DNA from: Stegostoma tigrinum
Lineage: Eukaryota
Length of the DNA: 64,000 bases
Assembly (NCBI RefSeq): GCF_030684315.1
Contig: NC_081356.1
Location: 61,550,835 to 61,614,834, forward strand
Direction of reading: 5' to 3'
The notes beneath the pieces are model-generated. The model ran no database searches and was not told where the DNA came from. It saw only the letters and a list, made by a program, of their open reading frames with translations. Position numbers and translations under genes: made by a program. This document shows positions 1-64,000 of this stretch, piece by piece (positions within the stretch are counted from its first letter, which is position 1; each line of letters begins with the position of its first letter).

Positions 1-299
1 TAATTAGCATTTAGCCACTGTGCACTCATTTATTCTAGCTCGGTCTAATTCAATGCAGAAAAAGCAGTCTGGTGGTAATTACATAAAAAGCAGCAACATT
101 GGCAAAAGAAGCATCTCACAATTAGTGACAAACGTTATTAAACTCAGGACAATTCTAGCCGTAATATTTAGAGGCTTATGATCCTGAACTATATATCTTA
201 AACTTTGTGATACCCTGGGCCACTCTTCCATAATTCCTAACATTTCGTCACACCCTATGGCAATTTGTCGTGAAATCCCTTTCCCATTTGTCCATTGAA

Positions 300-600
300 C
301 TCTTACTCCTCACCAGCCAAAACCCCCAAACACACACCTTCCTGGTGAAGCGACAATTTACTTGTCCTGCATTCAATCTAGCCTACGATATTCACTGCTC
401 ACAATGGAAGTTTCTTTACAATGACAAAACAAAAATAAAAATGGAGTAATTGCTTTGCAGAACACCTTCGCTCTGTCTGTATAAATTAGCCTGACCACCT
501 AGTTGCCTGCCACTTCATTAAACCATTATGGTCCCACACTACCATTTTGGCCCTGGGTCTGCTACAGTGTTCCAATGAATCTCAATGCAATTTGCACACA
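300..600 (+). mobile_element. Old degenerate Penelope-like element, GIY-YIG region (left part, interrupted by a younger copy at 601)
   Basis: Translates in pieces as HTFLVKRQFTCPAFNLAYDIHCSQ...CFAEHLRSVC...LVACHF...LGLLQCSNES, homologous to the C-terminus of the Penelope copy at 18200-18440; resumes at 3160. Confidence 0.75.
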
Positions 601-3159
601 GATAACAAGGTGTGGAGCTGGATGAACACAGCAGGCCAAACAGCATCAGAGGAGCAGAAAAGCTGATGTTTCAGGTAGAGACCCTTCAGAAATGGGAGAA
701 GGGAAGGGGGTTCAGAAGTAAATAGGGAAAGAGGGGGAGGTGGATAGAAGAGAAGATAGGTGGAGAGGAGACAGACTGGTCAAAGAGGCGGGGATGGAGG
801 CAGTAAAGGTGAGTGTAGACGGGGAGTTATGGAGGGGATAGGTCAGTCCAGGGAGGACAGACAGGTCAAGGAGGTGGGATGAGGCTAGTAAGTAGGAGGA
901 GGGGGTGGGGCTTAAGGTGGGAAGAGGCGATAGATGGGAGGAAGGGCAGGTTAGGGAGGCAGGGACGAATGGGCTAGTTTTGTGGTACAGTAAGGGGAGG
1001 GGAGATTGTGATACCATTGGGCTGCAGAGTCCCCAACTGAAATGAGGTGCTGTTCCTGCAATCTTTTGGATGGCACCATTGTGGCACTGCAGGAGTCCCA
1101 GGATGGACATGTCGTCTGAGGAAGGGTAGGGGGAGTTGAAATGGTTTGCGACTGGGACGTACAGTTCTTTAGTGTGAACTGAGCTTAGGTGTTCCGCAAA
1201 GCAGTCCCCAAGGCTCCGCTTGGGTTCCCTGATGTAGAGGAGGCCACAACAGGAACAGCAGATACAGTATACCACATTATCAGATGTGCAGATGAACATA
1301 TGCTTGATGTGGAAAGTCTTCGGGCCTGGGATAGGGGTGAGGGGGAAGGTGTAGGGGCAGGTGTAGCACTTCCTGCGGTTTCAGGGAAAAGTGGAGGGGA
1401 GTGTGGATTGGACAAGGGAATCCCAGTTAGAGTGGTCCCTCTGGAAAGCAGATAAAAGTGGGGAGGGAAAAATGCCTTTGGTGGTGGGGTCGGATTGCAG
1501 GTGGTGGAAATGTTGGAGGATGATGCGTTGAATCCGGAGGTTGGTGGGGTAGTACGTGAGGATGAGGGGGATTCTGTTTTGATTTTTGTTGTGGGGAGCG
1601 GGTGTGAGGGATGAGTTGTGGGAAATGCGGGAGACACTGTTGAGGGCGTTCTCGATTGAGGGGGGGAATTGGCAGTCCTTGAAAAATGAGGACATCTGAG
1701 GTATTCGGGAGTGGAATTCTTCATCCTGGGAGCAGATGCAGCAGAGGCGAAGGAATTCGGAATAGGGGGTGGCATTTTTTTGCAGGAAGATGGGTGAGAG
1801 GAGGTGTATTCTAGGTAGCTATGGGAGTCGGTGGGCTTGAAATGGATATTGGTTTCCAGGTGGTTGCCAGAGATGTACACAGAGGTCCAGGAAGGAGACA
1901 GAGGTATCGGAGATGGTCGAGGCGAACTTAAGGTTGGGGTGGAAGGTGTTGGAGAAGTGGATGAACTATTTGAGCTCCTCGTGTGAGCGCCAGGCGGCGC
2001 CGATAGTCATCAATGTAACGGACAAAGAGTTGGGGCTTAGCGCCAGTGTAGGTACGGAAGAGGGATTGTCCCACATGCCCTACAAAGAGGCAGGCGTAGC
2101 TTGGGGTCATGTGGATAGCCATGGCCACCCCCTTTGTCTGTAGGAAGTAGGAGGAATTGAGAAAGAAGTTGAGTGTGAGGACGGGTACTGCTAAACGGAT
2201 GAGGGTGTCAGTGGAGGGAGACTGGTCGGGCCTGTGGGACAGGAAGAAGCGGAGGGCCTTTAGGCCATCTTCATGGGGAATGGAGGTGTATAGGGATTGG
2301 AGGTCCATGGTAAAGATGAGGTGTTGGGGACAAGGAAATTGGAAGTTTTGGAGGAGGTGGAGGGCATGGATGGTGTCATGGACATTAGTAGGGAGTTCCT
2401 GGACCAAGGGGGAGAAAATGAAGTCGAGATAAGTGGAGATATGTTTGGTGGGATGGGAGCAGGTGGAGACGATAGGTCAACCAGGGCAGTCAGGTTTGTG
2501 GATTTTGGGAAGGAGATAGAAGTGTGTGGTGTGGGGTTGGGGTACAATGAGGTTGGAGGCTGTGGGTGGGTGGTCACCTGAGGTGATGTGGTTGTGGGTG
2601 GTTTGGTGGTTGGGTGTGGGATCATGATCTGGCAGCAATAGGAGTAGGTGTCAGAGTTGGACCCTGGCCTTGGTGATGTAGAGGTCAGTGCGCCATACTA
2701 CAACTGCACCTCCCTTGTCCACGGGTTTTATCGTGAGGTTGAGATTGGAGCAGAAGGCTGCACGTTCTGCAGGGGAGAGGTTGGAGGGGATGGAGAGGTC
2801 GAGGCAATTGATGTCACGACAGCAATTGGAGAGGAAGAGGTCAAGGGAGGGTAGGAGGCCTTGGGGTGGTCTCCAGAAGGAGAGGGTGTGTTGGAGGCAG
2901 GAGAAAGTGTCAGTGGGGGAAGTGTAAAGCTCATGATTTAAGTGTGGAGGTGGAGGTGGCGGTAATCTTCAACATCCAAGCGTGATGTGTGGCTGGAGGA
3001 GACAAAGTTGAGCCCTTTACTGAGGACTGGCCGTTCGTCCTCAGTAAGGGGGAGGCCTGGGAGGATGGTGAAGATTCGGCAGGGCTGGGTGCTACTGGCT
3101 CCTCTGGAGCTGCAGGCTGTGGAGGCGGTGGGCAGAGCGATTGTTGGTGGTGGGTGACA
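601..3159 (-). mobile_element. Penelope-like retroelement (Neptune-type), 5'-truncated and frameshifted, RT + GIY-YIG + terminal repeat
   Basis: Minus ORFs show RT motifs (FTMDLQSLYTSIP, QTKGVAM, RYIDD), thumb (HFKPTDSHSYLEYTSSHP) and GIY-YIG (VVYCICCSCCGLLYI...FAEHL). 13-bp target duplication caatttgcacaca (588-600) / caatttgcacgca (3160-3172). Confidence 0.93.
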
Positions 3160-3523
3160 CAATTTGCACGCACCTTATTTTCCACGCAGGCACTTTACAG
3201 CCTATGGGATTCAATATTGAGTTCCACAAAATCAGAGTATGATCACTGCATTTCATTTCTCTAACATTCCCCATCCTCCCCCAGCCATACCTTGCTCATG
3301 TCTTCTCTACGCCCCCCCCCACCCCCCCCCCACCCCCGGATCCGGGTACCCTTACCATCCATTCCATGTCCTCCTTAAAAGTCAGCATTTTTCAGCTCTT
3401 TCACTTCCAAAGAAGATTAATAGTGGACTCAAAACATTAACTCTGTTTCTTTCTCCACAGATGCTGTCACACCTGCTGAATTTCTCCAGCTCTTTCTAGT
3501 TTATTTCAGATTTCCAGCATCTG
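3160..3523 (+). mobile_element. Old Penelope-like element, right part (C-terminus and terminal repeat)
   Basis: HLIFHAGTLQPMGFNIEF-like C-terminus, C-rich spacer, then a terminal repeat (ctctgtttctttctccacagatgctg...ccagcatctg) seen several times in the window. Confidence 0.75.
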
Positions 3524-3851
3524 GGGAGGTAATGGCCTGGCGGTAATATTGCGATCCTGGTAATGCTCTGTGGGCCTGGGTTTGATTCCTGCCATGGCAG
3601 ATGATGGAATTTGAATTCAATAAATAACTGGAATTAGAAGTCTACTGATGATTGTGAAATGATTGTTGGGAAAAAGCTACCTGGTTAACTAATGTCCCTT
3701 TAGGGAAGGAAACTTACCTGTTCTAGCCTACATTTGGCTCCAGACCCACAGCAATAGGCTGATACTTAACTGTTCTCTGGACACTAGGAATGAGTAATAA
3801 ACGTTGACCTTGCCAATGACAACCACAACCCATGAATGAATAAAAAAGAAA
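3523..3851 (+). mobile_element. tRNA-derived Deu-domain SINE (SacSINE1-like)
   Basis: A-box-like tggcctggcgg, B-box-like ggtttgattcc, core ctggttaactaatgtccctttagggaaggaaa, tail catgaatgaataaaaaa; atctg duplicated at 3519-3523 and 3852-3856; homologous to 57069-57426. Confidence 0.8.
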
Positions 3852-5829
3852 ATCTGCAGTATGTTGCATTTCTTCAATTTTGATATCAGACATGTGATGT
3901 TTTCCCATCATAAAAACAGGACATACTGAAGGAACTGCGGATCACTCATCTGGCAACCAATCTCCTCATGACACCTACAACCCCTCGTCCAATTAACACC
4001 CAATGCCCTCACTTGTGTTATCCACTTGCCTTTCCTCAGCACCATCAAAATAACTTAAAGATATTTAACATAAAGAATATGGCTCTGTCAGTTGAAATAG
4101 GAGAGAATTTCATTTCTTCCACTCCTTTTCATGCCCCTGTCACAGAAAGGACTGATTTGCAGACTGACGCAGATCTTGAATTGGCCAATTTCAGAAGGTT
4201 TCAACTGGTGGGGTGCATATGCTCAGCGTTAGCTTTGACACTTTGTCAATTTCATCAAATTAAAATCAGAGACAGGGTTCAGAGCAAACCTTCTGTAAGT
4301 GTTCCAGGCCTGCCAATCAGTCAACCACTTCAAGTCAAAAATAGTCAATATCAGTACTTTGACAACACTTTGTACTTTTGATATTTTTCTTACTGGTTCT
4401 TTTACATGTAACAGCTTATGTAATTGTCATTTAACATGTGCAGAATAAATCCTCTTGCAGTTACTGGGTTAAAATCCAAATTATTAAGGCATTACGAAAC
4501 TGCTGGGTATATTAAATCTAATGTATAACCATGCCCTTGGCTTAAGAGAAAAACACAAACACAAAATGATTTGTGGATTTTGTAATTATCCAGATTGCAT
4601 CTGTTGTTGTGATTCACTTCCTGTACTATCTACTCATAACAATAATAAATTGAACAATACCTCACTCTATTACATTGGTAGAAAAGACTGGAAAGCCCAC
4701 AGTGATAATGGGCAAGTTACAATGAGCCATTAAAGCTTCAATCAATTGGTATTGAGTTTTGTTCTAAATGAAATGATTTATTGTTTTCCATTATCACAAT
4801 TTTATTTATAAATCTCTCACTTGACACAGATTTATTAAAGGCAAAGATTGTGTTGAAAATATGGAAGATTTATTGCTGTTCTAAGAGCCTCAGTATAAAC
4901 CATTTGCACTTGGACTATGCTGCCTTCATGCAAGTTCTCTTTTTGTGTTGCAGAAGCACACTTCAAATAATCAGCATCTGAAATTAGGGATTAAAGAAAA
5001 CATGTTGAGGTGGCTGTGTAAAACTAAGAACACATCGCATCAACATTCTTTGATTCCGAAGCAAAGGATTATGACCATGTATTAGAATGCACTTACATGG
5101 ATTAGTCATGGAATGTCATGACCAAGGACTAATTGCACAAATCCTATTTTTGAGAAAAGAATAAATACATTTAAATTCCATTCCCATCAGCCTTTCTGTT
5201 TCTTTTCAGTTCGCCCTCATTCATTTCAATTGATTCTTTCAAAATATTATGATTTCCAATGATGGTACTACTGGTCAATTCACACCCCAGAGTCAAATGT
5301 TTATTTTTTCATTTAGTTAGTTGACCACAGAAATATATTCCATGAAGCTACAGATTTTCTTTAAAAACAGAACAGCTGTTGATTATACAAAAAGCGAACT
5401 AAAAAGAAAATAGGCAATCTATATAAATGAAACAGAATTATCTTACAACATACAGCAAAGCAACATTTCAATCTGTTTTCCAGCACTCTCTTACAAAGAC
5501 TCAAGTCAAAGCTATTAGTTTCTTTGATTATGGATTGTGGAGACAACTTGAGTGCTTTCCAATTCTGCAAGCATGAATCTTTCCAAAATCTTAAAACTGA
5601 ACTTTTCAAATCTTGATACGTCACAGGTATCTTACTCCTGGTTTAGAAGCTTTAATAACTAAACTTGTCTGCTAAGGTGACTGGATCTCTGAATTACCCT
5701 GGTCTCTTTTCAGAAGAGAGACGAAACTTGCATTTGAACTCAACTTGAGCATTTTCTGAAATGAGCGTAATGACTTATTCAATGCCAGGTTTCTCTGAAC
5801 TTAACACAAAGGCAATTAGTTAGTTTTGA

Positions 5830-6150
5830 TTAGAAGGTCAGTGAAATGATGTCACCTGCCCTGGCAGCCTCAATTGGACCTGTATCCAAAGTCACCGCTG
5901 CAGACATCAGAACGGCCTTCCTAAGGGTCAACCCATGAAAACGACTGGCCCAGATAGGGTCCCAGGCCATGTATTCAGATCCTGTGTGGACTAGCTGGAG
6001 ACATCTTTAACCTCTCCTTACTACAATGAGGTTGCCACCTGTGTCAAGAAGACTGTTATCCTAGTGCCAAAGAAAAGTCAGGTAACATGCCTTAATAATT
6101 ACCACTTGGTGTCTCTGATATCCATCATTATGAAGAACTTTGAGAGGTGC
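5830..6150 (+). mobile_element. Older Rex1/Babar LINE fragment (left part)
   Basis: Homologous to 6900-7225 (GPDxVPG, DIFNLSL, VPKK, NYxxVSL...IMKNFER); continues at ~8500. Confidence 0.75.
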
Positions 6151-8500
6151 CCTAGAAAGAGATCTACGAAACCACGAACACACTAGAGATTAAATTTCCC
6201 AAGGCCCTATTGTGGCCAGTGACTTCAACCAAGCCAACCTTGAGCAAGAGATGCCAAAGAACCACCAACACATCTCCTGCCCCACCAGGGGACCGAGCCT
6301 TCTGGATCACTGCTACACAACCACCAAAGAGGCGCACCATGCCATCCCCTGCCCACGCTTTGAAAAATCAGAGCACAGCACTGTGTTCCTCCTCCCAGCT
6401 TACAAGCAAAAGCTGCAACAGGAGATTTCTTCTTGAAAAGGAATAGTGCTGGTCTGAGGCTGCGGAAGACCGTCTCCGGGACTGTTTGTGTTCAGCAGGA
6501 AACCGAGATGAGCACACCCAGAGTCACATACTTTATTAGCAAATGTGTGGAGCACTGTGCACCAAAGAAGTCAATCTGAGTGTTCCCCAACCATAAACCT
6601 TAGATGAACATGGAAATTCATTCCCTACTGAACACCAGACATGCAGCACTTAAGTCAGGTGACCCAGACCAATGCAGAAAATCCAGATATGACCTCCACA
6701 AAGCCATCAGGGAGGCCAAGAGGCAGTACCAGACCAAGCAAGGGGCCCAAACCTCCCAAACAGACTCCCACTGCCTATGGCAAGGCCTAAACAACACTAC
6801 AGGATACAAAATGAAGCAGAGCAAGATAGCAGACGCTGACATATCTCTTCCTGATGCACTCAATACTTTCTGTGCTCAGTTTGAGCAGAATGCCAGTGGC
6901 GCGGTGACATCTGCCCCAACAGCTCCGGATACACCTGTTCCCTCAGTCACCCATTGCAGACTCAGGTCAGTTTTCCTGGGAGTCACCCCAAGGAAAACGA
7001 TGGGCCTGGCCGGTGTCCTCGGCCGAGCACTCAGATCCTGTGTGAACTCCCTGGTGGAGGTATTCACTGACATCTTCGACCTCTCTCTCTCCTACAAGCT
7101 GAAGTCCCCTACTGCTTCAAGAAGAACACCATCATCCCCATATCCAAGAAAACACGTGCAACGTGCCTCAATGGCCATCGCCTTTGGCTCTGATTTCAAT
7201 AAACATGAAGTGCATCGAGAGGCTGGTCATTGCCCACATCAACTCCAGTCTCCCATCCTGCCTCGATCCTCTACAGTTTGCCTTCTGACATAACTGGTCC
7301 ACAGAAGATGTCATATTGCTCGCCCTGCGCTCATTCCTGGAACATCTAGACAACAAGGACACTTATGTCAGACTCCTGATCGTTGACTACAATTCTGCCT
7401 TCAACATCATTATCCCCTCTAGACTGACATCAAAACTCTGTGACATTGGCCTCAGCTCTGCCCTCTGAAACTGGATCCTCAGCTTCTGACCAGCAGGCTG
7501 CAATCAGGGAGAATAGGTAACTGCACGTCCTCCACAATAATACGCAACACTGGAGTCCCCCAAGGATGCATCCTCAGCCCCCAGCTCTACTCACTTTACA
7601 CCAATGGCTGTATTGTCAAATTCCAAACAAACGTCATCTGCAAGTTTGCTGATGACACAATATCTAATAACGATGAGTCAAACTACAGAAGGGCGATAGA
7701 GGGCTTGGTGACGTAGTGCAATGGAAACAATCTGTCTCTTAACATTGGCAAAACTAAAGAACTGATCATTGATTTCAGAAAGAAGGAGGAGAACTCACCT
7801 CCATGCACATAAACAGAACTGAGGTTGACAGTGTGAAGAGCATTAAGTTCCTCAGTGATGATGACTGGTAACCCGTCCTGGACATCCCATGTAGATGCAA
7901 CTGTGTTAAAAAGGAAGTACGATGTGTCTTCTTCCTATGACAGCTCAGGAAATTTGGCATGTCCATAAGGACCGTCAACAACTTTTACAGGTGCACTATT
8001 GAAAGCGTATTGACTGGGTGCATAACAGCCTGGTATGGTAACTGCTCTGTCCTGTACCATACGAAACTACAGAAGGTGGTGTGCATAGGCCAGACCATCA
8101 TGCAAGCCAACCTTTCATCCATGGACTCCATTAACATGGCTCGCCGCTGCAGAAAGGCTGCCACGTCATCAAAGACCAATCACACTCCAGTAATGATCCC
8201 CTACAACCTTTTCTGTTAGGCAGAAGCTAGAAGCATGAATACACGCATGAGCGGGTTCAGGGACAGCTTCTTCCCTGCATTATCAGACTGATGAATGAAC
8301 TCTCTAGCCTCAAATGACACTGATCTTGCTAACATTGATCTCGCCTGGCACATGCCCTATGCAATGTAACCCATATGTCTCTGTCTAAGCCTTTTTGATC
8401 TGTACATCCTTTGCTTACTATGATCTGCCTGTAACGCTCAAAAACAAAGCTTTTCACTGTATTTCGGTATATGTGACAATAAATCAATTGATTAATCAAT
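6150..8500 (+). mobile_element. Rex1/Babar-clade LINE, 5'-truncated, degenerate endonuclease-RT
   Basis: Endonuclease motifs SDFNQANL, LDHCYT; RT motifs DYNSAFNII, GVPQGCILSP, KFADDT; C-terminal FYRCTIESVLTGCITAWYGNC; 3' end gtgacaataaatcaattgattaatcaat. Confidence 0.88.
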
Positions 8501-8536
8501 GTCACACAATACTTCAGTCTCCCATACTATTTTGAT

Positions 8537-8620
8537 CGGAGGCTTCATTGATGATGTCACCTAGCAGCGTGATGAAACGTCTGAACAAAACCAAGGCAGC
8601 TCAGTGAGCAAGTCAACAAC
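8537..8620 (+). mobile_element. Poseidon-type Penelope terminal-repeat fragment with a degenerate hammerhead
   Basis: cggaggcttcattgatgatgtcacctagcagcgtgatgaaacgtctgaa...cagctcagtgagcaa matches 36324-36398. Confidence 0.75.
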
Positions 8621-9276
8621 TTTGCCTTGATCTGCTACAGTTTGCCTACTGTTATAATGGGTCCATGACAGACTTCATCTCCCTGCACTCATCCCTGGAA
8701 CATCTGGATAACAGGGATACTTATGTCAGATTCCTATTAGTTGACTTTAGCTCCACCATCACCACCATAATTCCAACAAAACTCAACTCATCCCCGAACT
8801 CCAACACCTAGGTCTCTGTTCTCTGCTCTGCAACTGGATCCTCAATTTGCTAATCCGTAGACCACAATTGGTAAGGATTATTGACAACATCACCTCCACA
8901 ATAATCCTCATTGCCAGTGCCCCGCAAGGTTGTATGCTCAGCTCCTTACTTTACTCCTTCTACACTCACAACTGTGTGGCCAATTTCAGCTTTTAACTCC
9001 ATTTACCGTTTTGCCTTTGACATCACCATAGTGGATTGGATCTCAAAAAGCAGCAAGACAGAGTACAGGTCGGAGACAGAGCTTAGTGGCATGGTGTAAA
9101 AACAATAATCTCTCCTTCAATGTCAGCAAAATGAAGGATCTGGTCATCAACTTCAGGAAGCAGAATGGAGGACACACCCCTGTCTCTATTAATGGTGTTG
9201 AGGTGGAGGTGGTCAAGAGCTTCAAGTTCTAGGAGTAAATATCATGAGCATTCTGTCCTGGTCCAAACACATTGAA

Positions 9277-9453
9277 TTCCTCCCACAGTCCAAAGATGTG
9301 CAGGCTGGGTGGATTGGCCATGTTAAATTGCCCATAGTGTTCAGGGGCATGTGGGCTATAGGGGGATGGGTCTGGGTGGGATGCTTCAAGGGGTGGTGTG
9401 GACTTGTTGGGCCGAAGGGCCTGCTTCCACACTGTAGGGAATCTAATTTAATC
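9277..9453 (+). mobile_element. HE1-like V-SINE, 5'-truncated
   Basis: V-domain ttcctcccacagtccaaagatgtgcagg...ggattggccatgttaaattgccc and CR1-type tail gggccgaagggcctg. Confidence 0.85.
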
Positions 9454-9829
9454 ATGCTACGGTTAAGGAAGCATTCTTCTACTTCCTCAGAAGGCTAAGG
9501 CAATTTGGCATGTCCGCAATGACACTTAACAATTTTTATAGATACACCGTAGAAAGTATCCCATCCAGATGCACCACAGGTTGGTATAGCAACTGCTCTG
9601 CCCAAGTCTGCAAGAAATTACAGAGTTGCAAATGCAGCCATCATGAAAAACAGTACTTTTAGCTGAATCTCAATACATGGGACAATGATAAATCAAATCA
9701 AAAAGCTTTTTCTTCATTAAATATTGCATTTTCATTAAGAACCTAAATTAATAGCAAGAAGTAATATTGAGTTGGAAGGTGTAGAACCCAGGGAGCAGTG
9801 AACATCTACAATACAATTTACCCTGCAGG

Positions 9830-11050
9830 TTGAGAGAGCGAAGCCGGAATCAGATGTAACAGCATTACAATTGAGTAAAGGTAACTATAAAGATATAAGG
9901 GAGGAGCTGACCAGAGTTGATTGGAAGGGGAGACTAGCAAAGAAGATAGTACAGCAGCAATGGCAGAAGTTCTTAGGAGTAATTCAGGAGGCACAGCAGC
10001 AATTCATCCCAAGAAAGAAGATACATACTAAGGGGAGAAAGAGGCAATGAGGCCACAGAAAATAATGGGGATCAAAGAATTAGGGAAGGAAATGAATAGG
10101 TATTTTGCATTAGTCTTCACAGTGAGAGACAACGGTAGCATATCAGAACCTTAAGACAGTCAGGGGCAGAGGTGAATGTAGGGGCCAACACTAAGGAGAA
10201 GGTGCTAGGGAAGGTCGAAGGTATGAGGGTGGATAAATCACCTGGACTGTATGGATACACCCTAGGTTTCTGAAAGAGACAGCTGAGGAGATTGTGGAGG
10301 CATTGGTGGTGATCTTTTCAGGAATCATTTGAAGTCCAGTAGAGTCGCAGAGGTCTGGAAAATGGCTAATGTAACACACCTATTTAAAAGGGGACGGAAG
10401 CAGGAGACAGGTATTATAGACCAGTTAGCCTGACCTTTGTCATTGGTAAGATTTTAGAGTCCATTATTAAGGATAATGTTGCAGAGTACTTCAAAGCACA
10501 TGGCAAAATAGGGCTGAGTCGGCATGGCTTTGTCAAGGGGAGTCCATGCCTGGCAAATGTGTTAGAATTCTTTGAGGAGACAATGTGATCTATTTGGGTT
10601 TCCAGAAGGCTTTTGACAGAGTGCTATGCAGGAAGCTGCTAAATAGGATAAGAGCCTATGATGTTAGGGGCAAGGTACTGGCATGTTAAGAGGATTGGAG
10701 CTTACTGGCCAAAGGCAGACAGTGGGATAAAGGGCTCTTTTTTTAGGATGGCAGCAGGTGACGAATGGAGTTCCGCATGTGTCTGTGTTGGACCACAATT
10801 ATTCACTGTTTAGAACTGAGATAAGAAGGTATTTCCTTCAACCAGAGGCTGGTGAATCTATGGAACGCATTGCTGCAGAAGTCATTGAGTGTATTTAAAA
10901 TGAAAATAAATAGGTTCTTGATTTGTAAGGGAATCAAAGGCTACAGGGAGAAGGCAGGAGCATGGGGTTGAGAAACATATCGGCTGCAATCAAATGGCGG
11001 ATCAGACTCAATGGACCAAATTGTCCAATACTGCTCATATGGTCTTTTCG
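9830..11050 (+). mobile_element. Degenerate CR1 LINE (ORF2 pieces and 3' end)
   Basis: KSPGL...HPRFLKE, ANVTHLFKR, YRPVSLT, HGFVKGSPCLAN, FQKAFDRV motifs with internal deletions. Confidence 0.85.
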
Positions 11051-11469
11051 TGAATCTTGGATTTAGGCCATCATTCCAGAACGACTGTGTGACTTTTTTT
11101 TAGAAAAGGAAAACTTGCAACAGAAATAACCAATTCTAGTCTCCTTCTCTTTTGAACTCAATGTGCCAAAAATGAACATAACATACATGAATTTCATAGC
11201 CTCCATCACAATATCACGTTTGTGAAAATAACCCCAATTACTACAATCAAGCACGACAAGAATAGCACAAATTAGATTACATTCCAGATAATTTACTTGT
11301 CAATATTCGATAGATTTTGCCTTATATAGAGAAATCACTCATATGAAAAGTAACATTTAATCCTCTATTGTTGGGAAGTAGCTTGTTTAATGTTATGGCT
11401 GCTGCCTGGCATGCATGGTTCAAATTATTACCACTTACCCTGAAGTCTGAAGTTTGTCTTCTTGCATTA

Positions 11470-11600
11470 ACCATGGAATGCTTCAGTATCTAAGTATTTG
11501 AGAATGAAAACAAGCATTATGCAATCATGAGTGAGCATCGCCATTACTTTCCTGATAGAAGGACGGTCAATGATAAAGGAAATGGAAATGATTGGACCTA
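11470..11600 (-). mobile_element. Small RT fragment of the CR1-group LINE family seen at 30281-32870
   Basis: Similar to 15420-15480 and to the reverse complement of ~32740-32860. Confidence 0.5.
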
Positions 11601-12510
11601 CTCTTGTTCCTTGCTCGCATGTTCATCATGAAGTAAGGATCTATGCGAATTATTGCTACAATTTACTGGCTATGCTCTAATTATTCTCTTGATTTTGCTC
11701 TGTTGCTGCAACATTCATAGGTTACAATGCATTTTAAAATGTTAATTTCTCGCCCTCTTTTCTAACTACAGCAACAGTTAGCCCAATTGAGAGAGAATTC
11801 CATCTTTTTGCAGTGAATAATAAAACAATAAATGCACCTTGTTATAATTAAATGCTGAGGGTGAAGGTAGAGTTCATCTATTTAACTGAAGTGTAAGCAC
11901 TGCTTTTTTGCAGTTGACTCTGTTGAGAATTAGAGACCATTTCTGTTCAAATGTGCATTTTAGTAGAAAATAAATAAATTCTCTGAAATTAATTCTCCAG
12001 GCCAGGGATTGGACCGTATTGCTCTTTCCACTTGGCCAGAAATGTAATGACATCTGATGTGGTGGGGCGAAAAGGCCGAGCCTTAAATTTTCCCATAGGC
12101 AGATGGCACTGTCACGTCCCAAATTAAGTAATTTGGAGGGACACATCAATTAAAGGATCCACTGAGATTCGGACTCAGATTGCTGGATACAAAACCCAGA
12201 TGCTCATTAAAGAAAAACTTATTCTTTTTACAATTACTGCAACAATAATTTCAAACTGGAATCCATCATCTGTGGGCTTCATTTATCACTAATTTTGGAA
12301 TATGTCTGCTGTTCAGTTGTTTTACTGACTGATGTAAAATTTGTTGTCTACTGGACAATAAATATTGTAGAAAAATTATCACATTTTCTCTTGGAACTGG
12401 GCGTTGCTCTGTCCATTGCTTTGGAAATGTGACCAATTTCTCAGAAGTTGAGGGAAAATGTTAGGTATAATTTTGTGCCTAACATGTATGTAATGCAATA
12501 TACATCATGG

Positions 12511-12626
12511 TGATAGTAAGAACTGCAGGTGCTGGACTCAGAGGTAACACTGTGTGGAGTTGGAGGAACAGAGCAGGCCAGGCAGCATCAGAGGAGCAGG
12601 AATGTTGATGTTTTTTCAGAAATGGT
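12511..12626 (-). mobile_element. Solo terminal-repeat fragment of the young Neptune-type Penelope family, tail present
   Basis: Matches the reverse complement of 18850-18980 including the 3' tail (gatagtaagaactgcaggtgctgga); hammerhead stem II deleted. Confidence 0.8.
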
Positions 12627-13069
12627 GAGATCATTACGGTAAGATTTTGGCAGAATTAAATGGGAGGATTGGCAAGGCTTTTGACAATCAATGCGGTGAG
12701 TTTCTCAGGAGGTAGTATTGAGCTGATAATTAAGCTGGATTATTACTTGTTAAACACCTTCCCAATGCACATTCAGTCTCCTCCCTTACCAAATGTGCCA
12801 AACAAGCCAGATGTTTAAAAATCTAGTCATGGAAATCAGCTCACCACTATCTCCAGGATTTCCATGTTGTTTAGAACCAACCAATACACCTTTTGTCCAT
12901 GGACATTGGCATCCAAGTATTTGCCATCCTCTCACACTGGAATCTCATGACCAAGTAACCTTCTGATGCATTAGTGGGTTGCTTTGGGAACACAGACCTG
13001 GATCACAGGTGCAACTAGCATTGAATAACAGTAGCAGAGACATATTGTAGATCTGTTCTGAAGAAGGGT

Positions 13070-13296
13070 TATGAAATAACTCCATCGAGGCTGGTATCCC
13101 ATCACTGAGTCACCCTTTATTTACACATAGAAAGTCCTTGACACTGATTGGGCTCCCTCAGAGCCAGCTCTCAGAGTGAACAGAACCTCTGACATCCTTG
13201 TTCTAATCTGTTGTTATCTGTTTGGACCAGATAAAACCCAAATTAGGAAACTCACATTATGAGGCCCACTTGATTGACCTCATTACAATTACTACA
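13070..13296 (-). mobile_element. Probable 3' LTR of the adjacent Gypsy element
   Basis: On the minus strand it begins tgtagtaattgtaatgagg just downstream of the integrase region; no second LTR found to confirm. Confidence 0.5.
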
Positions 13297-15400
13297 TCTT
13301 TCTGAAGACATTGGCTGATTCTTTACCTTGTAGCTCCCCCGGGGCAATTTTGCACTGGGTCAGGTTCCTCCAACTCTGTCTTGGATGCAGGTGATGTGTA
13401 ATGCACAGTAGCATGACTCTTATGCTCAGATTGTTTCAGAAAATATTAGTTACCTTTGCAGCCTGGAGAAGATATCAAGGAGGTGACATTAGCATTGTCC
13501 ACCTCAGATTCCAAAGTGATCTTCAACGCTCAGTGGAGAAGGAGAACCTGCTGGTTCCGGAACATGTGGAAAGGCTGTTGAGGAGCTCCCAACATGTGTA
13601 CGATTTTGCAGCTTTCATATGGCCCACATCCTTGATCAGGACCATCACATCTACCTCAAATTTGTATGCCACTGGACCTGATCTTGTGCTGATCATGCCC
13701 CTGACCCATGCAGAGCCACTCCCATGGTTCCTGCACCAAACCTTGTCCCCTGAAGTAAATTATCTATCTCGCTTAGCAAAGTCTAGTGTCTCGCATAGGT
13801 GTTCCTGATGCCATTTCATACCTGCCTCCACCTCAGGCCTGGGAAGCCCAGGTTTAACCTGGTGCAGGGTGTTCTTCACATTTGAAAACCTCCTGGAGCT
13901 ATACCTGTAGGTGCTTGAAGGGTGGTCTTAGAATTCATTAGGACCTGGTACAGTATGTATTTAGCGAAGTTGTTGGCTGTTCTTTAAGCCTGCCTTCAGA
14001 GTTTGGACTCCTCTTTCTGCCAGACCATTGCATGAGGGATTGTATGGAACTGTCCTTATGCATTGAATTCCATTCAAACTTAGGAAATACTCCCATTTCC
14101 TGTTGGTAAATGATGGCCTATTATCTGTAATCAGCACTTCCATGAGTCTTACAAAAGATGTACAGTTTTTTTATCTTTGTCCTCATGTTTGATGAATGTG
14201 CATCTAGCCACTTTGAGTGGCTATCCACAATGACTAAGAACATTGAGTTAATGAAAGGACCTGCATTGTTGATGAGTAACTGAGTCCAGGGCTCACCCAC
14301 CCATTCCCTTGAACAGGCAGCCGGACTGCTTGGATTGCTGGGAGGTGTGACCCACTGGGGCAGCAGCTGGTCAAGGTTGAGGATCCGGTAGATACCATGG
14401 ACTGGGCGAATATGGGACTAGTTTAGTTTGGGATTATGGTCGGCATGGGCTGGTTGGACCGAAGGGTCTGTTTCCATGCTGTGTGACTCTATGACTTTAT
14501 TGGGTGAGCTGCTGGTGGTAATTTTTGTTCTTGTCAGCAGTTTGGGCACTGCCCCACCAACACAGCAATGTCTGCATGCAGTCCTGGCCATTAGACATTT
14601 CTTCTAACCAACATCTTCATTTTGGAAATCCCTGGATGACCCTGGTGGAGTTCAGCCAGTACCTGGCGGTGGCCTTTGCTTCAGACAGTCATCCTTGCTC
14701 CACGTAACAATGTGCCATCTTCTACTGTGATCTGGTCTCTCTTGATCCAAAAAGACTTCAACTCTGGCTGTGATGGCCCTTTGGTTTCCCCATCACCACC
14801 AGCTGTTTCCATTTAGCCAAGAATCAATCCTTCTGTGTCCAAAGTCTGATATTGTCAGCTGTGACTGGAAGTGTGTCCAGAAAATTTAAAACCATGATGA
14901 ACTCTTCCAGTGGTGGTACCATCGGTGGTGTATCTGCCAATGGGAGGTGGCTCAATGCATCCACATTTGCTACTTGGCCCTCTGGATGGTATTCCAAGTT
15001 GTAATTATATGCACTTAGTATTAGAACCCACCACTGAATTTGGCATGAATCTATGGGTGGGCACTGCCTTGTCCTATTACATGGACCTAGTTGGAGTTTA
15101 TGATCTGTTATTAGTACAAATTTACATCCATAGAGGTATTTATGGAACGTCATAACTATAAATATAACAGCCAAACCTTCTTTCTCCATTTGGGCATATT
15201 TAATCTCCCCGCATTAGTGTAAGTCCTGTATACATTCACGATTGGCAATCCTCCGTTTCTTCACTTCCCTGAAAGCTATGCCTTGGCTATGTAACCATTT
15301 CCAAGACTGGCCTCTTCTTAGGAGTTGATGCAAACGTGCCAGGATAGAGGCCAGGTTATGTATGAACTTTCTATAATAATTCACATAATAATTCAGGATT
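13297..15400 (-). mobile_element. Degenerate Gypsy/Ty3 LTR retrotransposon pol (RT end, RNase H, integrase)
   Basis: VNYYRKFIHNLASILARLHQLL; RNase H EKEGLAVIF...FHKYLYGCKFVLITDHK...ANVDALSHLPL; integrase ITDNRPSFT...PYNPSCNGLAERGVQTLK. Confidence 0.92.
14400..14497 (+). mobile_element. CR1 3'-tail fragment inside the Gypsy element
   Basis: ggttggaccgaagggtctgtttccatgctgtgtgactctatgact matches CR1 tails at ~40180-40222 and ~63630-63685. Confidence 0.8.
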
Positions 15401-16150
15401 AATTGTGGATGATGTTCAACATTATGCAATCATTGGTGAACATCCTCACTTCTGAAGCAGCTGAAGATGGTTAGTCCAAGGAACTCCTGCAGAGATGTTC
15501 TTGATTTGACTTGGTTGACCTCCAGCAATCATAGCCATGTTCTTTTGTGTCAGATTGAACTCCAACCAGTGGAAGCTTTTGCCACTGACTTCCATTAATT
15601 AGTTTTGCCAAAGTTCTTTGATAGTATACTCAGTCAAATGCGGCCTTAATAACACCTTGCTCTGTTGTTCAACTGTTTTGAGCATTTGAACCAAGGCTCC
15701 AATGAGGTCAGGACCTAGGTGGCCCTGGAAAACCCAAACTGGGTGTCAGTGGGCAGATTATTGCTTTAGAAGTGCTATTTGGTAGCGCTATCATTGACAC
15801 CATGACCCAACCATGACTTTGATGATGGAGAATTGACTCCTTGGGCATTGATTGACTGCCTTTTGTGGCCAATACATACCTGAGACATATTTCCAATTTT
15901 CAGGTACATACCAGTATTTTAACTTTACAGGAACAACTTGGCAAGGGCCTGGTAAGTTCTGGAGCACATGCTTTCATTGATATCACTGATATGTTGTCAA
16001 GATTTATAATGTTCATAGTTTCCAGTGCCTTCACGTATTTCTTGATATCATCAATGTGGCTGATGCTTAGCATCTGTAATTTTAGACATCTCAGGAGGAG
16101 ACAGGGATAGAATTGCCATTTCTGACTAAAGCTGTAAACGAACACTTCAG

Positions 16151-18982
16151 AGATAACAAGGTAGAGAGCTGGATGAACGCAGCAGGCCAAATGGCATCAG
16201 AGGAGCAGGAAGGATGACGTTTCAGGCCTAGAACCTTCTTCAGAAATGTGGGATGGGGAGAGGGTTCTGAAATTAATACGGAGAAAGCGAGAGGCGGACA
16301 GAAGATAGATAAGGCAGATGATAGGTGGAGAGGAGACAGAAAAGTCAAAGAGGTGGGGATGGAGCTAGTAAAGGTGAGTGTAGGTGGGGAGGTAGGGAGG
16401 AGATAGGTCAGTCCAGGGAGGATGGACAGATCAAGGGGGCGGGATGAGGTTAGTAGGGAGGAGATGGGGGTGGGGCTTGAGGTGGGAGGAGGGGATAGGT
16501 GGGAGGAAAGACAGGTTAGGGAGCTGGGGATGAGCTGGACTGGTTTTGGGATGCGTTGGGGGAGTGGAGATTTTGAAACTTGTGAATTCCACATTAATAC
16601 CATTGGGCTGCAGGGTGGCATCATTGTGGCACTGCAGGAGGCCACCTCTTCATCTCCAACTGCTGTTGGGACATCAATCACCTCAACTTCTCCACCCCTC
16701 TCACCCACTTCAAACTCTCCACCACAGAACTCTGCCACAGCCTCTGCTCCTTCTGCTCCAATCCCAACCTCACCATAAAACCTGTGAACAAGGGAGGCGC
16801 AGTTGTAGTATGGCGCACTGACCTCTACGTAGCTGAGGCCAGGTTACCATCTATCCGACACCACATCCTACCGCCCCCTTGATCATGACCCCACCCCCGA
16901 TGACGATACCATCATCTCCCAAACCATCCACAACCTCATCATTTCAGGTGACCTCCCTACCACAACCTAAAACCTCATCGTTCCCTAACCCCGCACCACC
17001 AGCTTCTATCTCTTTCCCAAAATCCACAAACCTGACTGCCCTGGTCAACTCATTGTCTCCGCCTGCTCCTGCCCCACTGAACTTGTCTCCACCTATCTGG
17101 AATCCATTTTCTCCCCCTTGGTCCAGGAACTCCCTACCTATAGGACACCATCCACACCCTCCACTTCCTCCAGAACTTCCAATTTCCCGGTCCCCAACAT
17201 CTCATTTTTACCATGGGCCTCCAATCCCTATACACCTGCATTCTCCATGCAGATGGTCTAAAGGCCCTCTGCTTCTTCCTGTCCCACAGCTCTGACCAAT
17301 CACCCTCCACTAACACCCTCATCCGCTTAGCTGATATCGTCCTCACCCTCAACATCTTCTCTTTCAATTCCTCCCACTTTCTACAGAAAAAGGGAGTGGC
17401 CATGGGTACGCGCATGGGCCCAAGCTATGACTGCCTCTTTGTAGGGTATGTGGAACAATCCCTCTTCCATAGCTACACTGGCTCTAAACCCCACGTCATC
17501 CTCTGTTACATTGATGACTGTATCGGCGCCGCCTCATGCTCCCATGAGGAGCTCGAACAGTTCATCCACTTCACCAACACCTTCCACCCCAACCTTAAGT
17601 TCACCTGGACCATCTCTAATACCTCTTTCTCCTCCCTGGACCTCTCTGGCAAACACCTAGAAACCGATATCCATTTCAAGCCCACCAACTCCCACAGCTA
17701 CCTGGAATACAACTCCTCCCACCAACCTTCCTGCAAAAATGCCATCCCCTATTCCCAATTCCTTCGCCTCTGCCACATCTGCTCCAAGGATAAGGCATTC
17801 CACTCCCATACATCTCAGATGTCCTCGTTGCTCAAGGACTGCAAACTCTCCCCCCCAGTGTTCGAGAACACCCTCAACTGTGTCTCCCGCATTTTCCACA
17901 ACTCATCCCTCACAACTCCTCCCCACAAAACAATCAAAACAGAATCTCCCTCATCCTCACCTACCGCCCCACCAACTTCCAGATCCAATGCATCATCCTC
18001 CGACACTTCCGCCAACTGGATTTCCGACCCCACCACCAAAGACATTTTTCCTTCCCTGCCCTTATCTGCTTTCCAGAGGGACCACTCTCTCAGTGACTCC
18101 CTCGTCTGCTCCACACTCCCCTCCAGCCCCACCACATCCAGTACTTTTCCCTGCAACCACAGGAAGTGCTACACCTGCGTCTACACCTCCCCCCTCACCC
18201 CCATCCCAGGCCCCAAGAAGACTTTGCACATCAAGCAGATGTTAACCTATACATCTGCTACTATGGTATATTGCATCCGCTGTTCCCGTTGTGGCCTCCT
18301 CTACATTGGGGAAGCCAAACAGAGGTTTGGGGACCACTTTGCAGAACACCTACACTTGGTTCGCACTAAACAACTACGCCTCTCAGTCACGAACCACTTC
18401 AACTCCCTCTTGGGCCTCCTGCAGTGTCACAACGATGCTACCTGAAGGTTGCAGGAACAGCAACTCACATTCTGCTTGGAAACCCTGCAGCCCAATGGTG
18501 TCAATGTGGACTTCACAAGTTTCAAAATCTCCCCCCTCCCTACTGCATCCCAAAACCAGCTCAGCTCGTCCCCGCCTCCCTGACATGTTATTCTTCCCAC
18601 CTATCCCCTCCTCCGACATCAAGCCCCACTCCCATCTTCTACTTACTCGCCTCATCCCACCCCCTTGACCTGTACCTCCCCAATGTATTGACCTATCTCC
18701 TCCCTAATTCCCCACCTATACTCACCTTTACTGGCTCCATCCCTGCCTCTTTGACCTGTCTGTCTCCTCTCCACCTATCTTCTCCTCTATCCATCTTCTA
18801 TCTGCTTCCCCATTTCTCCCTATTTATTTCAGAACCCTCTTCCCCTCCCCCATTTCTGAAGAAGGACCTAGGCCTGAAACGTCAGCCTTCCTGCCCCCGA
18901 TGCTGCTTGGCCTGCTGTATTCATCCAGCTCTACACCTTGTTATCTCACATTCTCCACCATCTGCAGTTACTACTATCTCTG
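16151..18982 (+). mobile_element. Penelope-like retroelement (Neptune-type) with a 5' inverted terminal repeat
   Basis: 16151-~16643 is the reverse complement of the 3' region (~18410-18947). Body encodes RT (LQSLYT, QKKGVAMGTRMGPSY, YIDD), Cys linker CNHRKCYTC and GIY-YIG (VYCIRCSRCGLLYIGE). 15-bp duplication aaacgaacacttcag (16136-16150) / aaatgaacatttcag (18983-18997). Confidence 0.95.
18853..18886 (+). ncRNA. Minimal hammerhead ribozyme motif in the Penelope terminal repeat
   Basis: CTGAAGA-aggacctaggcct-GAAACGTC; inverted counterpart at ~16216-16243. Stem I is weak. Confidence 0.6.
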
Positions 18983-19892
18983 AAATGAACATTTCAGTTT
19001 GTTTTTTGTCATTTCAATTGGGTATGCTAGGCTTCTCTATTGTTAAGGTGGGGGATATTGTTTTGGAATGTCAGATGGTAGTTATGGATTAATTTGCTGT
19101 TTTTTGGGTGTGATCGCAATGATGGTAGGCTGTCTGGTGGTTTAGAGGTTTAGATGATGCAGGGAGCAGCCAGATCCTGGTGTGGAGCAGAGAGGATATC
19201 TGGTAATTTGTTGCAGGAAATTTTCCTGCTCCATCTGGCCCACAGGCAGTCCTGGAAAATCTCTTAGTGACAGATAAAATGAAGCCGTGCAGCCTCATAC
19301 TGGTATTTAAATGAGCAACCTGCTTCTGACAAGTAGATTGGCTGTCCTTAAAACTCAAGTTATGCAAGCTGAATATTCTTTTCAAAATTCTTGCACCTCA
19401 ACGTCAGACACAAGCTCATCACAACATTTTTCAGAACAAATTCCACCAAACATCACTGAAGAAGTTAAATGTTACATTCATAGTAGATGTGGCTGGAATC
19501 AGTTGGAGATTTTACTCCTTTCCTCATACAGAAGAGGCTCTGAACATTTTGATAATTATTGTGACAAGAAAGCAGCAATAAAATTGTCAGATTGAACTGA
19601 CAGTTAAAATTGACAGTAAATTATGGGCAATATTATGGTGCCTTTTCTGTGAAACTACTATTTCAACAAAATTCTTTTTTGACATATTAATGGGGTAAAG
19701 TTATCTTCAATGCATAGTTGTTGTAGTGTTGAAAGTTGCCTGACATTTTACAGATGAATTGAAAAATCTGAGTTTTGCCATCTAATTTTCTAGTTTATAA
19801 TTACATTCTAACAGCATAACTTCTGAATATTTTATTAACATTTATGAGTAGCTTAAATTTGATTATCTTGATCACCCTGTAAAACATCACTT

Positions 19893-21248
19893 CATAGAAG
19901 TTATAGAGTCCCCACAGCATGGAAACAGGCCCTTCAGCCCAACAAGACCTCACTGCTCCTCAGAGCATACCACCCAGACACATCACCCTATAACCTACAA
20001 ATCCCTGAAAATTACAGGCAATTGAGCATGACCAATCCACCTAACCTGCACATCTTAGGACTGTGGGAGGAAACCCACACAGACACAGGGAGAATGTGCA
20101 AACTCCACACAGACAGTCGCCCAAGGGTATAATTGAACCCGGGGCCCTGGCACTGTGAGGCAGCAGAGCTAACCACTGAGCTGGCCAACAGAAGGCAGCG
20201 AGTGGTAGTAGAAGGAAAATATTCTGCCTGGAAGTCAGTGGTGAGTGGTGTTCCACAGGGGTCTGTCCTTGGGCTTCTACTGTTTGTAATTTTTATTAAT
20301 GACTTGGATGAGGGGATTGAAGGATGGGTCAGCAAGTATGCAGGCGACACAAAGGTTGGAGGTGTCGTTGACAGTATAGAGGGCTGTTGTAGGCTGCAGC
20401 GGGACATTGACAGGATGCAGAGATGGGTTGACAGGTGGCAGATGGAGTTCAACCTGGATATATGCGAGGTGATGCATTTTGGAAGGTCGAATTTGAAAGC
20501 TGAGTACAGGATTAAGGATAGGATTCTTGGCAGTGTGGAGGGACAGAGGGATCTTGGTGTGCAGATACATAGATCCCTTAAAATGGCCACCCAAGTGGAC
20601 AGGCTTGTTAAGAAAGCATACGGTGTTTTGGCTTTCATTAACAGGGGGATTGAGTTTAAGAGTCGTGAGATCTTGTTGCAGCTCTATAAAACTTTGGTTA
20701 GACCGCACTTGGAATACTGCGCCCAGTTCTGGTCACCCTATTATAGGAAAGATGTGGATGCTTTGGAGAGGGTTCAGAGGAGGTTTACCAGGATGCTGCC
20801 TGGACTGGAGGGCTTATCTTATGAAGAGAGGTTGACTGAGCTCAGACTTTTTTCATTGGAGAAAAGGAGGAGGAGAGGGGACCTAATTGAGATATACAAG
20901 ATAATAGAGGCATAGATAGAGTTGATAGCCAGAGACTATTTCCCAGGGCAGAAATGGCTAACACGAGGGGTCATAGTTTTAAGCTGGTTGGAGGAAAGTA
21001 TAGAGGGGATGTCAGAGGCGGGTTCTTTACACAGAGAGTTGTGAGAGCATGGAATGCGTTGCCAGCAGCAGTTGTGGAAGCAAGGTCATTGGCGTCATTT
21101 AAGAGACTGCTGGACATGCACATGGTCACAGAAATTTGAGGGTGCATACATGAGGATCAATGGTCGGCACAACATCGTGGGCTGAAGGGCCTGTTCTGTG
21201 CTGTAGTGTTCTATGTTCTATGTTCTATGAGCCATCATGCCACCCCAT
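19893..21248 (-). mobile_element. HE1-like V-SINE (19893-20181 plus 21228-21248), split in its tRNA head by a CR1 insertion
   Basis: Reverse-complement V-domain and tail; head aaccactgagc resumes after the CR1 as gagccatcatgccacccc. Confidence 0.85.
20182..21227 (+). mobile_element. Young 5'-truncated CR1 LINE (RT C-terminal half and 3' UTR)
   Basis: Frame open to 20915: SGVPQGSVLG, FINDLDEG, KYAGDTK, WQMEFN, LYKTLVRPHLEYC; tail (ctatgtt)n; tgagc on both sides. Confidence 0.95.
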
Positions 21249-22019
21249 GAGTCACTGTGTTGCCTAATTCAAATTAAATAATTATAACACTATGCCTGTG
21301 TTGATCTTAGTGATATAATAAATGCAAATTTAAAGATTAACAAAGAAAAGAACCTGTTGTTTTTGAACTATGAAAACAAATAACCAAGACCTCAGCATGG
21401 GTATGTGCAATCTATGTGTTAGAAAGGAAATTCAAGGTCAATCTTAGCATTAAATAACTTTGATCATAACATATTCCATTCAACTCTTGTTCCTAAATTT
21501 ATTGCAGTAATTGCAATTTTGCATGAAGACAAACTTCTCTAAAAAGTTTAGAACAGTGCCCCTCTCTCTCTCTAAATAAAACTTGAATAAAAACATGCAG
21601 AGTTGGCCTGAAGGAAGGTTTATTTCCTTAACAATTTCATATACAAAGGAACATCAATGGCAGAAGCTAGACTGAAACACCCTTCATCCATAATATATCA
21701 TAGTATTGAAAGCAATGAATGGCACAAAAGCACAAATACAATACTGTTTAAAAGTAAATACCTAATGATACAAACACGCTTTTAAGTCACTCTTTTAGCC
21801 CCATATTTCCCATCCCCCATTCTCTGAGTTGTATTTATTTGTATGAGGCTGAATTTGTATGTGGCACAAACTGAAAACTAATGCTTTACTTAACAGCCTC
21901 CTGCTCATTCTTCCTGTTTTCCCTCAAAGAAGCAACAACAGGCTAGTGCCCAGTTTGAGAAGAATCTTGCTGGTTGTAAGTGGTCAACATTTGAAGCCAC
22001 TTCCTAACATTGTTTCTGT

Positions 22020-22400
22020 AGAATTTAAGAATGATTGCAGCAATGAAGGAATTCATTCGGCCCTTCAAGTCTGTGACGACGCTCTGCAAGACCAATGTAG
22101 CTCACTCCACTTGCCTGCAAATGTTTATCAAGTTCCCTTTCAAAAACTGTAATTGAATCTGTCTCCACAGCGATCATGGGCAGAGTGTTCCAAATCCTTA
22201 TTTGTTCTGAGAGTGCCTTTTTTCATGCTGCTTCTGATTAATTTGCCAATCATTTTAAATCTACATTCTTGGTTCTTGACATTTCTGCCAATGTTTTATC
22301 TAGAAACCTAATGATTTTGAACACCTTTATCAAATCTGCTCTCAACCTTTACTTCTCTAAGGAAACCAACCACCACTTGTACAAATTTGTAACAAGTAAC
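22020..22400 (-). mobile_element. Old CR1 3' fragment
   Basis: Reverse complement resembles a CR1 C-terminus/3' UTR (atgattttgaacacctttatcaaatct...ctcaacctt, attcggcccttcaagtctg). Confidence 0.6.
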
Positions 22401-23628
22401 CTGGTGGTCAAAAAAGCCTCACGCCATTACATACTGAAGCTCCTCATTCTTTTTATGAATTAAATAGTTAGCAAATAATTGGCTGTGCCACTGTGATTCA
22501 ATGCAGATATATTTGACTGTTTTACACGGAAATAGAGTATCATTTGATTCGTACACATCTGTTTGCTCCAGGTTCAGTGCAAAAATTTGGGCCAATCCAT
22601 TTTTAGTTTGTTTTAGTCAAAATAGATGAATGATATATTAGGCATGGATATTAACAGGGCTAGACTTGGTGTTAGTGGCAAATAAAGTTTTAGTTGGAAT
22701 TCTAAAATTAGCTTTCAGCTAATACCAGGTCGTTCTCCGTCAGCAGCTTTCTGCTTGGAAGCCAGCATCCTGGGTAGAATATCTCCCTCTGGGCAGCAAG
22801 GACACCAGAGTGAGCTGCAGTAGAGCTGATCACAATATCAAAGAAATCTGGGATTGATTGCTCGTGAGGTGGAGTGGGGCATTGTTGGCAGGAACAGTGG
22901 ACAGGATTATTTCTGAACAGTTACAATCAAGGGGTGACTGATTCCTGATCATTTGATTCTTTGCAGGATAGGTCATTTGCTGCAGTGATAATGATCCTGG
23001 ACCCTGTGAGACCACTCATTCTCCCCGATCCAAAAAGAGTATTGTGAAAACATCTTTTCCCAAAGGTGGTTTGTGTGAAAGGTGGGCATTGGTGCATTCA
23101 AATGTGTTGAAAATATGATAAAGAATAAAACAAAACCTAGCCTTCCAGCTCTTGTGCCCACATTCACTCATCTCCAGCAGTCTCCTCATATCCCATGCCA
23201 ACTCAAGTCATGTCATGCTCCTCTGCACCCCAAGCCTTTTCATATCCTCCATGCTAATCTATGCCTCTCTTTCCCATATTCCATTATCAAACTGTGAACT
23301 GACAGGCATCCAACTATGATAATGAAAGTTTATGAAATCATTGACATAGCACTAACCTAGAAATGGCAACTCAGTCCAACACCAGCATCTTCACATCATG
23401 GATACCAAAGGAGTTATGCTATCATGGAGAAAGGAAACTCTGGGATTTCTACTGCCTCTCAAACATATTGAGGCCTATCATCCATCAGGCTACAAAAACA
23501 CATTGATACATTCTGATAGTAATGCTCCAGCCTCTGGAGAAAAAAAAAGTAAAAATTCCAGGCTATATTGATGCCTTTTCAAGTGCAGACTTAGTTTTGA
23601 AGATTGCTTTTCACTGCAACATGTACAA

Positions 23629-24756
23629 TGTAATCACCAGTGCTTGTCAAAAATGTAACTTTGTTTAAATACTAAGAAATTATTAGATATAACTGTGTTG
23701 GTTACATGTGAAAAATACATGACGATGAGTGAGAAATTATGTATTAATTGTAAAATCTGATTTATTTCATTCACAATCTTATGCATCTAAGATATATTTT
23801 TTTTCAAGGGTGAAATTTTATGAAGATGCTTTATGTTTAATTTTAAGGACAAAGGTATTGAAGGCTTGTGGAAAAGGGAATTTATTTCTTGTTTTGTGGA
23901 CATACCTGGTATGGTTTCTTTGAAAGAGTTCATTGAGGATTCAAAGTAAATGTTGGAAATTTGCTTTTAACAAATCCTGGAAAACACATGATTGTGATAA
24001 TGCTGTGCTACACTATAGACTCTGCTAGAGCTGTTTTCTTTTGAACAGTGATGGTCTTGGAAAGTTATAGTTTAATCCAGCTGAATTGGAGGAAAGTCTG
24101 CTAAGAAAAAGCTGATTTGAAGGAAAACTTGAACTGAACAAGCCGGATTCTCCTATTTCTGAAGAGGAACCCTTGACATTAATTTAGAGTGAAACTTTTC
24201 TTTTCAAAGATTGATTGGAAAGAACATCTCAAAATTGTATTTCCTGAGCAAGCTGTGTCCATTAGACTTCAGAGAGATGCTAAATTAATAACTTTGTCAT
24301 ATGTGCCAGAACATCAGAGCAGCGGTCTCCAGAACATCTTATGCTTTATCTGTTTGCCTTCAAGAATAACCTATTGGTCAAAATACTTTATTCCTCAGAC
24401 ATCCAATCTCTTCAGAGAAATCTGTTTTTATTTCTATTTTCTTGGAAAACGCTCATGTGTATATATTTGTGCATGTTTATGTGCATGTTTGTCATATTCA
24501 GAAGAATAAGTATTTATATTCTTTATCAAAGACTGTATACATTAAACAAATATTTATTAAATAAGGTCTGTTTTGATAATAAAACCACAATTGTGTTTAT
24601 TTTGTTTAACGATGTTTTGTTTAAAATTTTGTCATGAATATATTATGAATTTAATCGGTCATCTTGATAACTGGAAAAAGTATTTCTCATTTTATTTTGG
24701 AACCCATGGAGTAGTGGGCCTAGAATAATATGCACTCTTCCAGCCTCAGTTGTACA
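23629..24756. mobile_element. Candidate solo LTR
   Basis: ~1.1-kb AT-rich block bounded by tgtaat...gttgtaca (TG...CA) with aataaa ~170 bp before the end; no clean target duplication. Confidence 0.35.
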
Positions 24757-26106
24757 ACTTGTCACCAGAGATACAGCCTGCTGTCGTTCCTAGATTCCTG
24801 TAAACAGTGCTTATGGCTGACTGCTTCGGGCTGAAGATTTCATGGCTGCTGCCAAGATAGTGGGCACTGAAAAAAATTAATGTTTGCGTTTGGTAACACA
24901 TCAGCAGAAAATTAATGGGATGATAGCATTTATTGTTCCTGTTATTGTTGGTATGTGGGGTCTGCAAAATCACATGTATGCAGTTGATGTCTCTCTGTAT
25001 AATGGGGAATCCTATTAACTCAGCAAATTATCCTATGCATGTAACCATTACTCTCGGTTCTTTCTGTTTAGAAAGAAAATGATGAACTTATCTGTCCCTG
25101 CATATAATCGAGATGGCAACAGGCTTCCATTCGAGTCTTTTTCTGGGGAAACATGATTTAACCTAATTCTATGTAATTTAAAAAGATCTAAAAAATACTA
25201 AACTGGCAGTCTCTGTCTTAAACTATAGCCACCCAAAATTTTAAACTAAAAATTAGGCAAAACAGACTAAACAGTTACATGCTGATGGCTCACCAATTTT
25301 ACTTTCCCACAGAAGTCAGATAAAAGATCGGAGCAGGATTGCTTGGAGCTCCTCATGCTCTTTTACCCAGTGACGAAAACAAAAACAAAAGCGAGTCTGC
25401 TATAAACAAGGCCATTTGTGACGCATTGTGCACCTGCAGTCTGAAAGCTAAGAAGTTCTGCGAATAGCAGTTCCACTGAAAAGCTTAGGGTAATTTAACT
25501 ATTACTAAGCCTGATCCCTCACAATATCCTCATAGATCTCTATGCTTACATTATTCACCAAAAGGGACAGACAGATGAAAGAAAGAAAATCAGGCTGCAA
25601 AATATTAGCAAATTTTTCAATTTAAACTCAATCCACAACATATAAGTCAGTGATCTTCTTTTATGCCTTATTGCAATAGCATAAAAACAGCCTCTGTTAA
25701 TATACTGAGGATGTTGTATATTACTACAGATGGTGATTATAAACTGTTGGTACAATACTTATTGCTGTACTCAGTGACTTCCCCATTGGGTTCTAAATCT
25801 TGACTCCTTTGTATAAGAAATGATAAAATCTGTAAAGTTCAATAGAAGAGAAATGGAACAAAATGTGACCTTCAAATGGAAAATAAAAAAATACAGAAAA
25901 TAGTTTGCAGATCAAACTGCATCTGTGAAGAGAAACAGAGTCATGGTCTCAATTGTCCAGTGTCTGGATAGCCGGAAACCAGATGCACCCTAGAAAAGGC
26001 ACCTCTTGGAAGGCCAGGCACACAGAATATGTGAGGATTGTCCAAGAATTTGAAATGACTGGAATTGCTCGATGTCTGGAACCTTCAAAAAGTCTATAAC
26101 TCTGTT

Positions 26107-26420
26107 GTGCAGCGCAGTAGTTTAGTGGTCAGCACTGCTGCTTCACAGTGCCAGGTACATAGGTTTGATTCCAGCCTTGGGTATGGAGGTTGCATATTCT
26201 TCTTGGGTCTGTGTGGGCTTCCACTAGGTGTTCCCTTTCCCTCCCATAGTCCAAAGATGTGCTGGCTAGGTGGATTGGTCATGCTAAATTGCACTACAGT
26301 GTTCAGGGATGTACAGGCTATGTGGATTAGCCATGGGAAATGTGGCGATAGTGTATGGGGTGTTGCAGACTTGAGGGGCTGAACAGCCTCTTTCTGCTCT
26401 GTGGGGATTCTATGATTCAA
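26107..26420 (+). mobile_element. HE1-like V-SINE, near full length
   Basis: tRNA-like head (gtagtttagtgg...ggtttgattcc), V-domain ctcccatagtccaaagatgtg...ggattggtcatgctaaattgc, tail ctgtggggattctatgattc. Confidence 0.88.
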
Positions 26421-29400
26421 TGAGTAACAGTTGAAATCTGTGAGGTCTCTGACTCACCTTAACAGTTAAGCCTGGTTTATGGAACTGCTTCTGTTACAAA
26501 ACTTCTGCCTTGGATGTAAAGCCAGAAAATTCCAGGAAAGCTACGTGGGCAACCTTCATAAGATCTGGGTCCCAAAAAGTGATATCAAACCAGACTGGAA
26601 CATTTCAGCCAATGTTTCATAGCAACATGACCTTCCATGAACTTTATTTTGTTCTAGGCACTGCCTGATCTGCTGAGATTTCCAGCATTTTTAATTTGCT
26701 TTTGAAAATGTGAAGTGTTTTGACTACTCCATAGAAACCCAACAATTGCATATTAGATGTCTCAAGTTACTTTTCGAATGGTTGTCAATTAATTGAAATG
26801 TTAGTTTCACTCAAGCAATACCTATTACCATGGTGATGGATGTACAGCACACCTGCGATCCTTATCAAATGCCCATCGAAATAATAGGGCTGATCATTTT
26901 TGACATTGAATGTATCTATGTTAACTAATCAGATTACAAAAATAATTCATCTGGTAAGCCTTTTTACGTAAGTAATATCTATGATCTTTGGTAATAAAAT
27001 GTAATATGCTGCAATTTAGATTTGTCTGTGTTTTGAAGTTTGATGCAGGTTCCTGGCTACTTTTTGGGGAAAGGCAGTCAATAATGCACTTCAAGAAGCT
27101 AGGGTATATATGTCTTCACAAAAACTCAAACAGATGTCCAAATATAATTCTGTATGAAAGACTTTAGATAGCTCAACTTGTCACTTGTGTGCATGCCCAG
27201 CAACAGAATCATTTTTCTTTAGTGGAAAAATTGATTTTTTACGCTAGGGCTCAATATATGGGTTCTTCAAATGGTATCACCATGAGTCTTATGAATGTCA
27301 ATATGAATGTAAAGTTCAGGAGAAAAGAGGCTTAAGGGACATCTTATTGAAGTACTCAGGATTTGAAGGGGTATGATGAATAGAACCATAATAAATTATT
27401 TGACAAAAAACTCTGTAACTATGGCACGCAGATCCAAGCTTAAAAGAAGGCAAGTGAACAGACAATTTAGTTTTAAGCACTTCACAGATGCCAATGAATA
27501 TATGGAATAAATTGTCCAGGAAAATTTAATGATTCATTCATAAAGCTTTAATGAAGCCTATTTAGATTAAAGTTCAAATCACTGACTTGTTTGGAATAGA
27601 ATTTATTTTGTCCATTTATTCCTTTTATTCACTATTATCTGACTTCCTTCCCCAGCCAGGGAAAAGAACAGCCAGAGGCATTTCTGTATAGCACATTTTA
27701 ACTGTGCTCTTCATTCAAGTGACAGAAGGCACTTCTCATACAGAGTAAGACAAAGAGTTACTTTTATTATACGGCTCCAAAAAGCTCCTCAAAGATGGAA
27801 CTTACCCCAGCTGTGAGCAGATAAATCCCATCTGGTAGAGCAGCAGGGACTGGAGTGACAGGTGCCTGTGTCAGTCCAAATGTGATCTGCCAGTTGAAAA
27901 AATGAACAAGCAAGTAATTGAGTTAGTTGACCACCCAGCTTGGAATTTGTATCTAAAAAAAAATTGCTAAATTAATTTGATTCTAAAAAGATATTTTAAC
28001 TGCATTGTGATTGCTTGGCACCAGAAGCTATATTTTTGAAAGCTGAAGGAAGCATCCTACAGTCATTTGCTACACCATATTTACTTCAAAAGGACTATTG
28101 TAATACATTTCAAAAACTGCTTAAAGCTGTGCAGGTCCTGTCAGATATGGCAGATAGGGTAAATTGTGACTCCTTTTCTCTACTCAGCACTCCATATACA
28201 GCTCTCTGCTGGTGACATTTAGACTTTTGATGTTCAGTATGCTCACAAAAGAAATTCCAGAGAAAATGTCTTTGATTTCTTTTTCAAAGGTTAATGCTGT
28301 CTATCTTGCTCGGTATGTGCGTCTACATTAGCCTTAGATCACATAGGCATAGCTTTCTCTAAATATGTAACTGGGTGGCAATGTCTACACCAAAAACAAA
28401 TTCAGTTACTTAACACAATATCTTAAAGCTCAATTGATTAAATCACATTGAACAGATAAGAAGGGCTCAATTTTAAATTTGGGAGTCGAACCTCAGTGCC
28501 TGGATAATTTCCACATCCTGATTTCAGACTCATCTGCATTACTCATGGGAGACAATCAAATTAAGTGCCTCAATTGAGCCAGAGATGAGCTCAATATCCA
28601 ATTAGTGGTGCCAAGCAGTACCAGGAGGTGAAAGCTAACTGCAGAGTGGCAAAGATGGATGGCAGACATAAAGGGAACTGACATTGCCTTGTTGAAGTCA
28701 AGAGAGATGGCTTCAGAGAGTCAGCAACCTCAATGCATACATAACTGGCTAAGTTGAAAAATGGAATTTAAATTGCATGATCCTGTGCAAGATCACCCAG
28801 ACCTCAAAACTATTCAGTGTCAAAAAAAATGTTTTTAACTTTTGCTCACAGTCAACCCAACAACTGTGAAGTATTGTGTAACAGACTACTCAGATCGTTG
28901 CATTACAAAGTGAAAATTGCTTTCTTATTCTTCACAGTGTGTTCACAAGTTTCTCGAGGAACTAAACAGGCTACAAATTGGAGTCCAGCAAGTTTCTTAT
29001 TCACTCCTTACCTCCCTCCTATTAACCCGCTCCTTGCTGTGTAAATTGTCTCACATTCCAAAGGTGGTCGGAATCACTGCCACTCTCTCTGAGACCAATT
29101 TTAAATTATGCCTAAACTGTTGCTGCTCCATTGGCAATTAAATATTCAGGCTCATGTTTCTAAACCAAATAAATGTACAGAAAAGTTAATGTAACAAAGC
29201 AAAATTAAACCCTTATTCTTTGAAAGTATTAACTTTTTCGATGTGATATATAATACATCGATGGGCTGCCATCACAATGCCTTAATTTCTGAAAATAATT
29301 ACAGATAAGGTCATTGAGTCCATCTTTATTCACCCACCCTGGAAGAGTCCAAAATGTCTTTTGCAAAATCTATTTGTTTCCTGGATGATTCCAGGATTTT

Positions 29401-30044
29401 ATCTTCGCTGTTCCCTTAGGAACTTTTTTTTCCCCACTGGTTGATAACTCTTTGTCTAGATAAGAGCTTACTGATAACAGTCTAAAAATCACCTGCTGCA
29501 AATTAGATCCTGTGACCCGTGGACTTACTCCTACAATATAATTTTAACAATTTTTTTCCATTTCTTTATCAATCTTAGTCACAAATTGGTCTCTCTGCAG
29601 CTGACAATAGCATATAATTTTTCCTTGTACTCTACAACATCTCTAAAATCTTTGAAATGGTTGAATAGGCTATCTCTTCTGAAAAAAAAACTTTTTTTGC
29701 TGCGTAGCTCAATGAAATGCTCTCAGTTGATCCCAATCTAATCTATCTGAAAAGACCTAAGGCATTTTTGGCAAGGATGTTTCTTCCTATCTCAACAATG
29801 CCACTTCTAGAGACCCCAAGAAAACCCCACTGGGTCTCTCCTGTTCAACATCTACAAGCTTCCTTTGATGATGCAGGTCAAAACAAATATAGAAAGTAAG
29901 TGCAGGACTGGACTACTTGACCTTCAACTGTGTTTAGCCATTCAATATGATTATAACTGATCCTATGTCTCAATACTGTATTTGCACTCTGTCTCTATGG
30001 CATATTCCACATCACCCACAAGCAAACAAATAACTGTAGTGCGT

Positions 30045-30180
30045 AAAAAACCCAAAGAATTGTGAATGCTGGAAGTCAGAAACAAGAACAGAAATTGCTG
30101 GGAAAACTCAGCTGGTCTGGCAGCATCTATGGAGTGAAGGCAGGGTTAATGTTTTGGGTCTGGTGACCATTGTTCAGAAT
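30045..30180 (-). mobile_element. Solo Penelope terminal repeat (older family), tail present
   Basis: Homologous to 61605-61745 and to the reverse complement of 49096-49233; degenerate hammerhead at its inner end. Confidence 0.75.
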
Positions 30181-30280
30181 GGACCATTTCTAATTCTGCA
30201 TTCTACAACAAGCTTGGTATTACTCCACTGTCCAAAAAATGGTTTGGGAGAGCTTCAGTTTCCTCCTTAAATACTGAGAA

Positions 30281-32870
30281 GGGGCGGTGATGGCCTAGTT
30301 ATGTAATTGCTAGGCTATTAATCCAGAAACTCAGGTATTGTTCTGAGGACAAGGGTTCGAATCCTGCTAATACACATGGTGGAGTTTTAATTCAATAAAA
30401 AAAGGCTGGAATGAAGACTCTACTGGACAATTATCAATTGTCAGGGAAAAACCCATCTCGTTCACTAATCTGCTTCCGGAAATGAAGTCTGCCTGCATGT
30501 GACTCCAGACTCACAACAAATGTTATTGATTCTCAATTGCCCTCTGAAATGGCCTAGCAGATCAATCAGTTGTATCAATCTCTACAGAGTCACAAAGGAG
30601 TGAAGTTAGATGGATCATCTGGCATTGACCTGTGCACCGGAAAAGACTATGCCAGAAACAGTCCTGTCAAACCCAGAAAGCCCTCCTTACTAACATCTGG
30701 GAGCTTGTGCCAGAATTGGGAGAGCCATCTAACAGACTAGTCAAGCAACATCCTGACATAGTCATTGTCACAGAATCATACCTGACCGGCAATGTCCCAT
30801 ATACTACCATTTCCTGATGTGTCCTGTGCCAACAGCAGGACAGAATCAGCAGAGATGGCAGCACAGTGTATGCAGTTGGGAGGGAGCTGCCCTGGGAGTC
30901 ATCAACAACAACAAAAACAGAAGTTGCCGCTAAAGCTCAGCAGGTCTGGCAGCATCTGTGAAGAAAGCAACAGAGTTGACGTTTCGGGTCCAGTGACCCT
31001 TCCTCTCCTTCACAAACGTTGTCAGACCTGCTGAGCTTTTCCCTCAATTTCTGCTTTTGTTCCTGTTTTACAGCATCCGCAGTTCTTTCGGTTTTTGTCT
31101 GGGAGTCCTCAACATTGAGGGACCCTGTGAAGTCTCGTGCTTTCAGGTTAAACATGGGCAAGAAAACTTCTTGCGGATTCTTGCGGATTACCATGTTCTC
31201 CCTCAACTGATGAATCAGTACTCCTCCATATTGAACAATACTTACAGGATGCCAAGAGTGCAAAATGTGCTCTGGGAAAGATATTTCAATGCCAGCCACC
31301 AGGAGTGGCTCAGTACCAGTACTACCGATCGAGCTGGTTGGTTCCTAAAGGACATAGCTGCGAGACTGTGTCTGCAGCAGGTGATAAGGGAACCAACAAG
31401 AGGGAAAAACATACCTAACCTCATCCTTACCGTTCTACCGGCTACAGATGCACTTGTCCATTACCGCAGTAATAGTGACTACTGCAGATTTCTAGTGGAA
31501 ATAAAATCCTGCCTTCACATTGACAATACCTTCCATCATGTTGTGTGACACTATGGCCATGGTAAGTAGGACAGACATTGAGCTGATCTAGCTACATAAG
31601 ACTGGGCATCCATGAGGGTCTGTGGCCATAAACAGCAACAGAACTGTATTCCAGCACAATCTGTAATCTCATGGCCTGGCATATCTCCCACTTGACCATT
31701 ACCATTAAGCAGGGGATCAACTCTGGTTCAATGGAGAGTGTAGGAGGGCATGCCAGGAGCAGCCTCAGGCATACCAAAAAATGAGGGGTCAACCTGCTGA
31801 CGCTATCAATCAGGATTACTTGCAAGCCTAACAGCATAAGCAGCAAGTGATAGCTAGAACTACGTGACCCCACAACCAGCAGATCAGATATAAGCTCTGC
31901 AGTCCAGCCACATCCAGTTGTGAATGCTGGTGGAAAATTAAACAACTCACTGGAGGCCGAGTCTCCAGAAATATCCCCATCCTCAATGATGGAGGAGCTC
32001 AGCCCATCAGTGCAAAAGTTAAGGCTGAAATATTTGCAGCAATCTTCAGCCAGAAGTGCATGAACCATCTTGGCCTCCTCCAGTGGTCCCCAAATTTGCA
32101 TATATAAGCCTTCAGCCAATTTGTTTCACTCCATGTGATATCAAGAAATGGCTGGAGGCACGGAATACCTCAAAACTATGGACCTTGACAACAATCTGGC
32201 AAAAGCACAGGAGGCTGGAGAACCTGCTGCTCCCCAGCCAAATCTTTCCAGTACAGTTACAACATCTACCCGATAACATTGAAAATCCCCCTGGCATATT
32301 CTGTCCATAAAAGGCATGACAAATCCCACCCGGCTAATCACCTCCAATTACTCTCAATCACCAGTAAAGTGATGGAAGGTGTCATCAACAGTGCTATCAA
32401 GCAGCATCTGCTCAGCAATAACTTGTTCAGTGATACCCAGTTTGGGGTCTGCCAGGGCCACTCAGCTCTTGATCTCATTACAGCCTTGGTTCAAACATGG
32501 ACAAAAGAGCTGAATTCAAGAGGTGAGGTGAGAGAGACTGTCATTGATATCAAGGCAGCACTTTACCAGATATGGCAACAAGGACCCCCAGCAAAACTGG
32601 AATCACTGGGTATCATTTGGCAAACTGCCCAGTGGGTTGAAGTCATACCTGACACATAGGAAGATGGTTGTGGTTGTTGGAGGCAAGTCATCTAAGCTTC
32701 AGCATTCTATGCAGGAGTTCCTTAGGGTAGTGTCTTAGGCCCAACCATCTTCTGCTGCCTCATAAAGGACCTTCCCTCCATCATAATGTCAGAAGTGGGG
32801 ATGTTTAGTGATGATTGCAGAGTGTCCAGCACCATTTGCAACTCCTCAGATATTGAAGCAACCCACATTC
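30281..32870 (+). mobile_element. CR1-group LINE with a tRNA/Deu-SINE 5' head; degenerate endonuclease-RT, 3' part lost
   Basis: 30281-30546 aligns with the SINEs at 3523 and 57069 (A box tggcctagt at 30291, B box ggttcgaatcc at 30354-30364). Then LLTNIWELVPELGE...PDIVIVTESYL, EPTRGKNIPNLILT, LLSITSKVMEGVIN, DIKAALYQIWQQG, GVPxGSVLGP, MFSDDC. Confidence 0.85.
30908..31098. mobile_element. 191-bp palindromic mini-Penelope insertion (inverted plus direct terminal repeat)
   Basis: Left arm acaaaaacagaagttg...aagctcagcaggtctggcagc pairs with right arm gtcagacctgctgagctt...ttctgcttttgt; 16-bp duplication ctgggagtcatcaaca (30892-30907) / ctgggagtcctcaaca (31099-31114). Confidence 0.88.
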
Positions 32871-33220
32871 GAATGATTTGATTTATTATTGCGACATAAA
32901 AAAATACAGTGAGAAGTTTTATTTTGCATGCTCTCCAGACAAATCATCCCTTACGTAAGCACATCAGGGTAATAGAACAGAATGCAGATTATGATGTTAC
33001 AGCTAGAGAGAAGGTACAGAGAAAAATCAACTTGAATATATGAGTTGTCCGTTTATAAGACTAATAACAACAGGGAAGAAGCTGTTCTTGAATCTGTTTG
33101 TACATGTTTTCAAACTTTTGTATCTTTTGCCTAATCAAAGAGGATGAAACAGAGTATAACAGGGGTGGAAAGGGTCTTTGATTATGTTGGCTGCTTTCCC
33201 TGAGGCAACAGGAAGTGCTA
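32870..33220 (-). mobile_element. Rex1/Babar LINE 3' end
   Basis: Reverse complement resembles 8150-8490 (aacagcttcttccctg, cactgtatt...aataaatcaaatc). Confidence 0.75.
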
Positions 33221-34229
33221 TTTAAAACAAGCCACAGTGATCTCATGCCAGCACTGATTTGTGGGGTTGTATTTTCTCATGACCAGATCATTGTTTCTGG
33301 AGCGCAGATGGGATTATCGATGGGGTACCAAACATAAAAGATTCCAAGTGAACTGGCTGAGAAATTCAAGATCCTGCTGCAAGCTTCCGCTACACTTGAT
33401 CTCCTTTGAAAATATCCATTAAAACCAGAGAATCCGAGGGTTCCTCTGCAGATAAGGAAGTAGTTACTGAGAAACTATGGTGCTATTAATTACACAGATT
33501 ATTTCCTGAGAAAGTATTTAACGGACACTGACCTAACTCACATGTACAATTATACCTCCCCACAATTCCCCCATCCCCATAACCCTTATGGTCCTTAGAT
33601 CCTGACCAAATACTCCCTGGGATCTGATACCTCTTGCTATTGAACCCAACACTCCTGGCCACCCCCTCCCCCACTCCGGAACATAATGCCATTTCCTTGG
33701 ATGCTGCTGCCATATCTCACCCCATGCCCATCCTCAACCAGATCCAATATCTCCCAACACAACATCCTACTCTAAACACTTGAAGCGTCTTGCACCCTAG
33801 CACACTACCCCCAACACCCTACCTTCCTGCCACTCTAACCTCACATTCACCTTACGTAGTTACCCTTTCACAGGAGCTGGCAAAGTGGCAGCCCTTGTTG
33901 CTTTTTATTTCCCTCTTAAGCTTTTGACAAGGTGTTTACTCGAGATTGCTTTCAGAGCCACAGCTCCTTTCTCAGAGTCTGTCTCCAGCCTTCTCTACAC
34001 AATATGGCTTTCAATTGAAGTATCTCAAATGCACCCAGGATTATAGTTATCCCTGAGACAGAGAAAGCTCCACAGGCAGTTGTTTTCACTGCATTGTGAA
34101 ATTCATACTCAATGTATACATATTCTCCAATTCTCTATGTCAAAGCTGTCTAGATCCCCACCATTACGTCATTTTTTCAGCTTACTTGACATCTGAATAA
34201 GAGCTCAGGTATTAAGGAATGCAAAATGC

Positions 34230-34725
34230 CATCAACATTGAAGGGTCCTCAGATATGTCCAACCCATTTTCACACTTCTGCTGTCACCCATTTTCATCCA
34301 TTCCCCCTCCTCTCAGAACAATAGGACTCACTTTGCTCTCATTTTCCACCCGACCAATCTCCACATTCAAAAAATCATTCTCTGTCACTTCAGCCACCTC
34401 CAGCAAGATGCCACAACCAAACATATGTTCATATTCCTCCCTTGTCAGCATTCCACAGGGACCATTCCTTTTCAGATATCCTGGCCCACTCCTCCTTCAC
34501 CCAACTTCTCTTCACTCCACCATGGCAACTTCCATTGCAATTGTAGCAGATGGAATAGTTGCCCTTTTCCCAGTTCACTAGCCAAGGCTTCCCTCATCTT
34601 GCAGGCCAAACAGCATTGTCCTTTCAGCTTTGTCCACTGTATTCACTCACACAACGTGGTTTCCTCTACATTGCTGAGACCAAATGTAGACTAGATGGAT
34701 GCTTTGGAGAACGCCTCTGCTCTGC
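34230..34725 (+). mobile_element. Old Penelope-like fragment (thumb/linker/GIY-YIG)
   Basis: Reads FHPTNLHIQKIILCHFSHLQQDATTKHMF and GFLYIAETKCRLDGCFGERL, homologous to 17950-18360. Confidence 0.8.
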
Positions 34726-34919
34726 CAACTGGTATTATACTGTGAGTGAAGCACAGATATACTACTTGTCACAGATGTACACATCTGGAAGATTTGATGC
34801 ATGGCAGAAATTTGTGTTGAGTCCAGTATGACTCTTCTTCAGAACTCTGTGTGTTTGTTTCAGATTAGCAGCATCTGCTTCTGCTTTGTTTCTATTACTG
34901 TGTTGAATCTTAGTGCGGA

Positions 34920-35700
34920 GCTAAGAAATGGCAAGGGGCAGGAGATGTTAGTTGAAGTAATTTAAAGGCAATGGAATAATCGTGGCAATGCGGGTCAAGG
35001 TATTAATCACATAATTAGAGAAGCATGTAGCAAGAGCAAAACAGTAATCATTGGTGACTTTAATCAGCATATGGACTGGATAAACCAGTTGAGCACTATA
35101 GTTGTGAAGTGTGTGTTTCTAGAATCTGTTAGGTTTGGTTTTTAAAAGCAGTGTGATAAAGAGCCAACTGGAGGACATGTTATTTTAGATAGAGTCATAT
35201 GGGATGGAAACAGGCCCTTCAGTCCAACCTCTCCATGCCACAAAACATCGCAATCTGACTCAGTCACATTCGCCAGCATTTGGTCCATATCCCCCTAAAC
35301 TCCTCCTATTCTTATAGCCATCAAGATGCCTTTTAAATGTTGTATTGTACCAGACTCCACCACTTCCTCAGGCAGCTCATTCTATATACGCACAAACCTC
35401 TGCGTGATAAAGTTACCCACCCCCACAAGGTCTTTTTAAAATTTTTCTCCTCTCACCTTATTCTCGTATTCTGTAATGAAAACAGGACTAATTAACAATC
35501 TTGACGTAAAAGAACCTGTAGGGATGACTGACCATCACCTAGCAGAATTTTGAAAATTAGGAAGATTAATCTGAAGGAAGTGTATTAATTTTGAATTAGG
35601 GAACTTACAAACACATGAAACATAAATTGACTGAGGAGGCTTGGGGAAATTGTTAAAAAGCATCACTGTACATGGGTAATGGATAATATTTAAAGAAATG
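34920..35700 (+). mobile_element. Old CR1 endonuclease fragment containing an antisense CR1 3' end (35190-35460)
   Basis: VIIGDFN and EPTGGHVILD|LVFCNE...DH motifs are interrupted by the reverse complement of a CR1 3' UTR. Confidence 0.7.
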
Positions 35701-36044
35701 AGGCAGATTGTTGCCTTCATTCATTATTCTCCACTTGCAAACTCCATCAAAAAATACAGCCTGTAGCTCTCAGTAGCTCCTTTCCCCTTCTTATATTCAC
35801 ACTCCCTGTCAGTGCAAAACACAACGAAGACAGAAAAGAGTAGGATGATCCTGACACAAAAATATTATATCAGGACAGGGCAAATATGGTTAATGATAAG
35901 GTCCTGGGGATTGCTGCTGAAACTGGAGACCTTAGAGTGCATCTTCATGGCTCCTTGAAAGTGGAGTCACAGCTGGACAGGATAGTGAAAAAGGCATTTG
36001 ATATGCTGAATGTGAGTTTGCTCGCTGAGCTGGAAGGTTAGTTT

Positions 36045-36084
36045 TCAGACGTTTCGTCACCATTCTAGGTAACATCATCAGTGA
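36045..36084 (-). ncRNA. Minimal type-I hammerhead ribozyme motif (antisense twin)
   Basis: Exact reverse complement of 36331-36370. Confidence 0.8.
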
Positions 36085-36330
36085 GCCTCCGGTGAAGCGC
36101 TGGTGTTATGTCTCACTTTCTATTTATCTGTTTAGGTTTCCTTGGGTTGGTGATGTCATTTCCAGTTCTTTTTCTCTTTGTTAAGCACATTGCTTTGGAG
36201 CCCATCTACCATCCTCTGAGAAAAAGAACAGGAAATGACATCACCAACGCAGGAAATGACATCACCAACCCAAGGAAACCAAAACAGATAAATAGAAAGC
36301 GGGACATAACACCAGCGCTTCACCGGAGGC

Positions 36331-36370
36331 TCACTGATGATGTTACCTAGAATGGTGACGAAACGTCTGA
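36331..36370 (+). ncRNA. Minimal type-I hammerhead ribozyme motif
   Basis: tca-CTGATGA-t-gttacc-tagaat-ggtgac-GAAACGTC-tga: intact core, 6-bp stem II, stem I tca/tga, palindromic ACGT in place of stem III. Confidence 0.8.
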
Positions 36371-36773
36371 AAACTAACCTTCCAGCTCAGCAAGCAAACT
36401 CACATCCAGAACCTCAACCTGAGCTACAAGTCTTCTCAAAACTTGCTAGGCATTTGATATGCTTGCCTTGATTCGTCATATAGCAGCTGTATAGGACATT
36501 GGTTAGGCCACTTTTAGAATACTACATGCTATTCTGGTCTCCCTGCTATAGGAAAGATATTGTGAAACTTGGAAGGGTTCAGAAAAGATTTACAAGGATG
36601 TTGTCAGGAATGAAGGATTTAAAGTATAGGGAGAGGCTAAATAGGCTGGGGCTATTTTCCCTGGAGTATCGGAGGCTGAGGGATGGCCTTATAGAGGTTT
36701 ATAAAAGCATGAGGTACATGGATAGGGTAAATAGCCAAGGTCTTTTCCCTGTGATGGGGATTTCAAAACTAGA

Positions 36774-39700
36774 ACCATGTGCTGGCGAGGTGAGGAATAG
36801 GGAGAGAGAGCAGTTAAACACGTCGCTATAGGTATGGTGCAGGAGGGAGGGATTCAGATACCTGGATAATTGGGGCTCTTTCTGGGGTAGGTGAGACCTC
36901 TACAAACAAGATTGTCTACACCTGAATCAGAGGGGTACCAATATCCTTGGGGGAAAATTTGCTAATGCTCTTCCAGAGGGTTTAAACTAATTCAGCAGGA
37001 GGATGGGAACCTAGCTCCAGTGTACAGGAGGTTGAGAGTGGTGAGGTCATGAATAAGGTTTCAAGGTCGCAGGAGGGTGGTTTGAAGTGTGTCTACTTCA
37101 ATGCCAGGAGCATTTGGAATAAAGTGGGTGAATTTGCCGCATGGGTTGATACCTGGGACATCGATGCTGTGGCCATTTCAGAGACATGGATACAGCAGGG
37201 ACAGGAATGGTTGTTGCACGTTCTGGGGTTTAGTTGTTTCAGTAAGATCAGGGAAGGTGGTAAAAGAGGGGGAGGTGTGACATTGTTAGTCAAGGACAGT
37301 ATTATGGTGGCAGAAAGGATGTTTGATGAGGACTCGTCTACTGAGGTAGTATGGGCTGAGGTTAGTAACAGGAAAGGAGAGGTCACCCTGTTGGGAGTTT
37401 TCTACAGGCCTCCGAAAAGTTCCAGAGATGTAGAGGAAAGGATTGCGAAAATAATTCTAGATAGGAGCGAAAGTAACAGTGTAGTTGTTATGGTGGACTT
37501 TAACCTTCCAAATATTGATTGGAAATGCTACAGTTTGAGGACATTAGATGGGTCAGTTTTTGCCTAACGTGTGCAGGAGGGTTTCCTGACACAGTATGTA
37601 GATAGGCCAACAAGAGGTGAGGCCACATTGGATTTGGTACTGGGTAATGAATCAGTTCAGGTGTTAGATTTGGAGGTGGTGAGCACTTTGATGATAGTGA
37701 CCACAATTCGGTTACGTTTACTTTAGTGATGGAAAGGGATAAGTACATATTGCAGGGCAAGAGATATAGCGGGGGGGGGCAAAGCAATTATGAGGCAGTT
37801 AGGCAAGATTTAGGATGCATAGGATGGGGAAGGAAACTGCAGGGGTTGGGCGCAATTGAAAAGTGGAGCTTGTTCAAGGAACAGCTACTGTATGTCCTTG
37901 ATAAGTATGTACCTGTCAGGCAGGGAGGAAGTGGTCGAGCAAGGGAACCGAAGAAGTTGAATCTCTTGTCAAGAGGATGAAGGAGGCTTATGTAAAGATG
38001 AGGCGTGAAGGCTCAGCTAGGACACTTGAGAGTTACAAGTTAGCCAGGAAGGATCTAAAGAGAGAGCTGAGAAGAGCCAGGAGGGGACATGAGAAGTCTT
38101 TGGCAGATAGGCTCGAGGAAATCCCTAAAGCTTTCTATAGGTAGGTCAGGAATAAAAGAATGACTAGAGTAAGATTAGGGCCAGTCATGGACAGTAGTGT
38201 GAAGTTGTGCATGGAGTCTGAAGAGATAGGAGAGGTGCTAAATGAATATTTTTCATCAGTGTTCACAAAGGAAAAAGACAATGTTGCCGAGGAGAATACT
38301 GAGATACAGGGTATTAGACTAGAAGGGATTGATGTTCATTCATAAGGAGGAGATGTTAGCAAATCTGGAAAGTGGGAAAGTGTGAAAGTAGATAAGTTCC
38401 CTGGGCCAGATGGGATTTATCCTAGGATTCTCTGGGAAGCTAGGGAGGAGATTACAAAGCCTTTCATTTTGATCTTTATGTCGTCAGTGTCTTCAGGAAC
38501 AGTGCCAGAAGACTGGAGGATAGCAAATGTTGTCCCCTTGTTCAAGAAGGGAAGTAGAGACAACCCTAGTAATTGTAGACCAGTGAGCCTTACTTCGGTG
38601 TGGGTAAAGTGTTGGAAAGGATTATAAGATATAGGGGTTATAATCAAGTAGAAAGGAACAATTTGATTAGTGATAGTCAACATGGTTTTATGAGGGGTAG
38701 GTCGTGCCTCACAAACCTTATTGAGTTTTTGGAGAAGGTGACCAAACAGGTAGATGAGGGTAAAGTAGTTGATGTGGTGTATATGGATTTCAGTAAAGCA
38801 TTTCAGAAGATTCCCCATGGTATGCTATTGCAGAAAATACAGAGGCATGGGGCTGAGGGTGATTTAACGGTTTGGATCAGAAATTGGCTAGCTGTAAGAA
38901 GACAGATGGTGGTGATTGATGGGAAATGTTCATCCTGGAGTTCAGTTACTAGTGGTGTACCGCAAGGATCTGTTTTGGGGCCACCGCTGTTTGTCATTTT
39001 TATAAATGACCTGGATAAGGGCATAGAAGGATGGGTTAGTAAATTTGTGGATGACACTAAAGTCGATGGAGTTGTGGACAGTGTGGAAGGATGTTGCAGG
39101 TTACAGAGGGACATAGATAAGCTGCAGAGCTGGGCTGAGAGGTGGCAAATGGAGTTTAATGCGGAAAAATGTGAGGTGATGCACTTTGGAAGGAGAAACA
39201 GGAGTACAGAGTAGTAGGCTAATAGTAAGATTCTTGGTAGTGTGAATGAGCAGACAGATCTCGGTGTCTATGTGCATAGATCCCTGAAAGTTGCCACCCA
39301 GGTTGATAGGGTTGTTAGGAAGGCGTATGTTGTGTTAGGTTTTGTTGGCAGAGGGATTGAGTTTCAGAGCCATGAGGTCATGTTGCAGCTGTACAAAACT
39401 CTGGTGCGGCCGCACTTGGGGTATTGTGTACAGTTCTGGTCATCGCATTATAGGAAGGATGTGGAACATTGTAAAGGATGCAGAAGAGATTTACCAGGAT
39501 GTTGCCTGGTATGGAGGGAAGGTCTTATGAGGAAAGGCTGAGGGACTTGAGGCTGTTTTCGTTAGAGAGAAGAAAGTTAAGAGGTGACTTAATAGAGACA
39601 TACAAGATCATCTGAGGATTAGATAGGGTGGACAGTGAGAGCCTTTTCGCTCGAATGGTGTTGGCTAGCACGAGGGGACATAGCTTTAAATTGAGGGGTG

Positions 39701-39936
39701 ATAGATATAGGACAGATGCCAGAGGTAGGCTCTTTACTCAGAGAGTAGAAAGGGCGTGGAATGCCCTGCCTGCAACAGTAGTAGGTTTGCCAACTTTAAG
39801 GGCATTTAAATGGTCAAAGGATAACCATATGGATGATAATAGAATAGTGTAGGTTAGATGGACTTCAGTTTGGTTTCACAAGTCAGTGCAACATCGAGGG
39901 CCGAAGGGCCTGTACTGCACTGTAATGTTTTATGTT
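36774..39936 (+). mobile_element. CR1 LINE with the ORF1 3' end and near-complete but disrupted ORF2
   Basis: ORF1 esterase-like end (DCLHLNQRGTNILGGKFANAL); endonuclease YFNARSI, AISETW, GVFYRPP, VDFNLP; RT KFPGPDGIYPR, QHGFMRGRSCLTNL, DFSKAF, GVPQGSVLGP, FVDDTK; tail tgttttatgtt; ctaga on both sides. Confidence 0.95.
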
Positions 39937-40469
39937 CTAGAGGATATGGGTTTAAAGTGTGAGGGGGATGATTTAAGAGGGATTTAACGGGCAACTTTTC
40001 CCATAGAGGGCGGCGCATGTATGAAGTGAGCTGCCAGAGGAAGTTGTAGAGACTGGTACAATTGCAACATTTTAAAGTCATCTGGATGGGCACATCAATA
40101 GAAAGGGTTTAGAGGGATATGGGTCAAATGCAGGCAAATGGGACTAAACTAATTTACAATCTGGTTGGCATGGATAAGTTGGACTGAAGGGTCTGTTTCC
40201 ATGTTGTACTCCTCTATGAGTCTGACAAATTATGGCTGACAAAGGAAGTTAAGGATTGTAGAAATAATACAAGAAGCTTAGTCTTTGAGTGTATTAATGC
40301 AGAAATTACTGAATTTCTGATTATAAATGGCATTCATGGTTATGAGGTGGGTAAAAAGTAATAAGGTGTTCAATCACACATGACCACTTTCAGTGCAGCA
40401 AGTTTGACAGCCTGAATGACCTACTCCTGTTCCTGTGTTTCTCTGTCCACAAGACTGATTCCAACCTTC

Positions 40470-41105
40470 TTGCCATTTCAGTTTAACATCCTGCTCTCAG
40501 ACCAACATCTTTGTCCATGACCTGCTCCAATGTTCAAGCAAAGCCTAGCACAAGCTAAAGGAATAGTATGTCATTTTTCATTTAGTCACTTTACAGCCTT
40601 CATTACTCAGCTTTGGGTTCAACAGCCTTAGATTATGAATTCTGTCCTCAATTTTGCTTCCATCCCCCTAAAACCCCACTCCAGTATCTTGTTTGTCTGT
40701 GCTTGCTTTCAGCTGAGTTCATTTATTATCTGCTATTGAAACCTACCCTTAACTCCTAACCATCATCTATATCCCTAATACCATTATCACTCTCAGTCTT
40801 TTGCTCTGGGCACTTTTACTTATATGTTCTGCTTGCTCTTCCTCCCAATTTCTGCTGCGCAAACACCATCACTTTTCCAGATTGATTTTTTGAAGAAGGG
40901 TCTCGACCCAAAATTTCAGCTTTCCTGCTCCTCTGATGCTGCTGGCCTGCTGTGTTCATCCAGCTCTTCACCTTGTTATCTCACTTTTCCAGACTGTTAC
41001 AGTTTTGAAGAGGAGTCATTGTGGACTTGAAAAGTTAGCTTTGTTTCTCTCTCTCTCCAGATGCTGCCAGATCTGCTGAAACTCTCCAGCACTTTCTGTT
41101 TTACT
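40470..41105 (+). mobile_element. Old Penelope C-terminus and terminal repeat, hosting a young terminal-repeat insert
   Basis: HKLKE*YVIFHLVTLQP-like end; terminal repeat with degenerate hammerhead ttgaagaggagtcattgtggacttgaaaagtt at ~41005-41036. Confidence 0.7.
40885..40982 (+). mobile_element. Tail-less terminal-repeat fragment of the young Neptune-type family
   Basis: tgaagaagggtctcgacccaaaatttc...ccttgttatctc; flanked by tcacttttccagattg (40869-40884) / tcacttttccagactg (40981-40996). Confidence 0.85.
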
Positions 41106-41924
41106 AAAGCCAGAAGAAGTTTGTTCCCCCAATTGTTTGGAACTAACGCTGTAGTTCATGTTTTGCAATGCATGAGAAAAACAGAGAAAAAAATCTTTAA
41201 TTTAAATATAAGACATATGAACTAAATCATAATACTGTCTGAATTGGCAAAGTACAATTCCTCAGAATACAATTTAAGTGGTTTCTGGGAACAATAAAAG
41301 CTACCAATCATGACTCGCCTAATGATTTTTCACCATCCTCAAGCACTTCAGACACTCAACTGAAATAAATGTAGAAGGCTTTGTTAAAACAGCTGTGCAA
41401 TGAGTAATATGAAGCAAAATGGCTAATTTTATGAATTGAACTGTGGGTGTAATGACCAGCATTGAAATGAAGTGTAATCAGATTTGTGATGAGGAAAGGC
41501 AAAGCCCTACTATTGGAAAAAAACAAGGAACTTTTCAGTATAAGACAGAAAGTCACCTTAGTACTCCTGAAGAACTTGGTAGTCCTGCAGAAAAGTCCTG
41601 AAGAAGTTAAATAATTTAAAAACATGAGGATAAGACATAAATATTATCAGCTGGAAGTACAGAATACATAAGGGCATAATGAAACTTAGTATCTGCTAAA
41701 GATAATCACAAATCTGCTGAATGCTCATTGAAATGTTTTGGCAAGGATTTAGCAGCTGGTATTATCACTGAAAATTGCAGGGTCATACAAACATTTTAAA
41801 AAATGTCTCAGGGAGACAGAGAATGTGCAGGAGATTTTATTTACATGGTAATCACTAGACTTAATCCTAACAGTTCTCAGCCTGGAAATTGTTGGAAGTA
41901 ATGTTATGATACCTTAATTTTGAA

Positions 41925-42385
41925 ATTGTCATTCCAATCCCTCAACGGCCTCTCCCCCACCTATCTCTTTAATCTACTCTAGCCTCCACAATCTTTAAAG
42001 GTATCCACACCATCTAATTCTCACCTCTTGAGCATCCCTGATTTTATCCACTCTATGATTTATCTCCTGATGTGAAACATACTTGTTTGTTTATTTTTGC
42101 TTGTTTCTTTGATACTTTGTTTCATAAGGTCCTCTGAAGCACCTTAGAATTTTCCTTACATTAAAGACTCCATATAAAAATAAACTATTGCAGCTGTTGT
42201 TGTATCTTCAACTGCCAAGGTTCTAAGTTCAAAACTTTCCTCTCCCTTGAAGGTGTTCCTTAAAAAAAGCCTCTCTGACCAAACATTATGTGGCTCCCTA
42301 CGAAATTTAGATTTTATTTCTTTTGCAAAATGCTTTGAGATGTTCTAAGTTAAAGGTGCTACAGAAATGTAACTTGCTACTATTG
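41925..42385 (+). mobile_element. Old L2-like LINE 3' end(s)
   Basis: SLNGLSPTYL-like C-terminus and two tail-like segments (ttaaagactccatataaa; ttaaaggtgctacagaaatgtaacttg). Confidence 0.55.
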
Positions 42386-44119
42386 TGCAACAGTTGCTGC
42401 GTTCTGCCAGTGTTCATTCTCTGCTTTTTAAAGGAGGTGTTAATCAATTTAAAATAAAGGTTAATGCCTCTCAAAGCAATAGAAATAAGAATTAAATTAC
42501 GTAAAATTCAGAGAATCACATTACTCATAGTAATTGGTAGGCTATAATGTTTAAAGGCTGAAGAAAATATTTAGTCAGAGGTGGTAATTTGAAACAAGTT
42601 GTCAACCCCTAAACATGAAACAGACCATTACTTTCATGAAATCTGTGCTATAGTCTGTTTGGGAGGTCAAACTTGGAAGATGTGGGCTCCATTGAGACTG
42701 GGGGAAACATGGAAATTGTAACATAAATTCACTGTGGGAGTTTTAACTTACCAGGAAGGGTATCTGGGTAACTGAGTGGGCAGCAGGTTAAAAAAGCAAA
42801 CATTTACTGTTGGGAAAGTGACAGGAACTTGCTTCTTTCTGTATTTAGCCTGAGTTTGCCTGTTAGCAGGTGGGAAGCCATTCCCTCCGAGGACAATTGC
42901 ACATGCTGAATGAAGTTTAAACCTTCAACATCAGTTTTTAGTTTTACAGCATGTATTTCCTGGGCTTTTTAGAACTCGCCAGATAAAATAAAGTGAGCAG
43001 CCAGTCAAGATTGGTGGAGCTGAACAATTAACAGAGAAGAAAGCCTTCAAATACTGAAACACCAACAGCCACTCTTCTGCCTGGTGAAGAAATTTTTCAA
43101 AAGGACCTGGCCCAAGAGTTTTCTTTCGGTGCTTCAGATTTTCGATTTTGGAAATCATTTCTGCTATTTTGCAGCTTTTTTTGACTTTGGTCAGCACTTT
43201 TTAGCGGCCCAGCCTTCTCGACAGCTTGCCAGCTGCTTTTATACAGCTCCACCTTAGATTTCTGCTGAGGAGCAAGAACAGCACCTGCTGTGGGAGCAAG
43301 ACCAAGCAGAGCAACTGCAACTTTCTGTTCAGCCTGGAGATCATGAACACAAGAGTTCCAGTTTACAACAGGCTTTATCTCAGCATGGGCCACAAATGCA
43401 GAAGATCAGTTTTTTTTCCTGCTGATCTCCTCTGCCACTTCCAGCGTCTCCTTCTTGTTCTCTTCTTTCTTGGACCTGTCCAAAGGGAACAGGATCATCT
43501 TTTGAGAACTTCTAGTTTGCAGCATGATGTACAGGAAGGCTTCTGAACACTGTGGTACAACCTTTGAATGCTGACATTCATTTCTCCTTTGTTGGCTTAT
43601 TTCTGGTGCTTCCAGAATGTTTTTCCTCCAAGAGCCTCACAGGAAGTTTTCAAATAGTGCAGCTGACACAAACTGTGGGTTTACATCAGGCTCTCCCACT
43701 CAAAATCATCAGGAAACCTGGAAGTCAGACGCAAATGTTTTGGATAAGTTAAAAAGCCACTTGCTGGCACATTGTTGAAGTGTTCAGGTTCCCAAGCTAT
43801 GATTGGTCCCCGCTGCAGTATGCTAATCAAAATGTTAACATTTACCCCATTGACACTTAAATGAATCATTTAACCCTTTAATAACTTTGTAGAAATACGT
43901 TTTTGCTCGCTACCTTAATTTCTAACCATCAAGACAGAGCACAGCAGTCAATGTAGCATTGACAGGGAGTCAGATGATACTGGTCTAGGTGATGGAGCCA
44001 TAGAAAGTGAATGTTTGCAGGCAGAGGTGATAAGAACAGTCTTGGAAGGAAGTTAGTTTAAAGGCATCTCACATGTTAGTACTGATTACAGGTAGCAAAA
44101 AGTAGTTTCCTATTTAGGC

Positions 44120-44670
44120 TATAACACCATAAGAGGAAAAAATGAGCCATATTAGTCCCTCACGTCTGTCCCCGAAACTCTGAAAGACCTTAGCTGATCT
44201 GCCACAGGTCTCAACTCTTTCATTCTGCCTCCTCACAGCCCTCAACTCCCCAAAATTTCAAAAGTTTGAACTATTTCTTTTTTAAATATTTTCAGTGATC
44301 TATATCTACAAATCTCTGGAGTATATAATTCCAGACATTCGCAGTCCTCTGGGAAGAGAAATTCCTTCGTAACTCAGTTTTAAATATTTGCCCCCTCACA
44401 CTATAATTGTAAACTAAAGCTCAAGAAACCTCTACTAGAAAAAATAATCTTTTCAACAACTACCCTAACAAGCCCCCACAGAATATTGTATGTTTCAATA
44501 AGATCGCTCTTCATTCTTCTAAACCTTAATGAATATAGGGTTCAGTCATTCCTGATACATCAACCTCTTCATTACAGAAATCAGTCGAGTGAATCTTTTT
44601 TGAACTGTATCTAATGCTTTCTAATACATCCTTTCTTATACACTGGGACCAAAACTGCTCACAGTACATT
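44120..44670 (-). mobile_element. Old CR1 3' fragment
   Basis: Reverse complement gives YCEQFWS-like and gagcgatcttattgaaacatacaatattctg CR1 C-terminal sequence. Confidence 0.65.
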
Positions 44671-45909
44671 TCATATCTCTCTCAATTTTAATTCTATTGA
44701 AGGTACCACAGGACACTTTGTTTCCTCCCAGTTGCTACAAAGTGACTGCATTTTATTTAATTCCAATTATCACAATAATAGCCAATGGGAGAAAACATTT
44801 CTGAGCTATTTAGCTTTATATTTGTTGCATTAATCTTTTTAATAGTTCCCCTAGTTAAGATCAGTTATGCTAGTCTATAATGGAGCCTATTTTCAGATAG
44901 TTTTTTTTCAATAACAACATGTTTTTTATAATGACTTTTAATAAAGATTTTAAAATTGAATGAGAATTTTTAAAATAATTTTACTGCCTACTTTTGAAGG
45001 AGGAATCCTTGCTGCAGTAACAGATAGTACAGAAAGTCTGTTAGTTCTTTCTACCAATTTACTGTCACTATTTACTAATGTTTGCTTTTTCACTGAATTT
45101 AGCAGAGCAAAGTATAGTCTAATGTGCATGAAAGGAAATTCAGTGGAGTTTATTATTTTTAAACGTATGTTGTATATTTCTTTACAGTTGATAAATATAA
45201 CGTTGATGTACGTTTTGAATAGCTCCCTTACATTAAAGTGCAATCACTGAATTCAAAATTTCTTTTTTTCTAACCATATAAGTTAACAAAATAAGTTTCC
45301 CAATTCATTGCTTATATAAACTATCCTAACATGATTGGGATGATTGACTGATGAGAAACAGAGTTTTCTGTAAATTTCTAGAATCTGTCTACAACATAGG
45401 TTGGCTGAAATACGGAATATTAGGAGCTGAAGAAAAGTTTGGGATTGATTTATCCAAAATGATTCTATACTATTAAAGGTGATATTTAAGTGTGAACTGA
45501 AATGTTTCCATAACCTGACAACCTTTGCTGCTGATCTTTATCCTCCCTGGAGCTCCTTGAATGGAACATATTCAGCCAGTCTAATTCTGTAGATTTCCAT
45601 AAGTTAACACGTTCTGTAGTACACAATGTTGCTTTTCATGCTCTCATACATTAAACTCATCACTTGCCATTTTTTTCATTAGATTGGATTATTCAGCTGT
45701 TTCAGTCTCCCCGGATTTCCACGATGTCCCAGTGCCAAGTGAGTGGACCTAGAGAAATCCATTTTTAAGTGACATATAATAGGCTGCACATTTTGTGGCT
45801 ATTTCAGTGGTGCTTGGCTTTAGTTTGATGGGATTGGCTGCGGCATTGTGGATGTAGTAAGATGATTTGTTACCCTTCATTGCAGAATTATGGTGGCCAA
45901 ATCCACTAG

Positions 45910-46253
45910 CTTTAAGGGCATTTAAATGGTCATAGGATAAACATATGGAAGGTATTGGAATGGTGTAGGTTAGATGGGCTTCAGATCGGTTTCACATGTT
46001 GGCGCAACATTGAGGGCTGAAGGGCCTGTACTGCACTGTAATGTTCTATGTTCTAGAGGATATGGGTTTAAAGTGTGAGGGGGAAGATTTAAAAGTGATC
46101 TAAGGGGCAACTTTTCCCATAGAGGGCAGTGCATGTATGAAGTGAGCTGCCAGATGAAGTTGTAGAGACTGGTACAATTGCAACATTTTAAAGTCATCTG
46201 GATGGGCACATCAATAGAAAGGGTTTAGAGGGACATGGGTCAAATGCTGGCAA
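45910..46253 (+). repeat. Direct duplicate of 39794-40137 (junction of CR1 tail and host CR1)
   Basis: Colinear, with high identity across the junction tatgttctagaggatatgggtttaaagtgtgaggggga; ORFs 39854-40093 and 45970-46209 are near-identical. Confidence 0.9.
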
Positions 46254-47080
46254 CCATCTGACTTAGCCATATTCACAGAATCATATCTTACAGGCAATGC
46301 CCCAGACGCCATCCATCATCTTCTCTGGTTATGTCCTGTCTCATTGGCAGGGCAGACCCACCAGAGATGATGACACAATGTTTATAATCAGCATGGAGTT
46401 TTCAACATTAGTTCTGGACCCCCTGAAGTCTCATTCCACCAGTTCATATGTAGGCATGGCCTCCTGCTGATTATCACTAATACTCTCGCCCTTTGGAGGA
46501 TGACACTGTGCTCCTCCATGTTAAATACCACATGGAGGAAGCTCAGAATGTGGCAAGGCAGCCATACTTTTGTTCAGCGAATTTGAATGCTCATTATCAG
46601 GAGTAGCTCAACAACATCATTATTGATCGAGCTGGGTGAGTCCTAAAGGACATTGTTGATAGACTGGGTCTGTGGCAGATGCTGAGGGAGCCAACAGGTA
46701 GACAAAAACATACTTCAAATAATTTTCAGTAATTTGCCTGCACAAGTACATCTGTCCCAAACAGTAAGAGTTACTGCCATGCAGTCCTTGCACAGATGAA
46801 GTTCCATTAAGGATACCCTCTTTCATGTAGTGTGGCACTTGGAACATATCGAGTAATTCAACTTTGGTCATCTATGGGGCGCGGTGGGCCATCAGGAACA
46901 GTAGAATTGCACTCCAACACAATCTACAACCTTATGGCATGGAATATTCTGACTCAACCATTGTCATCAAGCCAGGGATATAACATTGGCTCAACAGAGA
47001 GTACAGGAGCACATGCCGGGAGCAGAGCCAGGCATTCCTAAAAATCAGGTGTCAACCTGTTGAAGCTACCAAACAGGACG

Positions 47081-47890
47081 AGAGTCATAGAGACATAGAG
47101 ATGTACAGCACGAAACAGACCTTTTAGTCCAACTCGTCTATGCCAACCAGGTATCCTAAATTAATCTAATACCATTAGCCAGCATTTAACCCATATCCCT
47201 CTAAACCCTTCCTAAGCACATACCCATCCTGCTGCTTTTTAAATGTTATAATTGCAGCAGCCTGTACCACTTCCTCTGGCAATTTATTCCATGCATGCAC
47301 CACCCTCTATGTGAAAAGAGTTGCCCTTTGGGGTCTGTTTTAAATGTTTTACCTCTCACTTTAAATCTATGCCCCCTAGTTTTGGACACCCCTATCCTTA
47401 GGACATGGCCTAGACTATTCATCCTATCAAGTTCTCTCATGATTTTATAAACTTCTATAAGGTCATCCCTTAGCGTCCAACACTCCAGAGAAAATATCCC
47501 CTCGACAATTCAGGCTTTCCCTTTCACTTTTGTAAACCTTTTCTGAACACTATCAGGTTTCACAATATCTTTCCTATAGAAGGAAGCCCAGAATTGGGCA
47601 CAATATCCAAAAAGTGGCCTTTGCAACAACACGACCTCCCAACTCCTACACTCAATGTGCTGACCAACAAAGGCAAGTATACCAAACATCTTCTTCACTA
47701 TCCTATCTACCTCCAACTCCACCTTCAAGGAAATACGAAGCTGCAATCCAAGGTGCGTTTACTTTGCAACACTTTCCACAGACTTACTGTGAAATGTATG
47801 AGTCCTGCCTTGATTTGCCCTACCAAAATGTTGCACTTCACATTTATCTAGAGTAAACTCTATCTGCCACTCCTCAGCCCATCGGCCATC
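47081..47890 (-). mobile_element. CR1 3' part inserted antisense in the LINE above
   Basis: Minus ORFs RWAEEWQIEF...CEVQHFGRAN, YCAQFWASFYRKDI, SKTRGHRFKVRG; CR1 tail at 47081-47140. Confidence 0.88.
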
Positions 47891-49095
47891 TATTAGAGTG
47901 TTGCAGCAACAGTTAGACTGAACTGAGTGATCCCACAACCAACGATCAAATCTAAACTCTGAGGTGGTGCTACATCCAGTCATGAATGTTGATGGACAAT
48001 TAAACAACTCACAGGAGGAGGAGTGTCAATGAGGGGAGAGCCCATAACATCAGTGCAAAAGATATGGTAGAAGCATTCACAGCAATCTTCAGCCTGTGCT
48101 GTCAAATGCAAGGATCCATCTTGGCCTGTCCTATTGGAGCCCAGCATCACAGCTGCCAGACTTCTAACAGTTCGATTCACTTCATGTGATAACAAGAAAT
48201 GGCTAAAGGTATTGAATACCATAAAATCCATGGACCCTGACAACATTCCAGGAACAGTACAAAGGACATGTGCTCCAGAATGTACTGAGAGTTCAGCCAA
48301 GTTGCTCCAGTATAGATATAACACCATTATCTACCTGACAATATAAAAATTGCCCAGGAATGCACTGCACACCAAAGGTAGGAGAAATCCAACGAAGTCA
48401 ATTGCCACCCCATCTTCTCTCAATCCATAGTAAAATGATAAAAGGGCTCATCAACAGTGCTAACAAGGTGCGGTAGCTCAGCAGTAACCAGCTCAGTGAC
48501 GCCTTGATTGAATTCTCCCACTGCCACTCAACTCCTAAATTCAATACCGCCTTGTTTCCAATATGGGTAAAAGAGCTTAATTGTTGAAGGAAGGTGAGAG
48601 TAATTGGAGCCCTAACAAAAGAATAATCAACACAAATCAGGGAGGAACTCTCTGCTGATTAGAGTCATACCCAGTTCATAGGATAATGGTTGTGGTGTGG
48701 GAGGTCAGCCATCCCAGATCCAGGACCTCTCTGCAGGAGTTCCTAACAATAGTGTCCTAGGACTAGCTATCTTCAGTTCTTTTATCAAAGTCCTTTCTTC
48801 AATGTCAGTACCTAGGTTGATGTTTGTATAAGATTCAGCACCATTCACATCTTCTTAAATGCTAAAGCAGTCAAATTCAGAAAAGTCCTGAAAAAATCAG
48901 ATTTGGGGTGAAAACTGACATCCATGCTATGCAAGACCCAAGCAATGACCATCTCAAACAAGAAACAATCTAATCATCACCCTTCATCTTCAATGGCATT
49001 ACAATCACTGGAACTTTCTGCATCCTGGGGGTTAATGTTGACCAGAAAATCAACTGAACGAGTTTGGTAAATACTATCACTACAAGAATGTTCCT

Positions 49096-49233
49096 TAGTT
49101 CTGAGGAAGGATCACCAGACCTGAAAAGTTAACTCTGATTTTTTCTTCACAAATGCTGCCAGACCTGCTGAGCTTTTTCTGCAACTTCTGTTTTCTTTTC
49201 TGATTTACAGTATCTGCACTTCTTTCAGTTTTT
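49096..49233 (+). mobile_element. Penelope terminal repeat (older family) with hammerhead-like core and tail
   Basis: agtt-CTGAGGA-aggatcaccagacct-GAAAAGTT-aact followed by the conserved repeat and tail. Confidence 0.8.
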
Positions 49234-52200
49234 ACTTTCTAAACCCATGGCCGCTTCCATTTAGGGCAAGAGTCACAGATTATGGAAACACTGCCATCTA
49301 CATGTTCCCTTCTAATCCACCCACCATCCTGACTTGGAAATACATTGCTGTTCCCTCAGTGTTGCTGGGTTCAATTTCTGGATCTCCTTTACATACACCA
49401 TTGTTGTTCTACATTCAGCACATGGACGGCAATAGTTCAAAAGGAATCTCAGCACCAACTTCTTAAGGGCATCTAGAGATGAGCAATAAATGCTGGCACA
49501 GCCAGTGAATCCTACATCCCCTGAATGAATAAAAAACTACATAGCTTTGATCTTGGAGCGTTTGGGTTAGAAAGGAAGAATTAGAATGCATCTCTGATTC
49601 TGATCACTGTCCTATTGACACTTATTTGTTGATACCAGATGAGGATAGCACTGGTCTTCACTGTGACGGCTGTACTAGTCAATTAGCTTGATACTTTTAA
49701 ATTTCATGTTGCAATAATGCTCAAGGCATAAGCAGGACGATGTTATTCATAAGGTTATATCCCATAAACAGTCATTGCTTTAAGGATGGGATGGAAGTAA
49801 AAATTCAATTAAGCTGTTTAAAATGGCATTTGTTATTTATTATTGCAGATCTGTAAGAAGTATATTTTACAGTTTTGTATGTGAGCACAAAGGTGCAGAA
49901 CATGATTTCACCAAAGCTAACTTAGCTGAAAGACATATGGAACTTGTTATTGCCACTACACCCATTACATTTTTCTGCAAAGCTTATTCCATCCAAACCC
50001 AAAGTATATACCATTGACTGCTGGAAGAAGGATGTATATTTGTAGCAATTGTAGCAGGCCAGCAGCATCTAGAGGTATTTGATTCTGCAACAATCATTGC
50101 TGCCATCAAAACGTTTCTAAAGCATCTAAATCTTATATGAGCTGTGACTTCTCTCATCCAACAGAAAAGCATCTAGCATTTTATAAACTGTGCAAGCTAT
50201 ATTCTTTGAGAAAACATTGTGCAAACATATTCAATCTGTCTTGTATGTTAGCCTATATAACATACTTCACAGAGATGGGTTTTTATTGAGGTAGATGTCT
50301 TGATATTTATTAACAACGTTATCTATTAACACTACTATAAAGCCTCACACTTAGATATTTTGGGTTCTATGCTTGCTGAATTCATCACTACATTACAAGA
50401 TTGAGTAACTGACGATACAATATGCTGACTCCAGAATACTGAGAATGTTGATGGTGAGCTGCAGACCTATGTGCTGACCTATCGCATACCTTGATGTCCT
50501 GTAACAGTATAAAAGGTAATTGCATATTTGGGCATTTATGGAATAACACACTACATCACTTAATTCAATTTCCCAATATTCAGCTATTTCCAATTTGTGA
50601 AAATCCACAAAAATGCAGAAATTTCTGAAACCTAACCTACATAGCTTCTTGTCTTGCTAAGATATGCTAACTGTTCACACTGAATTATTGAGCAAAGATA
50701 AATTCTGGCACATCATAATATGTGCCAGACTCCAAAATATTTTTAAGATGATGGCAAAATCACACACAAAGCACCACTAGTTTTTCAAGTAGGGTGAGGG
50801 TGCACAAAGGCAAGCAGGTATATTTCCAGCCAAAGAAAAAATTTGTCTGAAATGTACTTTAGCGGAATGAGAAGTAATATTCGCCATAGAATAAATCACA
50901 GTTTTTCCTAGCAAGTCTTCATAAGAGAAATCATGGTGTGAGTGAGTAATTTTTGAAAACTATGACTAACAATTAGAACATTTCCAACTTCTTCAAATAT
51001 TTATCATGCATTTTACATTAATTTTGACTCTAATCCAAACAGCATTTGGATGTGATGGGTCTGATTTAGTTTAGATTCATTACAATGTCGTTAATTATTC
51101 AATTCCAATTAAAACAAAACAAATTCTGTGCATATCCCAGGGTTACGACTGTTTATAACAATGCAATGAAAAACAAAACATAGACATAAATAATGCAACT
51201 ATTAATTTGTTACATTTTAGATGATCTGTCAAATCTCAAAGCATTAAAAGGCATAAATTACTGGCTGCTTATCATAGGAGTGCACCTTGGCCACACCATG
51301 GTACTGATTCCTAAGTGTCAGGCATTTTGTTGCAAGCTGTAATGAGGTGCATTCTGTCATAACTTGCTAATACAAATGTAAGGCATATGCTCAAATATTC
51401 TGATGAGGATTATATAGCATATTTCCTGATACTGATTGTGTTAAAATTTAAGGACTTACTTTTAGATTTTCAACACTGGAGATTCGGGGGAAGGGGATTC
51501 CTTTTTATGGCCCTGCTCAGGAATTCTCAGAGCCAGCAGTGAAAAATGTCTTTGTCGAAACCCTGCACCTTTTGCAGCAGTCAATATGCCATGTTCTGCG
51601 GTTGAAATATCCAATAGCACCACCAGCCACTTTGAGAGTTCCTGCTAAAACATGAGTTTGGGAAGTAAGTGTGAGATGGGGTAGCAGCTAGTTCAGGGGT
51701 TAGGGTGTTAGGTAGGCAAAGGTTATGTTGGCGGTAGGGTATGGGGAAAATGTAAAATGGCAGGTTGGTGAGGCCAGTAGTGTGCCAGAGGAGTAAGGTG
51801 CTTGTTGGGTGTGGTGTGCCAAGAGGGTGAGATGGGTTGGATACCAGATGGTTAGGATGTCAGGGTGATAAGCAAGTGAATGAGTCTGTAGGATAGTTCA
51901 GGTTTCGCTGTGTGTCAGATTGGTCTGATGGATGGGAGTGGTACAGCTGAGTGGTGCACAGCCAGCAATATGGCGGAGGTGGGCGTGGGTACTGTCATGT
52001 CCTGTATCATTGTTACAGGATGGATGGAATTGGAGGGAATTAGTGTGGAATGGGTCTGTTTAAGGGTAGTTGTCAAGTGTATGGGGAGCATAAGGGGTCC
52101 GCGAAGGTTTAGCTGAGAATCAGCAGTGAGAGGGGACGTCAGTTTAGTGATTATCCAGGAGTTTCCCGGGATATTATTAAGCTTAATCGAGTCAGAACTC

Positions 52201-53137
52201 TCTGAAGTTTCCAACTTTAAAGAGCATTTTCCGAGAATTCCAGATACAGGGAAATTGCCGATCAGAAGTTTAATTTCCCTGGGCAATGCCTACAGCATCT
52301 ACTGTGTTTTTATTCCACATACACAACACCAGTCTGCCCTGCTCCAACAACTCTCTGTCCATTGGATTACCTAGGCCACAATACAAAAATTATCATCACC
52401 ATGGAGAAACAACAATTCACCTAGGATGGTTGTCTCCAATCAAGCGTTATTGTGTTGATCAACTGCTAATATTTCATTTTACTTTATTAAGTAGAACTCA
52501 GAATGTGTCAGCAAATATAACTGGCAACGATGTACTCTTGTCTTATTGGTCAAGATGAATTTCTAACCCAATATCTGGGAATACCAATGCTCTGCCTAAG
52601 TCGCATTTTTCCCATTATTAACTTGGCTCATGTTCTGAGTTTACTTTTAACTGTGCTTCACCAAATTTTTCAAATGTGGAGAAGTTATAAATTAAAGATG
52701 TAATGACACATTTTACTTCCATTTGCATAAATTTCTCCTTCAAAAAAATGTGCAATTAAAACAAACCAACATAATACTTTATGATTTCCAAAAGAAAACT
52801 AGAATTTTGCTGGAAATAAAATGGTTACACTGTCAAATAAAATTTCTTTTTCTGGCTGTGGTGCTGAAATTTGCATATAATATTAATATTTTCAACTTTT
52901 TATGTGGTTTGTGCCAAAATTTGCTATGAATTCAATATATAACTTTTGATCCCAAATGCTTGAATCCTTTGCCACAATGATAAAACTGTTTGGATCAACA
53001 TTATCATTTGCTGACATAATTTTAACAGATTAGTGGGAAAAAAAATCATTTGTGAAGTTGCGTTTTGATGTTCCTCTTGCCAACAAAGTCAGTTCCTTTC
53101 TAGTTTGTATATTTTGTGAATTAATTTCACCCTTATG

Positions 53138-53493
53138 TTAGAATCCCTTCAGTGCAGAAAGAGCTCATTTGACCCATTGAATCTGTACTAACTCTCCAAT
53201 CAGCAACCCTCCCAGACTCCACCTCCACAACCTATCCCCATAACCCCACATTTACCATGGTTAACCCACTTAGTCTGTACATCCCTGGACACTATGGGCA
53301 AATTAGCATGGACATTCAACCTAACCTGCACGTCTTTGGACTGTGGGTGGAAACTGGAGCACCCAAAGGAAAGGCACGCTGGCACAGGCAGAATATGCAA
53401 GCACCACATGGACAGTCACCCAAGGCCAGAATTGAACCCAGATTTCTGGCACTGAGAGGTAGCAATGCTAACCTAGGTGCTGCCATGCCTCCC
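53138..53493 (-). mobile_element. HE1-like V-SINE, near full length
   Basis: Reverse complement of head, V-domain (acctaacctgcacgtctttggactgtggg) and tail. Confidence 0.85.
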
Positions 53494-53619
53494 TACTATT
53501 GGATAATATGTCACGCATATCTCAAAGCCTATCACTCTGACAACAATGACAACCTGTATTTATATTGCACTGTTCATAAACTAAAATTTCCTAAATTGAA
53601 TAGACCCTTAAAATGTTAA

Positions 53620-53785
53620 TTCTGATCTCTCTCTCTGCACTTTCCCTGTGGCTGTAACACTGTATTCAGCACTCTGTTTTGTTGTCTTGATTTGTATGGT
53701 ACAATCTGCCTGTATAGCATGTAAAACAACACTTTTAACTGTATCTCGGTACATGTGATTTCAATCAATCAATCAACCAAACGAT
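53620..53785 (+). mobile_element. Rex1/Babar 3' UTR fragment
   Basis: ctgcctgtatagcatgtaaaacaacacttttaactgtatctcggtacatgtga...(aatc)n matches 8425-8500. Confidence 0.75.
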
Positions 53786-53914
53786 TAATCAGTCCAAGAA
53801 TTCTTATCTATTAAACTTTAAAACAAAGCCATGTATATGATAGGCAAACATTAACTTGGTGAGAGGGGTACGTTTTAATGGTGTTTTAAAGAAGAAGAAA
53901 GAAGAAGCAAGGGA

Positions 53915-54035
53915 GCATGGCAAGCTATGGAATCAGGAAAAATACTCTCTCCTGGTTGGAGTCATACTTAGCACATAGGAAGATGCTTGTGGATATTGGT
54001 AGTCAGCCATCTCAGATCCATGGCATCCCTGCTGC
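53915..54035 (+). mobile_element. Short RT fragment of the 30281-32870 LINE family
   Basis: GIRKNTLSWLESYLAHRKMLVDIGSQPSQ, compare 32600-32700. Confidence 0.7.
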
Positions 54036-57000
54036 TCTGGCATTGACACAAACAGTACCTGGTTTACTCTGCCTCTGTGTCACTCTTACTCCAGCCAGGG
54101 CCCAGGAAAATTGGGTAAGCTTCATGTCTGTTTCATTCCTTTCATACTGGTTGCTACCGCTGTAAGAAATGCCCCCAGTGGGTCCCAGGCCTTGTGAGCA
54201 TCTGAAGCTTTGTCCTCTGAACTGTACCTCAGCTCTGGCCATCTGTTCTACGGATCCACCCTCAGCTCCCTGATTGAAAGTCTCCACTCTGATGACAGAA
54301 AATGCCACAATGACTGGCCTTCTGCTTATCTGAGGCAAAGCACCAGCTGTGAATGGCAAGGGATCTGACTGCTTCTGATCCATACATGTGACCATTTAAT
54401 CCATATGGCAACATTAAGGTCCATTCAGAAGCATGCAGATGCAACATAAGTATTCCTTTAACAAGTTCAATTGTCTTCCTGCCACTATATGTATTATTGC
54501 TGGCCCACTGCTGCTCCTCCTCTGGCACAATGCGGCTAGAGGGTTCCTGGCCTTAGGCTCGTGATTCAGCTTCTCATCTACAGTATTAGCTCACCAACAC
54601 CCCCAAACCCCCATCAGGCTCTACTAAATGTCACTAAGTGACACATTTTTCAAACTTAGCAATGGATTGGAATAACTCTGTGACCTGGAAATGGTCTAAT
54701 TGAAACTTATTTGGGTGAATCATCCTTCAAAAGATTCTTAGCTTTTCAGGGTATTGATGAAATTCTTGTTCGCAGGAAGGTAATGTTACCATGGTTAAAG
54801 AAGTGGGAAGGATTCTAGGAAGCCTCTAGCCTAGCACCTCATGTGTCTCCTTCTTCTAAAAATGACCTAGATGTGCCGATAAAGAAGAGGTAGCACTTCT
54901 TTATCTTTGATTGCATACTATTTGTACCAATCTAAATTGAGACCACATTGTGCCCTTGGAAATATTGTTTTCATCACTTTCACACTATTGGTTAGGTAAC
55001 AACACTTCCTCAAACTGTGATGAAAAAGTCTAATGTTAAGACAGGAATGGCACACTTGGTACTTTACATCAATCTTGAACTCTTCTATAGTTCAAAGGTC
55101 GGACGAGCGATTAGAATATCATTGCAAACCCTTAATTTAGTGATTTCTGTGCAATCCTCGTTTACATTTTTAAAAGTGATGGCGACTAAAAATGTAAACA
55201 TTATCACACAGTGGGCAAAATAAGCTTCCTTCTGATGTCTGAGGGCCACAGTAGAATCAGACATGCCCTACTATGTTCATTTTGACCTTGCCTTGGTTGA
55301 CATATGGAACCATACTTCGTACAACCAATTAGGTAATCGAATCTAAAAAAAAACAGAGATTATTGAAGTTTAAAAAATCAAATTTAGGTAATAGGAACAA
55401 TCAAATGACAAAAGGTAAAGGCAAATCCTATCTTCGCTATTGGCTTTATTTAACTCTGCATCAGGTTTCAGAATTAAGTTAAACATAAAAGAGGAACAAT
55501 CATAAGTACAATAAATGCAGGCCTTTCTTATGAAAGTAAACATCCTAAGGATTATTAGAAACCAGCTGGGAAGTATGGTGAAAGATAACAGAATTATAAT
55601 CTTCAAAAAATCCACACAGCTGACAGTAAATTGCATTCACTAGAGATAAACTTCCAAAGCAATGCAAGTAATGGAACCCTGTGTCGATATTTACAGTAAA
55701 AGACTTGGCTACAGGGCATAATATCTTCAGCTGTTCAAAATCAACACTCCTGCAGATGACTATAAGAAGAGGGAATAAATAATAAACTTCTTAGTCACAG
55801 AGATAGCATTCAATGGTTGTCTTGCTTTCTACAGGAAAAGCATGCAGGATAGTATTAAAATACATAATAAAGCACACAAGGGTGTTGTTGGATTTAGGAA
55901 GGACTGTTAAAGTAATGATATACAGGGAGCATTATACTGGTTTTTATGTTAAATAGATTCTGCATCCAATTTTTCATTGGCACAAATGCGATGTGCCTTA
56001 TTTTAGAGGTTATTATTGAAAATCTTTCTTCTCTTGTATGGAATAAAATATACTGAATGAATGCAAGTGTGCTATGAGCTGAATCTCTCCAGTTAGCAGA
56101 GCTGTATTCTCATACTCTTGATTTTGGTTATCAACAATACCTAACGGTTCATTGAGTTTGAAGTTTGCCATCATCAGAAGTCACGTTTCTGTGTCACTTT
56201 TAGATAAATGCAGAGGTTGCAAACAATGACTGTAAAGTGGCAAAACACAGAAAATTAAATGGTCCTCAGGGACAACACCAAAGAAGATCAGTTTTTGGAT
56301 CATGGAGTGATGGCATTCTATTCTCTACATTGAGATTCTTGAAATAAGGTGTGTTCTGATTTACCAGACATTTCATCCCAATGAGAAAGGGTAAACCAAA
56401 GAGGCATCACCCTGGGAATCTTTGTATTTTCTAACAGCTACATAGTGATAGCCTTTATATAGAATTACTTTGAAATTACTTGGCTGCATGTAGAAACAGG
56501 CTGTTAAGACCAACCAGCCTATTTTGATATTTATCCATTGCAGTAGCCTTAATCTTTTCTGCCTGCCCTGTTTCCATTGTCATTTGTCTATCTTTCTTTA
56601 ACCAGCTTTATTTACTGCATATTTTACTGTCTTGTGAATCTGAACTCATAAATCGTAAATGATTGAACTTTTCCCAATTTGAAGATACAATGTTCACTTT
56701 AATACTTTCTTATAATAATAAATCACTTCATATCATTTTGTAATTTTTGTTCACAGTATTATTTTACTAATATCCATTGGTTGTCATAACAAATTAATTT
56801 ATCTCCTATTTTAGAGTCCTTGGACAACTTATCTGTCCAGTATAAGTGCAGAACATGGAGCCCTAAAGCAAATAAAATAGAGACCCAACAACTGCTTCCT
56901 CCAAAAATATCAAGAAGCATCATGCTTATTCAAACATAATGATTCTTGCAACAGTAACTTCTGTGGAGAAAAAAAATGCCCATTTGGAGAAAATATGATC

Positions 57001-57068
57001 ACATCTTTCTTCCATTTTGATACTTCACTCTTGAAAACTAATGCAAATATTATGTATTATCATACCAT

Positions 57069-57426
57069 GGGGAGGTGATGGCCTAGTGGCAGTAATGCTA
57101 GACTATTAATCCAGAGACCCTTATACTATTCTGTAGACCTGGATTTGAATCCTGCTATAGCAGATGGTAGAATTTAAATTCAATAAGTATCTAGAATTAG
57201 GAATCTAGTAGTGACCACGAAACCATTGTTGATTGTCAGGAAAATAAAAGACACCTCTGGTTCACTACTGACCTTTAGGGAAGGAAACTGTTATCTTTAC
57301 ATGGTCTGGCCTACGTATGATTCCAGACTAACAGCAATGTAGTTGACATCTAATGCAATTGGGGATGGGTAATAAATACTAGCCTAGTCAGTGACAACTA
57401 CATCCTGTGAATGAGTTTAAAAAAAA
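57069..57426 (+). mobile_element. Full-length tRNA-derived Deu-domain SINE (SacSINE1-like)
   Basis: A box tggcctagtgg, B-box-like gatttgaatcc, core tctggttcactactgacctttagggaaggaaa, tail gggtaataaatactagcctagtcagtgac...atcctgtgaatgag plus A run. Confidence 0.85.
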
Positions 57427-58544
57427 TGTTGCGTCCACTGGATAAGATCAGCTGGAGGATAAGTCGGGTAGAGAAATCACTTGCACCATTCTGCCTTACT
57501 GACCAAGGAGCACTTAAACCCCAACTCTGATAGAGTCACATTCATATCCACAATCTTTCATGAAAACTTGCATGACAAAATTCACATAACGAAAAGTTTT
57601 TCAGTTAGATAAATGGAGGAAGTTGATTGATACTTCCATTGGCTTAGTCTTGCATTTCATGCATTTAAGAGGACACACTGTGGAAGGCGAGATGTCAGTC
57701 ACACAAGATCTTCAAGCTGTTACACAATAAGTCAATGACGTTATTTCAATGCAGGTTTAATAGTAAGCTGCTTCAGTGTGCTGCATAAATCAACTGAACA
57801 AGTTTGACTTGCAGTTCTGTTTAAAATCTGTGCCTCTTAAATTTGATGTTTGTTTTTGCTTATCATGATCTTTGCGACCATGCTAAAACCAGAAAAAAAA
57901 GCACTCTGTGGAAAGGTGTAGTAGGGTTGTAATTTGAAGGAAAAATCTACATTTTTAATCATTTAATAATCGCATACACTTGCAATACATTGATTGCCCA
58001 AAATTCTAGGATCAAATCTGTCTCCCTCAGCTTAATAATGCAACTGAATGAAATAATTTGGAGGACTTTGCTTTGCCTGATTTAATAGCAACAGCACCCC
58101 TATTACAGTAAACATGATAAACTGTGCTCTGTACTTGCTGGCTATTTAATAAGGCTACTTCGAGCCTGTGGGCATAGATCTTAGTATTCTACAACTTTTC
58201 CAAAACCTTTATTTTACTAAACCCAAGTTGCCTGTGACCCCCTCTTAACAGTTCTCCCCATGACCAATTCAAATTTAATATAATCAGTCAAGCTCAGTCC
58301 TTTGTCAGCTCAGTCAGAATTCTTGTTTTTACTGTTTGTGTGATTTAACTATTATTCCTGGCTTAGTTTAATTCCATCTAAAGCAACTAAAAGGAAAAAT
58401 GAACTATTTATTCAGTTACGTGAGGGATAAAAGATTCCTCTAAGAAGTATTGGTTTAAAGATCAAAATAAAATTACTGGAAGAGGTAATGTATTTAACAT
58501 TATAATGCCAAAGGGTAAAAAAAAATTGTGAAAAGAAAACACAA

Positions 58545-60337
58545 TGGCTTGAATCTTATAATCTTTTGATTTAGTGAAAGTTGCATAGATAAATTTTTGG
58601 GTTTTTCGCCATGAGGCCTGGTGCGCTTTCTCGTTGCATGTTACTAAACCTGCCTTATTAGCAACCTACCTGGCCACTATGGCATTCCCTAAAGTCCAAT
58701 TCTAACCTCATCTTATCGTGCACTGTTCCGGGAACAACTCACCGCGGCTGGGTTATCCTGGGATTAACTGGCATTCTTTGGGCTTGCACCTTTGGTAAAA
58801 GACTGTTGTGCACCCGGACAAGCAATGTTGCTCCAAGTTTGCCCTGCATAGATCCTAATATTCACCCCAGACATGGCAGATGGGGAAATCGTTGACTCAC
58901 TTTGTGAGCCAAGACCTAGAAGCTCTGCTGGATGGTATAGTTCACAGGCAGGCTTTTCTGCTCCCCCATGGCCAACAGTAGATGTCATGACACCAGACCA
59001 TGCCAGCCTGGTCTGTGGTTGCCACTGAGTTTAGAACAGTCTCAGCCATCTGGAGGAATGCAAGGAGAAAGTGAACGCCCATCTTCACTCCACCAGCATA
59101 AGTGCCATCACCTTCTTTCTGAAACACACACTCCATTTCTACTCCTGTGCTCACCTGTCGCCAAGGCTCATGCTCTATCACGCTGACTGTTGCCTGCAAC
59201 TTCTTCTCTCACTTGCCCTCACCCACCCTAACCCATGACATCATTAATCCGTGCATGCCCCCCGTGCTGCCTACTCACTTGGCCAGGACCTGCACCACCT
59301 GCACCAAAAGTAACAGCTACCCTTCTCATCTCCATTAATAACCTCCTCTCTCCCTTGAAGAAAAGAGTCACAATAGGACAGAAAGAGTCGGGATGGGTCG
59401 TAAGCTCCATGTGATTCAGATCCTCACCCCTTATGTGGACAGCATGTTGACAGTAGCTTCTCCAAATGGCTGAGTGACCATGTCCAAGCCCCTAGACTGG
59501 TATTGGAGACTGCCCTTAACTTACTGTAAAATAAGGAAAGGCTTATCTCCCTTGACTTTACTGAAGCCTGCTGACACTGCCATTGTATCTGTGCTATATG
59601 GCATGGCAAGACAGAAATAACATGAGTCTGCTCATCTCTGGCTGAGGAATATAAAACGATAATAGACAATGTCAAGCACGGATGCTGTAAATATCCAGGT
59701 AGGCTCAGAGAGAGTGATTGTTGTGAGAACAAGAGCCCAGAGATACACCCTGGTCCAGTCCATGAGCTGGGTCATGTCCCTGAGTGCACAATTGTCTTTG
59801 CTGCAGCATTACAATGACAGTTTCCAGTACAGCTCGAGGTGTCATGCTGAAGTGCAGTAGTGACCCGTAAGTTGATCAGAAATGTACTAGGAAGGTTGTT
59901 AGAGGCTGGCATATGTCAGTTGCCAATGTCTGTGGGCATGTTGTACATGTGACTGGTGCCTGTGGGAAGTGCCCTGGTATGTTAATGACCAGTGTCCAAA
60001 ATGGACGTCCTTCAGAGAAAGTGGTAAGCTGAAATCGCCAGGTGCCCATTAGTTTCCAGGTCGTGTTTTATCACATGTTTCATGCATTTAGTAAGATGGG
60101 AAGCTAGATATTAATGAGATGAGTTAGTCTATTAACAAAGTGTTTAGCAAGCAATAATCCCCCTTCATTGGCAACATTCCACTGCCTAGCGAGAAGCTTG
60201 TCTTGACACCCAGCAGATGCATTTCAATTGGAACAAAATGCTCTCAATATCAAGATGGACCTTGCTAGACCTCTCATCCAACTCTGCTACAAAACCTGCT
60301 ATAGCCCACATCATTCAGGCCACATAATATTCTCCCA
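58545..60337 (+). mobile_element. Degenerate PIF/Harbinger-type DNA transposon with a Myb/SANT-like pseudo-exon (58873-59097)
   Basis: Translates HFVSQDLEALLDGIVHRQAFLLP...AWSVVATEFRTVSAIWRN / CKEKVNAHLHS; possible eroded terminal inverted repeats tggcttgaatcttat / ataatattctccca. Outer boundaries tentative. Confidence 0.6.
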
Positions 60338-61604
60338 AATTTGATTTCCATGAAAATTTACTCTAATCTGTAATTCTCTTTGTATTCAAGTCTATGTTCA
60401 ACAATCATTTATAAGATTTTCATGCCATTCTTAGAATTATATGTTACCTATCTTCTCCCCTGTATGTTGCCCGAGCTGCTAGGTTGCTGTCTGTCTGCCT
60501 CTCTATGCTTGCTCCTCTCCTGCACGCAAATCTCGCTTCCAGATTGATTATTTTGCACTTCAACTACCTTTTCTCCCATTGGGCCACAGTGGTAGAATCA
60601 GTTCACAAGGTATATTTAAGTGTAACAACTTCAGGATCCAATAGCATCAAGATAGCAAATACATATCCACATCACATAACATACAGACCTTAAGCTCTAG
60701 CACTCTAACACGCATGGAGCAGGATATGTGAGCTACTCAAATCCATATCCTCTCAGGATGTGTAGACCATTCACTGATGCATTGCAGCAGGTATTTGGTT
60801 GAACAAGGACTGATTGAAAAGGCACACAGTTCCTTAATGCAGCACTAGAGGTCCGGGGGAAAATCCAGAGGAGAAGGGATGCACATGTATCCTTACAGGG
60901 AAGGCAGGCAAATATTTGATCTACAAGGAATGTTATGACTCTAGTGAGGAGGGGGAATTGGCATTCACTTTTTTAACCTGCACTTGGTCAGTCGCCACAA
61001 ATATTTCTATTGCTTTTTGTAGCATGCAGTTATCGTGCTTCCATTAACCATAATAATATCAAAATGAAGGAGCCACATTACAAGTTTTGCTTGAGTGCTT
61101 CTTAATACCACCTGCAAAATTATTAGTCAAAATGACATGAGACACATGCACAAAAGAACACAAGTCAAAAATAAATTGTAATGAAATTATTACAGTCATT
61201 CAAAGGCAAAAATAATTGCAATTTAATTACATTCTTAGAATCCTTGAGTTGTGAGAATGACCTGACCCCAACTGCTTAACTGTTGTCTCATTTCTTCAGG
61301 TGTGGTGCCGTTTGTAGATGATTGTGAGTTTTCAATCAATAGCTGTTCTTTTCAAGTTTCAATTTCATCAGACACAAGCTTTTGAGGTTGATGAAAGAGA
61401 CAGACAGTGGGAGAGAGAGTATCTTCTAGTTCTTGCTTTACAAACCATCTTTCCACATTTCTTCTCTGCTGCACCAAAGTAGCTGTCTAAAATACGCTCT
61501 TTTGTGGCTTTGGGAGTCTGTTGTAATTATTGTTTTCAAGCTGAATCTGCAAGTTTTGTTGCAATTTCATTCCAGATAAGAATGAGTCAAAACAAGGAGA
61601 TGGA

Positions 61605-61760
61605 GAAAACTGAAAGAACTGCAGATGCTGTAAATCAGGGACAAAAACAGAAATTGCTGGAAAAGCTCAGCAGTTCTGGCAGCATCTGTGAAGAAAAAAT
61701 CGGAGTTAAACATGTCGGGTTCAGTGATCCTTCCTCGGAACTGATGGTAGTTAGGAAAAC
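61605..61760 (-). mobile_element. Solo Penelope terminal repeat (older family), tail present
   Basis: Reverse-complement homologue of 49096-49233; hammerhead core degenerate. Confidence 0.8.
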
Positions 61761-63154
61761 TAATGGTAGCAAGCAGATAAAGATGTTAATTTTGTCTCTT
61801 TTCTTTACTGATGGTTTCATGAGCTTGGCTCAATTTGATCAGGTTATCAGCTAATTTAGCACAGTATTTGTCATCTTCTTAAAAAGTCACATTCATCTAT
61901 GAAGATCCCAGATATTAGAAACAGATGATGGAAGTTTGATAGTCCATATTTACTACTGTCATAAGGGCCGTTGTGCTGCAGTGGTGGGGTCCCCACCCCT
62001 GGACCAAAAGGTTCCAGAGGTGTCCAGTAACATCTGTCTGAACAGGTTGATTAGAAAAATAGGCTACCACTGTCATAACAGTGACTCAAGGGTTGGGTGT
62101 TGGGAGTACAATGCATTGTGATTGTTCTGACAGACACCTAAAGCAATAATCATATTGTGCACAATCTTGTTGAATGATGGAACAGGCTGAGAAGATAAAT
62201 AACCTAAACTCTTATCTCTTGGGTTCTGGTATACTGCCACCTTGTCCTCTTTGCCTCCTGGAGCTCCAGCTGCTCCTTTGCCTGGCATCATGTCCACCAT
62301 ATCTTTTCTTTCCATAGATGCTGCCAAACCTGATGAGGGTTGCTCACATTTTATATCTTTATTTCATAATAACAGAATCCATGGTCCCTTACCCTTGCAA
62401 TATTTTGAAATGTATAATCGAAGGGGAGCAGCACAAAGGTATTAGATCAATTCAATTTATTCACCTTTTTGTATTCATTTTTAAAGCTTGCTTCCCATTA
62501 TAAGGGGCATTATTTTAACCATTAGTTGTACCATCATTATTACTCGCAGATGCCAATCTAAGGTAGGTTGGCAATAAATGACGATTGTGTGTACAATGAG
62601 CACTAATATCAGTTTAAATAACCTTGAGGGCTAGGACTGTAATTTCTCAGTCCTGTAGAGATGACATAAGTGTTAGGGTGGCTGAGACAATAGGGGAGAG
62701 CTGAGCTGGGACAATTCACTGCTGCAAGCCTGTCCTTTAGGGAGCTTTCCTACAGGCAGACTGGGCATAAGATAATTTCTTCTGTGGAAGTGGACACTGA
62801 ATTAGTCAAATTAATACATTGAAAGCCATCATAAGGCAGTGTCGCTATTTTCCCACCACTGGAGCAGCCCCTTCCAGTTACAGAGTTCACCTACTGGCAG
62901 GGAGCTAAGTGACTGTCAGAACCAATGGCAGGAAGACAGGGCTCAAAGACACAACGGCATCCTTTCTGACTGGCCCTAATAGCCTGCTGCCTCTTTATTT
63001 GGTTATTTTAATCTAAGCAATGAAGAATTAATCCTTGTAGAGGCACCTCCACAACAACCTGCCAGCATTGGCTATATTCTGTCCCCTGGTGTCAACCTGG
63101 CATTGTTGTGAGCCTTCTGTTAGGACAACCTGTGTTGTCAACCCAACTGCATCT

Positions 63155-63690
63155 CTGCAAGTCCGTTCTATAGAAAGGATGCTGTGAAACTTGAAAGGGT
63201 CCAGGAATGATATATGAGGATGTTACCAGATTAGGAAGGTTGAGCTATAGGAAGAAGCTAAAAAGGCTGAGGCTATATTCCCTAGAGTGTTGGAGGCTGA
63301 AGCATGATCTTATAGAGTTTCATAAAATCATGAGCGCATGGATAAGGTAAATAGGCAAAGTCTTTTCCCCAAGATGAGTAAGTCCAAAACTAGAGGGCAT
63401 AAGTTTAAGATGAGAAACAAAAGATATAAAAGGAACTTAAGGGGCAACTTCTTCATGCAGAGGATAGTATGTGTATGGAATGAGCTGCCAGAGGAACTGA
63501 CGAAGGCTGGTATGCTTACACCACTTGAAAGGAGTCTGGGTGGATGTATGAATAGGAAGGGTTTGAGGGATATGGGCCAAATGCTGGCAAATAGGATTAG
63601 ACTTATACAGGATATCTTGTCAGCATGGACAAGTTGGATCAAAGGGTCTGTTTCTGTGCTGTAGATGTCTATGACTCAATGACTCTACTG
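63155..63690 (+). mobile_element. CR1 3' fragment
   Basis: FYRKDAVKLERVQ, MDKVNRQSLFP...KTRGHKFK...GNFFMQRIVCVWNELP; tail aagggtctgtttctgtgctgtagatgtctatgactc. Confidence 0.9.
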
Positions 63691-64000
63691 AAGACATGCA
63701 CAGGCTTGGACTCTCCATGTGGGTTCTACATTAGGCTTCCAATCATCAAAAATCCAAACCTTGAAGTTAAGCAAAAATCAGGAGCTTGTACTCTGAGTGA
63801 AACAAAATAGCAGTTACCAGAAATATACAAGGTGAAAAGAAATATTTTTGAATGATTCTTCTTCCATACTTTCATTGATATATTTCATGTGATGAAATCA
63901 TAAAAATGTGCAAAATACTTGAAATTTTCCTGCTTTTAAAGAAGTATTGTTCTACATCTGCACTTTAACTACGTAACACATTCAGATGGGAAAAGAAATC

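Follow-up and report, generated by a model that had tools for sequence, protein, structure and literature searches.

A tRNA-type head on the ORF1-less Zenon LINE of sharks and rays: a SINE built of the LINE's two ends, and a putative Pol III promoter

Described elements and the locus

By the usual division, LINEs are Pol II-transcribed and protein coding, and SINEs are Pol III-transcribed and noncoding. The closest described relatives of the element reported here are the elasmobranch Zenon LINEs of Stuart et al. 2026 (PMC13343379), CarCar_, RhiTyp_, ScyCan_ and HypSab_Zenon-1 and SquAca_Zenon-1/2/3, which belong to the same family and, like our element, have an endonuclease and a reverse transcriptase, no ORF1 and an A tail in 2.9–3.3 kb. 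According to that paper, Zenon lacks ORF1, ends in poly-A and occurs among vertebrates only in elasmobranchs, coelacanth and hagfish; the elasmobranch consensuses, from great white, whale shark, catshark, dogfish and stingray, are 2,886–3,314 letters long, and its table scores ~600–2,300 copies per species. Both the family and the absence of ORF1 from it are thus already published, and the head that we describe sits unremarked in the public consensuses: the main text contains neither "tRNA" nor "promoter" and is silent on a head, a SINE partner and a T-run deficit. Our own copy is dead and 3′-truncated. Persaeus of Lepidoptera (PMC6740152) is likewise nonautonomous and joins the 5′ end of a Zenon LINE to its 3′ end, but it is described without tRNA similarity or a Pol III promoter, whereas in sharks the derivative and the LINE both carry a putative one. 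Kojima 2018 (PMC5786205) describes bipartite SINEs in the RTE and Vingi clades, which also take their body from a LINE 5′ UTR and their tail from a LINE 3′ end; there, however, only the SINE acquires a small-RNA head, the LINE is a Pol II unit, and the paper finds such SINEs in these two clades alone. Cassandra, Helenus and Ajax (TRIMs, PMC10886601) are further non-SINE retroelements with a small-RNA Pol III promoter, but they are described as nonautonomous LTR elements of 0.3–1.3 kb that code for no protein. Our search of the literature, with Repbase, Dfam, subscription journals and bioRxiv supplements outside its scope, turned up no autonomous LINE described as tRNA-headed and of Pol III type, and four motifs from the window, searched in the main texts of papers, led only to unrelated work.

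The stretch of DNA that we analyzed, the window, comprises 64,000 nt of Stegostoma tigrinum contig NC_081356.1 and holds the following features of the family:

30281..30375, plus strand: tRNA-type head, starting on the same base as the free SINEs
30376..30571, plus strand: 5′ UTR body, common to LINE and SINE
30572..30685, plus strand: LINE-only linker from the SINE-shared part to the endonuclease, as in contigs and published consensuses
30600..30740, plus strand: upstream frame of 46 codons, overlapping the endonuclease start in a different frame
30683..31560, plus strand: AP-endonuclease part of ORF2, decayed
30908..31098, no strand assigned: palindromic insertion, later than the LINE and foreign to the family, with a 16-nt flanking duplication (30892–30907 and 31099–31114)
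31700..32875, plus strand: linker and reverse-transcriptase part of ORF2, decayed
3523..3851, plus strand: free SINE of 329 bp, LINE 5′ end fused to LINE 3′ end
57069..57426, plus strand: free SINE of 358 bp, LINE 5′ end fused to LINE 3′ end
46254..49536, plus strand: second family copy, 5′-truncated within the endonuclease, with two insertions and the A-rich 3′ end retained
49464..49536, plus strand: LINE 3′ end, equal to the SINE tail
15381..16110, minus strand: third family fragment, reverse-transcriptase region

The focal element, 30281–32875, is a decayed copy of Zenon, a LINE of the CR1 group, and is truncated at the 3′ end: the reverse-transcriptase region ends abruptly at ~32875 and the tail is absent. 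A first, sequence-only reading of the window had given its head an A box and a perfect B box; the latter, GGTTCGAATCC, lies at 30354–30364, and an A box is indeed present at 30291, though its 3′ end has decayed in this copy. ARAGORN calls a tRNA at 30287–30375 only when its threshold is lowered to 80%, and Rfam detects neither a tRNA nor a ribozyme, whether across the window or in the decayed heads. A tRNA origin of the head is based on the boxes and this relaxed call, and the head may resemble a long-arm tRNA such as tRNA-Leu. Between the first base and the endonuclease, whose N terminus (LLTNIW...PDIVIVTESYL) occupies 30683–30785, lie 402 nt that hold only the 46-codon frame, leaving no space for an ORF1, and the head runs into the endonuclease as the first reading had it. 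The decayed reverse-transcriptase piece matches RVT_1 at E 3e-5, under the Pfam cut-off, and is 57–82% identical to predicted proteins, some of them named as shark; tblastn with intact relatives reaches both the endonuclease and the reverse transcriptase. The palindromic insertion interrupts the endonuclease, its flanking duplication having one mismatch, and belongs to a repeat family of ~190 bp with relatives at 30046–30179, 49097–49233, 61606–61742, 3424–3520 and 41022–41102; another member sits inside the second Zenon copy.

Aligned from 30281 onward and from the same starting base, the element is identical to the SINE at 57069–57426 at 194 of 254 positions (76%) and to that at 3523–3851 at 210 of 284 (74%), the local alignment scoring 184 against a maximum of 39 among 200 shuffles. 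Over 64 and 61 nt, the tails of the two SINEs are 75% identical to 49473–49536, the 3′ end of the second copy (score 64, at most 35 among 200 shuffles); an A-run at 49531–49536 shows that this copy retains the poly-A tail, and in the focal copy the 3′ end is gone. The SINE therefore consists of the first 270–290 nt of the LINE and its last ~70 nt, with the middle missing. The shared head and core, the common tail and the composition of ~270 plus ~65 nt had all been proposed from the letters alone, and all have held up. The switch point needs amending: ~30546 is right for both window SINEs, but a form seen in many contigs elsewhere is shared to 30571, and there are thus two SINE junction forms.

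The class assignment did not survive. The body had been taken for a Deu core and the LINE for the parent of the Deu-SINEs, but the body shares no motif with the printed Deu alignment. Two Deu motifs taken from that alignment (supplement of PMC7245038) have 4 and 2 three-mismatch matches in the window against 3.7 and 1.5 expected by chance, and none of these falls in the head or the SINEs; by eye, the body is also unlike the printed alignments of the Meta and UCON3 central domains. The Deu-SINEs SacSINE1 and LmeSINE1, with partner L2-2_CM (PMC5499810), are likewise tRNA-headed, found in cartilaginous fishes and equipped with a LINE-type tail. SacSINE1, however, is described as 463 bp long with a Deu domain and an L2-type tail (PMC5499810, PMC2746220), whereas the window SINE is 330–360 bp long with no Deu motifs and a Zenon tail; we considered SacSINE1 with L2-2_CM as its identity and, in an indirect comparison, rejected it on the missing motifs, the lengths of 329 and 358 bp and the match of the tail to the Zenon 3′ end. 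The element has the marks of a tRNA-derived SINE (SINE2), its tRNA-related head containing both boxes and its 3′ end being common to a partner LINE; by eye, no target-site duplications are evident around two old copies. It keeps both ends of the LINE, as Persaeus-type elements do, but unlike them it has Pol III boxes. The finding gives no explanation of Deu-SINEs.

The head-to-endonuclease junction in other copies and species

As first noted, the fusion is visible in only one of the three family copies of the window; the second copy and the fragment at 15381–16110 both lack their 5′ ends and are therefore uninformative on the head. We aligned contigs of four of the 14 listed runs on 30185–30904 at 80% likeness: X8, which has the locus itself, and X2, X7 and X4 from three other organisms. 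Dozens of divergent contigs overall, in all four runs, cover the junction, and at the 5′ flank, 30185–30232, the only contig is that of the locus itself. Within the linker, letters unlike the window were read in 52, 3, 56 and 63 contigs at 30587 and in 44, 12, 40 and 44 at 30633 (X8, X2, X7 and X4, respectively). Among the 15 joints listed, of 264, 11 connect the SINE-shared part with the endonuclease, and the head itself is joined onward in three contigs (two of X8, one of X7). In run X2, 237 loose ends at 30578 continue as LINE and 85 at 30571 continue as tail, which by eye matches 49464 onward. Separately, one X8 contig joins 30334 straight to 30700 and represents an independent, internally deleted copy in which part of the head leads to the endonuclease start.

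Contigs that bridge only the body and the endonuclease would equally fit a LINE without a tRNA head, and three head-bearing contigs alone do not exclude chance; it is the published consensuses that close the gap. In Supplementary Table 2 of PMC13343379, over the first 400 letters of each row, all seven elasmobranch Zenon consensuses (five species) open with head and body and continue with the linker, matching 30281–30690; the closest by eye is RhiTyp_Zenon-1. Two exact window motifs have seven and six matches within these letters, exclusively in elasmobranch Zenon rows. Similarly, two B-box strings have six matches among ~1,000 rows, each of the six in an elasmobranch Zenon consensus, and two further B-box variants have none; the remaining comparison of window and consensuses was made by eye over the same 400 letters. 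The A and B boxes are, within these consensuses, retained at the exact 5′ end across five orders. The hagfish and coelacanth Zenon consensuses have, by eye, no tRNA-type head. The junction has thus turned out not to be unique to this locus, full-length family members do not begin with an ordinary 5′ UTR and ORF1, and the real family of ORF1-less LINEs headed by a tRNA-type sequence, which the sequence-only reading had put forward, is found both in the contigs of the four runs and in the seven consensuses. We regard the overall structure, a tRNA-headed LINE with no ORF1 and a SINE made of its joined ends, as practically certain. We assign the focal element to elasmobranch Zenon on the match to the consensuses, a quick tree of 138 proteins having contained no named references.

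The nearest intact outside relatives are ~40% identical and lie on contigs of 3.4–4.3 kb. A profile of head and body matches none of 160 related loci (best E 3.6). ARAGORN, run on 60 of them, makes one call, on the minus strand and overlapping the ORF2 match, at default settings that would miss the focal head too; a pattern of A and B boxes, which itself misses the focal head, has two poor matches in 30 loci. A DNA motif spanning the junction has no match in metagenome and viral contigs, and protein alignment finds no relative in viral contigs. As no head was seen among the 160 loci, the head looks like an elasmobranch gain. The absence of ORF1 appears to be old in the group, since a long ORF1 is missing from 33 of the 63 relatives for which 600 nt or more of upstream sequence is available; 21 of these 33 (L024, L083, L086, L089, L096, L108, L138 and others) code for a 2A-like peptide ending in NPGP just before the endonuclease, which is absent from the shark element. 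By eye, a similar 5′ UTR motif recurs in the ORF1-less relatives L001 (135–180), L082 (535–580) and L138 (315–360) and in EptBur_Zenon-2. Within the prokaryote genome collection, 431 of 464 candidate stretches code for LINE-type proteins (L081–L160), and many of them lie in MAGs of animal symbionts and are likely host DNA that was wrongly binned.

Whether the LINE or the SINE had the head first is a separate question. Since Zenon of hagfish and coelacanth and the 160 loci appear to be without it, the LINE gained its head from somewhere, and it may have taken it from an older SINE. A Zenon-tailed SINE would then have come first, the LINE would have acquired its head and body by template switching, and later exchange would have kept the heads alike, all of which is compatible with Pol III use by the LINE. 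Module exchange among SINEs is documented, and nothing like the body turned up in the 5′ UTR of an outgroup Zenon; together with the headless outgroups and loci, this gives the order some appeal, but we consider it rather unlikely. Lepidopteran Zenon yields internal-deletion derivatives in the form of Persaeus (PMC6740152), the SINE exists in two junction forms, and SINE and LINE have lineage-specific head letters in common. By eye, four head positions distinguish the whale-shark consensus from those of other species; at these, the window LINE agrees with whale shark four times, the SINE at 57069 three times (one position unclear) and the SINE at 3523 three times (one deleted). The heads of SINE and LINE thus seem to have changed together, which is compatible with recurrent deletion from the LINE and also with ongoing exchange. 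All in all, we find it quite probable that the present SINE arose by deletion from the LINE.

T-runs, transcription and translation

Pol III terminates at runs of at least four T, and its RNAs are uncapped. They are also held to be short (PMC10886601). We counted T-runs on the sense strand of the three window copies, insertions excluded, and took the expectation from base composition. Pooled, the three have six runs of at least four T (T4+) against 16.2 expected (P 0.004) and 39 of at least three (T3+) against 64.4 (P 0.0005), a statistic that comes from three decayed copies of one ancestor, which hence are not independent; runs of A, C and G are not depleted in them. As controls served two CR1-type LINE copies (36986–39837 and 20133–21115) and two retroelement copies, 79% alike, at 600–2841 (minus strand) and 16644–18946 (plus strand), the translation of which looks Penelope-like to us; these four have 27 T4+ runs against 26.0 expected and 113 T3+ runs against 102.0. 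None of 78 full-length relatives on metagenome and MAG contigs is equally poor in T4 (minimum ratio 0.46, median 1.14), and a single one of them, with 19% T, has T3 as low. Of 258 overlapping segments of the window, not one is equally T4-poor. The coding part of the focal copy has no T4 in 2,003 nt against 4.9 expected; its single T4 lies at 30385, where most contigs read none. The alignment columns common to copies 1 and 2 contain no T4, one TTT and 13 AAA, the control pairs having 15 and 9 TTT, and random decay of 20% alone predicts about four T4 runs, which is the count in copy 2. The scarcity of terminators that the sequence-only reading had proposed as a check is found in the pooled copies; in the focal copy alone it falls short of significance against dinucleotide-preserving shuffles, with one T4 against 3.6 (P 0.11). 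The Phe codons, eight TTT and 16 TTC, do not differ significantly from other codons ending in T or C (P 0.27). Because the sense strand is poor in T-runs, unlike the control retroelements and the 78 relatives, we think it likely that the full-length LINE was transcribed by Pol III.

How its protein would be made is less clear. The codon at 30600 is GTG in the window but ATG in most other contigs and, over the letters compared, in six of the seven consensuses. An AUG is thus conserved here, yet it is out of frame: in the window and the stingray consensus the codon lies 86 nt before the endonuclease CTT codon, and no common indel is listed for this stretch among the contigs. Close to its start, the endonuclease frame has no AUG. 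In the predicted protein P0002 the upstream and endonuclease frames are fused, an indel in its copy being the likely cause. We see no classic slippery site, and the endonuclease start and upstream frame, used as protein queries, brought up eight and 15 candidates, not one of them with an E of 1 or less. With its conserved AUG out of frame with the endonuclease, the LINE would need a −1 shift, initiation at a codon other than AUG or internal initiation to make ORF2p.

Our best explanation is that the locus holds a dead, ORF1-less Zenon of ~3.3 kb in which, judging from boxes and T-runs, the tRNA-type head likely acted as an internal Pol III promoter for the whole element and the SINE is likely a product of internal deletion. 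TFIIIC would bind the A and B boxes of the head, and Pol III would initiate at the head's first base, pass the T-run-poor ORF2 and the A tail, and terminate at a T-run in the flank. The uncapped LINE RNA would be translated cap-independently; ribosomes might start at the conserved AUG and reach the endonuclease, which is in another frame, by a −1 shift, and ORF2p would copy its own RNA and, by way of the common 3′ end, that of the SINE; the head would have been acquired in the elasmobranch lineage. The proposal in its fullest form, that elasmobranch Zenon is an autonomous protein-coding element made by Pol III from end to end, with a captured tRNA promoter, terminators purged from 3.3 kb, an uncapped RNA read via an out-of-frame AUG and a SINE formed by repeated internal deletion, seems to us evenly balanced between right and wrong.

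Its main competitor, which we consider unlikely though to be taken seriously, holds that the head is a captured passenger: the LINE would be made by Pol II, from a promoter in the body or by host read-through, only the SINE by Pol III, and the T deficit would have some other cause such as the avoidance of U-rich splice or decay signals. LINEs are indeed described as Pol II units (PMC5786205, PMC10886601), AATAAA is present at the LINE 3′ end, a capped RNA is easier to translate, and the dinucleotide shuffles fell short of significance. A mere passenger, however, sits poorly with boxes retained at the exact 5′ end in the consensuses of five orders, and the depletion is confined to T, to the sense strand and to the Zenon family, being absent from the CR1 and Penelope copies of the window and from the 78 relatives. 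A tRNA-like fold could alternatively be a processing signal: RNase P would trim read-through RNA of the host back to the first base, by analogy with the self-cleaving ribozymes of other LINEs. This would account for the exact 5′ start, and the focal head, compared with 200 shuffles, has a better fold than any of them (z −2.95), albeit not a cloverleaf; but the head of the SINE at 57069 folds at chance (z 0.48) and the T-run deficit is left unaccounted for, making this improbable. Folding of the tails and the body gave z from −1.85 to 1.38 and no firm structure. Finally, a one-off junction, left by a SINE that landed by or recombined with a single LINE copy, or a LINE that is parent of the Deu-SINEs, is scarcely credible: the head is seen in only one of the three window copies, but the others lack 5′ ends, the junction is multicopy in four organisms and present in all seven consensuses, and Deu motifs are missing.

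Implications for the family

Because the family is so abundant in the species scored, the preferred reading, Pol III transcription of the LINE from its own head, lends itself to immediate testing with public genomes and RNA. If true, it would break the division between LINEs and SINEs, as sharks and rays would share a LINE with a retained tRNA promoter and few T-runs on the sense strand. The birth of a SINE would then take a single step, the deletion of the middle, and the capture of a head would be unnecessary. The family would also provide a natural case for how an uncapped Pol III RNA of 3 kb gets translated.
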